Below, piece by piece: positions 1 to 31,873 of a DNA stretch of 31,873 nt. Under the pieces are notes generated by a model. It did no database searches. It had not been told where the DNA came from and saw only the letters and a list, made by a program, of their open reading frames with translations. The first letter of the stretch is position 1; each line of letters opens with the position of its first letter. Source of the DNA: a virus; IMG/VR virus record IMGVR_UViG_3300045988_079015, positions 1 to 31,873 of that record; one strand, given 5' to 3'. The position numbers were made by a program, and so were the translations under genes.

Positions 1-49
1 TAGCCCTCTCACGGCTGAATCAGGGGTTCGACTCCCCTAGGCGATACCA
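1..49 (+). tRNA. 3' portion (anticodon arm to CCA) of tRNA-Glu(CUC); the 5' part lies off-window
   Basis: The anticodon stem is tagcc/ggctg with the 7-nt loop cTCTCAc (U33, anticodon CTC, A37). A 4-nt variable loop follows. The T arm is agggg-TTCGACT-cccct, followed by the acceptor 3' strand aggcgat, discriminator A and CCA. The segment closely resembles the E. coli tRNA-Glu 3' half as I remember it. Confidence 0.6.
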
Positions 50-55
50 ATTATA
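1..55 (+). repeat. attL core, a 55-bp direct repeat identical to 31819..31873
   Basis: By direct comparison, tagccctctcacggctgaatcaggggttcgactcccctaggcgataccaattata occurs at both ends. Confidence 0.9.
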
Positions 56-100
56 AAAAGCCTTGAAAATACTGTATTTATCAGTGTTTCAAGGCTTTTT
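56..100 (+). terminator. Rho-independent terminator directly after the tRNA end, on the phage-side arm
   Basis: The stem aaaagccttgaaa (56-68) pairs with tttcaaggctttt (87-99). An inner actg/cagt pairing extends it, and a T-run follows. Confidence 0.6.
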
Positions 101-133
101 CATTGCCTTATATATGTTCGCATTTTGTCTGAG

Positions 134-163
134 AATCGTTCCCAATCGTTCCCAATCGTTCCC
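134..163. repeat. Three perfect tandem copies of the 10-mer aatcgttccc; candidate arm-type recombinase/Xis binding sites
   Basis: aatcgttccc occurs at 134-143, 144-153 and 154-163, spaced at helical-repeat intervals about 80 bp from the att core. The core CGTTCCC resembles the CGTTACCC motif nearby and at the attR arm. Confidence 0.5.
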
Positions 164-171
164 AAAAGTGG

Positions 172-191
172 GTTACCCTATGCGTTACCCT
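172..191. promoter_or_regulatory. Two direct GTTACCCT copies; candidate integrase arm-type sites
   Basis: gttaccct occurs at 172-179 and 184-191. The 11-mer gttaccctatg (172-182) recurs at 31767-31777 next to attR. Confidence 0.4.
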
Positions 192-202
192 TTTTAAATT
201 AT

Positions 203-233
203 ATAAAAAAAAGAGGTTTTTACTCCTCTTTTT
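203..233 (-). terminator. Rho-independent (bidirectional-looking) terminator ending the cargo cassette
   Basis: The stem aagagg (211-216) pairs with cctctt (225-230). An A-run and a T-run flank it, and it lies just downstream of the stop codon at 245. Confidence 0.6.
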
Positions 234-244
234 CTAAAAAAAAA

Positions 245-652
245 TTATTTTTTTTCAAAATCTGCATTCACTTTAAATTCGAGTAGATTCAAAACGTATT
301 CCGGTGGTAGTCTATGCCCCAATTCCCAACTTTTTATCGTACTTATTGGTATTTCATAAGCTTCTGCAAATTCTTCTTGCGTGTACCCTGTCATTTCGCG
401 GATCTTTTTCATTTTGTGTTTTCCATGCTCTTGGACTTCTACCCCGCCAAATATAGTGTTATATATATCTGCATCTAAATACGATTTAAACCATTGCTTT
501 GCTTCTTCCTGTGTCTGCGGTTCGATTCCCGCACTTTCTGTTGCTTTGAAATATTCACCCGTTTTCTTTTTGAACATATACACCCCCGCATGGCTTCCCA
601 TCATGTGGGCGGTGTCTGTATCATATACTTTGCCTTTTATAATCTTTCTCAT
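245..652 (-). CDS. Two-domain protein with an unknown N-terminal domain and a C-terminal XRE/MqsA-like HTH
   Basis: 135-aa ORF with an ATG start and a GAAGAGGG RBS-like sequence upstream. The C-terminus IREMTGYTQEEFAEAYEIPISTIKSWELGHRLPPEYVLNLL is a typical XRE-type HTH with the W-E-x-G-x-R-x-P signature seen in antitoxin-type regulators. Confidence 0.6.
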   Translation of the reverse strand: MRKIIKGKVYDTDTAHMMGSHAGVYMFKKKTGEYFKATESAGIEPQTQEEAKQWFKSYLDADIYNTIFGGVEVQEHGKHKMKKIREMTGYTQEEFAEAYEIPISTIKSWELGHRLPPEYVLNLLEFKVNADFEKK

Positions 653-673
653 TTTTATTACCCTCTTCAGCTT

Positions 674-1159
674 CTAAAATTCTACTTCATTATATTCATA
701 ACTACCGATTCCATCAAAGACAACTGATGAATCATCAATATCAGTTCTTATGGCAACTCCCTCTTTGCCTTTAATTTTTGTTTGCATGCTTCTAGCCTCT
801 TCAATTGCTTTTTCTTTATCATTTGTTGACAATATTAGCCATTCTTCTGCAAAGCCGTTGTTTTCCGCATCTGATAAATGCCATACTTCATATTTCTTGT
901 GAATGCCGGGAACAATTCCACTAAATTCCTCTGCAAGTTCCATGCAGATTTTATTCCAATCGCTGTGTACATCCCCATCCCAATTGTCCGGCTTGCCGTC
1001 TGCTGTGCTGTAATCGTCTACTTCTATGCATTCAGCATCATTGCCGCTAGTGAATTGATGTGCCCCACGCATTTCATTATAACTGTATTTGTAATCTTCT
1101 AATGCTGCTAGTTTTACCATCTTTTCAAAATCTTCATATACATATTTCTCGTTTATCAT
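674..1159 (-). CDS. Strongly acidic hypothetical protein (161 aa)
   Basis: I placed the start at ATG 1159 (MINEKYVYEDF), which has an AGGAGA RBS 8-10 nt upstream. The longer track ORF (to 1246) lacks an RBS. The protein has a large excess of D/E over K/R. I recognise no family. Confidence 0.6.
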   Translation of the reverse strand: MINEKYVYEDFEKMVKLAALEDYKYSYNEMRGAHQFTSGNDAECIEVDDYSTADGKPDNWDGDVHSDWNKICMELAEEFSGIVPGIHKKYEVWHLSDAENNGFAEEWLILSTNDKEKAIEEARSMQTKIKGKEGVAIRTDIDDSSVVFDGIGSYEYNEVEF

Positions 1160-1200
1160 AGTGTGTTCTCCTTTCATATCGCTATTGTTATATCTACCTT

Positions 1201-1326
1201 TTATTTTACAATTAAGTAAACAATGCATCCAATCAATATTCCCCATACGATACCACCAATAATTTTTTCTTTTGTGGTTGTTTTTCTTATTGCTACTGCA
1301 ATTTTAATTTTTTTCTTGTCTTTCAT
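1201..1326 (-). CDS. Possible 41-aa small membrane peptide (below the ORF-track cutoff)
   Basis: Hand translation gives MKDKKKIKIAVAIRKTTTKEKIIGGIVWGILIGCIVYLIVK, a basic N-terminus followed by one 19-residue hydrophobic helix. No clear SD sequence is present, so the call is tentative. Confidence 0.3.
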   Translation of the reverse strand: MKDKKKIKIAVAIRKTTTKEKIIGGIVWGILIGCIVYLIVK

Positions 1327-1345
1327 ATTTTATTATGGTATGATT

Positions 1346-1374
1346 TCCATAGAGGAGCTTACGCTCTCTCTATG
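1346..1374 (-). other. Strong RNA hairpin (12 bp with one bulge, GUAA tetraloop on the minus transcript) overlapping the stop of the 29-aa ORF
   Basis: The minus strand reads ccatagagagagc-gtaa-gctcctctatgg. No T-run follows, so it is not a classical terminator. Confidence 0.5.
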
Positions 1375-1448
1375 GTGATTTGGAAGGTGAAGATGATGAA
1401 ATTTAACTTTATTGTTAGTTTCTTTATCTTCATTTTTTTCTTTTTCAT
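1359..1448 (-). CDS. Possible 29-aa Lys-rich leader or small peptide
   Basis: Hand translation gives MKKKKMKIKKLTIKLNFIIFTFQITIERA. The ATG at 1448 is preceded by AAAGGAGGT at ideal spacing and by a consensus promoter. Confidence 0.4.
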   Translation of the reverse strand: MKKKKMKIKKLTIKLNFIIFTFQITIERA

Positions 1449-1470
1449 ACCTTACCTCCTTTCTATATTT

Positions 1471-1499
1471 ATTATAGTTTGCATTGTGTACTTTGTCAA
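1471..1499 (-). promoter_or_regulatory. Consensus sigma-A promoter driving the cargo cassette
   Basis: On the minus strand, TTGACA (1499-1494) is followed by a 17-nt spacer and TATAAT (1476-1471). It lies immediately downstream of the endolysin terminator. Confidence 0.65.
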
Positions 1500-1530
1500 G
1501 CCTTTTTATTAACTTTTTTTTATTTTTTTT

Positions 1531-1562
1531 CAATAAAAATAAGGGGGCAATGTCGCCCCCTT
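1531..1562 (-). terminator. Rho-independent terminator after the endolysin gene
   Basis: The GC-rich stem aagggggc (1541-1548) pairs with gccccctt (1555-1562). ATTTTTAT follows on the minus strand. Confidence 0.7.
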
Positions 1563-1567
1563 AGTCC

Positions 1568-3010
1568 TTAATTGAATATATCTGCTAATGTTTCATCCGT
1601 GATATTCCCTATCGCATACGCGGTTTTGATTCCATTCTTCTTGATATAGCTTTTTGCGGCTTCATTTGTTCGCTCGCTTAATAGCAGAATTGGGTATTCT
1701 CCAATATTACTTGCTGCGATTGCATCAGCCCACGCATTAACTAAAATTACGGCTTCCGCATTTGGATATAAGCATTCAGCAAGCATTGCTGATGTTTCGT
1801 ATCTGTCCCCGCCATCAATCCTTGTTACTTGGCTGATGTCTGCAATCTGCTTGCTTACTATCTGCGATACAGCACTTGTGCCACCTATGATGATGTATTC
1901 CGTATCGTCTGATAGTTTCTCTAAAAATGCTGCTTGCTTTACTGATATATAATCACTTACAAGCATTACAGGAAGCCCCGCTGTTGTAGTTGAGATTCCG
2001 TCTGCCCAATCTTTGCCACTTGTAATTATTATTTTCTTTATGTCCTTGCTGCATTCCTTCAGTATAGCTAGATTCGTATCATATCTATTTGCGCCACTTA
2101 TGGATCTAATGCCGGTTCCTTTCACTTTTATATCTCCGCCTATGGTGTATGTATCTAGCCCGTTTATTTCCTTGCATTTATCAAAAACAATATTCGCTTT
2201 TTTAATCTTTGCAAGATAGCAAGCTGAGATTCCATCTGCATATGATTCCCCATGTACTACAACTTTATTTGCTTTGATATGATCATCAACTATTAAATCT
2301 GCTGTTTTGTACCTGTCTGCGCCATTGTACCTTTTGATTGTTATATCGTCCGGGATAGTTTGTTTACTAATCTTAGTAGTCGCTCCCTCTTTCTGTGCGT
2401 ATGCGTACCATGTCACAGCATCGCCAAAAAATACATTAAGATCCAAATTGCCATTCCATCCCGCAAGCCTTCCTTGCGAGCAATACTGATACATTGCGAT
2501 AAAAGGGAAGCTATGGGAATTTGGTACAGGTGTATTGGGTTCATAGCCCTTTGGGGTATTGCTCCCGTATCTTGCAAGCCACAAACCATAGTTTCCATTT
2601 GCTACTAAACTAAAATCTTGAGATTCTAGCACGCCCAAATATGTATAAAATAAAGGTCTAACCCCTGTTAGTCTATATACCTCATCGAGCCATTCGCGCG
2701 CCCATTCTTGCCCTAGCCATGTATCTGTTTCAAAGTCAAGTACAGGGATTGTTGTGCCGTCAAAATAAGCGCCACAATTTGCAACAAACCATCTAGCCTC
2801 TTCAGTGCCTGTGCCACCGCAGCCCGCTTCACGCGCAAAGTGATATACCCCTGTTAGCTTGCCTAATGCCTTTGCTTGCTGCATAAAGCCATCGCAAGTA
2901 GGTGATACATAGCTTGTGCCGCCTGTGCCTTTGATGATTACAAAGTCACAAGGTACTTTTGATAGATCTAACCCTTCTTGCCATCCCGATATATCTATGC
3001 CATTTAACAT
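1568..3010 (-). CDS. Endolysin: GH25 muramidase plus three CWB2 cell-wall-binding repeats
   Basis: I placed the start at ATG 3010 (MLNGIDISGWQ), which has a GGAGGG RBS. The GH25 signatures DISGWQ and GVYHFAR are present. The C-terminal repeats contain GADRYKTA, GANRYDTN and GGDRYETS, typical of cell wall binding repeat 2. Confidence 0.85.
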   Translation of the reverse strand: MLNGIDISGWQEGLDLSKVPCDFVIIKGTGGTSYVSPTCDGFMQQAKALGKLTGVYHFAREAGCGGTGTEEARWFVANCGAYFDGTTIPVLDFETDTWLGQEWAREWLDEVYRLTGVRPLFYTYLGVLESQDFSLVANGNYGLWLARYGSNTPKGYEPNTPVPNSHSFPFIAMYQYCSQGRLAGWNGNLDLNVFFGDAVTWYAYAQKEGATTKISKQTIPDDITIKRYNGADRYKTADLIVDDHIKANKVVVHGESYADGISACYLAKIKKANIVFDKCKEINGLDTYTIGGDIKVKGTGIRSISGANRYDTNLAILKECSKDIKKIIITSGKDWADGISTTTAGLPVMLVSDYISVKQAAFLEKLSDDTEYIIIGGTSAVSQIVSKQIADISQVTRIDGGDRYETSAMLAECLYPNAEAVILVNAWADAIAASNIGEYPILLLSERTNEAAKSYIKKNGIKTAYAIGNITDETLADIFN

Positions 3011-3012
3011 GA

Positions 3013-3228
3013 TTAGCCCTCCTCGTTTTCCTTCTCTTCTGGAAGCCCATATACGCTTGTTGCAAGTGATATTAAACCCGCAAGTATTGCTGTGCTTGCG
3101 AGTACCTTCCAATTTACATCACCTAATGTGCTTGCAATTGTAAGCTGTGCGAGTGCTGCCTGTGCAACTGTCTTAACGGCTCTAGTGCAAGCCTTCTTTG
3201 TCCAATCCTTCCAATCTCTGTTTTTCAT
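3013..3228 (-). CDS. Holin (71 aa, two predicted TM helices, charged C-terminus)
   Basis: It lies directly upstream of the endolysin and has an AAAGGAG RBS. Hydrophobic stretches VAQAALAQLTIASTL and VLASTAILAGLISLATSVYGL are followed by the acidic tail EEKENEEG. Confidence 0.75.
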   Translation of the reverse strand: MKNRDWKDWTKKACTRAVKTVAQAALAQLTIASTLGDVNWKVLASTAILAGLISLATSVYGLPEEKENEEG

Positions 3229-3251
3229 AATAAATACTCCTTTTAAAATTA

Positions 3252-3277
3252 CTAAAAAAGGCGGTATGTTACCGCCA
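3252..3277 (-). terminator. Hairpin plus T-run between the xhlA-like gene and the holin
   Basis: The minus strand reads ggcggta-aca-taccgcc followed by tttttt, just upstream of the holin RBS. Confidence 0.5.
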
Positions 3278-3285
3278 TAACTAAA

Positions 3286-3615
3286 CTAATTTAATAAATG
3301 CTGTATAACTATTGTTCCTACCGAACCAACAAATAAAGTTATAATCGCTTGTATCGTTGCATTCCATCGCAGCTTTGGTATGTCCTCTAGTGCTGTTAAT
3401 CGTTCCCCTTGATTCTTGAGTTCTGTTTGAAAATTTTCTAAATGAACTACCATTGTTGCGATATTCTTGCCCATTTCCTGTATCGCTTCGTGAGTTTTTT
3501 CTAAATATTCAACGCGCCTATTTAAATCAATCACTGCTTGCGTATTCGCGTTGAGCTGCACTATGTCCTTTTCGCGTGTTTGATAGCACTGCGCCTTTGA
3601 TACGTACTCTTCCAT
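3286..3615 (-). CDS. xhlA: XhlA-like haemolysin/lysis accessory protein (coiled coil plus C-terminal TM)
   Basis: 109 aa with a coiled-coil body and the C-terminal helix TIQAIITLFVGSVGTIVIQHLL. Its position immediately before the holin and endolysin matches PBSX-type lysis cassettes. Confidence 0.6.
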   Translation of the reverse strand: MEEYVSKAQCYQTREKDIVQLNANTQAVIDLNRRVEYLEKTHEAIQEMGKNIATMVVHLENFQTELKNQGERLTALEDIPKLRWNATIQAIITLFVGSVGTIVIQHLLN

Positions 3616-3618
3616 CCT

Positions 3619-3903
3619 TTACCCCTTCTGTTTTAGTTCTCTTAATCGCATTATTTCATTAAGCTTGCTGCGGGCAAATTCGCAAGCTTTCAATAAATCT
3701 TCGTCTTTATCGTCTAGCTTGTCATCGTATAGTGTTTGGGTGCATAAAATGCGCATCACTTCAGTTGTTGTGATGTCTAAAAATCTTTGATAGTAAAACT
3801 CGGCTTCCGCTTCTTTTGTTATGCCGAAAGCTTTTGCATGCTCACGTATTGTTAGCCCGTCTAGTTTTTCTTTTATTACATCTGCTGCCTTCATCATTTC
3901 CAT
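3619..3903 (-). CDS. Hypothetical phage protein (94 aa)
   Basis: The ORF fills the gap between the fibre gene and the lysis cassette, and its start overlaps the stop of the upstream gene. Confidence 0.5.
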   Translation of the reverse strand: MEMMKAADVIKEKLDGLTIREHAKAFGITKEAEAEFYYQRFLDITTTEVMRILCTQTLYDDKLDDKDEDLLKACEFARSKLNEIMRLRELKQKG

Positions 3904-5630
3904 TGCCCCCTTATTTCAAAATGTGCGTTTATTTCTTCTTTAAGAGTTATGTTTCTCGTTGAGTAAATATGCACTTCAAAATTATTTGCATCTGTTTTTT
4001 GAGCAAAGTCATTTGTTGACAATAAGAAGCCATTGTATGCGCCTTGTACTAGCGCAACTGTTAAGATTTTGAATTTGATAGGCAGTTTAACAAATATAAC
4101 CTTTCGCCACCACCATGATGATATTGCCGTTGAGTTCCCCGCGGGAAATATGATTTTACCATTGCCCCACGCATGCAAATCACCACTTGCGTACTTGCAT
4201 ACAGTCCAATTAATGTTGTTATCATCTGATTTTATTTCTTCCCTTGATATAATAAAATCTGATATTTGATTGCCTTGTATGCTAACACCTTGCCTAAATT
4301 CCGTTTTTAAATTAACATCAAGCAGTCCTTCGGTTTCCGATACCTTGCCAATTGCCATGCCGCGCCCGGATGTGTGGAAGTCCATTAGTGTAAAGCCGGT
4401 TGCTATTAATTGTGTAAATAAGGAATGCGCAAAATCATCTGCTAGCTTCAGTGTTATTTCGTATGCATAATCACTTGAGCAAGGCATTATGATGCTATCG
4501 CTTACCTTGTATGCGTTCAGCTTTATGCTGCGTTGTTCCCCATTTGTCAGCCCTTGCCTCTTCAGTGTTGCCGTTAATTCCCTTTTGTTGTTGTGATTTA
4601 AACTTGATACATCAATATCAAAAGTTATTTTTACAAAATCACCGTTGCCATCTTCTAAACCATTTGCTCTGCATCGCTCTATCTTTGCTGCATGTATAGT
4701 TGGAATGTGCCATTCAAGGGCTTCAAGCTTTTTTGTGGTGATTGTCTGCCCTTGCCTTGAATCAATTACTTTGCCTATGATGTTATGTTCGGTATTTGTG
4801 ATGCTAATAGTTTGGCTTCCTGTTGAATATGTCAAATCATCCGCTGTTATGCTTTGTGATAGCAAGCTTGCGTTATACTTAAATGTATTATTTAAAGTTA
4901 TTTTAGCCTTTGATTGATACTGCACAAAACCGCCATATTTTGCAAAGTTTTCTGTTTCGTCCTCAAGCTTAATTTCACAATTCGGCAGCATATCCGGTGT
5001 AGGTTTTACATTGACAAGTGGCGCATCAACTCTGCCTAATGAATTTGCGCCATTGAACGTAAATGCTCTTATAAGCAATTTGATATTTGAATTTGGGAAG
5101 TAACTCTTCCAACTCTCCGGCAATGTCCACGTCATTCGATCTTCTACATTCTCGCCAATCTTGGTGTATGTGTTTGGATCGTTATTTACCATCGCATACA
5201 ATTCATGCTTGAATGTGTTTACTTTTCTATTTGTAAAGATTTCAATTTCTTCTCCAAATATTATTTCTTGCTTTGATGTTGTAGGCCAGGAGGCTCGCGG
5301 TATTTCATTTAAATATGTATAGTCGGATGTTGTGAACGTTCCAACGATTTTAGAATCAAAGTATGCTGATGCTGTCAATCGTTTTGTGCCGTTTGGCTCG
5401 TGGTCTATCCATACACTTACACTGTGGATCACTTGGGAAGAACCGCGTACATAATACCGGGTGGAAAATGGATAATTTTGCCCATTGACTGTAAGTACTC
5501 CGGTGCCGTTGGAATGCTCGGCATAATATCCCGCTGTTGCGTTCATGCTTAGATACACATTAACATATGTGCGGTTATTTATTTTGTCTTGCTGTCCGGG
5601 TGAAAATCTTATGCTAATATAATATCCCAT
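3894..5630 (-). CDS. Tail fibre / receptor-binding protein (DUF859-like N-terminus)
   Basis: 578 aa and the last gene of the tail module after Tal. The N-terminus resembles the siphovirus DUF859 family as I remember it. Confidence 0.55.
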   Translation of the reverse strand: MGYYISIRFSPGQQDKINNRTYVNVYLSMNATAGYYAEHSNGTGVLTVNGQNYPFSTRYYVRGSSQVIHSVSVWIDHEPNGTKRLTASAYFDSKIVGTFTTSDYTYLNEIPRASWPTTSKQEIIFGEEIEIFTNRKVNTFKHELYAMVNNDPNTYTKIGENVEDRMTWTLPESWKSYFPNSNIKLLIRAFTFNGANSLGRVDAPLVNVKPTPDMLPNCEIKLEDETENFAKYGGFVQYQSKAKITLNNTFKYNASLLSQSITADDLTYSTGSQTISITNTEHNIIGKVIDSRQGQTITTKKLEALEWHIPTIHAAKIERCRANGLEDGNGDFVKITFDIDVSSLNHNNKRELTATLKRQGLTNGEQRSIKLNAYKVSDSIIMPCSSDYAYEITLKLADDFAHSLFTQLIATGFTLMDFHTSGRGMAIGKVSETEGLLDVNLKTEFRQGVSIQGNQISDFIISREEIKSDDNNINWTVCKYASGDLHAWGNGKIIFPAGNSTAISSWWWRKVIFVKLPIKFKILTVALVQGAYNGFLLSTNDFAQKTDANNFEVHIYSTRNITLKEEINAHFEIRGQWK

Positions 5631-7442
5631 TTAATTAACCACCTTTACAAATGATAGATTGCCGTTTTTTCGTGGAATAAAAGCAAAGCGGCCTAGTTTC
5701 AAGCTGTTTAAAAATTCGCCATCGACTGCATAAAAGTTTCTATTCTTCCAATATGCCACTTCTGCGCCATTGTCCAAAAAGCTTATTTTGTCATTGTCTA
5801 TTTTGATACAAATATTGCTTTGTGCAGTTCCTACTTCGCCAATCGTTACCCCATCTTCGCCAAAATGGAGATACTTCTTGATTTTTAAAAATTCTGCTGC
5901 CGTTCCGCTTTGGATTGCGGATATATCTTGAATAAAGCGATTGTATGCAATTTCAAATTCATCTTTTGATGTAAACTTTGATATGCCCTCTTCACTGATA
6001 AGCGCTTTTGATTCATCTTTCGTGTAATAGCTTTCTTTTAATGTGTCACGTATTCCGCCCGCAGTTTCTTCAATTTTGCGTTCATATTCGCTTTTTACAA
6101 TATTAAAGCTATCGTTCAGCTTCGATTCTAAATCAGCTTTAACAATCTTGTCTTTGTTGTCTATGATTTCTGCAAGCTTCTTGCGCTCCTGTTCAAGCTG
6201 CTTTTCAATTTCTGCTTTCTGTGTGTCTGTTAAGTTATCTTTGTTTTGTTCAAGTTCGCTTATTTTGTCGCTTACCTCTTTTACCTTTTCCGCAAAGCTT
6301 TGCGTTTTAGTCGTGATTTTCTTAACATCGCTTTTAGTCCCATTTACGATAGATTCCACTGTATCTATCTTTGCATCTTTGTTTACTTGATATTCCGTTA
6401 AAGTAGCGGTTTTGCTTCCAATCTGCAAATTATTTTCTGCCGGATTGAGCAAGTTAAGATGTAAGCTGTTAATCAAATATATGTCGTTGATTCCGTGATA
6501 TGGTGATATGATTTTGATTTTGTCACCCACCCTGTAACTTTTATATTTTGAATCGAGTGGTGCTAGATCTGCTGCGGATATTTCAAGATTTACTCCCAAT
6601 TTAACCCATTCAGCAAGCCGTTGTTTGGCTTTTATTAGCAAATTGCTTGGAAATGTCACATCGTCCCATGTTTCAGTCCTCACGATAAGCCCGTATTTGT
6701 TTACTTCCTCTTCATCCGCAATGTATTTCTTGCCTGTGATTTCTTCAATCGTTATTCGCTTGTCTGTGTCCTTATCCTCTGCGCCTAGCGGCAATATAGC
6801 TGTTGCAATATCTGCTCCCGCAATCGTTCTTTTTATGTCTGTTAAATTTAAGCCAAATTGCACGTTTTGATTCCCTAGTTTGTCAATATCCTTTAGGTAG
6901 TCAATATATGCGCCATCCTCTTCATGCCTTATGACAATATAACCGCCTAACATATCTACTAGCTTTTGCCTAATCATTGTTAGGCTATCTAAATAATCTT
7001 TAGATTCTCTTACTATTAGATTATTTGGATCTGTTACTGTTACTACCCCTAGTTTAAATCTTTTGTGTGCATCTACTTGTTTGTTGTGCGCTGCGATTAT
7101 GCCATTTAAAAATACGGGTATATCCCCTTTAAATTCAAAAGGATCTTGAATGGAATCTTTAAAATAAGATAGTTCGCCTTCGCAATAGATTCTTTTGTTG
7201 TTATAAAAATCAAATTCAAAATCTAAAACGCGGCCTTGGAAGATTAAATCATTATTATCATAAAGCTTTATAACTTGCTTTAATCTTTCTATTCGATCTA
7301 TGTATTTATGACTTGCGGGAAGTGTGATTGTTAAGCTTCCCGCCTTGTTTAGTTCAAAATCTGCATTACCGCTTAGAATTTGCAGTGCGGGGTTGCTTGC
7401 ATCATATATAGTTAGGTTGTTATACTCAATTCTATACATCAT
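5631..7442 (-). CDS. Tail-associated lysin-like / baseplate protein (prophage endopeptidase tail family, Tal)
   Basis: 603 aa, positioned after Dit. The N-terminus is typical of the phage minor structural protein N-terminal region, and a central coiled coil is present. Confidence 0.7.
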   Translation of the reverse strand: MMYRIEYNNLTIYDASNPALQILSGNADFELNKAGSLTITLPASHKYIDRIERLKQVIKLYDNNDLIFQGRVLDFEFDFYNNKRIYCEGELSYFKDSIQDPFEFKGDIPVFLNGIIAAHNKQVDAHKRFKLGVVTVTDPNNLIVRESKDYLDSLTMIRQKLVDMLGGYIVIRHEEDGAYIDYLKDIDKLGNQNVQFGLNLTDIKRTIAGADIATAILPLGAEDKDTDKRITIEEITGKKYIADEEEVNKYGLIVRTETWDDVTFPSNLLIKAKQRLAEWVKLGVNLEISAADLAPLDSKYKSYRVGDKIKIISPYHGINDIYLINSLHLNLLNPAENNLQIGSKTATLTEYQVNKDAKIDTVESIVNGTKSDVKKITTKTQSFAEKVKEVSDKISELEQNKDNLTDTQKAEIEKQLEQERKKLAEIIDNKDKIVKADLESKLNDSFNIVKSEYERKIEETAGGIRDTLKESYYTKDESKALISEEGISKFTSKDEFEIAYNRFIQDISAIQSGTAAEFLKIKKYLHFGEDGVTIGEVGTAQSNICIKIDNDKISFLDNGAEVAYWKNRNFYAVDGEFLNSLKLGRFAFIPRKNGNLSFVKVVN

Positions 7443-8077
7443 AGTGTCCCTTCTTCATACTGCATTTTTACTTTTCCGGTTCCTTTGATTTTAATTTGGT
7501 TATGCCCCGGCTTTAGCACTAATTCATCAACGGGAAAATTCCCCGCCTTTTTAGTGATTGCAATATTGCCCGCTTCAATTATGATTTCGTTTTCGTTTTC
7601 GATATTCGGGCTTACAGGCATATTTATTTCAAGTTCCTTTGTAACCCCTTCTGCCGTGGCTGTGAGTTCTATCTTCTTCGTTCCTGTGAATCTGTACGGG
7701 TATGCATCTACTGATATTGTTAATCTTTTATATCGCAATCCATCCTCTTCAGTTTCAATTTGTCCTGTGCCTGTAAATATTCCTTCAATATCATTAAAGC
7801 TTATATTAACTTTTTTGCCGTGAACAAGCTTAAATATATTATCCCTGGCCGCTTCTAATTCTGCTTTTTCATCCTTGTGTATACATAAAATAAGCCTTAT
7901 TATTCTATTCTCGTAAGTCGGATAGCCCGTTATTGCTGATGTATAATCAAGTACCCCATTTCTTCCCGGTATAGTTTCCGTTACTCTGCGTATTTGGGGC
8001 GCGGTGATTTCGCGCCCTTCCAAATATGCATTATGTTTTGATTGTAGATCTATGCCGTTAATCATCACTTTATACAT
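7439..8077 (-). CDS. Distal tail protein (Dit, Sipho_tail family)
   Basis: 212 aa, immediately downstream of the tape measure gene. The N-terminus matches the family (INGIDL ... IPGRNGVLDY). Confidence 0.7.
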   Translation of the reverse strand: MYKVMINGIDLQSKHNAYLEGREITAPQIRRVTETIPGRNGVLDYTSAITGYPTYENRIIRLILCIHKDEKAELEAARDNIFKLVHGKKVNISFNDIEGIFTGTGQIETEEDGLRYKRLTISVDAYPYRFTGTKKIELTATAEGVTKELEINMPVSPNIENENEIIIEAGNIAITKKAGNFPVDELVLKPGHNQIKIKGTGKVKMQYEEGTL

Positions 8078-8079
8078 TG

Positions 8080-11000
8080 TTATTGCCTTCTTTCGCGTTC
8101 GGATATTATCCCCATATTCTTATTGATTCTTTGCGTTGCAAAGTCTGCAATAGCATTAACATCAATAACAACGTTTGAATCTTTATTATTGATTGCAGTT
8201 ATAAGCAAGCCCATCAATTCTGCCATTTGCTTATATGTGATTCCTTCGCTTTGCTTTGTGTCCGGTGCCTGTTGTGTTTGACTTAGCGGCTTAAAAGCAA
8301 AGCCCGCTGTCCTTGTTGATGTAATGCCCGCAAGTTTAGAATTTATTGCGCCAATCTTACTTAGCTTATCTTGTGCGTTTGTTAGTGCTATTTCGCCCAA
8401 CTCTTCTGAGGCTCTCGCAACGTCTTTTCCTGTCGCTTCAAGTCCGATTGCAAAACCTTCACCACCAAATTTACCAATTTTCGCAAATTCCCTTGAAGGT
8501 GAGTGCTCATCTAATCTGCGTTTTGCCGCATATAGTGCTTGCTCTGCAATGCTTCTTGCTGCATTTGTCGCAAGCCACATTGCGCCACTTAGTCCATTTG
8601 CAAAACCCGCGCCCGCGTTATATCCCGCGTCGTATAAGCTTATGGCTTCAGCGCCTGTTCTTCCGGCTCCGCCTATTTTTTGCCCCGCAATATTTGCTGC
8701 ATAATTTGTTGCATCTAGTCCTTCAACGTATTTGCCGCCAAATAGTGCGCCTGTGTCGTATGCCTTCGCTGCTTCTTCATCTGCTTTTTCTTTTGCGCCT
8801 TTTGATATTTCGCTTGCTTTATTTGTTACATCGCTTTTGCGTTCATCCATGCCGTTTATCAATTCAGTTGCAGCTTCAGTTCCTGTTTTGTTCATGCCGC
8901 TTGGCATGTCCGCAACTCCTGTTTTAACGGCTTCGTTAAGTTTGATTGTTGCTTCGCTTAGAGGAATTTCCCCGGATAGAATACCCGCTTGCAAATTTTC
9001 GGGAATTTCTATTCCTTTTTCTTTTGCTTTTTGAACCGCTGAATCAAAATCTATAAGTGCTTTTAATTCATCAATTGTGCTTGGAATTGTATATCTTCCT
9101 TCGCGTATTCCGGCTTCAAGCGATTTTGGAATTTTTATTCCCGCAGATTCTGCAATGCCTTGTAGATTAGTTAAAGCGCCCGCCTGTATTTCCATGGTAT
9201 TGTTCCACTTTTGCGCTTCAACAAGTGCGCTTGCCATTCCTTCATAGTAGCCGTCCATGTCGCGCCCTAGTTTCTTATATGTTTCCACGAGTGTGGATAG
9301 TTCATTGCGTTCCGCCTTCTTTAGATCCGTACCCTTTTCAGTTAGTTTGTCGATTTTCTCTTTTACTTCAGCGCGTTCGGCTTCTGCTTGTGATAGCTGC
9401 TGTGTATATTCCGCATACTTTTCGAGTGATTCGGTAGCATTCTGCATATAAGCATCTGCAAGAGCGCGTTCCTTCATTGCGTCAATTTGCTCTTTAATTG
9501 CATTAGTATTATCAACAACTTTGCCTGTATTGTCGTAAAGCTTATCGCCTTCTGCATCGTATGTAAGGTTGAGCCCTTCTACACTTGCATTAAGCTTATC
9601 TACGTATGTTTGCATAAGTTGTTTTTGTGTTGTAGATTTATCCTCAACACCAATCAGCGAGTTTAATCTTTGGCGGTACATTTCTGCACTTTGTGCATTA
9701 GCATTAACCTTTTCAACTGCTGCTTCATGTGCGCGTGCCATTTCGTCTACCGCTTTACGTTCTTTATGCGCGTTTTGATATGCCGTGTAGATAGCTGCGC
9801 CCAATCCTACTATGCCCACTGTTGCGATTCCTATAATTGGTGCAAGCAATGATAATTTTGCGCCAAACGCGCCAACTCCCGCTGTCGCTGTATTCATTAC
9901 TTTTAGCCCGTCTGTGCTTTTCGTCAGCCCGTCAACTGTCTTTGTAAGCTTATCTGCTGATTCTTTTGCATTTTTCGTAAATTTTAGCATCCCACTTAAA
10001 TGTGAAAAGCCTTTTGACAACGTCCCCATGCCTTGTGATAGCTTGCCTAACGTGATTAATGTTGGCCCCGCTACTGCCCCAATCTCTATAAGCTTTACAA
10101 TAAAGTGCTTTGCTTCCGGGCTTAAGTCTTTTAGCCCTTTTGTGAAGTCTTTTATGTTTCCCACGATCTGTTTTATTTCGGGCAAGAACGTATCGCCTAA
10201 TTCCACACCGATTTCAACAAATGTTGCTTTTAGCTGTTGTAATTGTGCAGCAGTTGTTTTATATTTCTTTTCAGCTTCTGCCGTTAAGGCTTTATTTTCG
10301 CCCCATGCTTTATTTGCTGTTGCTGTTGTTTTCGAGAATAATTCGGATGCAGAAGATAGCCTCTTCATAGTGTCACTTGTTCTAATGTTGGTAACACCCA
10401 ATTCTTCAAGAAGTACGTTGAGATTCTCCCCGCCCTTCTTGGCATCGCCCATTCCACTTATTACCTTTTGGAATGCCCCGTATGCATCCTTTTCCCATGC
10501 GCGCTTAAAATCGCTTACACTCATGCCCGCGGTTTCTGCCCATGTGGATAATGTTTTGCCATTTGTCGATACGGCTTTATCAATTTCTGTTAATACTTTT
10601 GATACAGCAGATCCACCCGCTTCAGCTTCTAATCCTACCGATGATAGCGCGGTTGATAGTGCCAATATTTGTTGGTCTGTGAATCCTACTTGCTTACCAC
10701 TTGCAGCAATTCTCATAGCAAAATTAACTATATCTGCTTCAGTTGTAGCAAAGTTGTTTCCTAGATCTACAATTGCAGAGCCTAAACGTTTATAATTATC
10801 TGCTGTTAGTCCGGTGATATTCGCATACTTTGCGAGTGCGCTTGCTGCTTCTTCTGATGATAAATTGGTTGTATCACCTAGCATTACCATTACTCGCGTA
10901 AATTCTAAAATATCATCCGTCTTTATTCCTAGCTGTCCGGCTGCTTCTGCAACTGCTGCAATGTCTGTTGCAGATGATGATGTTTCCTTGGACAAGTCAA

Positions 11001-11583
11001 GGATGCCTTGCCTTATCCTCTCTAGTTGCTTCGGTGTGCCGTCTACTGTCTTTGTTACACCCGCCCACGCAGTCTCAAAATCTATTGCCGCGTGAGTGGC
11101 GGCATATCCAATACCTAGAAATGCTGTTGAAAATGGCATAAGCTTCTTGCCCGCAGTTTCCATCTTTGTGCCTATCTGCTGAAATGATTCTCCCAATTTT
11201 GTAAGCTTGACTGAGCCCAAACGTTCATACTCTGCTTTAAACCGCTTTAGCTGTTGTTCAGTCTGTATGATTTCACGTCTTAGCGCTTCAAATTCTGCTT
11301 GCCCATTTTCTTTGCTTTTAAATTCTTCACTTAGTTGTGCTTCTGCTGCTTGCAGTGCCTTTAGCTTTGATGTTGTTGCTTCAACGCGATCTGCAAGAGC
11401 CTTTTGCTTTTGCGCTAGTAGTTCCGCATTCTTTGGATCAAATTTCAGATTGCGGTTAATATCGCGGAGGGCTTGACTAACACTCTTTGATTTCTGCTTA
11501 ACTTCTGCCAATGCTGTATCAAGCTTAACTGTCCTCGCGCCAAATTCAATTGTTATGCCCTTGATATTCTTACCAATTGCCAT
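8080..11583 (-). CDS. Tail tape measure protein
   Basis: 1167 aa from ATG 11583 (MAIGKNIKG), which has a G-rich RBS; the track start at 11625 is a TTG with no RBS. The protein is Ala/coiled-coil rich and has a TP901-type core (ETAWAGVTKTVDGT...AEAAGQLGI). Confidence 0.9.
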   Translation of the reverse strand: MAIGKNIKGITIEFGARTVKLDTALAEVKQKSKSVSQALRDINRNLKFDPKNAELLAQKQKALADRVEATTSKLKALQAAEAQLSEEFKSKENGQAEFEALRREIIQTEQQLKRFKAEYERLGSVKLTKLGESFQQIGTKMETAGKKLMPFSTAFLGIGYAATHAAIDFETAWAGVTKTVDGTPKQLERIRQGILDLSKETSSSATDIAAVAEAAGQLGIKTDDILEFTRVMVMLGDTTNLSSEEAASALAKYANITGLTADNYKRLGSAIVDLGNNFATTEADIVNFAMRIAASGKQVGFTDQQILALSTALSSVGLEAEAGGSAVSKVLTEIDKAVSTNGKTLSTWAETAGMSVSDFKRAWEKDAYGAFQKVISGMGDAKKGGENLNVLLEELGVTNIRTSDTMKRLSSASELFSKTTATANKAWGENKALTAEAEKKYKTTAAQLQQLKATFVEIGVELGDTFLPEIKQIVGNIKDFTKGLKDLSPEAKHFIVKLIEIGAVAGPTLITLGKLSQGMGTLSKGFSHLSGMLKFTKNAKESADKLTKTVDGLTKSTDGLKVMNTATAGVGAFGAKLSLLAPIIGIATVGIVGLGAAIYTAYQNAHKERKAVDEMARAHEAAVEKVNANAQSAEMYRQRLNSLIGVEDKSTTQKQLMQTYVDKLNASVEGLNLTYDAEGDKLYDNTGKVVDNTNAIKEQIDAMKERALADAYMQNATESLEKYAEYTQQLSQAEAERAEVKEKIDKLTEKGTDLKKAERNELSTLVETYKKLGRDMDGYYEGMASALVEAQKWNNTMEIQAGALTNLQGIAESAGIKIPKSLEAGIREGRYTIPSTIDELKALIDFDSAVQKAKEKGIEIPENLQAGILSGEIPLSEATIKLNEAVKTGVADMPSGMNKTGTEAATELINGMDERKSDVTNKASEISKGAKEKADEEAAKAYDTGALFGGKYVEGLDATNYAANIAGQKIGGAGRTGAEAISLYDAGYNAGAGFANGLSGAMWLATNAARSIAEQALYAAKRRLDEHSPSREFAKIGKFGGEGFAIGLEATGKDVARASEELGEIALTNAQDKLSKIGAINSKLAGITSTRTAGFAFKPLSQTQQAPDTKQSEGITYKQMAELMGLLITAINNKDSNVVIDVNAIADFATQRINKNMGIISERERRQ

Positions 11584-11603
11584 TTTGCCCCCCGTTACTT
11601 TAC

Positions 11604-12250
11604 TTAGCCCAAAAAGGCATCCCAATCATTTTGAGATGCCTTTTTTGTCCTTATTCTTATTTCCTCTTCAGTTGTTGATTCGTTGCTATATTCCATCACA
11701 AAATCAACTACTTGTCCTATGTCCAATTTGCTAATGCCTTCTAACGATAGCCCGCGTTGTGTCGCGCCTATCAATATTTGGTCTAAATTTATGCTACTTT
11801 CAAAATCTTCGCTAGAAGGCTTTTTGCGTTTTTTTCACTGATTGTTGATTCAATCACCGCGGTGATTACTTCCTTGCCTATTATGTCAACGGGCAAGCTT
11901 TTAAAACTCTTTATCCACTCGTGCGGACTTGGTATTGAATCGTCAGCATTCTTTGCAAGCGCCCATGCAATCTGATATATTGTGATAGATTCCGCAACGG
12001 CAAGTGAAATAAGCGCCTCTTCCAATACTTCATCTTTAGCAAGTGCCTGTAAATATTGTGCCGTTGTCAATTCTCCGGTTTCGCCATTTGGAGCGATAAA
12101 GCTTGCATTAATCTTCAATATAGCTTCTATAAATGGCAGCAAATCTGGCAGAATATCTCTGCCAAATTGCTGTCGATAAATAAATAACCACCATATTGTA
12201 GTATCAATCTTGAATGACTGCTTATTGGTTAATTTTATCGTTTTTACCAT
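11604..12250 (-). CDS. Tail assembly chaperone GT-type fusion made by -1 programmed frameshift
   Basis: The slippery heptamer A_AAA_AAC (11834..11828 on the minus strand) sits in the zero frame near the end of the G-like ORF. The -1 frame stays open for 74 further codons and stops at 11606..11604, just before the tape measure start. Confidence 0.65.
11789..12250 (-). CDS. Tail assembly chaperone (gpG-like, zero-frame product)
   Basis: 153-aa ORF between the major tail and tape measure genes, with an AGAGG RBS. Confidence 0.75.
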   Translation of the reverse strand: MVKTIKLTNKQSFKIDTTIWWLFIYRQQFGRDILPDLLPFIEAILKINASFIAPNGETGELTTAQYLQALAKDEVLEEALISLAVAESITIYQIAWALAKNADDSIPSPHEWIKSFKSLPVDIIGKEVITAVIESTISEKNAKSLLAKILKVA

Positions 12251-12261
12251 CTTTTATACCT

Positions 12262-12843
12262 CTATACCCCCGGTGCTGTCGTGCCTAGTGGCTTTGGCGG
12301 TGCTGTGAAGAAGTTATTGTATGCTGCATCGCCCGGTACAAAAGTAACTTTTGACTGTCCTGTCACTGAATCGCCTACAACTGTAATGTCGATTGATTCA
12401 GTCTCCGGTGTCTTGGAGTTCTTTTCCATCGTCTTGTATTCCTTCTTGATTGTGCCTAGTGCCACGTTGTAAAAGATAGTTCTTCTTGCGTGTGCGTCGC
12501 CCTTGCCTTCAAATGCAATGTATACATTCTTCTTCACCGGGTTATTGATTGTCGCAATTCCCCCATCTGTTCTCTTTACTGCGCCCAAAAACTTTGTTTT
12601 GAATTCGTCCGGGAATCTTGCCATCGTTAGTGTTCCCTTGAACCCACTCTCGCTATATTCCGCCCAATATGTGCCGTTATCCGCTGAGAATGTATTCTCT
12701 GATGTCTGCGGATCTGCGCTCAAGCTTACTGCTCCCGCAAGCTTAAAAGGTGCGCCCATTGTGATTGCTCCGTCTGTGCCCACTTCATAAGTTCCAATTG
12801 TTACTTTTTCAAGTCCAAATTCAACTCTATTTGTATCTGCCAT
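12262..12843 (-). CDS. Major tail protein (phi13-type)
   Basis: 193 aa with an AGGAGG RBS. Position and sequence style (MADTNRVEFGLEKV...YIAFEGKGD) fit Firmicute siphovirus major tail proteins. Confidence 0.75.
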   Translation of the reverse strand: MADTNRVEFGLEKVTIGTYEVGTDGAITMGAPFKLAGAVSLSADPQTSENTFSADNGTYWAEYSESGFKGTLTMARFPDEFKTKFLGAVKRTDGGIATINNPVKKNVYIAFEGKGDAHARRTIFYNVALGTIKKEYKTMEKNSKTPETESIDITVVGDSVTGQSKVTFVPGDAAYNNFFTAPPKPLGTTAPGV

Positions 12844-12855
12844 CTTATCCTCCTA

Positions 12856-13221
12856 TTATTTGATTGCTTTAATTTTCTTTATCGTATCTTGATAAAATTC
12901 ATCTGTGTATTTTTCTTCAACGGGTTTAATGTGCGGGATTGCCTTTGTTCTTCCGCCATTTCTCAAAACATGCCCAAATTCGAGCAAGTGGGCAAGCCTA
13001 TAATCTTTTGCGTTATGTACTACATATTCCACGCGCCCCGATATTAAGCTTTTGGGTGTTGCCTTCCACCCTTTATAATATCGTGGTCTACGTCGCGGAC
13101 TTGTTTGCTTTAGTTCATTTGCTGCTCTTTTTGCGCTTTCGCTTGCCACTTCTTTAACTGTCTTATTTACCTCTTCAGTATAATCATCTAATATTGCAGC
13201 AAGTTCCTTTTCAAGATCCAT
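12856..13221 (-). CDS. HK97 gp10-family tail-head joining protein
   Basis: 121 aa. The motif YKGWK...YVVHN...YRLAHLLEFGH is characteristic of the HK97 gp10 family. Confidence 0.7.
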   Translation of the reverse strand: MDLEKELAAILDDYTEEVNKTVKEVASESAKRAANELKQTSPRRRPRYYKGWKATPKSLISGRVEYVVHNAKDYRLAHLLEFGHVLRNGGRTKAIPHIKPVEEKYTDEFYQDTIKKIKAIK

Positions 13222-13400
13222 TATTTGCCCGCCTTTTGTGCCTTGCCAATTGTGTGAATCTTTACTTCGCGTATGTACCCTTTGCTTAGTGCCTGTTCTT
13301 CTCGTTCCTTATCCGTAAATGCCACTATGCTTAATGGCTCAATTACTTCACCCGTCTTGGAATCTCTTAGCATTTGCGTTGTTATATACAGTGTTTCCAT
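13221..13400 (-). CDS. Small hypothetical head-tail module protein (59 aa, below the ORF-track cutoff)
   Basis: Hand translation gives METLYITTQMLRDSKTGEVIEPLSIVAFTDKEREEQALSKGYIREVKIHTIGKAQKAGK. It has an AGGGGG RBS, its TAA stop overlaps the next ATG, and it exactly fills an otherwise empty gap. Confidence 0.6.
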   Translation of the reverse strand: METLYITTQMLRDSKTGEVIEPLSIVAFTDKEREEQALSKGYIREVKIHTIGKAQKAGK

Positions 13401-13412
13401 ATATAGCCCCCT

Positions 13413-13724
13413 TTAAATATCAAAGCTTACAATGTATATGCCTTCATCTGTGCGCGCTTCGCCTGTCCAATCCCAAATAATGCCCTCTTCAGAAAATACA
13501 TTCATAAGCTTATCTTCCTGTGCTGTGTCCTTACCTTCCGTGCAAAGTTCAATATCAAATTCGCCATCCGATTCATAAACAACATTATCTGCTACAAAGT
13601 TATCAAAATTGCGCCTTGTGAAAACTATGTATGGAAGCTGTGGCGCTTCGCCTATTGGCCATTCCTTATACGTTACAGGAAGCCCCGTTTTTTTAAGCAC
13701 TTCAAAAACCTTAGATTGCTGCAT
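13413..13724 (-). CDS. Putative head-tail joining / tail completion protein
   Basis: 103 aa in the connector module. The start overlaps the end of the upstream gene. I cannot name the family with confidence. Confidence 0.5.
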   Translation of the reverse strand: MQQSKVFEVLKKTGLPVTYKEWPIGEAPQLPYIVFTRRNFDNFVADNVVYESDGEFDIELCTEGKDTAQEDKLMNVFSEEGIIWDWTGEARTDEGIYIVSFDI

Positions 13725-14082
13725 CTGTCATGCCCCTTTCTATTGCTTTTAGTTCCAATTCTTCATTTGCATAGTTGATGTTGTCTACAAAATTAATGTT
13801 GTATTTTTTGCCTTTAAAGATAATGCGGTAACTTGATTTTGTTTCGTTTGTAAGCCCCGGCATGTACCTTATGTAAAATTTTAGTGTACCTTGCTCGTTT
13901 GTCTGTCCGGCAATAAAATATTCTTCCCCGTGCAGATTCTTAACATTTGCAAATACTCTTCTAAATTCCACCCATGCGCCCTTAGTCCAACTGCCATCAT
14001 TATTTTGTATCGCGTTGCCTTTGCGCTCTAAAATTATTGGGTGTCTATACACTTTATTAAGCTTTTTATTTGCCTTTTGCAT
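13711..14082 (-). CDS. Head closure / head-tail adaptor protein (Phage_H_T_join type)
   Basis: 123 aa. The pattern VFANVKNLHGEEYF...GTLKFYIRY...YRIIFKGKKYNI is typical of SPP1 gp16/HK97 gp7-like adaptors. Confidence 0.7.
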   Translation of the reverse strand: MQKANKKLNKVYRHPIILERKGNAIQNNDGSWTKGAWVEFRRVFANVKNLHGEEYFIAGQTNEQGTLKFYIRYMPGLTNETKSSYRIIFKGKKYNINFVDNINYANEELELKAIERGMTDAAI

Positions 14083-14344
14083 TGTCTATCGCCTCCGCCA
14101 ATTGCAAGCGCAATATCTCATGTGCAAAGCATTCTTCAAAATGCTCGCTAAAGTTGTTGTAATCGTATCTGCAATAATCAAGCAGCAATGCCCTTGCTTC
14201 AACATTTTTATCAAAATCAATTGTTGTGCCTGTTAGCGCATTTAACTTGGACTGCCCACGTTTGAGGCAGTCCGTTAAATGTGCATCCGATTCATTCCAC
14301 GTTATCTGCAAAGCCCTCTTCAGTTCTTCAAGTAACGTTGCCAT
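14066..14344 (-). CDS. gp6-like head-tail connector protein
   Basis: 92 aa, directly after the capsid gene. It has a typical LKxxLxI...D..L N-terminus. Confidence 0.65.
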   Translation of the reverse strand: MATLLEELKRALQITWNESDAHLTDCLKRGQSKLNALTGTTIDFDKNVEARALLLDYCRYDYNNFSEHFEECFAHEILRLQLAEAIDNAKGK

Positions 14345-14346
14345 GA

Positions 14347-15450
14347 TTACTTATTCCAATCTGCAATATCAAATACAAGGAAGTCTTCATCTGCGTAAGG
14401 TCTGCCCACTGCATGCTGCTTTGCAAGGTATACAGTTTGGTCTTCAAGGAATCTATATTCCTTTGATGATTCAAGCTTTAGGCTTGAGCCAATTCCAAAG
14501 AAATATCTGCCTAGTTCGCCCGCAACAAGCTTATCTTCGGGAACGGCAACGCATGGAATAATCTCACCACTAAATGGCAACTGCTGCTGTATGAATTTGC
14601 CCTGCTGATCTAGTATATTCATAATGCCGTACATCTTGGAATAGTACGTTGTTGGGTTCACAAGAATTGCTACTTCTGATAGTGTACCCGCTCTATCTGT
14701 TGATAGTGGTGCAAGAATCTCTTTGCCGATTGTAGCCGGTGTAAAGTCTTTTAGTTTTGGGGTTGCCTTTGCAGCATGCACTCCGGCTGTTACGTCAGCA
14801 AGTTTCTTCATCACGCCAATTGGCTTGTTATTTCCATCGCCTGTAATGATTGCCTCTTCAAGTGCAAGCGCAATTGACTCTGCAAGAATAGTTCTTGCGT
14901 ACTTGTCAATCCATTCTACACTTAGTGCAAGCATGTCATTTGCAATTGGAACGTATGCTGATACCTTGCACTGTACTGTTGAGATTACTTCAAATTCTGT
15001 GTCAAGTTTCTTCTTGATTTCCTCTGTTAGTGCGCCCCAATGTGCCGCTGCTACCTTGCCCTTACGCAAGATCCATTCTGTTGTGCCTGTTGTATTTACA
15101 AAATTAATCTTTGATAGTAGAGGATGATTCTGCTTTAAATCATCAAACACCCTTTCAAATATTGTTCTTGGGAATGGAAGCTTCTCAAATGAGCCTTTCT
15201 CCTTAACTTCGTTGTAGAAGTTGCGCTCCTCGGATGTTAGCGGCATAATTCCCCTTCTTGCAAGTGCCTCTGCATCTGCATTTGTAATATCAATGCTCTT
15301 TGCTTCTGCAATAATCTTATTCTGTATTGCTTCATTGTTGCGTACGATATTTTCAACAATCATGTCTGCAACATCCTCTGCTGTGCCATTTGTTAGCGCA
15401 TTTACAATTTCGTCTTTGTTCATCACGTTCATTTCATTTGTTAGTGCCAT
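14347..15450 (-). CDS. Major capsid protein, HK97 family
   Basis: 367 aa with an AGGAGG RBS. It follows a ClpP-type prohead protease. Confidence 0.85.
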   Translation of the reverse strand: MALTNEMNVMNKDEIVNALTNGTAEDVADMIVENIVRNNEAIQNKIIAEAKSIDITNADAEALARRGIMPLTSEERNFYNEVKEKGSFEKLPFPRTIFERVFDDLKQNHPLLSKINFVNTTGTTEWILRKGKVAAAHWGALTEEIKKKLDTEFEVISTVQCKVSAYVPIANDMLALSVEWIDKYARTILAESIALALEEAIITGDGNNKPIGVMKKLADVTAGVHAAKATPKLKDFTPATIGKEILAPLSTDRAGTLSEVAILVNPTTYYSKMYGIMNILDQQGKFIQQQLPFSGEIIPCVAVPEDKLVAGELGRYFFGIGSSLKLESSKEYRFLEDQTVYLAKQHAVGRPYADEDFLVFDIADWNK

Positions 15451-15455
15451 TTTGT

Positions 15456-16181
15456 TTACCTCCTAAATTTCGACAATATTGCTTTGTCGGTTTCTTTGTT
15501 CCTGTACTTTTCTAAAATCGAGTTTTTTGCTTCAATTGCTGATTCGTTTTTTACTTCCTCTTTAGCTTCGATTGGTTTTTCGATAATTTCATCGCAAAGT
15601 CCTAACGTCAAGCACTCTTCTGCTGTTAAATATGTCTCTTCATAAATCATTGCTTTGAGTTCTTCGCTTGTTCCTTTGAAATGCTGCAAGTAACTTGTAT
15701 GGACTGCTGAGTCAAATTTCTCGAGTGAATCAGCAACTTTGCGCAAATCTTCTGCATTGCCATAAACCGCGCATGATGCCCTGTGAATCATCATCAATGA
15801 ATTTGGGTACATTTTGATTTTGTCCCCGCCCATTGTGATGATACTTCCTCCGCTTGCTGCGATTGCATCAACAATAATTGTTATTTTCTTTGCGCTGTCC
15901 TTTAAGTAGTTACTAATTGCAACGGATGTATATACATTTCCGCCCCTTGAGTTGATGTGTATTTCTACTTCATCGCCCTTGATTTCAGCAAACGATTTCT
16001 TCACTTCTTCCATTGTGATATAATCGCCACTTTCGGGTTCACCTGTCCACCAATTGCGTGGAATTTCCTCCACAATCTGCCCGTACAAGTATAGCTTCGG
16101 TATTCCTTCCCCCTGTACCAATTCACAACGCGGTGTAAATTTTATTTCCGCCGCTAGTGCTTTTAGCTGTGTTCCTTCCAT
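15456..16181 (-). CDS. ClpP-family prohead maturation protease
   Basis: I placed the start at ATG 16181 (MEGTQLKAL), which has a GGAGGAGG RBS. ClpP-like motifs are present: INSRGGNVY, AASGGSII, MMIHRAS. Confidence 0.85.
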   Translation of the reverse strand: MEGTQLKALAAEIKFTPRCELVQGEGIPKLYLYGQIVEEIPRNWWTGEPESGDYITMEEVKKSFAEIKGDEVEIHINSRGGNVYTSVAISNYLKDSAKKITIIVDAIAASGGSIITMGGDKIKMYPNSLMMIHRASCAVYGNAEDLRKVADSLEKFDSAVHTSYLQHFKGTSEELKAMIYEETYLTAEECLTLGLCDEIIEKPIEAKEEVKNESAIEAKNSILEKYRNKETDKAILSKFRR

Positions 16182-16242
16182 TTTGTCCTCCTCCCCTTTT
16201 TTTCTAAATATAAAAAGGGCATTGCTGCCCTTATTACCTTGT

Positions 16243-17379
16243 TTACTTTGACTGTTCATAATTCTTTGTGATGTAATGCTTCTTTGATTCATCCGTTCGC
16301 AATGGCTCTTTCCCGATTAGTTCGCGGTTTTCGTCTATGCTGTGAACCCCATTCCGCGTAAGTATATCAATTGCATTTGCTACATCGCTTAAACTTGCTG
16401 CCTTAGCTTTGCTTGTATTCACCCTAACATATGTATTGCTGAGATAGTTCTCTTTTGTGTATAGCTTTGCATTGAGTTCATTTTCTATGTTCTTTGCAAG
16501 TGGATCTACACAAAGATTGACAAAGGCTTTTAGCTGCTCAGATATTTCAGTCCCCGTTCCCTTCAGTAGCTGTGGCGGTATTTGAAATGCCCTGGCCACA
16601 AAATCAAATACATCATCCATTAGATTTTTAATATCGCGAGAATCTGTGCCATTCTTGTATGATTCCTTTGATAGTTCATCATATTCAAGCCCGGCTGTTA
16701 GTGGTAATATTGCGCCCGCATCTGCTTTGTAAAATTCCTTTAGCCTTATTTCGATTAAGTCTTTAAGTTTCTTTTGTGCATCTTCAGTTTGTGGGTATGC
16801 AGTTCCAATCTTTAATATTCCGCGCTTCGCATTATTTCGCTTATAGCTTGCCTTCGATAGTTCAATGATTTTGCCATAATCGTTGTAAAGTGAAGTAATT
16901 AAGCTTGTTGCATTTTGATTATTGTTTTTTAAGTGAATCACTTCTGATTCCTTATACGATGTTGATAGATTAAAGCCATTCACAATAATATCTTTATATG
17001 TATTTTCATAGAATGCAGAATCTGTGCGTGTGAATGAATCTGCAATATAAATATTGCTATTTCGCTTTATAATCAAGCACTCATTGTTGATTATTAGCTT
17101 GGCAATAGCTTTCTTCCAAAAGATTGTTGCCCCCTCGTTTTGATTAGGCTTTAGATTAAGCATATAATAATCTTCCTTTTGTGTTGGCTGCCCTTTTGCA
17201 TACGTTTCAAATTTTGATAAGGCAATTGCATTTCCAATTAAGTTAATCGCACTTTGTAATGCTAATTCCTTTGTTGCCACTTGTCCGGTTAATTCTTCTA
17301 AATTAACATCGACTTGCGCCCCTGTTCCTTTGTCAAAAATTCGCCCTAAAAAATCTATAAAATAATTTCTTAGTCCCAT
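16243..17379 (-). CDS. Portal protein, HK97 family
   Basis: 378 aa between TerL and the protease, with an AAGGGGGA RBS. Confidence 0.85.
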   Translation of the reverse strand: MGLRNYFIDFLGRIFDKGTGAQVDVNLEELTGQVATKELALQSAINLIGNAIALSKFETYAKGQPTQKEDYYMLNLKPNQNEGATIFWKKAIAKLIINNECLIIKRNSNIYIADSFTRTDSAFYENTYKDIIVNGFNLSTSYKESEVIHLKNNNQNATSLITSLYNDYGKIIELSKASYKRNNAKRGILKIGTAYPQTEDAQKKLKDLIEIRLKEFYKADAGAILPLTAGLEYDELSKESYKNGTDSRDIKNLMDDVFDFVARAFQIPPQLLKGTGTEISEQLKAFVNLCVDPLAKNIENELNAKLYTKENYLSNTYVRVNTSKAKAASLSDVANAIDILTRNGVHSIDENRELIGKEPLRTDESKKHYITKNYEQSK

Positions 17380-17390
17380 TTCATCCCCCT

Positions 17391-19049
17391 TTATAGTGTG
17401 ATTAGCCCTAGATCTAATACTCCTGTGTCTGCTTCTTTTAGTTCATCATTCAATTCTGTTGCTATAAGTCCATGCAAAAATGAAAAGAAGCCATCTGTTT
17501 TACGCAAAATAGGCTCAATCTTTTCATATGACTTATTCCCCTTTTTATCTGTGCGTACGGCAACATTCCAAATATACCAACGCATTAGCTTGTTGTTTTC
17601 AAATGCAATTGTGCCATTTGCAAACATACTTGTTATAATTGGTGCAAGAAGTGAATGCGTTACTGTACCATTAGGTACACCCACTAATTCAAGCCCGGCT
17701 ATTTCAAAGGCTTCTTTTAAAGCTACATACTTGAATCTATCTGCATAAACCTTTTTAACATGATAGGTTTTTGCTTGCATTTTAAACCAATCAACAATTA
17801 GTTTGGGTGGAATCACCGGATCACCGCTCACGATTGTAACATAGCCACTTTTTACAAGTTCTTCAACATTAATTTTATAGTCTTTTAGCTTTAAAGATTC
17901 TGCATGTATGAATGTATGCTCCTTGTAGTAGTGCATCCCGTTGCGTTTAAAAATAAGCCCAACTGAGCAAAAGTCCCTTAATTCTGCAAAGTCTACTGCG
18001 CCTATGCATGGAGAATTTTCCATACTTGGCCATTCATGCGAGCATGCTTGCATTAAGTTTTCCCATGTTGTTACTGTTTTTTCTTTTGAAGCATATGCAA
18101 GATTTAACCTCTTCAGTATGAACTTTTCTTTCTTGTCCTCTATGTTCTTTGCATTCGCATATTCTTTCATGACTTGCCGTCTTAATGTTTCGTCATAACG
18201 CAATCGCGGTATTGCTTTAACAAATAAGTCCGGCTTCCCAAATTCCTGTATGTTGTCCATTTTAAAAATAAAAGGGAATCTGCCGTTGTGTGGGGTTTCC
18301 CCTGTCAATATTTCCAATGATTCTCTTTTTAAATCGTCGATAACTGCATCTCTTACGGATCCGTCTGTTGTTAAATATATGATACGTGGCTTTGCAACTT
18401 TTCCGAGTCCGCCTTCTAAAACTGTAATTAAATCATAGTTTTGGTACTCGTGTACCTCGTCAAATATGATTGCGCCTTGCCTTCCTCCGTCTTTCGTCTT
18501 TGCATTAGATGTTAAATATCCTAATGTTGACTGCGTTGCTTTATTATAGATTTTTTGCAAATTCCATCTGTATAGCTGCTTGTATTTCTTTGGGTTTGAT
18601 TCCAAAATATCATACACTTCGTTGAATGATGTTGTGGCTTGCTTTTCTGAATTTGCAACAACATCTACGTCATACTTTCTCACCCCGTTATATTCTGAGG
18701 TTAAATACATACTATCCATGGAAGCCGTGCCGTTCTTTCCGGTGCCTCGCCCCCACAAGTTAAAGTTTTCGTTAAAAACGGGATATTCCGTTCCCTTTTC
18801 GTAAAGGCCGTAAAATATTGCAAATCGAAAAAGCTGATAATCATGCATTTTGAACGGGAAGTTGCGATGCAGCATTGATACTGCCTCTTCAGTTGCATTT
18901 GCTCTAAATTCAATATTCTTATTATCAAGTATTTCGCGTATAAATGGCATTAAAAGTTTCTGTTCTCTGCAAGCGGGAATTTGTGCTTGTTCCACCTTTC
19001 GCATCCAATCAGTTATGAATGGGTGATACGGGTATGTCCTACGAGCCAT
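17391..19049 (-). CDS. terL: Terminase large subunit
   Basis: 552 aa. A Walker A-like WGRGTGKNG and a Walker B-like IIFDEVHE are present, and its start overlaps the TerS stop. Confidence 0.9.
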   Translation of the reverse strand: MARRTYPYHPFITDWMRKVEQAQIPACREQKLLMPFIREILDNKNIEFRANATEEAVSMLHRNFPFKMHDYQLFRFAIFYGLYEKGTEYPVFNENFNLWGRGTGKNGTASMDSMYLTSEYNGVRKYDVDVVANSEKQATTSFNEVYDILESNPKKYKQLYRWNLQKIYNKATQSTLGYLTSNAKTKDGGRQGAIIFDEVHEYQNYDLITVLEGGLGKVAKPRIIYLTTDGSVRDAVIDDLKRESLEILTGETPHNGRFPFIFKMDNIQEFGKPDLFVKAIPRLRYDETLRRQVMKEYANAKNIEDKKEKFILKRLNLAYASKEKTVTTWENLMQACSHEWPSMENSPCIGAVDFAELRDFCSVGLIFKRNGMHYYKEHTFIHAESLKLKDYKINVEELVKSGYVTIVSGDPVIPPKLIVDWFKMQAKTYHVKKVYADRFKYVALKEAFEIAGLELVGVPNGTVTHSLLAPIITSMFANGTIAFENNKLMRWYIWNVAVRTDKKGNKSYEKIEPILRKTDGFFSFLHGLIATELNDELKEADTGVLDLGLITL

Positions 19050-19369
19050 TATAGTTTTACTTCTTCTTCCTCAATTGGAATATCTGCCCCTCTTAGCCCT
19101 AATTCGGCTAAAATTTTAAGCATTTGATTATTAACTTTTGTTAATTCTGTTACAGATTCATTCTTTTTTTTGCCAAATTGGGACGGCCCATTATTCCATC
19201 CAACTGTTACTCCACGTTCCCTTATATCATCAATTAATCTATTCTTTACGTTCCACAATTCAATATAATCTTCTACGAGTGATACGTATTGAGTTTGCTT
19301 GTCCATGCCCCTTTGCTGAAGCTGCTTCATTAAATCATTTTTTAGTTTATTTGCCGTGATTTTTGCCAT
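19049..19369 (-). CDS. terS: Terminase small subunit (P27 family)
   Basis: I placed the start at ATG 19369 (MAKITANKL), which has a GGGGTG RBS. At 106 aa it matches P27-type TerS in size and sequence style. Confidence 0.75.
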   Translation of the reverse strand: MAKITANKLKNDLMKQLQQRGMDKQTQYVSLVEDYIELWNVKNRLIDDIRERGVTVGWNNGPSQFGKKKNESVTELTKVNNQMLKILAELGLRGADIPIEEEEVKL

Positions 19370-19509
19370 ACGTTTCACCCCTTTTTTTTGATTGTACCCC
19401 CTCCCCCTCCCACGTTTATATGCGCGCGGTGATTTTTCCGGAGCAATGACCCTGTCTCGTTTCCCGTTGTCAGAAAAATTCAAAATATTTTTAGTGGGGG
19501 TATTATCTT

Positions 19510-19812
19510 TTATTCAAATTTTGCTTTATGATACTTTGATTCCTTTTGCACCTTTTCCGGGTGCGCTTTGTCATGGCAACTGCTACATAATGCAATTAGA
19601 TTATTATTATTCAATCGCAAGCTGTAATTGTTCCGTAAGTGTTTAATGTGATGTATATCAATCCTATCTGTTTTGATGCAAGATACTTTGCCTTGCTTCT
19701 TACATTCCTGGCATTCATAGTTATCACGTTTCAATATCTCTTCGCGTTTTAACTTCCATGCTTTCGTTTTGTAGAATCTTTGTATTTGTTCTTTCGTCGC
19801 CTTGTCTTTCAT
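19510..19812 (-). CDS. HNH endonuclease (packaging-associated)
   Basis: 100 aa. It contains CQECKK...HHIKH...N...LCSSCH. The position just upstream of terS is typical of HK97-like cos phages. Confidence 0.85.
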   Translation of the reverse strand: MKDKATKEQIQRFYKTKAWKLKREEILKRDNYECQECKKQGKVSCIKTDRIDIHHIKHLRNNYSLRLNNNNLIALCSSCHDKAHPEKVQKESKYHKAKFE

Positions 19813-19821
19813 TTCTTTTTA

Positions 19822-19856
19822 TAAAACAAAAACACCTTGATTGCTTATCAAAGTGT
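19822..19856 (-). terminator. Hairpin plus T-run between the late-activator gene and the HNH gene
   Basis: The minus strand reads acactttgat-aagca-atcaaggtgt (10 bp including one G-U pair) followed by tttttgtttt. Confidence 0.5.
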
Positions 19857-19973
19857 CTTTGTGTTGGTATGCTTATATAAAGAAGATCGTTACATGAGGA
19901 AGTGTCGCCCTTCACCTTCTCACAATACAAATATACCATGTATATTTTCCCCTATGTCCCAATATTTTAAAAA

Positions 19974-20363
19974 TCATATAATTTTTAAATTTATTGCTAC
20001 GTGAAAAATAAATCTTGCCTTGTAGTTCCCGTATGTGTTTTTCGCTGCATCGTTCGGATAGCGCTTGTAGATTGTTATATTCTCCCATACCCCCTTGCGG
20101 TATTCGGGCGGTATTGTTTCGAGCGCCTGTTCAATTGCTTTTATCTTTGTTATATATATATCCCTCTTCAGTGCCTTTGCTTCTATCATTCCCGCTGTGC
20201 CTGTGCCTTTTGGCATTCCATCCGGTGGTGGTGGTGATTCTTCTAGTATTGCTTGTGCGCTTTCTTTTAGCCTTTTGTAATCTCTTATTATCCATACCGT
20301 TGCATTGTATGCTTCGCGTGGTAAGTGATATTTGTTATTGTGCTTTCGTTGATATTCTTTCAT
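19974..20363 (-). CDS. Putative late-gene transcriptional activator (RinA/ArpU-like)
   Basis: 129 aa, placed immediately before the packaging genes. The N-terminal IIRDYKRLKE and C-terminal AIEQALETIPPEYRKGVWENI resemble sigma-region-4-like phage activators as I remember them. Confidence 0.5.
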   Translation of the reverse strand: MKEYQRKHNNKYHLPREAYNATVWIIRDYKRLKESAQAILEESPPPPDGMPKGTGTAGMIEAKALKRDIYITKIKAIEQALETIPPEYRKGVWENITIYKRYPNDAAKNTYGNYKARFIFHVAINLKII

Positions 20364-20379
20364 CGCATTCTAAAATTGC

Positions 20380-21180
20380 TTAGCAAAAACTAAACTGTAC
20401 CTCCCCTTTTATTCTCTTTACAGATTCCTCGCGTACCCTTTTACCGCGTGGCCACACTTTATACTTGCGTGGTTCATCAATCGCAATTTCTGTATACTCA
20501 AGATATTCAATTCCCGTTACAGGATGTTCATATCTGCGTATTGAATCTTTGTCTATGTAATAGCCCTTTATTGGTTGTGGATCTTCAAATAAAAGATATG
20601 CGTTTACAGGCTCGCGCTTGATTATTGGTGTTTCAAGATTACGGCTACATGCATATCTTCTCTGCACGGGGCAATCCTCTTCTCTGAATGTCTTTTGAGT
20701 TTCTTTGATTAAATAATTAGCAAGCTTTTTATAATCACCGCTATTATCAAGCAAGCTTGTGCGTACCCATCCTTTGCCCCATTTTTCGTTTACTAATTCT
20801 GCATTTACTGTATTGATAATAATGTGGTGGTGTATTCTGTGATTGTTATATTCTGTTACCGCCACCCACTTAATTTTTTTACCTAGTGCAGTACGCATTC
20901 TTCTTATAAAATTCTTCAAATCTTTCTTTGCTTCCTGTGGTGTTGGAAGATACTCCCCATATGTCAAGGTATAGTGTGCGCTACCCTTGCCAAAATTGTG
21001 GTTAATCTTTCTGCGCAAATTTCTTTCTGCGATAATATCATTATTTTTTCTTACAGCCTCTTCAGTCGCGTTTGTTCTCTTGCCTCTGCTTCCTTTATGA
21101 TTTCCGCTTGGCATCTTGATTATTCTTTCAATTGTTCTGCCCGCTATACATGTTTCTCTTATCGCAAAATGTTTTATCAT
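20380..21180 (-). CDS. HUH-superfamily rolling-circle replication initiator-like protein
   Basis: 266 aa with three ordered motifs: motif I-like HYTLTY, HUH motif HRIHHHIII and Y-x-x-K motif ANYLIKET. An AAAGGAA RBS is present. Confidence 0.6.
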   Translation of the reverse strand: MIKHFAIRETCIAGRTIERIIKMPSGNHKGSRGKRTNATEEAVRKNNDIIAERNLRRKINHNFGKGSAHYTLTYGEYLPTPQEAKKDLKNFIRRMRTALGKKIKWVAVTEYNNHRIHHHIIINTVNAELVNEKWGKGWVRTSLLDNSGDYKKLANYLIKETQKTFREEDCPVQRRYACSRNLETPIIKREPVNAYLLFEDPQPIKGYYIDKDSIRRYEHPVTGIEYLEYTEIAIDEPRKYKVWPRGKRVREESVKRIKGEVQFSFC

Positions 21181-21248
21181 GTCTGTATCGTTCCTTTATT
21201 AATACTCTTATCAAGTCTTAATGCAAGGCTTTCACTTGCGCTGCTTTT

Positions 21249-21266
21249 CTACATATATATATGTAG
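21249..21266. repeat. Perfect 18-bp palindrome upstream of the Rep-like gene
   Basis: ctacatatatatatgtag lies between the methylase stop (21272) and the Rep start (21180). No T-run follows it on the transcribed strand. Confidence 0.6.
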
Positions 21267-21271
21267 TTATT

Positions 21272-21959
21272 TTATAGATTGAATTTTATTTGCGCCTTTT
21301 CTTCTTCCAAACGCGCTTTTGCCTTTTGATAATATTCTTTGTCAATTTCAAATGCAGTTATTTCAAAACCCATTCTGTGGCATGCTATAAGGCTGCTACC
21401 ACTTCCCGCGTGTGTGTCCAAAATCTTATCGCCCTTATTTGCGTATTGACTTAGTAGCCATTCATACAGTGCAACGGGCTTTTGTGTTGGGTGGAATCTT
21501 GGTTCAGCTTTCGTTCCCTGTGGGGCGCGTTCAAATACTTTTGCATTCCCATTGAGGCTTGTCCACGCATACTCAGCCATTGCCATTGTAAATGATTCCG
21601 ATATTGGTATTTTCCGCCATACGATAAAATTTCTATTTGAGGGAAGATACTCGTTGAAGTAATTGCCACCCCATATTATTTGATGCTTACTAATTCTAAA
21701 TAATTCATCAAAGTATTCTTTGCCCGGCGCTATATCCCAATCAATGATTTTTTTACCATACTTTTTAAAATAGCCGCCGCCTGTTCTGCAAGGCTTTTTA
21801 TACTTATCAAAACGCGCCCCACCTCTTGTTTTCTTTTCCCATTCTTCCACCCCCCCCACTTCCGTAAGGTGGGTCAACGATTGCTAAATCAAAATATTTG
21901 TCCGGATATTCGCGCATTGCTTCCATGCAATCGCAGTTATAAAAACCCTCTTTTTTCAT
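21272..21959 (-). pseudogene. N6/N4 DNA methyltransferase (DPPY type) interrupted by a frameshift in a G8 tract
   Basis: The N-terminal frame (MKKEGFYNCDC...IVDPPYGSGGGG) and the C-terminal frame (...FHPTQKP...DTHAGSGSS) overlap at the C8 run 21850..21857 (G8 on the coding strand). Removing one G gives one continuous ORF. Confidence 0.7.
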
Positions 21960-22342
21960 TCCTTGCCTTCCCCTTTTAGAATTTCGCATATAAAAGCTGC
22001 ATTGCATGCTATATGCTTATAGTGTTCAATTTTGCTTTCGGGGTCTACGCTTAGTGGATCTTCTACCACTGATAGTAAGTGGCGGTATAGTGCAGCGATA
22101 TATCTTTCAAGTTCAACATTCTTCCAATTATCACGGCTTCCGTATTTCCTGTTGCCATACTCCCTTACTTCTGCAATGTCCCTTACAATTTGTGTTGGTA
22201 CTAATGTTAGATTAGGTTTTCCCGCGTCTGCCTTTGCTTCTTGGTTGCCACCCATGAAATGTATTACTTCTTCCGTCACCTGTGGATATGCCGTATTAAA
22301 TGTTTCGTTCCCTTCGCTATCATAGTATGCTGTTCTGCTCAT
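21956..22342 (-). CDS. DUF5664-like protein (related to the dATP/dGTP diphosphohydrolase N-terminal domain)
   Basis: I placed the start at ATG 22342, which has an AAGGGG RBS. The pattern GKPNLTLVP...VREYGNRKYG..DNW...RYIAALYRHL...HIACNAAF matches that phage family as I remember it. Confidence 0.55.
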   Translation of the reverse strand: MSRTAYYDSEGNETFNTAYPQVTEEVIHFMGGNQEAKADAGKPNLTLVPTQIVRDIAEVREYGNRKYGSRDNWKNVELERYIAALYRHLLSVVEDPLSVDPESKIEHYKHIACNAAFICEILKGEGKE

Positions 22343-22640
22343 GATGTACCCCTTCATGTCTTATCTTCATGCCTTTTGCAATCGCAAAGCCATATTCTGC
22401 GCATGCCCCCGGTGATTGCTTCCAATCGTTGAGCATATATATTTCATTTGCTTTATTTAAAAATGCAAAACTTACAAGCATATAATCTTCCCATGTTGCA
22501 AGCTTGTTATTTGGTAACACTGTTTCCGCGGGATTGATTACTTCATAGCCTCTTGCCTTTAGGTATTCTGCTGCGGTTTTGAATTTTGCTTTATATAAGA
22601 TGTCCCCTGTTATCTTCCCGCTTATATATATTTTTTTCAT
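22320..22640 (-). CDS. DUF4406-like (nucleoside 2-deoxyribosyltransferase-like) protein
   Basis: 106 aa. The pattern MKKIYISGKITG...VINP...W.DYM...IYMLNDWKQSPGACAEYGFA is typical of DUF4406. Confidence 0.6.
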   Translation of the reverse strand: MKKIYISGKITGDILYKAKFKTAAEYLKARGYEVINPAETVLPNNKLATWEDYMLVSFAFLNKANEIYMLNDWKQSPGACAEYGFAIAKGMKIRHEGVHHEQNSIL

Positions 22641-22685
22641 TTTTATAACCTCTTCAGTTCTTGCTTGCTATATAAAGTTATTCTC

Positions 22686-22988
22686 TTACAGCCCAATACG
22701 TTCTTTAACCCTTACAATAAATTTTTTCTTTTCTAGCAATATCGTTAGGTCTAATGCAAGCCGGTCTAATTGGTAGGGGTCAATTCTCCCACAATATGGA
22801 TGTTTCTCTACATTTGCTATATCATATGCTTTGATTTCTAATTCCTTTTTTTTATATTCTATGTCCTTTTCTATTCGGTCTACTTCATTATTGATGAAGC
22901 TATCTATATTATTAATTTTTCTTAGGCGCTCTCGCATTGTGTTTTCTGCTATTGTTTCGCTTATTGCTTGCTCATCTTTACTTAGCAT
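22686..22988 (-). CDS. Hypothetical phage protein (100 aa)
   Basis: The ORF is coupled to its neighbours. I recognise no family. Confidence 0.5.
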   Translation of the reverse strand: MLSKDEQAISETIAENTMRERLRKINNIDSFINNEVDRIEKDIEYKKKELEIKAYDIANVEKHPYCGRIDPYQLDRLALDLTILLEKKKFIVRVKERIGL

Positions 22989-23425
22989 TATTTAACCTCT
23001 TCAGTTCCTTCTATCAAATTATGATTTTCGTATATATTTCCTATTACTTTCAGCCCATAAAGCCATATGTTATCTTCGCATAAATCTTCTAGTTCAAGGT
23101 TGGTTCGTTTTCTTTTGTCCTTTGGTATATCTTTATAATCAATCAAAAAGCGCCCATCTGCATAATGTACTCGCCACTTCTTCCAATCCTCTTGATTTTC
23201 TGATGCTGTACTTAGCAAGATGTCCCCCTCGTATATCTCTACTCCGTTTAAATCTTTTAGCCCTGTGGACTGCATAAGAACCCCATCCGGTTTTCTCCCT
23301 GTAATAAATAACAATCCATATGCATACTCAATCTCACATGTGATTGTATCTGAGGTCATGTTTATGCTTACAACCTCTTCCATTTCTTTTGTATTTAAAA
23401 TCCATACCCTAAATTTTGGAATCAT
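22988..23425 (-). CDS. YopX-family protein
   Basis: 145 aa. It contains KFRVW...QSTGLKDLNGVEIYEGDIL...VIGNIYENHNLI, the classic YopX pattern. Confidence 0.75.
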   Translation of the reverse strand: MIPKFRVWILNTKEMEEVVSINMTSDTITCEIEYAYGLLFITGRKPDGVLMQSTGLKDLNGVEIYEGDILLSTASENQEDWKKWRVHYADGRFLIDYKDIPKDKRKRTNLELEDLCEDNIWLYGLKVIGNIYENHNLIEGTEEVK

Positions 23426-23699
23426 GTTTTACCTCTTCAATCCTTATCTTCTCTTTGCACCATTCTCTGTGCCATTCGGCATGCATTTGTAAAAGCTTTA
23501 GCCATTCTGCTGTGTATTCTAATGCTTCAACATTGTTGCTTCTTATATCTTCATCAATTAGCTTCATGAACAGATTCATAACCTTATCTTGATATTCGTT
23601 CTTTCTGTTCTGCTTGATAAATTTATTCGTTGCTGCTCTGCCTGTTGCTAGTCCAAATAGCATTGCCGTCATTGAAATGACTGCATATATCAATATCAT
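23409..23699 (-). CDS. Hypothetical protein with an N-terminal TM helix (96 aa)
   Basis: ATG start with a GAAGAGGTG RBS and a hydrophobic N-terminus, ILIYAVISMTAMLFGLA. Confidence 0.5.
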   Translation of the reverse strand: MILIYAVISMTAMLFGLATGRAATNKFIKQNRKNEYQDKVMNLFMKLIDEDIRSNNVEALEYTAEWLKLLQMHAEWHREWCKEKIRIEEVKHDSKI

Positions 23700-23703
23700 T
23701 AGT

Positions 23704-23949
23704 TCACCTCTTCAGCTTCTTCAGTTTATTCAATTTTGTTTCAACGAGCGATATTTTTATAAACAAATATACAATCGCTACTGCACTTGTTATACTAATC
23801 GTAAGTGCTATGTACATTATCAAAATTATCATTTGTTCCATTTCTTTTTTTAATTCTGTAAATAGCCACGCGCTTATAACAATTTCAATGACAATTAACA
23901 TTGTTATCAATATCCAATGTATTATTTTTTTCTTTTGATAATTATTCAT
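23704..23949 (-). CDS. Small membrane protein (81 aa, two TM helices)
   Basis: GAGGAAG RBS and two long hydrophobic stretches. Confidence 0.5.
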   Translation of the reverse strand: MNNYQKKKIIHWILITMLIVIEIVISAWLFTELKKEMEQMIILIMYIALTISITSAVAIVYLFIKISLVETKLNKLKKLKR

Positions 23950-23962
23950 TTTTTCTTCCTCG

Positions 23963-24163
23963 TTATAGTTGCTTTAACCTCTTTACATGTGAGCATCTAA
24001 AAATATAGTTGTCTTGATCACCTTCGCAAAAATAATGCTTTGGATTGCCGTACCTGTCTTTATTTTCTTCTGTCTTTCTCAAAATGCCTCTATATGCAAA
24101 ATCATCAAATAGCGTTACTTCTACATGCTGGCCTAAATAATTTTCTAATTCACTTCTTTTCAT
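23963..24163 (-). CDS. Hypothetical phage protein (66 aa)
   Basis: AAAGAGG RBS. Its ATG overlaps the TGA of the upstream reading frame (ATGA). Confidence 0.5.
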   Translation of the reverse strand: MKRSELENYLGQHVEVTLFDDFAYRGILRKTEENKDRYGNPKHYFCEGDQDNYIFRCSHVKRLKQL

Positions 24164-24567
24164 TTTTTTACCTCTTTATATGGTTCGGGTAGTGGCATCC
24201 ATGCCGTGTATGTTATTCCTTTATTCAGTCCTACAAATAAGCTTTCTATCCATACATGCTTGCCATCTGTCAATAATACATTCTCTAGTGGGTGTGGAAG
24301 TTCGCTTGCCTTTTCTTTTATGTACGTACTGCCCTTTTCTTTTTTTTATATTGTTATAGGTCGCCACTGCATGTTGTTTTCATCCGTTGCAGTTTCATGT
24401 TTTAGCTGTTCTTCTATGCACTGTATCTCTACTTGTATATCAGTTCTTAACCTCTTCAGTGATTTTTCTGCTTTTCCACCATTCTTTTCAATTGTTAGAT
24501 CTATGCCTTTTAGTCCTTCCTTTAAATAACTTTTAGCATATATCAATATCTTTTCATTTGTTATCAT
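24160..24567 (-). pseudogene. DUF551-like gene interrupted by an in-frame TAA (upstream part 24346..24567 is an intact 73-aa ORF)
   Basis: The same frame continues past the TAA at 24348..24346 as KKEKGSTYIKEKASELPHPLENVLLTDGKHVWIESLFVGLNKGITYTAWMPLPEPYKEVKK. It ends in an ATGA overlap with the next gene. The downstream part has no ATG/GTG start or RBS of its own. Confidence 0.5.
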
Positions 24568-24584
24568 CTTTAGCCACCGTTCTT

Positions 24585-25148
24585 TTATTCGTTCCCAACT
24601 TCATTGCCCCAGCAATCAAAGCCATCACGTTCAGTTCTTGCGTATAGTTCTATTTTCTTTAAATTAGGATATAACCTGTTTATTATTTCAAAAGAGATTT
24701 CGGGTTTTTGACTATGTCTTTTTACTTTTTCAATAAATACTGTATGTATTTTTCCGCGTTCTTCTTTTGCGATTTTTACTAATTTGCCTTTATAACAATA
24801 AAGCAAATATTCATGTCCATATCTAACTGTAAATGCTGAAGGTATACCTGTAACCTTATTCCATATCATTCGTGCGTGTACTTTATAGCCTAGTTCTTTT
24901 GCAATTTCTTCAGCTTCAAAAAGGTATTTGTCTATCGTCCATAAAAACATAACTGAATTGTCGTTTGTATTTTCTGAGGCTGCTTTTAAGTGTTCTTTGA
25001 TTTCATCTATGCTACATGTTGGATATTCTAGCGGTTTTCCGCTTGAGTTTACTCTAACTACTTTTTTTCCACCACGCGATTGTTTCCACGGCGGATCTGC
25101 AAGTATAAGATCATACTTTTTATTCGTGTTAAATATATCTACATACAT
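24585..25148 (-). CDS. MT-A70-family N6-adenine DNA methyltransferase
   Basis: 187 aa. The DPPW catalytic motif (ILADPPWKQ) is present, along with family-typical FLWT and HSQKPE segments. Confidence 0.8.
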   Translation of the reverse strand: MYVDIFNTNKKYDLILADPPWKQSRGGKKVVRVNSSGKPLEYPTCSIDEIKEHLKAASENTNDNSVMFLWTIDKYLFEAEEIAKELGYKVHARMIWNKVTGIPSAFTVRYGHEYLLYCYKGKLVKIAKEERGKIHTVFIEKVKRHSQKPEISFEIINRLYPNLKKIELYARTERDGFDCWGNEVGNE

Positions 25149-25150
25149 TG

Positions 25151-25528
25151 TTAGTATTCCATCCTCTCTGCTATATCCTGTATTACTGTGACTGTAACCC
25201 CGTTTCCGGCTTGCTTATATAGTTGACTATTTGAGTTAAATTGTTCTGCACGTTCAAAGTATTCATCTTGCCACCCTTGAAGCCTAAAGCATTCGCGCGG
25301 GGTAAGTTTTCTAATGGCCAGGTAACAATTATATTTTTCACTCCATATTGCCCATGCTTTACAATCTTCTGCTATTTCCACAACGGCAGCTTGATTGCAG
25401 TTTGTATCTAGTGTTTGGGCAACTTGCTTGCCTACTCTCCCTCTTCTTAATTTGCTATTTGGGAAGGCAAAATTGATGCTATCTCCCTTTGTCGCTTCTG
25501 TGTACCCTTTCTTTACAGCTTCTTTCAC
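25151..25528 (-). CDS. C5-cytosine methyltransferase C-terminal part (second TRD-like segment plus motifs IX-X)
   Basis: A GTG start overlaps the upstream stop (GTGA). It contains SKLRRGRVG...AQTLDT, RKLTPRECFRLQGW (motif IX) and AGNGVTV (motif X). Confidence 0.7.
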   Translation of the reverse strand: MKEAVKKGYTEATKGDSINFAFPNSKLRRGRVGKQVAQTLDTNCNQAAVVEIAEDCKAWAIWSEKYNCYLAIRKLTPRECFRLQGWQDEYFERAEQFNSNSQLYKQAGNGVTVTVIQDIAERMEY

Positions 25529-26574
25529 TTTGATTTCACCCCCCCACTTGTGGTTGAAGTGTCAACGGATATTGCTACCCCGTGCCTATCCTGTGCCGTT
25601 AATGTGAATGCGGGTTCTCCATTTTCTTTGAACCTTCTTCCATTCTGTCTTTTGATTGTCCTGTCGGGTGTTAATACCGGAAGTGCAACGGCCGTTCCCG
25701 TTGCCTTATTGCTAGATACTCCTCTGTCCTCTTTAGCTGTTAAGCAGTTTGCAGTGTCTATTTTACGTGGGCTATTGCAAGATTTATCAATGCCAAAAGG
25801 TTGTATTACATGTGGGCTATTTTCCCCCCCACTATGAGTTGTTAGGCATGGGCTTATTCCATCGCCGCTATACACTCTATATGGTGAGGGGTTGCCCCTG
25901 TCGCTATTCTGTGTATATTGTCCTATTTGTTTAATACTATTTTTTGTGCCTGTTCCCGCGATAGGAAATATACGGGTTCTACTTCTGTTTCCAAAATGTC
26001 CGATAATGAATATTCGCTCGCGGTTTTGCGGTACTCCGTGATGTTTAGAATTGAGAATTTGCCATTCTGCATCATACCCGCACTCGGCCAACTCAACGAG
26101 AAGTCGGGCAAAATCATATCCTCGATTAATTGAAATAAGATTGCGTACATTTTCAATGAATAAATAGTTGGGTCTATCTTCTTCTTTGAGTTGCTTAAGA
26201 AGGTTTGTAACTCTAAAAAACAAGCTTGAGCGGTTGCCTTTAAACCCTCGCTGCTTTCCGGCAATGCTGATGTCTTGACATGGGAATCCAAAACACCAAC
26301 ACTCTGCTTTTGGCATGTCGGTTGCAACAATTCTGCAAACATCATCTGCGTACCATTCCCCATTGAGGTATTCATATTTCAATATCTCCTTTTGCCTTTG
26401 TTTTAGTGGTAGAGTTAATAAGTATTTTCTTTGCTCTTCTGTGATTGTGTGCATTGAGCGATAGCTTGCTTCTGCGTACTTGTCTACTTCGCAATGTCCT
26501 ACGCATTCATGCCCCGCAAGTTCCATTCCGCGGGTAAAGCCACCTACTCCGCTAAAAAAATCAATAAACTTCAT
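25525..26574 (-). CDS. C5-cytosine methyltransferase N-terminal part (motifs I-VIII plus one TRD-like segment)
   Basis: It contains FSGVGG (I), FPCQDIS (IV), ENVRNL (VI), QNRERIFI (VIII) and the TRD-like segment KRQNGRRFKENGEPAFTLTAQDRHGV. It ends 12 nt after a G7 tract (25539..25545). Confidence 0.8.
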   Translation of the reverse strand: MKFIDFFSGVGGFTRGMELAGHECVGHCEVDKYAEASYRSMHTITEEQRKYLLTLPLKQRQKEILKYEYLNGEWYADDVCRIVATDMPKAECWCFGFPCQDISIAGKQRGFKGNRSSLFFRVTNLLKQLKEEDRPNYLFIENVRNLISINRGYDFARLLVELAECGYDAEWQILNSKHHGVPQNRERIFIIGHFGNRSRTRIFPIAGTGTKNSIKQIGQYTQNSDRGNPSPYRVYSGDGISPCLTTHSGGENSPHVIQPFGIDKSCNSPRKIDTANCLTAKEDRGVSSNKATGTAVALPVLTPDRTIKRQNGRRFKENGEPAFTLTAQDRHGVAISVDTSTTSGGVKSK

Positions 26575-26584
26575 ATAATAACCT

Positions 26585-27070
26585 TTACTTTGTCTTTTCT
26601 ATTTCTGCATATAAGCTGCCCCACAATTCCGTGCGATGTTCTTTCATGAATTTTAAAGCTTTTCTTTTGCCATATGATAGCCCCTTCAGTTCATCCGGTG
26701 CGTTCGCAATTTCTTTATCTATATTTGTATTTCCGCTTGTGTTCGCTAGTTCCTTTAGTCTTTTATTTTCTTTACATCTGCGATCACTTTCGCGCCCCGC
26801 TTCACGGCTACATTCTTTTGAGCAGTTGCGTTGTTGCTTGTATTGTGTGTAAAAGATTTTATGGCATACCCTACATTCTTTTTTAAAAACACTCGGCATC
26901 AATTCGATTATTTCGTTGATTGTTTCCTCGCTAAAAATTCTTATCATCGCATCTGTGTTGCCTTTACTTATAAAGACTAAATCGCCTTTGCATTTATCTC
27001 TTATTGTTAGCCCCTTTTGCGATTGCATATATTCTATATTTGGGTTTAGTTTGCTTTCTGCTACCTTCAT
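26585..27070 (-). CDS. Hypothetical protein with a Cys-rich zinc-ribbon-like segment (161 aa)
   Basis: AGGGGAAG RBS. The segment CRVCHK...CSKEC is present. I recognise no family. Confidence 0.5.
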   Translation of the reverse strand: MKVAESKLNPNIEYMQSQKGLTIRDKCKGDLVFISKGNTDAMIRIFSEETINEIIELMPSVFKKECRVCHKIFYTQYKQQRNCSKECSREAGRESDRRCKENKRLKELANTSGNTNIDKEIANAPDELKGLSYGKRKALKFMKEHRTELWGSLYAEIEKTK

Positions 27071-27079
27071 GACTTCCCC

Positions 27080-27490
27080 TTAAAATGGTATATCCTCGTC
27101 AATTTGCTTGAAGCTGTCGGGTAGTTCTTCATCGTTAAAGTTTCTTTGATTATCCGGTGCCGCTTCCTTCTGTGATTTCCACTGCAAAAATTCTATCCTG
27201 TCGGCTATAACATCCATCGTATATACTGTATCTCCGGACTTATTTTTATAGCTTCCTGTTTGTAGTCTGCCTTGCACGGCAGCAAGCAAGCCTTTTGCTA
27301 AAAACTTCTCGCAGTTTTCTGCTTGCTTCCCAAAAACTGTAATGCGTGGGAAGTCTGTGCCTTTGCTTTCGCCTTTATTGTCGCGTCCACGATCTATTGC
27401 AAGCGAGAATGTAGCCACCGCCAACTGCTGCGGTGTATATCTTAGTTCCGGTTCCCTTGTTAATCTTCCTATTAATGTAACGTTATTCAT
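27080..27490 (-). CDS. ssb: Single-stranded DNA-binding protein
   Basis: 136 aa. The OB-fold N-terminus MNNVTLIGRLTREPELRYT and the acidic C-terminal tip DEDIPF are present. Confidence 0.9.
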   Translation of the reverse strand: MNNVTLIGRLTREPELRYTPQQLAVATFSLAIDRGRDNKGESKGTDFPRITVFGKQAENCEKFLAKGLLAAVQGRLQTGSYKNKSGDTVYTMDVIADRIEFLQWKSQKEAAPDNQRNFNDEELPDSFKQIDEDIPF

Positions 27491-27710
27491 CTTTTAAATT
27501 CCTTATGATTCTTTGTGCTATTGCATGCGTATTGTTCGCATTTTCTTTTATAAAACTTTCCATGTCTGTGCGATACATACAGCGGTGAATTTCTTTATTA
27601 TAGTTTTCGCATTTTCTACAACATCTTGTGCATACTATTTCGCTTTCGCGCGGGCATTGTCGCCATTCTTTCTGCTTATCTGTTCCAATTCCGCATAGTG
27701 GGCAAATCAT
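27483..27710 (-). CDS. Small Cys-rich (zinc-finger-like) protein (75 aa)
   Basis: It contains CPLCG...CPRESEIVCTRCCRKC and is translationally coupled on both sides. Confidence 0.5.
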   Translation of the reverse strand: MICPLCGIGTDKQKEWRQCPRESEIVCTRCCRKCENYNKEIHRCMYRTDMESFIKENANNTHAIAQRIIRNLKDE

Positions 27711-28084
27711 GGGTTAATCTCCTCGCAGTAGTTTTTACCTATAATCTCCATCCATGCTTGTACTGCTTCTTCCTGTGTGCATCCGTCTTGCATTAAATCT
27801 GCAATATATTTGCGTTCAGTTTCTGCTCTTAATCTGTCGCGTTCTTCTACCCACTGTGGCTCTGCCCCGTGTAGTTTCCTGTGATGTTCCGGGCATACGT
27901 CAATTTGAAAACCAAAATCAATACTTGTTTGTCTTAACGGGCCATAAAATAGTTCATGGCGCTCTGCGTAAGGTCTGCCACAATATTTGCATATTCTTTC
28001 TGCCTTATCTTTATAGCCGTTTGTTTTCTTCTTTTTCTTTGTGCGCTTTGGCTTTGGGAATAGCGCTCCTTTATAATCGCTCAT
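27707..28084 (-). CDS. NinG/HNH-like zinc-binding protein
   Basis: 125 aa with a basic N-terminus (PKPKRTKKKKK). It contains CKYCG...ERHELFYG...VCPEHHRKLH, reminiscent of NinG-type proteins as I remember them. Confidence 0.45.
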   Translation of the reverse strand: MSDYKGALFPKPKRTKKKKKTNGYKDKAERICKYCGRPYAERHELFYGPLRQTSIDFGFQIDVCPEHHRKLHGAEPQWVEERDRLRAETERKYIADLMQDGCTQEEAVQAWMEIIGKNYCEEINP

Positions 28085-28244
28085 TGTCCTGTATCTCCTT
28101 TTCTATTCTGATTGCTGATACTTCTGCTATATCTTCATCATGCAAAACAAATTCTTTGTTGTTAAACATTTCGACTATTTCCGCGGGGCTTTCCGCTATA
28201 TCGTCCGGTAGTTCGATTTCGTGCGTTACCTTTAATTTGTACAT
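28071..28244 (-). CDS. Small acidic hypothetical protein (57 aa, below the ORF-track cutoff)
   Basis: Hand translation gives MYKLKVTHEIELPDDIAESPAEIVEMFNNKEFVLHDEDIAEVSAIRIEKEIQDNERL. An AAGGAGA RBS is present, and the ORF overlaps the next gene start by 14 nt. Confidence 0.6.
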   Translation of the reverse strand: MYKLKVTHEIELPDDIAESPAEIVEMFNNKEFVLHDEDIAEVSAIRIEKEIQDNERL

Positions 28245-28265
28245 GCTTGTTGTTCTCCTTATATG

Positions 28266-28333
28266 TCAAATACCTTGTAGCGATTTTATATATAAACCCC
28301 TTTAAATATCTTTATGTGCTACAAGGTATTTGA
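28266..28333. repeat. Perfect 16-bp inverted repeat with a 36-nt spacer
   Basis: tcaaataccttgtagc (28266-28281) pairs with gctacaaggtatttga (28318-28333). It lies between the SLT gene stop and the next RBS. Confidence 0.6.
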
Positions 28334-28336
28334 TAA

Positions 28337-28813
28337 CTACTTGTTAGCCTCAGCCATTACCTTATCTGCATATTCTTGCCCCCTGTATGGGCTTCCTGTA
28401 TTGTATGCAGCTAGTGCCATGTGATAATTTCCGTATGTGTCTAGTAGTTCTGCAAGTATGTCGCAGCCTACTGTTAGATTTTGTTTTGGGTCTTTTAAAT
28501 CTGTGATGCCTAATCTGTCTATCCTTGCTTTATGCCATTTGTGTTGAATCTGCATAAGCCCGATTGATTGCCCATTGTCGCCAACGGCTTGCGGATTGCC
28601 ATTTGATTCGATTTTTATAATCGCTTTTACAATATCCGGATCTAGCCCGTATTGCTCTGCAATCTGCGTTGGCAAGTCCTTTTCTGCTGCAAAACTTACT
28701 TCTTTATATTCGGGCTTCGGCTTGCATGCTTCCGGGTTATCTATGGCCGTTGCTATGCCATTTAATACAAGTACAAGTGCTATTATTCCTATCGCGCTTA
28801 AAAGCCTTTTCAT
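28337..28813 (-). CDS. Secreted or membrane-anchored lytic transglycosylase (SLT domain)
   Basis: I placed the start at ATG 28813 (MKRLLSAIGIIALVLVL), which has an AAGGAGGTG RBS. SLT signatures are present: IESNGNP, GLMQI, AYNTG. Confidence 0.75.
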   Translation of the reverse strand: MKRLLSAIGIIALVLVLNGIATAIDNPEACKPKPEYKEVSFAAEKDLPTQIAEQYGLDPDIVKAIIKIESNGNPQAVGDNGQSIGLMQIQHKWHKARIDRLGITDLKDPKQNLTVGCDILAELLDTYGNYHMALAAYNTGSPYRGQEYADKVMAEANK

Positions 28814-28814
28814 T

Positions 28815-29024
28815 TTATAAACACCTCCTTGCCGCAAGCTTCTTTGATACATCCTCAATGTAGTATTTCTTTTGCTTTCCTCGCTTGTCATAATGGCAGC
28901 CAATACATACTTTTATTGCTTCCGCTTTGCGCATATCCATGACTTTTGCGAGTTTCTCAGTGCTGATTACAATTGCACCTTCTGTTGCTTCCTTTAGATT
29001 TCGTTCAATTTCGGTTTTTGTCAT
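28815..29024 (-). CDS. Small putative DNA-binding protein (Xis-like position)
   Basis: I placed the start at ATG 29024 (MTKTEIERN), which has a GGAAGGAAG RBS. It is the second gene of the early operon. The function is inferred from position only. Confidence 0.35.
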   Translation of the reverse strand: MTKTEIERNLKEATEGAIVISTEKLAKVMDMRKAEAIKVCIGCHYDKRGKQKKYYIEDVSKKLAARRCL

Positions 29025-29062
29025 TTGCAATCTTCCTTCCTATAAGTCTCTTCAATTTATTC

Positions 29063-29076
29063 TTGCGTTTACGCAA
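29063..29076. promoter_or_regulatory. Operator-like palindrome TTGCGT-tt-ACGCAA at the end of cro
   Basis: It is perfectly symmetric. The same TTGCGTTT half-site recurs three times in the cI-cro intergenic region. Confidence 0.45.
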
Positions 29077-29278
29077 GTTCTTTGGCAAAAAAAATTTCTT
29101 CCGGTCTTTCTATTTCAAGATAAATAATAAGAGTATTTATCTCCGCTCTTGTAAAATCTCCATCCCTTTTTAACTTTCTATATAGCGTTGATTCCTTGAT
29201 TTCTAGTGCTTCGGCTATATCTTTTAGTCGCTTGCCTTTTAAGGCTATTTGGGCTTTGAATCTTCTTTCGTCAAACAT
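29069..29278 (-). CDS. Cro-like HTH regulator
   Basis: 69 aa, divergent from the CI-like gene. The HTH is LKDIAEALEIKESTLYRKLK, and an AAGGGGG RBS is present. Confidence 0.7.
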   Translation of the reverse strand: MFDERRFKAQIALKGKRLKDIAEALEIKESTLYRKLKRDGDFTRAEINTLIIYLEIERPEEIFFAKELA

Positions 29279-29295
29279 GCTCTCGCCCCCTTTCT

Positions 29296-29343
29296 TGCGT
29301 TTCCGTAAGTCTATAATATATCTTCATTTTGCGTTTGTCAATG
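29296..29343 (-). promoter_or_regulatory. Early (cro) promoter with two operator-like sites
   Basis: On the minus strand, TTGACA (29342-29337) is followed by a 17-nt spacer and TATTAT (29319-29314). Operator-like 14-mers ttgcgtttccgtaa (29296-29309) and ttgcgtttgtcaat (29330-29343) overlap the start region and the -35 element. Confidence 0.6.
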
Positions 29344-29382
29344 CTATTTTAATATTTTTGTTGATTTTATGTTGTTATATAT

Positions 29383-29411
29383 TGCAAAAACGCAATGTGT
29401 AATATATAATG
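29383..29411 (+). promoter_or_regulatory. Repressor (cI) promoter with an overlapping operator-like site
   Basis: TTGCAA (29383-29388) is followed by a 17-nt spacer and TATAAT (29406-29411). The 14-mer 29383-29396 is the reverse complement of ttgcgtttttgcaa. Confidence 0.6.
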
Positions 29412-29433
29412 TGTTTATTGTAGGAGGTTCGCA

Positions 29434-29895
29434 ATGAACGAAATAAAAGATATATTAAAAAATAAACGTCGCGAGCTTGGTTATACTATGAAATATGTGG
29501 CAGATAAAGTGGGAGTAAGTGAGGCAACGATTTCCCGTTGGGAGTCCGGAGAGATTCAAAACATGAGACGAAATAATATTGTGGCATTATCAAAGTTGTT
29601 GGAATTGTCCCCGAGTACAATCATGGGGTGGGAAGTTACAGTAAATCAAGATAATAATAACGGCTTTATATCGAACAACATTGCAAGTGATGATAACTCA
29701 GCTTATAGCAATTCGACAACAAATAATTATTACAGCAATGATTGTGGGCATTGTGCAGAGCCTTCAAGTAGTTATTCTGCATCTTCTCAAAATAAAGATT
29801 GTTTCTTTGCAATCTTGGATAATGTCCGTAAAATGTCAGATGAACAATTACAAGACGTATTGAGATATACTGAATTTATTTTGAGTAGAAAATAA
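29434..29895 (+). CDS. CI-like repressor (XRE HTH, no S24 peptidase domain)
   Basis: 153 aa with an AGGAGG RBS. The HTH is MKYVADKVGVSEATISRWESGE, followed by a low-complexity Asn/Ser-rich linker. Confidence 0.8.
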   Translation: MNEIKDILKNKRRELGYTMKYVADKVGVSEATISRWESGEIQNMRRNNIVALSKLLELSPSTIMGWEVTVNQDNNNGFISNNIASDDNSAYSNSTTNNYYSNDCGHCAEPSSSYSASSQNKDCFFAILDNVRKMSDEQLQDVLRYTEFILSRK

Positions 29896-29909
29896 AAAAG
29901 GGCTTTGTT

Positions 29910-30710
29910 ATGATTCCATTTATTGTAGGTTTTTTAATTTCATTATATGCACTTAAGATTTTTTTAAAGCAAAGAAATATTGTTCAACAAGAAAAAATTA
30001 ACGAGGAGAATAGAAAACGGGCTGAAGCTTCTGCAGTTGCTCAAAAGAAATATATTGAATCAAAAAAAGAATCTTTTAATAGTATTATTGATTCTTTGGT
30101 TAAACATGATGTTGTGCTTGATGATTCAACTGTCTTGTATCGCCAACAATTACGCGATATGCATGAATTAAAATTTAAAAACATTACACGTTCTTTTAAT
30201 CCGGATACGTTGCCCGCTTTTATTGTTCTTGATGTTGAAACGACCGGCTTAAGTGCTACACGCGATAGAATCATTGAAGTTTCAGCGATTTTGTTTGAAG
30301 ATTTTACCCCGGTTTCTTATTTTTCAACATTGGTTAACCCAAAACGAACAATTCCGGGTGAAGCTTCAATAATAAATAATATCTATGATTCTGATGTTGA
30401 ATTTGCTCCATCTTTAGAACAAATATCTAATTCACTTTTGGGGTTTATTGGCAATTGTCCTGTTGTTGGTTTTAACCTTGCTTTTGATTTAAAATTTTTA
30501 TATTGTGCCGGGATTGATCTATTCTCCAAACGCAAATGTTATGATGCTTGTTTAATTGCAAAAAAAGCTTATGCAAATTATCTTTGTTCATTTTCGCTTG
30601 TTGATGTTGCTGCCTATAATGATATATATTTTGATGCTCATAATTCTTTAAATGATTGTCTTGCAACAGGCTTTGTTTTTGAAAAAGCTATAAATGAGAT
30701 AATATCTTGA
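29910..30710 (+). CDS. Membrane-anchored DEDDh (DnaQ-like) 3'-5' exonuclease
   Basis: 266 aa. The N-terminal hydrophobic helix is IPFIVGFLISLYALKIF. All three exonuclease motifs are intact: Exo I LDVETTGL, Exo II GFNLAFDLKFL, Exo III HNSLNDC. Confidence 0.7.
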   Translation: MIPFIVGFLISLYALKIFLKQRNIVQQEKINEENRKRAEASAVAQKKYIESKKESFNSIIDSLVKHDVVLDDSTVLYRQQLRDMHELKFKNITRSFNPDTLPAFIVLDVETTGLSATRDRIIEVSAILFEDFTPVSYFSTLVNPKRTIPGEASIINNIYDSDVEFAPSLEQISNSLLGFIGNCPVVGFNLAFDLKFLYCAGIDLFSKRKCYDACLIAKKAYANYLCSFSLVDVAAYNDIYFDAHNSLNDCLATGFVFEKAINEIIS

Positions 30711-30734
30711 TTCCCCCATTGAAAGGAGCGTTTT

Positions 30735-31778
30735 ATGCCAAAAAAATATAAATATAAAACGTCTTTTACTTTTGAAGGCAAGCGCTATCAAATATACGCA
30801 GATACGCAAAAGGAATTATACAAGAAGGAAGAACGCAAGCGCCTTGCCCTTGAAAATGGAAGAATATTAGTAAGTAGCAATATGCTTTTAAAAGACTGGT
30901 ATGTGATGTATGTTGATTCTTACAAATCTAATGTTAAGGAAATTACTTTGAGGAATTGGAAATGTAAGATGGAAAAACAGCTTGTTGCAGAATTGGGGGC
31001 AATGCCACTTAGTGCAATTAAACCTCTTCACTTGCAGAGGATTGCGCAGAATTTGAACGGATATTCTGCTGATTATATAAAGAAGGTTAAGCAAGGAATA
31101 TACTCAATCTTTGATAAGGCTGTGGAAAATAAGCTAATCAATGATAACCCCGCAAAGAATATTGTTGCTCCGGAGGGTGGTAAAACAACTAGAAGATCGA
31201 TCACTGATGAGGAACGCAAATTGATTCTTGCCACAATTCCGGATGATAGAAGATTCCAATTTTACGCAGTGATGTTATATGCGGGGTTGCGCCCTTCCGA
31301 GGTTGCAGAATTAAAAGGCATGGATATTAAAGACGGCATGATATTTGTACGTGGTACAAAAACAAAGAATGCTACGCGTAAAGTTCCTTTAGCTGAGCCA
31401 CTTAGAAATATGCTTGTATATAAGCATGGTGCAAATGATTATATTTTTAAAAATACTGTTGGCAAGAAGCTTGACGAGAGCGGGCGGCAGCATTTGTGGA
31501 ATGCATTTAAAAGGCATCTGAATTTAAAAGCCGGGAATCAATTATATCGCAACAAGCTTGTATACCCTAGCCATGTTGCAGAGGATCTTGTGCCTTATTG
31601 CCTTCGCCATACCTTCTGCACTGATTTATGTTTGGCGGGGGTAGATGTCCGCGTGGCGCAACGATTAATGGGGCATGCTTCCATTACAACTACTTCAAAT
31701 ATATACACGCATGTAAATACTGATAAGCTTCTTGATGCGGCAGATAAGCTTAATAATCTGTACCGCGTTACCCTATGA
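30735..31778 (+). CDS. int: Tyrosine recombinase / phage integrase
   Basis: 347 aa with an AAAGGAG RBS. Catalytic-region signatures are present: GLRPSEV, CLRHTF, MGHASITTTSNIYTHV. Confidence 0.9.
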   Translation: MPKKYKYKTSFTFEGKRYQIYADTQKELYKKEERKRLALENGRILVSSNMLLKDWYVMYVDSYKSNVKEITLRNWKCKMEKQLVAELGAMPLSAIKPLHLQRIAQNLNGYSADYIKKVKQGIYSIFDKAVENKLINDNPAKNIVAPEGGKTTRRSITDEERKLILATIPDDRRFQFYAVMLYAGLRPSEVAELKGMDIKDGMIFVRGTKTKNATRKVPLAEPLRNMLVYKHGANDYIFKNTVGKKLDESGRQHLWNAFKRHLNLKAGNQLYRNKLVYPSHVAEDLVPYCLRHTFCTDLCLAGVDVRVAQRLMGHASITTTSNIYTHVNTDKLLDAADKLNNLYRVTL

Positions 31779-31810
31779 GTTATTATTCGCGGTAACGTTC
31801 AAATTTGAAC
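31765..31810. promoter_or_regulatory. attR-proximal arm: CGTTACC motifs in both orientations plus a 14-bp palindrome
   Basis: gcgttaccctatg lies at 31765-31777 and shares an 11-mer with 172-182. cgcggtaacg lies at 31788-31797 as an inverted CGTTACC. The perfect palindrome gttcaaatttgaac lies at 31797-31810, 8 bp from the core. Confidence 0.4.
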
Positions 31811-31818
31811 ATTCTTTT

Positions 31819-31873
31819 TAGCCCTCTCACGGCTGAATCAGGGGTTCGACTCCCCTAGGCGATACCAATTATA
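31819..31873 (+). repeat. attR core, a 55-bp direct repeat identical to 1..55
   Basis: Exact match by direct comparison. The sequence upstream (31790-31818) contains no acceptor or D-arm sequence, so this copy is a 3' tRNA fragment only. Confidence 0.9.

What the first reader, a model, noticed from the sequence alone, without database searches (positions are those of the whole stretch)
245..1499. Autonomous cargo cassette next to attL: consensus promoter, small peptide ORFs, very acidic protein and an HTH-fusion protein
Downstream of the endolysin terminator (1531-1562) there is a perfect sigma-A promoter on the minus strand: TTGACA, 17 nt, TATAAT (1499-1471). The unit ends at its own terminator (203-233). 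It therefore looks like a separate transcription unit (a moron) that could be expressed from the repressed prophage.

The unit encodes four products in order. First is a 29-aa Lys-rich peptide with an ideal AAAGGAGGT RBS. Its stop codon sits in the loop of a 12-bp GUAA-tetraloop hairpin (1346-1374). Second is a possible 41-aa single-TM peptide (1201-1326, no clear SD). Third is a 161-aa strongly acidic protein (674-1159). Fourth is a 135-aa protein that fuses an unknown N-terminal domain to an antitoxin-style XRE HTH (245-652).

I recognise none of the first three products. The region between the lysis genes and att is a known hotspot for prophage-carried defence, toxin-antitoxin and lysogenic-conversion genes. 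A leader peptide followed by a hairpin also suggests translation-coupled regulation. The acidic protein could instead be a DNA-mimic anti-restriction factor.
Basis: partly seen in the sequence, partly recalled or inferred. Interest (0 to 1): 0.62.

Follow-up and report, generated by a model that had tools for sequence, protein, structure and literature searches.

The report
Portable HTH-anchored phage accessory gene cassette
Between the lysis genes and the integration site of an oral-bacterium phage sits a self-contained, self-repressed gene cassette carrying swappable small acidic proteins of unknown function, most likely counter-defence cargo; the same cassette design also occurs in an unrelated phage group.

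Summary
A perfect TTGACA-17-TATAAT promoter lies at 1499-1471, the only one in the window (0.01 expected by chance).

Comparing about 35 related loci shows what the unit is. The promoter and the terminal HTH gene are always present. Everything between them is swapped, lost or gained.

A second, unrelated phage lineage has the same design next to its small terminase gene. It has a homologous promoter, a homologous N-domain+HTH anchor and shared cargo families, including the N-terminal domain of the 161-aa protein as a free-standing 82-aa gene.

In that lineage two promoter-spacer palindromes (CACAATGTG or CACCGAATCGGTG) track two variants of the HTH recognition helix exactly (5/5 and 3/3). The window has the first pair. 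The HTH protein is therefore very probably the cassette's autorepressor.

The 41-aa membrane peptide is under purifying selection. The hairpin shows two compensatory pair changes.

What the cargo does is unproven. An anti-defence operon of the acr-aca type is my best reading (0.42), probably anti-restriction. A lysogenic-conversion or exclusion moron and a toxin-antitoxin pair are the rivals.

The parts
1540..1563 (-). Intrinsic terminator of the endolysin gene; insulates the cassette from late transcription
   Evidence: 10-bp stem, 6 GC pairs, T-run. Conserved in L007, L010, L011, L001 and L005.
1471..1499 (-). Sigma-A-type promoter TTGACA-17-TATAAT, preceded by an A/T-rich UP-like tract (about 1500-1535)
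   Evidence: unique in the window, 0.01 expected by chance. Homologous promoter in 12 other cassettes of two phage lineages.
1480..1490 (-). Candidate operator TACACAATGCA in the -35/-10 spacer (family consensus CACA-W-TGT[G/A])
   Evidence: Conserved in all window-type cassettes. The same motif, CACAATGTG, occurs in lineage-2 'flavour A' promoters. Operator flavour covaries with the HTH recognition helix. This is the only exact copy in the window.
1359..1448 (-). 29-aa Lys-rich leader ORF (RBS AAAGGAGGT at 1454-1462) containing an A5-G-A7 tract
   Evidence: Nearly invariant at the DNA level (pS 0.13 against 0.415 in the next ORF). The A-tract is A6, A7 or A8 in different contigs; it is frameshifted in L071 and in the remnants.
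1347..1375 (-). Conserved RNA hairpin (12-13 bp, GUAA loop) holding the stop codon of the leader ORF
   Evidence: 99% of cells paired. Two pairs switch C-G to U-A on both sides, and G-U variants occur. Versions slid by 1-3 columns pair only 15-66%; the leader RNA fold has z = -6.0, with an outer helix GGUAUGA/UCAUACC that closes over the leader start codon. No Rfam family matches.
1201..1326 (-). 41-aa single-pass membrane peptide (basic N-terminus, C-terminal TM IGGIVWGILIGCIVYLI); no SD, probably translationally coupled to the leader
   Evidence: pN/pS = 0.24 at pS 0.415. Kyte-Doolittle hydropathy (KD) 2.45 over 17 aa. Homologues occur only in these phages and in [Eubacterium] sulci remnants. 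The lipobox-like Cys is not conserved (Gly in L010), so it is not a lipoprotein.
899..1159 (-). 161-aa acidic protein, N-terminal module (residues 1-87; alpha-beta-beta-beta-alpha)
   Evidence: AF2 pLDDT is about 85 for residues 10-50 and 70-80. The family consists of free-standing 62-82-aa proteins, all with pI 4.0-4.9. It is fused after a RadC/JAB domain in P0031 and in a Siphoviridae 'MPN domain' protein. It is an 82-aa gene immediately upstream of the anchor in 6 of 8 lineage-2 phages (E about 1e-29).
674..898 (-). 161-aa acidic protein, C-terminal module (residues 88-161, 'KYEVW...EEWLIL...IRT')
   Evidence: A free-standing 65-aa paralogue lies in L001, L089 and L090. The module is absent from P0031/P0032 and from lineage-2 versions. 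The AF2 model is poor and no other homologues were found.
437..652 (-). 135-aa anchor protein, N-terminal beta-rich domain (MRKIIKGKVYDTDTA...KKTGEYF...EEAKxW)
   Evidence: AF2 pLDDT 85-89, six strands plus a helix. It belongs to a large uncharacterised family, with 59 loci in bacterial genomes and 286 in viral contigs. Members are stand-alone (about 100 aa), or fused to RHH or to HTH. No conserved neighbour was found.
248..421 (-). 135-aa anchor protein, C-terminal XRE-type HTH (MqsA/NadS-like); inferred autorepressor
   Evidence: Pfam HTH_3; NadS and MqsA-family NCBIfam similarity. Foldseek neighbours are Aca7, C.Esp1396I and the HigA2 C-terminal domain. The same HTH exists as a 63-64-aa protein on its own in sister phages. 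The recognition helix covaries with the operator.
206..235 (-). Intrinsic terminator ending the cassette
   Evidence: Conserved in L115 and L114 and, as an analogous hairpin, in L001.
1..190 (.). att region: 55-bp core (1-55, the tRNA 3' half, repeated at 31819-31873), a phage-borne tRNA terminator hairpin, and arm-type repeats (GGGTAAC x2, TTGGGAACGA x3 at about 134-190)
   Evidence: Comparison of L001 with L002 shows that sister phages carry the tRNA 3' half plus its terminator in attP.

Best explanation
The region 206-1563 is a portable accessory operon built like an anti-CRISPR/anti-defence (acr-aca) locus.

A near-ideal promoter drives one or more small effector genes. In this window these are a leader ORF with a hairpin, a 41-aa membrane peptide, and a two-module, strongly acidic 161-aa protein.

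The last gene encodes an XRE-HTH protein. It binds a short palindrome in the -35/-10 spacer of that same promoter and shuts it down. Transcription would therefore burst when naked phage DNA enters a cell and settle to a low level afterwards, including in the lysogen.

Shown by comparison:
- The unit is autonomous.
- Only the promoter and the HTH anchor are constant.
- The cargo is shuffled between phages.
- Operator sequence and HTH recognition helix change together.

Inferred:
- The acidic cargo proteins act by binding or mimicking a host factor, most plausibly a restriction or other defence complex. The host reference genome has type I-like methyltransferases but no Cas1.
- The 41-aa peptide is made at a low level by coupling to the leader ORF.
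For: (1) Autonomy. The promoter is perfect and unique, terminators lie on both sides, and all of these are conserved in relatives.

(2) Anchor plus variable cargo. The gene upstream of the same or a homologous HTH differs between loci:
- 161-aa acidic: window, L071, L082, L083, L085.
- 154-aa acidic: L010.
- 196-aa beta-helix: L007-9.
- nothing but the 41-aa ORF: L011, L084.
- 152/167-aa acidic: L001, L005, L072, L089, L090.
- 182-aa acidic: L073.

(3) Independent recurrence. An unrelated phage lineage (L125-L132) has a homologous promoter, an N-domain+HTH anchor, and cargo that includes the 82-aa acidic module (E about 1e-29, 6 of 8 loci). It also carries a 240-aa acidic protein 48% identical to the L073 cargo, plus J-domain and DUF3560 proteins.

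(4) Autorepression. The spacer palindrome CACAATGTG goes with RTLQSWE[MI]G[ED]R (5/5). CACCGA[AG]TCGGTG goes with RTLQNWELGV[SN] (3/3), in proteins that are otherwise very similar across the alignment. In 7 of the 8 lineage-2 loci a second related site lies downstream; in L131 it is degenerate (CACTGAAAAGGTG). The window has the first pair: S-W-E-L-G-H-R with TACACAATGCA.

(5) Fit to acr-aca. Aca repressors are 60-70-aa HTH_3 proteins at the 3' end of the operon, with an inverted repeat inside the core promoter. Their nearest solved structures are HigA2-C and C-proteins (PMC9410906), the same neighbours found here, together with Aca7 itself. Listeria AcrIIA1-NTD represses its acr promoter through a conserved promoter palindrome (bioRxiv 10.1101/787200).

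(6) Cargo character. Every member of the acidic-module family has pI 4.0-4.9. The module is fused to RadC/JAB, a domain of the polyvalent conflict proteins of mobile elements (PMC5512222). It is nearly absent from 401 Peptostreptococcales genomes, so it is a phage gene rather than a host gene.

(7) Host. The [Eubacterium] sulci reference genome has two full-length N6_Mtase hits (ORFs of 854 and 498 aa) and no Cas1.
Against: - No cargo protein matches any known anti-defence, defence, toxin or structural family. No anti-defence HMM library was available.
- The AF2 model of the acidic protein is only partly confident (mean pLDDT 58.5), and Foldseek found nothing significant.
- Autorepression through a promoter palindrome is also typical of type II antitoxins and R-M C-proteins, so point (4) does not by itself favour anti-defence.
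- A membrane peptide and a structured leader are not usual parts of acr operons.
- In window-type promoters the palindrome is short and imperfect (ACA-N3-TG[T/C]) in A/T-rich DNA.
Confidence: 0.42

Rival explanations
1. It is a lysogenic-conversion or exclusion moron. The cassette is expressed from the prophage for the benefit of the lysogen. For example, the 41-aa membrane peptide blocks DNA entry of superinfecting phages, or the acidic proteins act as immunity or defence factors. The HTH protein merely sets the expression level.
For: - It has its own promoter and terminators next to att, a classic moron position.
- The 41-aa TM peptide is under purifying selection and, together with the anchor, is retained in chromosomal remnants of [Eubacterium] sulci.
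- A HicAB pair, a typical stabilisation or abortive-infection cargo, occupies the same slot in those remnants.
- Streptococcus prophages carry a distant anchor homologue in their post-lysin region.
Against: - The 41-aa ORF is missing from many cassettes (L007-9, all short-type and all lineage-2 loci), so it cannot be the core function.
- No PADLOC defence model matches anything except the generic HTH.
- In lineage 2 the cassette sits beside terS rather than in the lysogeny module.
- The remnants have lost the promoter and often carry frameshifts in the leader and the HTH gene, so there is no sign of host-level selection to keep them working.
Confidence: 0.22
2. It is a toxin-antitoxin module. 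The HTH protein is an MqsA/HicB-like antitoxin. Its N-domain neutralises an upstream toxin: either the acidic HicA-fold-like module or the 41-aa membrane peptide, the latter with mok/hok-like leader coupling.
For: - The HTH is of the MqsA/NadS type.
- Whole-chain Foldseek hits include MqsA, NE0471 and HicB3 (E 0.1-0.5).
- The N-domain family is fused to either HTH or RHH, as HicB is.
- The acidic module is predicted alpha-beta-beta-beta-alpha, like HicA, with weak hits to HicA structures (rank 15; rank 17).
- The acidic module is the commonest immediate neighbour of the anchor.
- The leader ORF, the hairpin and the 5'-3' closing helix recall the translational control of small membrane toxins.
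Against: - The partner is not fixed. The same anchor follows at least 7 unrelated genes, or none.
- The 63-64-aa anchors lack the N-domain altogether yet still pair with the acidic protein.
- The N-domain family has no conserved neighbour across 59 genomic loci.
- The acidic module is strongly acidic, and its one His is replaced in 4 of 11 members, which does not fit an RNase.
- No Pfam HicA hit was found. hhalign against a HicA gave 45% probability over 17 columns.
- No conserved antisense promoter lies opposite the 41-aa ORF.
Confidence: 0.12
3. It is a lysis accessory or lysis-timing unit: the small membrane peptide and its partners modulate holin or endolysin action.
For: It lies directly downstream of the holin-endolysin pair, and its products include a small membrane peptide and a Lys-rich peptide.
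Against: - A strong terminator and a separate promoter uncouple it from the lysis genes.
- It is present or absent among phages with the same lysis genes.
- The same cassette design sits next to terS in lineage 2.
- A dedicated autorepressor has no obvious role in lysis.
Confidence: 0.04

Closest known systems
acr-aca operons, especially the Listeria prophage acrIIA1 locus (phiA006/phiJ0161) and Aca6/7/9-type HTH_3 repressors
   Same: - A strong promoter with a palindrome inside the core promoter.
- One to several small, often acidic, fast-evolving and interchangeable genes.
- A small HTH repressor gene in the operon that autoregulates it.
- Two-domain regulator variants (AcrIIA1 is an HTH plus a second domain).
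- Chromosomal copies of the repressor alone also occur.
- The structural neighbours of the HTH are the same: HigA2-C, C-proteins and Aca7 (PMC9410906; 10.1101/787200).
   Different: - No cargo protein is a known Acr or anti-restriction protein.
- The host reference genome has no Cas1, so CRISPR is an unlikely target here.
- The anchor's extra domain is N-terminal and belongs to a large unannotated family.
- The operon has a translated, structured leader and a membrane peptide.
- Membership in Aca1-13 could not be tested by sequence.
Type II antitoxins with a beta-rich N-domain and a C-terminal DNA-binding domain (MqsA, HicB)
   Same: - Two-domain layout, an MqsA/NadS-type HTH, and RHH or HTH alternatives as in HicB.
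- Autorepression through promoter palindromes.
- From memory, not checked here: the recognition-helix position that switches S/N aligns with a base-contacting residue of MqsA.
   Different: - There is no fixed toxin partner.
- The N-domain has no Zn-binding cysteines and no detectable sequence similarity to MqsA-N or HicB-N. Foldseek E-values are only 0.1-0.5 at TM about 0.35.
- HTH-only versions of the anchor exist.
Phage morons (for example HK97 gp15 and other promoter-gene-terminator inserts)
   Same: - Own promoter and terminator.
- Inserted between conserved modules.
- Present or absent among close relatives.
   Different: Morons do not normally carry a dedicated repressor. They also do not move as a promoter-operator-repressor frame with exchangeable contents.
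Acidic DNA-mimic anti-restriction proteins (Ocr, ArdA) and domains of polyvalent proteins of phages and conjugative elements (PMC5512222)
   Same: - Small and very acidic (pI about 4.2, net charge -13 over 87 residues).
- Confined to mobile elements.
- The module also occurs fused to a RadC/JAB domain.
   Different: - No sequence or confident structural similarity to Ocr, ArdA or KlcA.
- The predicted fold is a small alpha-beta-beta-beta-alpha unit rather than an elongated DNA-like dimer.

Membership tests
acr-aca-type (anti-defence) operon | Small HTH gene co-transcribed at the 3' end of a short operon of small genes in a mobile element | tested here: met
acr-aca-type (anti-defence) operon | Inverted-repeat operator inside the core promoter, bound by the operon's own HTH protein | tested here: met
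   Comparative evidence only. The palindrome lies in the -35/-10 spacer, and two operator flavours covary 5/5 and 3/3 with recognition-helix variants. Binding was not measured.
acr-aca-type (anti-defence) operon | At least one upstream gene inhibits a defence system or is homologous to a known inhibitor | not testable with these tools
   Pfam, PHROGs and NCBIfam give no function. No anti-defence HMM library was on hand and no assay is possible.
acr-aca-type (anti-defence) operon | HTH belongs to a named Aca family (Aca1-13) | tested here: inconclusive
   Foldseek to Aca7 (9lx1): probability 0.99, TM 0.60 on the target, but E = 0.27. The profile search of PDB sequences did not retrieve it.
Type II toxin-antitoxin (MqsRA / HicAB-like) | Conserved cognate toxin gene adjacent to the antitoxin | tested here: not met
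   The upstream neighbour differs in at least 7 ways. The N-domain family has no recurrent neighbour.
Type II toxin-antitoxin (MqsRA / HicAB-like) | Upstream protein belongs to a toxin family (for example HicA) | tested here: inconclusive
   No Pfam HicA hit. hhalign gave 45% probability over 17 columns. Foldseek hits to HicA structures are not significant. The acidic charge and the non-invariant His argue against it.
Phage moron | Own promoter and terminator; variable presence or content among related phages | tested here: met
DNA-mimic anti-restriction proteins (Ocr/ArdA/KlcA) | Sequence or fold homology to a known mimic | tested here: not met
   No Pfam, PDB or Foldseek match. Only the acidic composition is shared.
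Type I toxin-antitoxin (small membrane toxin plus antisense RNA) | Conserved antisense RNA promoter opposite the toxin mRNA | tested here: not met
   The plus-strand promoter-like sites at 1185-1212 and 1316-1344 score 9/12, no better than shuffles. The first is not conserved in L010 or L011.
Bacterial lipoprotein (NCBI's name for the 41-aa homologue P0047) | Invariant lipobox cysteine | tested here: not met
   L-I-G-C in the window, but V-I-G-G in L010.

The most novel reading that the evidence does not exclude
The promoter-operator/HTH-anchor pair is a mobile 'plug-and-play' expression frame. It moves between unrelated Clostridia phages and carries several entirely uncharacterised effector families:
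- the 62-87-aa acidic alpha-beta-beta-beta-alpha module;
- the 182/240-aa acidic protein;
- the 'LYAKPEF'-repeat protein;
- the 113-117-aa protein;
- J-domain and DUF3560 proteins.

These would be new counter-defence proteins, probably anti-restriction rather than anti-CRISPR. The widespread 'KxYDTDTA...KKTGEYF' domain would be a new sensor or partner domain of Aca-like regulators.

The promoterless anchor copies kept in the host chromosome could then act as host-side repressors of incoming phages' cassettes, analogous to 'anti-anti-CRISPR'.
Probability: 0.3. Interest if true: 0.72.

Novelty: new variant of a known kind. Interest (0 to 1): 0.55.

Why it matters
If the reading is right, the anchor gene and its promoter give a 'guilt-by-association' handle, like aca genes, for finding counter-defence proteins in phages of oral and gut Clostridia, a group with almost no experimentally known anti-defence genes.

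It also gives a first functional context to two sizeable unannotated protein families. One is the N-domain, with 286 viral and 59 genomic loci found here. The other is the small acidic module.

The natural A/B operator-recognition-helix switch is a ready-made specificity experiment. The leader ORF, hairpin and SD-less membrane-peptide arrangement is a compact case of probable translational coupling.

Even if the cargo turns out to serve the lysogen, the modular frame itself is a clear, testable unit of phage accessory-gene exchange.

Tried and rejected
- **No DNA-level relatives in named phages**. tblastn of the 161-aa protein against 50,697 phage records found nothing.
- **No family hits for three products.** Pfam, PHROGs, PADLOC and NCBIfam gave nothing for the 29-, 41- and 161-aa products.
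- **Two long hits discarded.** P0037 (3,994 aa) and P0041 (666 aa) from the deep search look like low-complexity artefacts, with many zero-stretch Pfam hits.
- **HicA-like reading of the acidic module is inconclusive**.
- **Rfam:** no family for the leader or hairpin; only the partial tRNA was found.
- **The hairpin is not a terminator,** because no U-tract follows it. A DNA operator is also unlikely, because G-U variants keep the RNA pairing but break the DNA symmetry.
- **Neighbourhood clustering** of 59 genomic N-domain loci found no recurrent partner.
- **The acidic module is rare in cellular genomes.** A search of 401 Peptostreptococcales genomes gave only 4 marginal partial hits. A viral scan for P0036 found nothing.
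- **A9 and A2 were too divergent** for pattern-based locus searches.
- **Generic inverted-repeat search** on window-type promoters found only A/T runs.
- **Copies of the candidate operator elsewhere in the window are not enriched** (7 found against 3.2 expected). This includes a one-mismatch copy in the cI promoter spacer.
- **Lipoprotein reading of the 41-aa ORF is rejected,** because the Cys is not conserved.
Full report
**1. What is in the sequence**

On the minus strand, downstream of a GH25+CWB2 endolysin (1568-3010) and its terminator (1563-1540), lies TTGACA-17 nt-TATAAT (1499-1471). It is the only perfect match in the 31.9-kb window, where shuffles predict 0.01.

The following features come next, in order:
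- AAAGGAGGT and a 29-aa Lys-rich ORF (1448-1359).
- A hairpin at 1375-1347 whose GUAA loop contains that ORF's stop codon.
- A 41-aa ORF without an SD (1326-1201).
- A 161-aa acidic ORF (1159-674; pI 4.35).
- A 135-aa ORF (652-245) with an HTH_3 domain at residues 81-120.
- A terminator at 235-206.

The window is a complete IMG/VR phage record. Its 55-bp terminal repeats are the att core, the 3' half of a tRNA. The cassette therefore lies between the lysis genes and attP/attL, with integrase on the other side of the core.

The host is [Eubacterium] sulci (Anaerovoracaceae), an oral anaerobe. NCBI names a 41-aa homologue from strain ATCC 35585, and the flanking host genes match that genome.

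**2. The cassette is a frame with exchangeable contents**

Homologues were traced through metagenomic and viral contigs.

- *Always present:* the endolysin terminator, the promoter (TTGACA or TTGCAA, then TATAAT, TATACT or TATTAT) and a terminal HTH gene.
- *Window type:* promoter, 29-aa ORF, hairpin, 41-aa ORF, cargo, 135-aa anchor. The cargo is the 161-aa acidic protein (window, L071, L082, L083, L085), an unrelated 154-aa acidic repeat protein (L010), or nothing (L011, L084).
- *L007-L009:* the 29-aa and 41-aa ORFs are missing. A 196-aa hexapeptide-repeat protein directly follows the promoter.
- *Oral sister phages:* the anchor is only 63-64 aa, the HTH alone. The cargo is a 152/167-aa orthologue of the acidic protein, sometimes preceded by a 65-aa paralogue of its C-terminal module (L001, L005, L072, L089, L090), or a 182-aa very acidic protein (L073).

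**3. The same design in an unrelated phage lineage**

Eight IMG/VR contigs (L125-L132) carry the design next to, and divergent from, the small terminase gene. It consists of a homologous promoter with the same A/T-rich upstream tract, variable cargo, and a 122-124-aa N-domain+HTH anchor 35-38% identical to the window's.

- In six of the eight, the gene immediately before the anchor is an 82-aa protein of the same family as residues 1-87 of the window's acidic protein (hmmsearch E about 1e-29). A seventh has a 74-aa version as its first gene.
- Other cargo there includes a 240-aa acidic protein 48% identical to the L073 cargo, a J-domain protein, a DUF3560 protein and a 113-117-aa protein.
- None of the cargo has a known function.

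The frame and part of its cargo repertoire have therefore moved between phages and between genome positions.

**4. The HTH protein is the cassette's repressor**

Lineage-2 promoters come in two flavours.
- *Flavour A:* five have CACAATGTG in the -35/-10 spacer and GCACACAAAGTGC downstream.
- *Flavour B:* three have CACCGA(A/G)TCGGTG in the spacer. Two of them (L129, L132) have a second CACC-N5-GGTG site downstream, which is degenerate in L131.

The anchors are otherwise very similar across the alignment. They split the same way in the recognition helix: RTLQSWE(M/I)G(E/D)R for flavour A against RTLQNWELGV(S/N) for flavour B.

All window-type and short-type anchors have the S-W-E-x-G-x-R form. 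All their promoters have (T)ACACA(A/T)TGT(A/G) at the same place. In the window this is TACACAATGCA at 1480-1490, the only exact copy in the phage.

This protein-site covariation is the strongest functional inference available here. It is comparative evidence, not biochemical.

The HTH is of the MqsA/NadS kind. Its nearest structures are Aca7, C.Esp1396I and HigA2-C. The latter two classes are the ones reported as nearest to Aca6, Aca7 and Aca9 (PMC9410906).

**5. The individual products**

*161-aa protein.* It has two modules.
- Residues 1-87 are predicted as alpha-beta-beta-beta-alpha, with pLDDT about 85. They belong to a family of free-standing 62-82-aa proteins, all with pI 4.0-4.9.
- The same module sits at the C-terminus of a RadC/JAB fusion (P0031; BFVD 'MPN domain' protein, 88% identical).
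- The module is almost absent from 401 Peptostreptococcales genomes.
- Residues 88-161 recur only in the orthologues and as the 65-aa gene.

*135-aa protein.* Its N-domain (pLDDT 85-89; six strands and a helix) belongs to a large unannotated family. That family occurs alone (about 100 aa, ending FGEVEE), with a C-terminal RHH, or with an HTH. No neighbour is conserved.

*41-aa ORF.* This is a real gene. pN/pS is 0.24 at pS 0.415, and the TM segment is invariant.

*29-aa ORF.* It is far more conserved at synonymous sites (pS 0.13). It carries an A-tract whose length varies (A6, A7 or A8), and it is frameshifted in L071.

*Hairpin.* It keeps 99% pairing. Two pairs are exchanged C-G to U-A on both sides, and G-U variants also occur.

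*Leader RNA.* It folds with z = -6.0. A 7-bp helix joins the leader start codon to the segment just upstream of the 41-aa ORF. I infer translational coupling that keeps the membrane peptide at a low level. This is not shown.

**6. Chromosomal remnants**

Many [Eubacterium] sulci contigs carry, next to the same tRNA, HicA-HicB followed by a promoterless leader, the 41-aa ORF and the anchor. The anchor is intact in L114-L117. It is frameshifted in L086-L088 and L092. In L086 the remnant lies in tandem with an intact prophage.

These remnants confirm the site as a cargo hotspot. They also show that the unit decays once its promoter and phage are lost.

**7. Interpretation**

*Toxin-antitoxin reading.* A fixed toxin-antitoxin pair is hard to reconcile with one anchor serving many different upstream genes, and with HTH-only anchors.

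*Defence or exclusion reading.* This remains possible, mainly for the membrane peptide. But that peptide is dispensable in most cassettes, and no defence model matches.

*Best fit.* The architecture as a whole fits acr-aca-type counter-defence operons best. Its elements are a very strong promoter, a self-repressing terminal HTH, small acidic fast-shuffling phage-only cargo, and fusion of one cargo module to RadC/JAB. The published comparisons are PMC9410906, bioRxiv 10.1101/787200 (Listeria AcrIIA1) and PMC5512222 (polyvalent proteins).

*Likely target.* The host reference genome lacks Cas1 but has two full-length N6_Mtase (type I-like) genes. Restriction is therefore a more likely target than CRISPR in this host.

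*Odds.* I put this reading at about 0.42, the lysogen-benefit moron at 0.22, toxin-antitoxin at 0.12 and lysis accessory at 0.04. The remainder is unknown.

**8. Limits**

- No anti-defence profile library was available.
- The operator in window-type promoters is short, sits in A/T-rich DNA, and rests on covariation seen mainly in the second lineage.

Noticed in passing
window 1-55 and 31819-31873: The window is a whole IMG/VR virus record. Its 55-bp direct terminal repeat equals the att core (the tRNA 3' half). Since 55 is also a common assembler k-mer, the contig probably broke at the core shared by attP, attL and attR.
   Followed up: partly
L086 2391-3900; L092 2520-3900; L109-L117: [Eubacterium] sulci chromosomes carry a decayed copy of the cassette end next to the same tRNA: HicA-HicB, a promoterless leader, the 41-aa ORF and the anchor. 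In L086 it lies in tandem with an intact prophage, and in L114 it is interrupted by a transposase. Upstream genes include Macro, vWA and ADP-ribosylglycohydrolase proteins.
   Followed up: partly
window 1425-1445 (minus strand; A5-G-A7 in the 29-aa ORF): The homopolymer length differs between contigs. It is A7 in most, A8 in L071 (leader frameshifted, ending before the hairpin) and A6 in the remnants. This could be slippage-prone regulation or assembly noise.
   Followed up: no
window 1333-1350 (minus strand): A 5-codon mini-ORF (AUG GAA AUC AUA CCA UAA) starts in the 3' arm of the hairpin and stops 6 nt before the 41-aa ORF start. It has a GUG start in L011 and is extended by one codon in L010. 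It could relay ribosomes from the leader to the SD-less ORF.
   Followed up: no
window 29391-29401 (minus strand), in the spacer of the cI-like gene promoter TTGCAA-17-TATAAT: A one-mismatch copy of the candidate operator (TACACATTGCG) lies here. Such copies are not enriched overall (7 against 3.2 expected), and it overlaps the ACGCAA-type repeats of the immunity region, so it is probably coincidence.
   Followed up: partly
window 29910-30710: This encodes a 266-aa protein with an N-terminal hydrophobic helix and an RNase_T/DEDDh exonuclease domain (E=4e-15), between the cI-like repressor and integrase. The same 266-aa RNase_T gene sits in that position in sister phage L007.
   Followed up: partly
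L125-L132 (IMG/VR contigs), cassette next to terS: J-domain (HPD motif) and DUF3560 proteins travel as a pair in four of the eight lineage-2 cassettes. A 113-117-aa protein ('SGVYGWNADVY...GYRPFG') occurs in four others. None has a known function.
   Followed up: partly
L106 (Streptococcus phage Javan273) 974-1291; L107 (Javan242) 3474-3788: Distant homologues of the anchor (29-33% identity over residues 34-126) lie among unannotated small genes just beyond the lysin gene of streptococcal prophages. The design may therefore reach beyond Clostridia.
   Followed up: no
L010 1720-2184; P0032: The 154-aa acidic cargo of L010 ('ESWD' head plus 'GLT.EQ..LYAKPEF...QM.EIR.G' repeats) is the N-terminal part of P0032. 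The C-terminus of P0032 is the acidic module of the window's 161-aa protein. The cargo modules therefore also occur fused to each other.
   Followed up: partly
window 134-190: GGGTAAC x2 and TTGGGAACGA x3 direct repeats lie between the cassette terminator and the core. L001 has analogous GGGTGACAC x2 and GGGGGTA-type repeats at the same place. They are probably arm-type integrase or Xis sites.
   Followed up: no

Follow-up and report, generated by a model that had tools for sequence, protein, structure and literature searches.

A putative membrane-anchored DEDDh exonuclease encoded between the repressor and integrase genes of a temperate phage is a candidate exclusion nuclease

SNIPE is a membrane-localized nuclease described in E. 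coli (Saxton et al., Nature 2026). Possessing a single N-out transmembrane (TM) segment and a cytoplasmic GIY-YIG nuclease, it cleaves lambda DNA during injection (PMC13190303). SNIPE is constitutively at the membrane, distinguishes self from non-self by location, and becomes toxic when the TM segment is deleted; it requires a DUF4041 region for binding to DNA and to the tape measure protein (PMC13190303). The N-terminal region of its homologues is highly variable, where 66% have one or two TM segments and 34% have other modules, with DUF4428 as the N-terminal module in some (PMC13190303). Mpr (multicopy phage resistance), described in Mycobacterium smegmatis in 2025, is a membrane-anchored 3'-5' DNA exonuclease (PMC12596739). 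Defense against phage D29 depends on its nuclease activity, and degradation of the linear genome during entry is the proposed mechanism. The nuclease region of Mpr is unlike known nucleases, and its C-terminal DUF4352 is essential for defense (PMC12596739). An earlier note on the phage DNA described here, made from the sequence alone, knew of no characterized exclusion system that joins a TM segment to a DEDDh nuclease. That statement holds for this combination of domains, but the principle itself has been established by SNIPE and Mpr. Our literature search found no characterized TM-DEDDh or DnaQ prophage exclusion protein, and as its coverage was incomplete this is absence of evidence only.

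Other systems share single features with this locus. TREX1 is the mammalian tail-anchored DEDDh 3'-5' DNA exonuclease that faces the cytosol and removes unwanted DNA. Sie2009 of lactococcal phages and Ltp of S. thermophilus phage TP-J34 are small membrane or lipoprotein products that block DNA entry. They are made in the lysogen from the repressor-integrase region and have no enzymatic domain. P2 Old, which excludes another phage, is a cytoplasmic prophage-encoded exonuclease of the ATPase-TOPRIM type with no membrane anchor.

The window, meaning the whole stretch of DNA that was analyzed, is 31,873 nucleotides long (IMG/VR virus record IMGVR_UViG_3300045988_079015, positions 1 to 31,873). The source is a temperate gut phage, and the presumed hosts are Clostridia. 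A megablast search of window positions 1-25000 against 50,697 phage records returned no match, and the phage itself is therefore undescribed. The features around the exonuclease gene are as follows.

20380-21180, strand opposite to the exonuclease gene: Rep-like gene
27080-27490, strand opposite to the exonuclease gene: SSB gene
29069-29278, minus strand: Cro-like HTH gene, 69 aa, divergent from the CI-like repressor gene
29382-29395: operator-like palindrome TTGCAAAAACGCAA, overlapped by the promoter-like site
29382-29410, plus strand: promoter-like site TTGCAA-17-TATAAT upstream of the repressor gene, from a consensus scan
29434-29895, plus strand: CI-like repressor, 153 aa (Pfam HTH_3, E=7e-12), with no S24 domain
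29910-30710, plus strand: gene for the membrane-anchored DEDDh 3'-5' exonuclease, 266 aa plus stop, ATG start
30735-31778, plus strand: tyrosine integrase, 347 aa (Pfam Phage_integrase, E=5e-24, plus SAM-like N-terminal domains)
31819-31873, plus strand: 55-nt sequence resembling a tRNA 3' end (T-arm, acceptor, CCA), identical to window positions 1-55

The earlier note had placed the exonuclease gene 14 nt past the repressor stop, on the same strand and ahead of int, and the coordinates agree: the repressor ORF ends at 29895, and the integrase start lies 24 nt past the exonuclease stop. Based on consensus matches, which is the only basis for the promoter and terminator calls, the site at 29382-29410 is the presumed lysogenic promoter serving the repressor, exonuclease, and integrase genes, and no terminator-like site was found on the plus strand between 29434 and 31778. 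We infer from this arrangement that the exonuclease is co-transcribed with both neighbors. The 55-nt repeat at the window ends may be an attachment site and/or an overlap from circular assembly.

The 266-aa protein is composed of a TM helix, a charged stalk, a conserved extension, and a nuclease domain. Its AlphaFold2 model has a pLDDT of 94. All of the following lie on the plus strand.

29910-29966: N-terminal transmembrane helix, residues 1-19, predicted N-out/C-in
29967-30095: charged helical stalk, residues 20-62 (AlphaFold2 helix, pLDDT 85-97)
30096-30218: conserved non-helical extension specific to the family, residues 63-103, from a 14-sequence alignment
30219-30707: DEDDh (DnaQ-like) exonuclease domain, residues 104-266, from Pfam RNase_T, PDB, and Foldseek matches
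30231-33, 30237-39, 30486-88, 30639-41, and 30654-56: catalytic residues D108, E110, D193, H244, and D249

The hydrophobic N-terminal helix claimed from the sequence is borne out by a Kyte-Doolittle mean of 2.18 over residues 1-19, by an AlphaFold2 helix, and by the relatives of the protein. There are no Lys or Arg residues before this segment and three after it. The nuclease is thus predicted by the positive-inside rule to lie on the cytoplasmic side. The topology check that the earlier note called for was run by this rule only. The reading frame supports the anchor. The ATG at 29910 is the first start codon past an in-frame stop, so there is no start further upstream, and another Met in this frame does not occur until residue 84, within the conserved extension. 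The start codon, an RBS-like AAAAGGG, and the hydrophobic segment are preserved in four phages with 91-96% identity, and distant homologues carry unrelated TM sequences at the same location. The earlier note's own caveat, that the hydrophobic segment could stem from a misplaced start on a cytosolic protein, is rejected on these grounds.

Residues 2-62 form one continuous helix in the AlphaFold2 model, comprising the TM segment and approximately 40 charged residues. A linker of about 80 residues resembling coiled coil had been proposed. The charged helix stands as far as residue 62, but residues 63-103 are non-helical and conserved. The stalk varies in sequence and length across the family, in which at least 74 aa, and at the median 110 aa, separate the last TM segment from Exo I. 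The extension has the consensus IPxVxV...R...MPEIKFxNITRSTN, with R78 and T93 conserved in the 14-sequence alignment. It is also present in members with a C-terminal TM (P0013 and P0014) and missing from the PDB DEDDh matches, whose alignment begins at residue 103.

The nuclease domain has a complete DnaQ-like fold with all catalytic motifs intact, as the earlier note had read it; Pfam, AlphaFold2, Foldseek, and the invariant residues agree. Exo I corresponds to D108-V-E110 (nt 30231-30239), Exo II to F192-D193, and Exo III to H244-x4-D249; none of the five catalytic residues varies in the 14-sequence alignment. RNase_T (PF00929) is the sole Pfam match of the 266-aa protein (residues 105-253, E=4e-15, 57.2 bits against a cut-off of 24). 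PHROG 192, which is filed under DNA metabolism, matches residues 31-262 (E=8e-41), and the PADLOC DEDDh model matches with E=1e-28. In the PDB, the sequence matches the PolC-type exonuclease 2p1j (E=5e-14) as well as 8h18 and 8fy9. Foldseek matches include 8h2f, 8zef, 2gui, 2ido, and 4fzx, with E down to 4e-12 and target TM-scores of 0.74-0.82 for single-domain structures; a TREX1 homologue, 9mrc, is also in the list (E=6e-8). With both the motifs and an RNase H-like alpha/beta fold in the model, the protein is assigned to the DEDDh superfamily. The nearest relatives by sequence or structure are DNA 3'-5' exonucleases, namely the PolC exonuclease domain, DinG, Cas2-DnaQ, epsilon, and ExoX. The DinG relative is the S. 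aureus DinG exonuclease domain with ssDNA. DEDDh enzymes, whose 3'-5' exonuclease activity depends on two metal ions, require a free 3' end, and in this clade the preferred ends are single-stranded or frayed. The protein is probably a Mg-dependent 3'-5' exonuclease acting on DNA.

This gene product belongs, by sequence, to a large uncharacterized family. The best 147 family representatives, clustered at 50% identity, all match with E<1e-77, and 2154 representatives match with E<=1e-30. By a crude hydropathy and positive-inside script rather than a trained predictor, approximately 70% of these carry 1-4 TM segments, mostly N-terminal and in some C-terminal (one segment in 47, two in 49, three or more in 6). 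By the same script, the nuclease is placed in the cytoplasm in 97 of 116 TM-bearing members; 15 are scored with the nuclease outside, and several of these look like an overlooked second TM segment. P0013 and P0014 carry a TM hairpin at the C-terminus, not the N-terminus. The remaining ~31% of the best 147 have other N-terminal modules, either zinc-ribbon or amphipathic. When the zinc-ribbon N-termini of TM-less members were compared with DUF4428, only 2 of 22 gave weak matches, the best (E=3e-4) being below the Pfam cut-off. Judged by these sequences, anchoring itself appears to be selected for, while the sequence, number, and even terminus of the anchor vary.

The family extends beyond this setting. 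P0021, a more distant 2TM-exonuclease, is in a non-phage chromosomal context. In known phages, homologues are found outside the repressor-recombinase slot and without a clear TM. C. difficile phages, for example phiCD506, have a TM-less homologue in another genome region; in C. tetani phiCT9441A, the homologue adjoins attR, and a long in-frame hydrophobic stretch precedes the annotated start. A scan of genome contigs returned mostly generic exonuclease-domain proteins, with matches from residue ~101, and the family extension in only about five loci; it therefore gave host names (Ruminococcus, Lachnospiraceae, Hungatella, and Clostridia) but little context.

A search for TM-plus-DEDDh genes beside repressors elsewhere, as the earlier note had suggested, found that the slot recurs. 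Of 26 distinct loci, about two thirds have a Cro/CI-type repressor gene followed by the exonuclease gene and then a recombinase gene. An HTH_3 gene is upstream in 15 or more and a recombinase downstream in 16, and these counts are approximate because neighbors were picked by hand and the second-nearest ORF was taken in some loci. In L001-4, L005, L006, L007, L009, and L184, the exonuclease gene lies directly past an HTH repressor gene and ahead of the recombinase gene. The repressors in these loci are HTH only, S24, or ImmR/ImmA with M78, and the recombinases are tyrosine or serine enzymes. The slot is thereby retained across unrelated phage backbones, and the gap between repressor and exonuclease genes is 10-40 nt in many phages.

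The content of the slot is exchanged between close relatives. The sister phage L176 has ~89% nucleotide identity up to the repressor stop, and the identity resumes 1 nt ahead of the integrase ATG. Between these points, a DUF5067 lipoprotein gene exactly replaces the exonuclease gene, which is therefore a swappable cargo cassette. The slot of L178 encodes an 87-aa TM and coiled-coil protein, and that of L009 holds an Abi_2 gene in addition to the exonuclease gene. Heteroimmune variants carry an exonuclease that is 96.7% identical, and a sister phage that shares the repressor has no exonuclease. These comparisons point to the exonuclease gene being a dispensable and exchangeable cargo ('moron') cassette within the lysogeny module.

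The reading we prefer, to which we give an even chance of being correct, is that the protein is an exclusion or defense nuclease expressed in the lysogen that trims incoming DNA from its 3' ends at the membrane. The gene would probably be transcribed together with the repressor in the lysogen. One N-terminal helix would seat the protein in the cytoplasmic membrane, and the ~40-residue stalk would keep the nuclease near the inner face. Linear foreign DNA crossing the membrane would expose its free ends there. The tethered enzyme could then remove the 3' ends, either cohesive 3' overhangs or the 3' tails that recombinational circularization requires, and the trimmed genome would fail to circularize and be lost. 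Self and non-self would be told apart by location, as demonstrated for SNIPE, and the resident chromosome and integrated prophage would be spared because they present no free 3' ends at the membrane. Expression in lysogens, a DNA substrate, and a protective effect are what we infer. The defense or exclusion role put forward in the earlier note gains comparative support from the slot, the cassette swap, and the conserved anchoring; functional proof is another matter. SNIPE and Mpr serve as precedents for the mechanism, and a split of N-terminal types like that of SNIPE homologues also counts in its favor. Targeting of the protein to injection sites is unsupported because the Pfam search found no DUF4041-like region in it. 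The chromosomal setting of P0021, the TM-less and differently placed homologues of C. difficile phages, and the preference of the clade for single-stranded or frayed ends count against this reading.

Several features of the locus would also fit abortive infection, which we consider unlikely. The tethered exonuclease would be inactive or sequestered, and envelope perturbation by an infecting phage would free or activate it; it would then degrade phage and host nucleic acid, and the cell would die without progeny. The repressor-recombinase slot and the cassette swap fit equally, the Abi_2 gene occupies the same slot in L009, and SNIPE without its TM segment is toxic (PMC13190303), so such nucleases are dangerous when free. 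However, no sensor or protease-site feature was found in this small protein, which is anchor, stalk, and nuclease only, and a 3'-5' exonuclease without an endonuclease partner is not expected to attack circular chromosomes processively. A rather improbable reading is that the target is not phage DNA but ssDNA from natural transformation or conjugation, the degradation of which would shield the prophage from deletion through recombination with prophage-free alleles. During natural transformation in Gram-positives, ssDNA enters 3' end first. A 3'-5' exonuclease of an ssDNA-preferring clade near the cytoplasmic face of the membrane suits this substrate, and a review covers how mobile elements and competence come into conflict (PMC12378983). 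Yet competence is not established in the presumed Clostridia hosts, nothing connects the exonuclease gene to com genes, and the other cassettes of the slot (lipoprotein, small TM protein) look like phage exclusion factors.

Public annotations imply an ordinary phage replication, repair, or proofreading exonuclease. The sequence is similar to PolC and epsilon exonuclease domains, PHROG 192 is a DNA metabolism entry, and phage records label homologues as DNA polymerase (e.g., 'DNA polymerase III epsilon/alpha subunit' and 'DNA polymerase exonuclease subunit'). This is nevertheless very unlikely. Every NCBIfam match is far below its curated cut-off (dnaQ_proteo 57.2 against 222.7, PRK06807 106.8 against 335, and PolC 73.6 against 873), the protein is membrane-anchored and dispensable, with a lipoprotein instead in the sister phage, and the gene is on the lysogeny strand between the repressor and integrase genes, at a distance from the Rep-like and SSB replication genes of the opposite strand. 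No polymerase gene was identified among the window ORFs scanned. The earlier note had offered degradation of a nucleotide second messenger as an option. For cyclic signals this is unlikely on mechanism, and we set it aside, because the DEDDh enzyme needs a free 3' end, which cyclic messengers do not have, and the closest relatives are DNA exonucleases. An enzyme that degrades short linear RNAs or linear signaling oligonucleotides near the membrane, acting in anti-defense or as a physiological modulator of the lysogen, has only a very slim probability. The superfamily includes RNase T and oligoribonuclease, and RNase T is among the Foldseek matches, but its structures are lower in the list (target TM-score ~0.64 against ~0.82), and no defense-signaling genes adjoin the exonuclease gene. 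Least probable is an accessory of the lysogeny switch that, for example, makes or removes a DNA-damage signal governing induction. The tight coupling to the repressor gene in many phages is in its favor. Against it, the partner repressors are mechanistically different (HTH only, self-cleaving S24, and ImmA-dependent), and the exonuclease is shared by heteroimmune variants and missing from a sister phage with the same repressor, which argues that it is independent cargo.

More broadly, and tentatively, the tethered exonuclease may represent an unrecognized large family, mainly in the repressor-integrase slot of temperate phages of gut and rumen Clostridia, that provides a second, independent, exonucleolytic immunity of the SNIPE type. 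Its members would erase the 3' ends on which circularization of an injected linear genome depends, using interchangeable localization modules (one or two TM segments, a C-terminal hairpin, a C4 zinc ribbon, or an amphipathic helix), and would be the bacterial counterpart of membrane-anchored TREX1. If this is true, location-based defense at DNA entry would no longer be confined to two recent single cases but would include a broad phage-borne family in Gram-positive gut anaerobes, and the strategy would have evolved repeatedly with different nuclease chemistries. Systematic mis-annotation as DNA polymerase III epsilon/alpha subunits or replication proteins would be corrected. A 266-aa single-gene system would be available for studying how an exonuclease stops a double-stranded phage genome, as well as a model for how tethering averts self-damage. 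There would also be a bearing on prophage-mediated colonization resistance among phages of gut Clostridia.

Against known families, the catalytic domain is homologous to DnaQ/PolC and Cas2-DEDDh (PADLOC 1e-28; 2p1j, 8h18, and 8fy9) but is joined here to an anchor and a family-specific 40-residue extension. The 266-aa exonuclease has no polymerase, helicase, or Cas partner. Identity with DNA polymerase III epsilon or PolC is rejected based on scores below equivalog cut-offs and no association with a replication module. Membership in Cas2-DEDDh is likewise rejected, as the neighbors are a repressor and an integrase gene, not cas1/cas2, and the homology is at the domain level only. The known defense families in PADLOC gave matches to the generic DEDDh domain and partial ones to PDC-S48, and nothing else. 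The PDC-S48 models have 411 and 512 positions, of which just 4-167 and 19-114 match; this is the exonuclease domain alone, and with no full-length match PDC-S48 membership is rejected. No literature was found on PDC-S48. Pfam and PADLOC detected no sequence relation to Sie2009, Ltp, or P2 Old. Sie2009 and Ltp share the genomic slot, in which sister phages encode the DUF5067 lipoprotein or small TM protein, but they have no enzymatic domain whereas the present protein has a DEDDh nuclease. P2 Old is an ATPase-TOPRIM nuclease without an anchor, in contrast to the anchored DEDDh nuclease here.

TREX1 shares the catalytic superfamily, a single TM tether, and a nuclease directed toward the cytosol, and P0013 and P0014 are also C-terminally anchored. 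TREX1 is a eukaryotic, dimeric protein with a polyproline helix, and its C-terminus anchors it in the ER. By sequence or structure, other DEDDh clades are closer to the 266-aa protein, and the resemblance is one of convergent architecture. Mpr is similarly a membrane-anchored 3'-5' exonuclease, as the 266-aa protein is by prediction. The latter is a canonical DEDDh enzyme that ends with the exonuclease domain and has no DUF4352 match, and it is encoded in a prophage cassette, whereas Mpr is chromosomal. SNIPE is alike in its single N-out TM at the N-terminus, its elongated middle, and its C-terminal cytoplasmic nuclease, all by prediction in the present case; the N-terminal split is also similar, at ~69% TM and ~31% other here compared to 66% and 34% in SNIPE homologues. 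SNIPE differs in being a GIY-YIG endonuclease with DUF4041, whereas the DEDDh exonuclease has no DUF4041, is about half its size, and is encoded in the prophage lysogeny module of Clostridia phages. By sequence, the 266-aa protein is a member of neither the SNIPE nor the Mpr family, and it is best regarded as an analogue of SNIPE, not a homologue.

The exonuclease is the product of a real gene (29910-30710, +) that begins with ATG and encodes 266 aa, with no earlier start after the in-frame stop. The earlier note placed its start 14 nt past the repressor stop and before int, and the ORF coordinates confirm both. The features of this region are:

29069-29278, divergent from the repressor: Cro-like HTH gene
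29434-29895, +: HTH_3 repressor, 153 aa, stop 14 nt before the exonuclease start
30735-31778, +: tyrosine integrase, 347 aa, starting 24 nt past the exonuclease end
29063-29076: operator-like palindrome TTGCGTTTACGCAA
29295-29308: operator-like palindrome TTGCGTTTCCGTAA
29382-29395: operator-like palindrome TTGCAAAAACGCAA

The repressor/cro intergenic region has promoter-like sites facing each other, and three or four 14-bp operator-like palindromes of the TTGCGTTTACGCAA type lie within or around it (window 29060-29400). Two palindromes overlap the facing promoter-like sites, and another is downstream of cro. A scan of the + strand found no terminator-like site between the repressor, exonuclease and integrase genes, so their co-transcription is plausible.

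An identical 55-nt direct repeat is found at the window ends (1-55 and 31819-31873), the latter copy directly downstream of the integrase. Part of the repeat resembles the 3' half of a tRNA (T-arm GGGGTTCGACTCCCC, acceptor strand and ACCA); ARAGORN found no complete tRNA. The repeats are either the att sites of a tRNA-gene prophage or the k=55 overlap of a complete circular 31,818-bp phage assembly, in which case the repeat is attP. Two genes past cro, in the early operon, is a lytic transglycosylase with an SLT domain (28337-28903, -; E=4e-21) and an N-terminal hydrophobic segment, distant from the lysis module with its GH25+CWB2 endolysin (1568-3112). The phage locus L005 has a Hydrolase_2 gene at the matching position. 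A replication initiator of the rolling-circle type (REP_ORF2-G2P / relaxase-like) is encoded at 20380-21180 (-). The C5 cytosine DNA methylase ORF (25525-26574, -) has 349 aa versus 474 aa in L001-L004 (L001 1232-2656), contigs otherwise near-identical to the window; possible causes of the difference are truncation, a frameshift and variability of the target-recognition region.

The same gene order recurs in six loci with precomputed Pfam annotation, from phages that are unrelated in other respects:

L001-4: HTH repressor, exonuclease, tyrosine integrase
L005, L007: CI with S24 domain, exonuclease, integrase
L006: HTH, exonuclease and, at the contig end, a 569-aa gene of serine-recombinase-like size with no Pfam annotation
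L009: HTH, exonuclease with C-terminal TM, 78-aa gene, Abi_2, integrase
L184: HTH, M78 (ImmA-like), exonuclease, integrase

Together with IMG/VR loci, 26 distinct loci were surveyed; the counts are approximate because neighbors were chosen by hand. An HTH_3/Cro-CI gene is directly upstream of the exonuclease in at least 15 of the 26, with an S24 domain in seven upstream genes and an M78 domain in two. Within a few genes downstream are a tyrosine integrase (12/26) or a serine recombinase (4/26). In L009, positions 4721-8276 encode the exonuclease, a 78-aa hydrophobic protein, Abi_2 (AbiD-like), the integrase and then a NERD + Zn_ribbon_Top1 protein, a small defense-like cluster at the prophage end.

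The slot between repressor and integrase exchanges its contents. L176, a relative whose integrase is 92% identical to that of the window, shares ~89% nucleotide identity with its exonuclease-bearing sister L173 through the repressor's final base; similarity restarts 1 nt ahead of the integrase ATG, and the intervening segment is dissimilar. Here, a 186-aa DUF5067 lipoprotein (2419-2979; E=1.5e-22) with a signal peptide and a lipobox-like LVAC replaces the exonuclease. In the more distant relative L178, the slot (2714-2977) holds an 87-aa TM and coiled-coil protein with a weak DivIC/FtsB-like match (E=4e-4). Both proteins are candidate exclusion factors. Between the window and L173, the exonuclease-integrase block is 96.7% identical and the repressor DNA-binding half differs, which places the same cassette in heteroimmune phages. 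The slot is a hotspot, and every alternative occupant is envelope-associated, the classical signature of superinfection-exclusion morons.

The nuclease domain is recognized by Pfam RNase_T (residues 105-253, E=4e-15), PHROG 192 (residues 31-262, E=8e-41) and the PADLOC DEDDh model (E=1e-28), PADLOC matching at the domain level only. The catalytic motifs are intact as the earlier note described: D108, E110, D193, H244 and D249 are present and invariant across a 14-member alignment reaching down to 32% identity. An AlphaFold2 model built from this alignment (pLDDT 94.3, pTM 0.83) has a single continuous helix at residues 2-62 (TM segment and charged stalk), a non-helical segment at 63-103 and a canonical DEDDh fold at 104-265. 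The top Foldseek PDB matches are without exception DNA 3'-5' exonucleases: the DnaQ domain of S. thermophilus DGCC 7710 (8h2f, 8h18), the S. aureus DinG exonuclease domain with bound ssDNA (8zef), PolC, epsilon and ExoX. A PDB sequence search concurs (T. maritima PolC-type exonuclease 2p1j, E=5e-14). Every PDB match begins at residue 103; thus, residues 63-103 (family consensus IPxVxV..S....R..L.DMPEIKFxNITRSTN) are a family-specific extension. Of the proposed 80-residue coiled-coil linker, a stalk helix of ~40 residues holds, and the remainder is this conserved extension.

The N-terminal hydrophobic helix was borne out. Residues 1-19 have a mean hydropathy of 2.18, with no basic residues before and three directly after, and in four phages 91-96% identical the hydrophobic segment is conserved together with the start codon and an RBS-like AAAAGGG. 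The anchor is considered real mainly because distant homologues keep one despite changes in its sequence, number and position: one TM in P0005, a two-TM hairpin in P0010, P0012 and P0015, DUF4236 and a hairpin in P0011, a zinc ribbon and TM in P0016, and a C-terminal hairpin in P0013 and P0014. TM and topology calls came from our hydropathy script and the positive-inside rule, a heuristic rather than a trained predictor, by which the exonuclease is cytoplasmic in 97 of 116 TM-bearing members. The query is predicted to be N-out, C-in, its nuclease facing the cytoplasm, and the N- and C-terminal hairpin types are also predicted nuclease-cytoplasmic. The spacer between anchor and nuclease has a minimum length of about 74 residues.

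When 1.84 billion representatives were searched with a profile, 2154 proteins matched at E<=1e-30. Among the best 147 of these (every score below 1e-77), one N-terminal TM is predicted in 47, two in 49, three or more in 6 and none in 45. At the N-terminus of TM-less members is either a C4 zinc ribbon that is invariant (M.KC..CGKKGLFLK(V/L)...G.C..C) or an amphipathic MGLFD.LFKK-like sequence; DUF4428 matches 2 of 22 zinc-ribbon N-termini, weakly. Members of these TM-less kinds include P0056, P0076, P0115, P0122, P0126, P0146 and P0189, and loci L021, L023 and L039-L052; the ribbon often precedes a ~150-residue domain without a Pfam match. P0021, a distant 2TM-exonuclease, has a non-phage context, and homologues in cultured C. 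difficile phages are without TM and located elsewhere in the genome. In C. tetani phage phiCT9441A (L010, NC_029022), the homologue phiCT9441A_78 is annotated "DNA polymerase" and adjoins attR. Upstream of its ATG (L010 3911-4018) is an in-frame, stop-free stretch of ~35 hydrophobic residues, KKYFICLITFILTFVVGLKSAIFFLISLGFLIA, that the annotated start probably truncates. No ATG, GTG or TTG start is present in this stretch, which points to a non-canonical start, an error in the sequencing or a membrane anchor that was truncated recently.

A function for this protein should explain a lysogeny-strand cargo gene, an intact predicted 3'-5' DNA exonuclease, its tethering at the cytoplasmic membrane face by interchangeable anchors, and the spacer. 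In the explanation we favor, the tethered exonuclease would attack free 3' ends of linear DNA during cell entry, and incoming DNA could then not circularize; the chromosome and integrated prophage would be spared, exposing no free 3' ends at the membrane. We give direct exclusion by this mechanism roughly an even chance, and found no feature of the exonuclease that accounts for targeting to injection sites.

Less probably, the exonuclease could instead be an abortive-infection effector or a block to transformation or conjugation. Action on RNA or oligonucleotides is another reading; RNase T ranks below the DNA exonucleases in Foldseek and fits more poorly. Degradation of a second messenger, raised earlier, is unlikely for cyclic messengers because DEDDh chemistry requires a free 3' end. 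A replication or repair enzyme would fit the generic public names of homologues ("3'-5' exonuclease", "DNA polymerase III subunit"), but no polymerase gene was identified among the window ORFs scanned, making a polymerase subunit unlikely. All NCBIfam scores are far under their cut-offs, and a Pol III epsilon/PolC equivalog was therefore rejected. The partner repressors are of differing mechanistic classes, which argues that the exonuclease is cargo of the slot and not an accessory of the lysogeny switch.

Direct exclusion at entry has precedents. SNIPE is composed of an N-out TM, DUF4041 and a cytoplasmic GIY-YIG nuclease, cuts lambda DNA while it is injected and becomes toxic when the TM is removed; among its homologues the N-terminal modules vary, with a TM in 66% (PMC13190303). 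Mpr, from M. smegmatis, is a 3'-5' DNA exonuclease anchored in the membrane, and its defense against D29 requires nuclease activity (PMC12596739). By Pfam content, the prophage exonuclease belongs to neither family: unlike SNIPE, it is without DUF4041 and GIY-YIG, and unlike Mpr, without DUF4352. The earlier note knew of no characterized system with this architecture; indeed, no description of the TM + DEDDh architecture or family was found in the literature searched, but the entry-site nuclease principle is already demonstrated in these two unrelated proteins. The concept itself is thus not new; what is new here is the enzyme class, the host range (phages of gut and rumen Clostridia) and the prophage-cassette setting.
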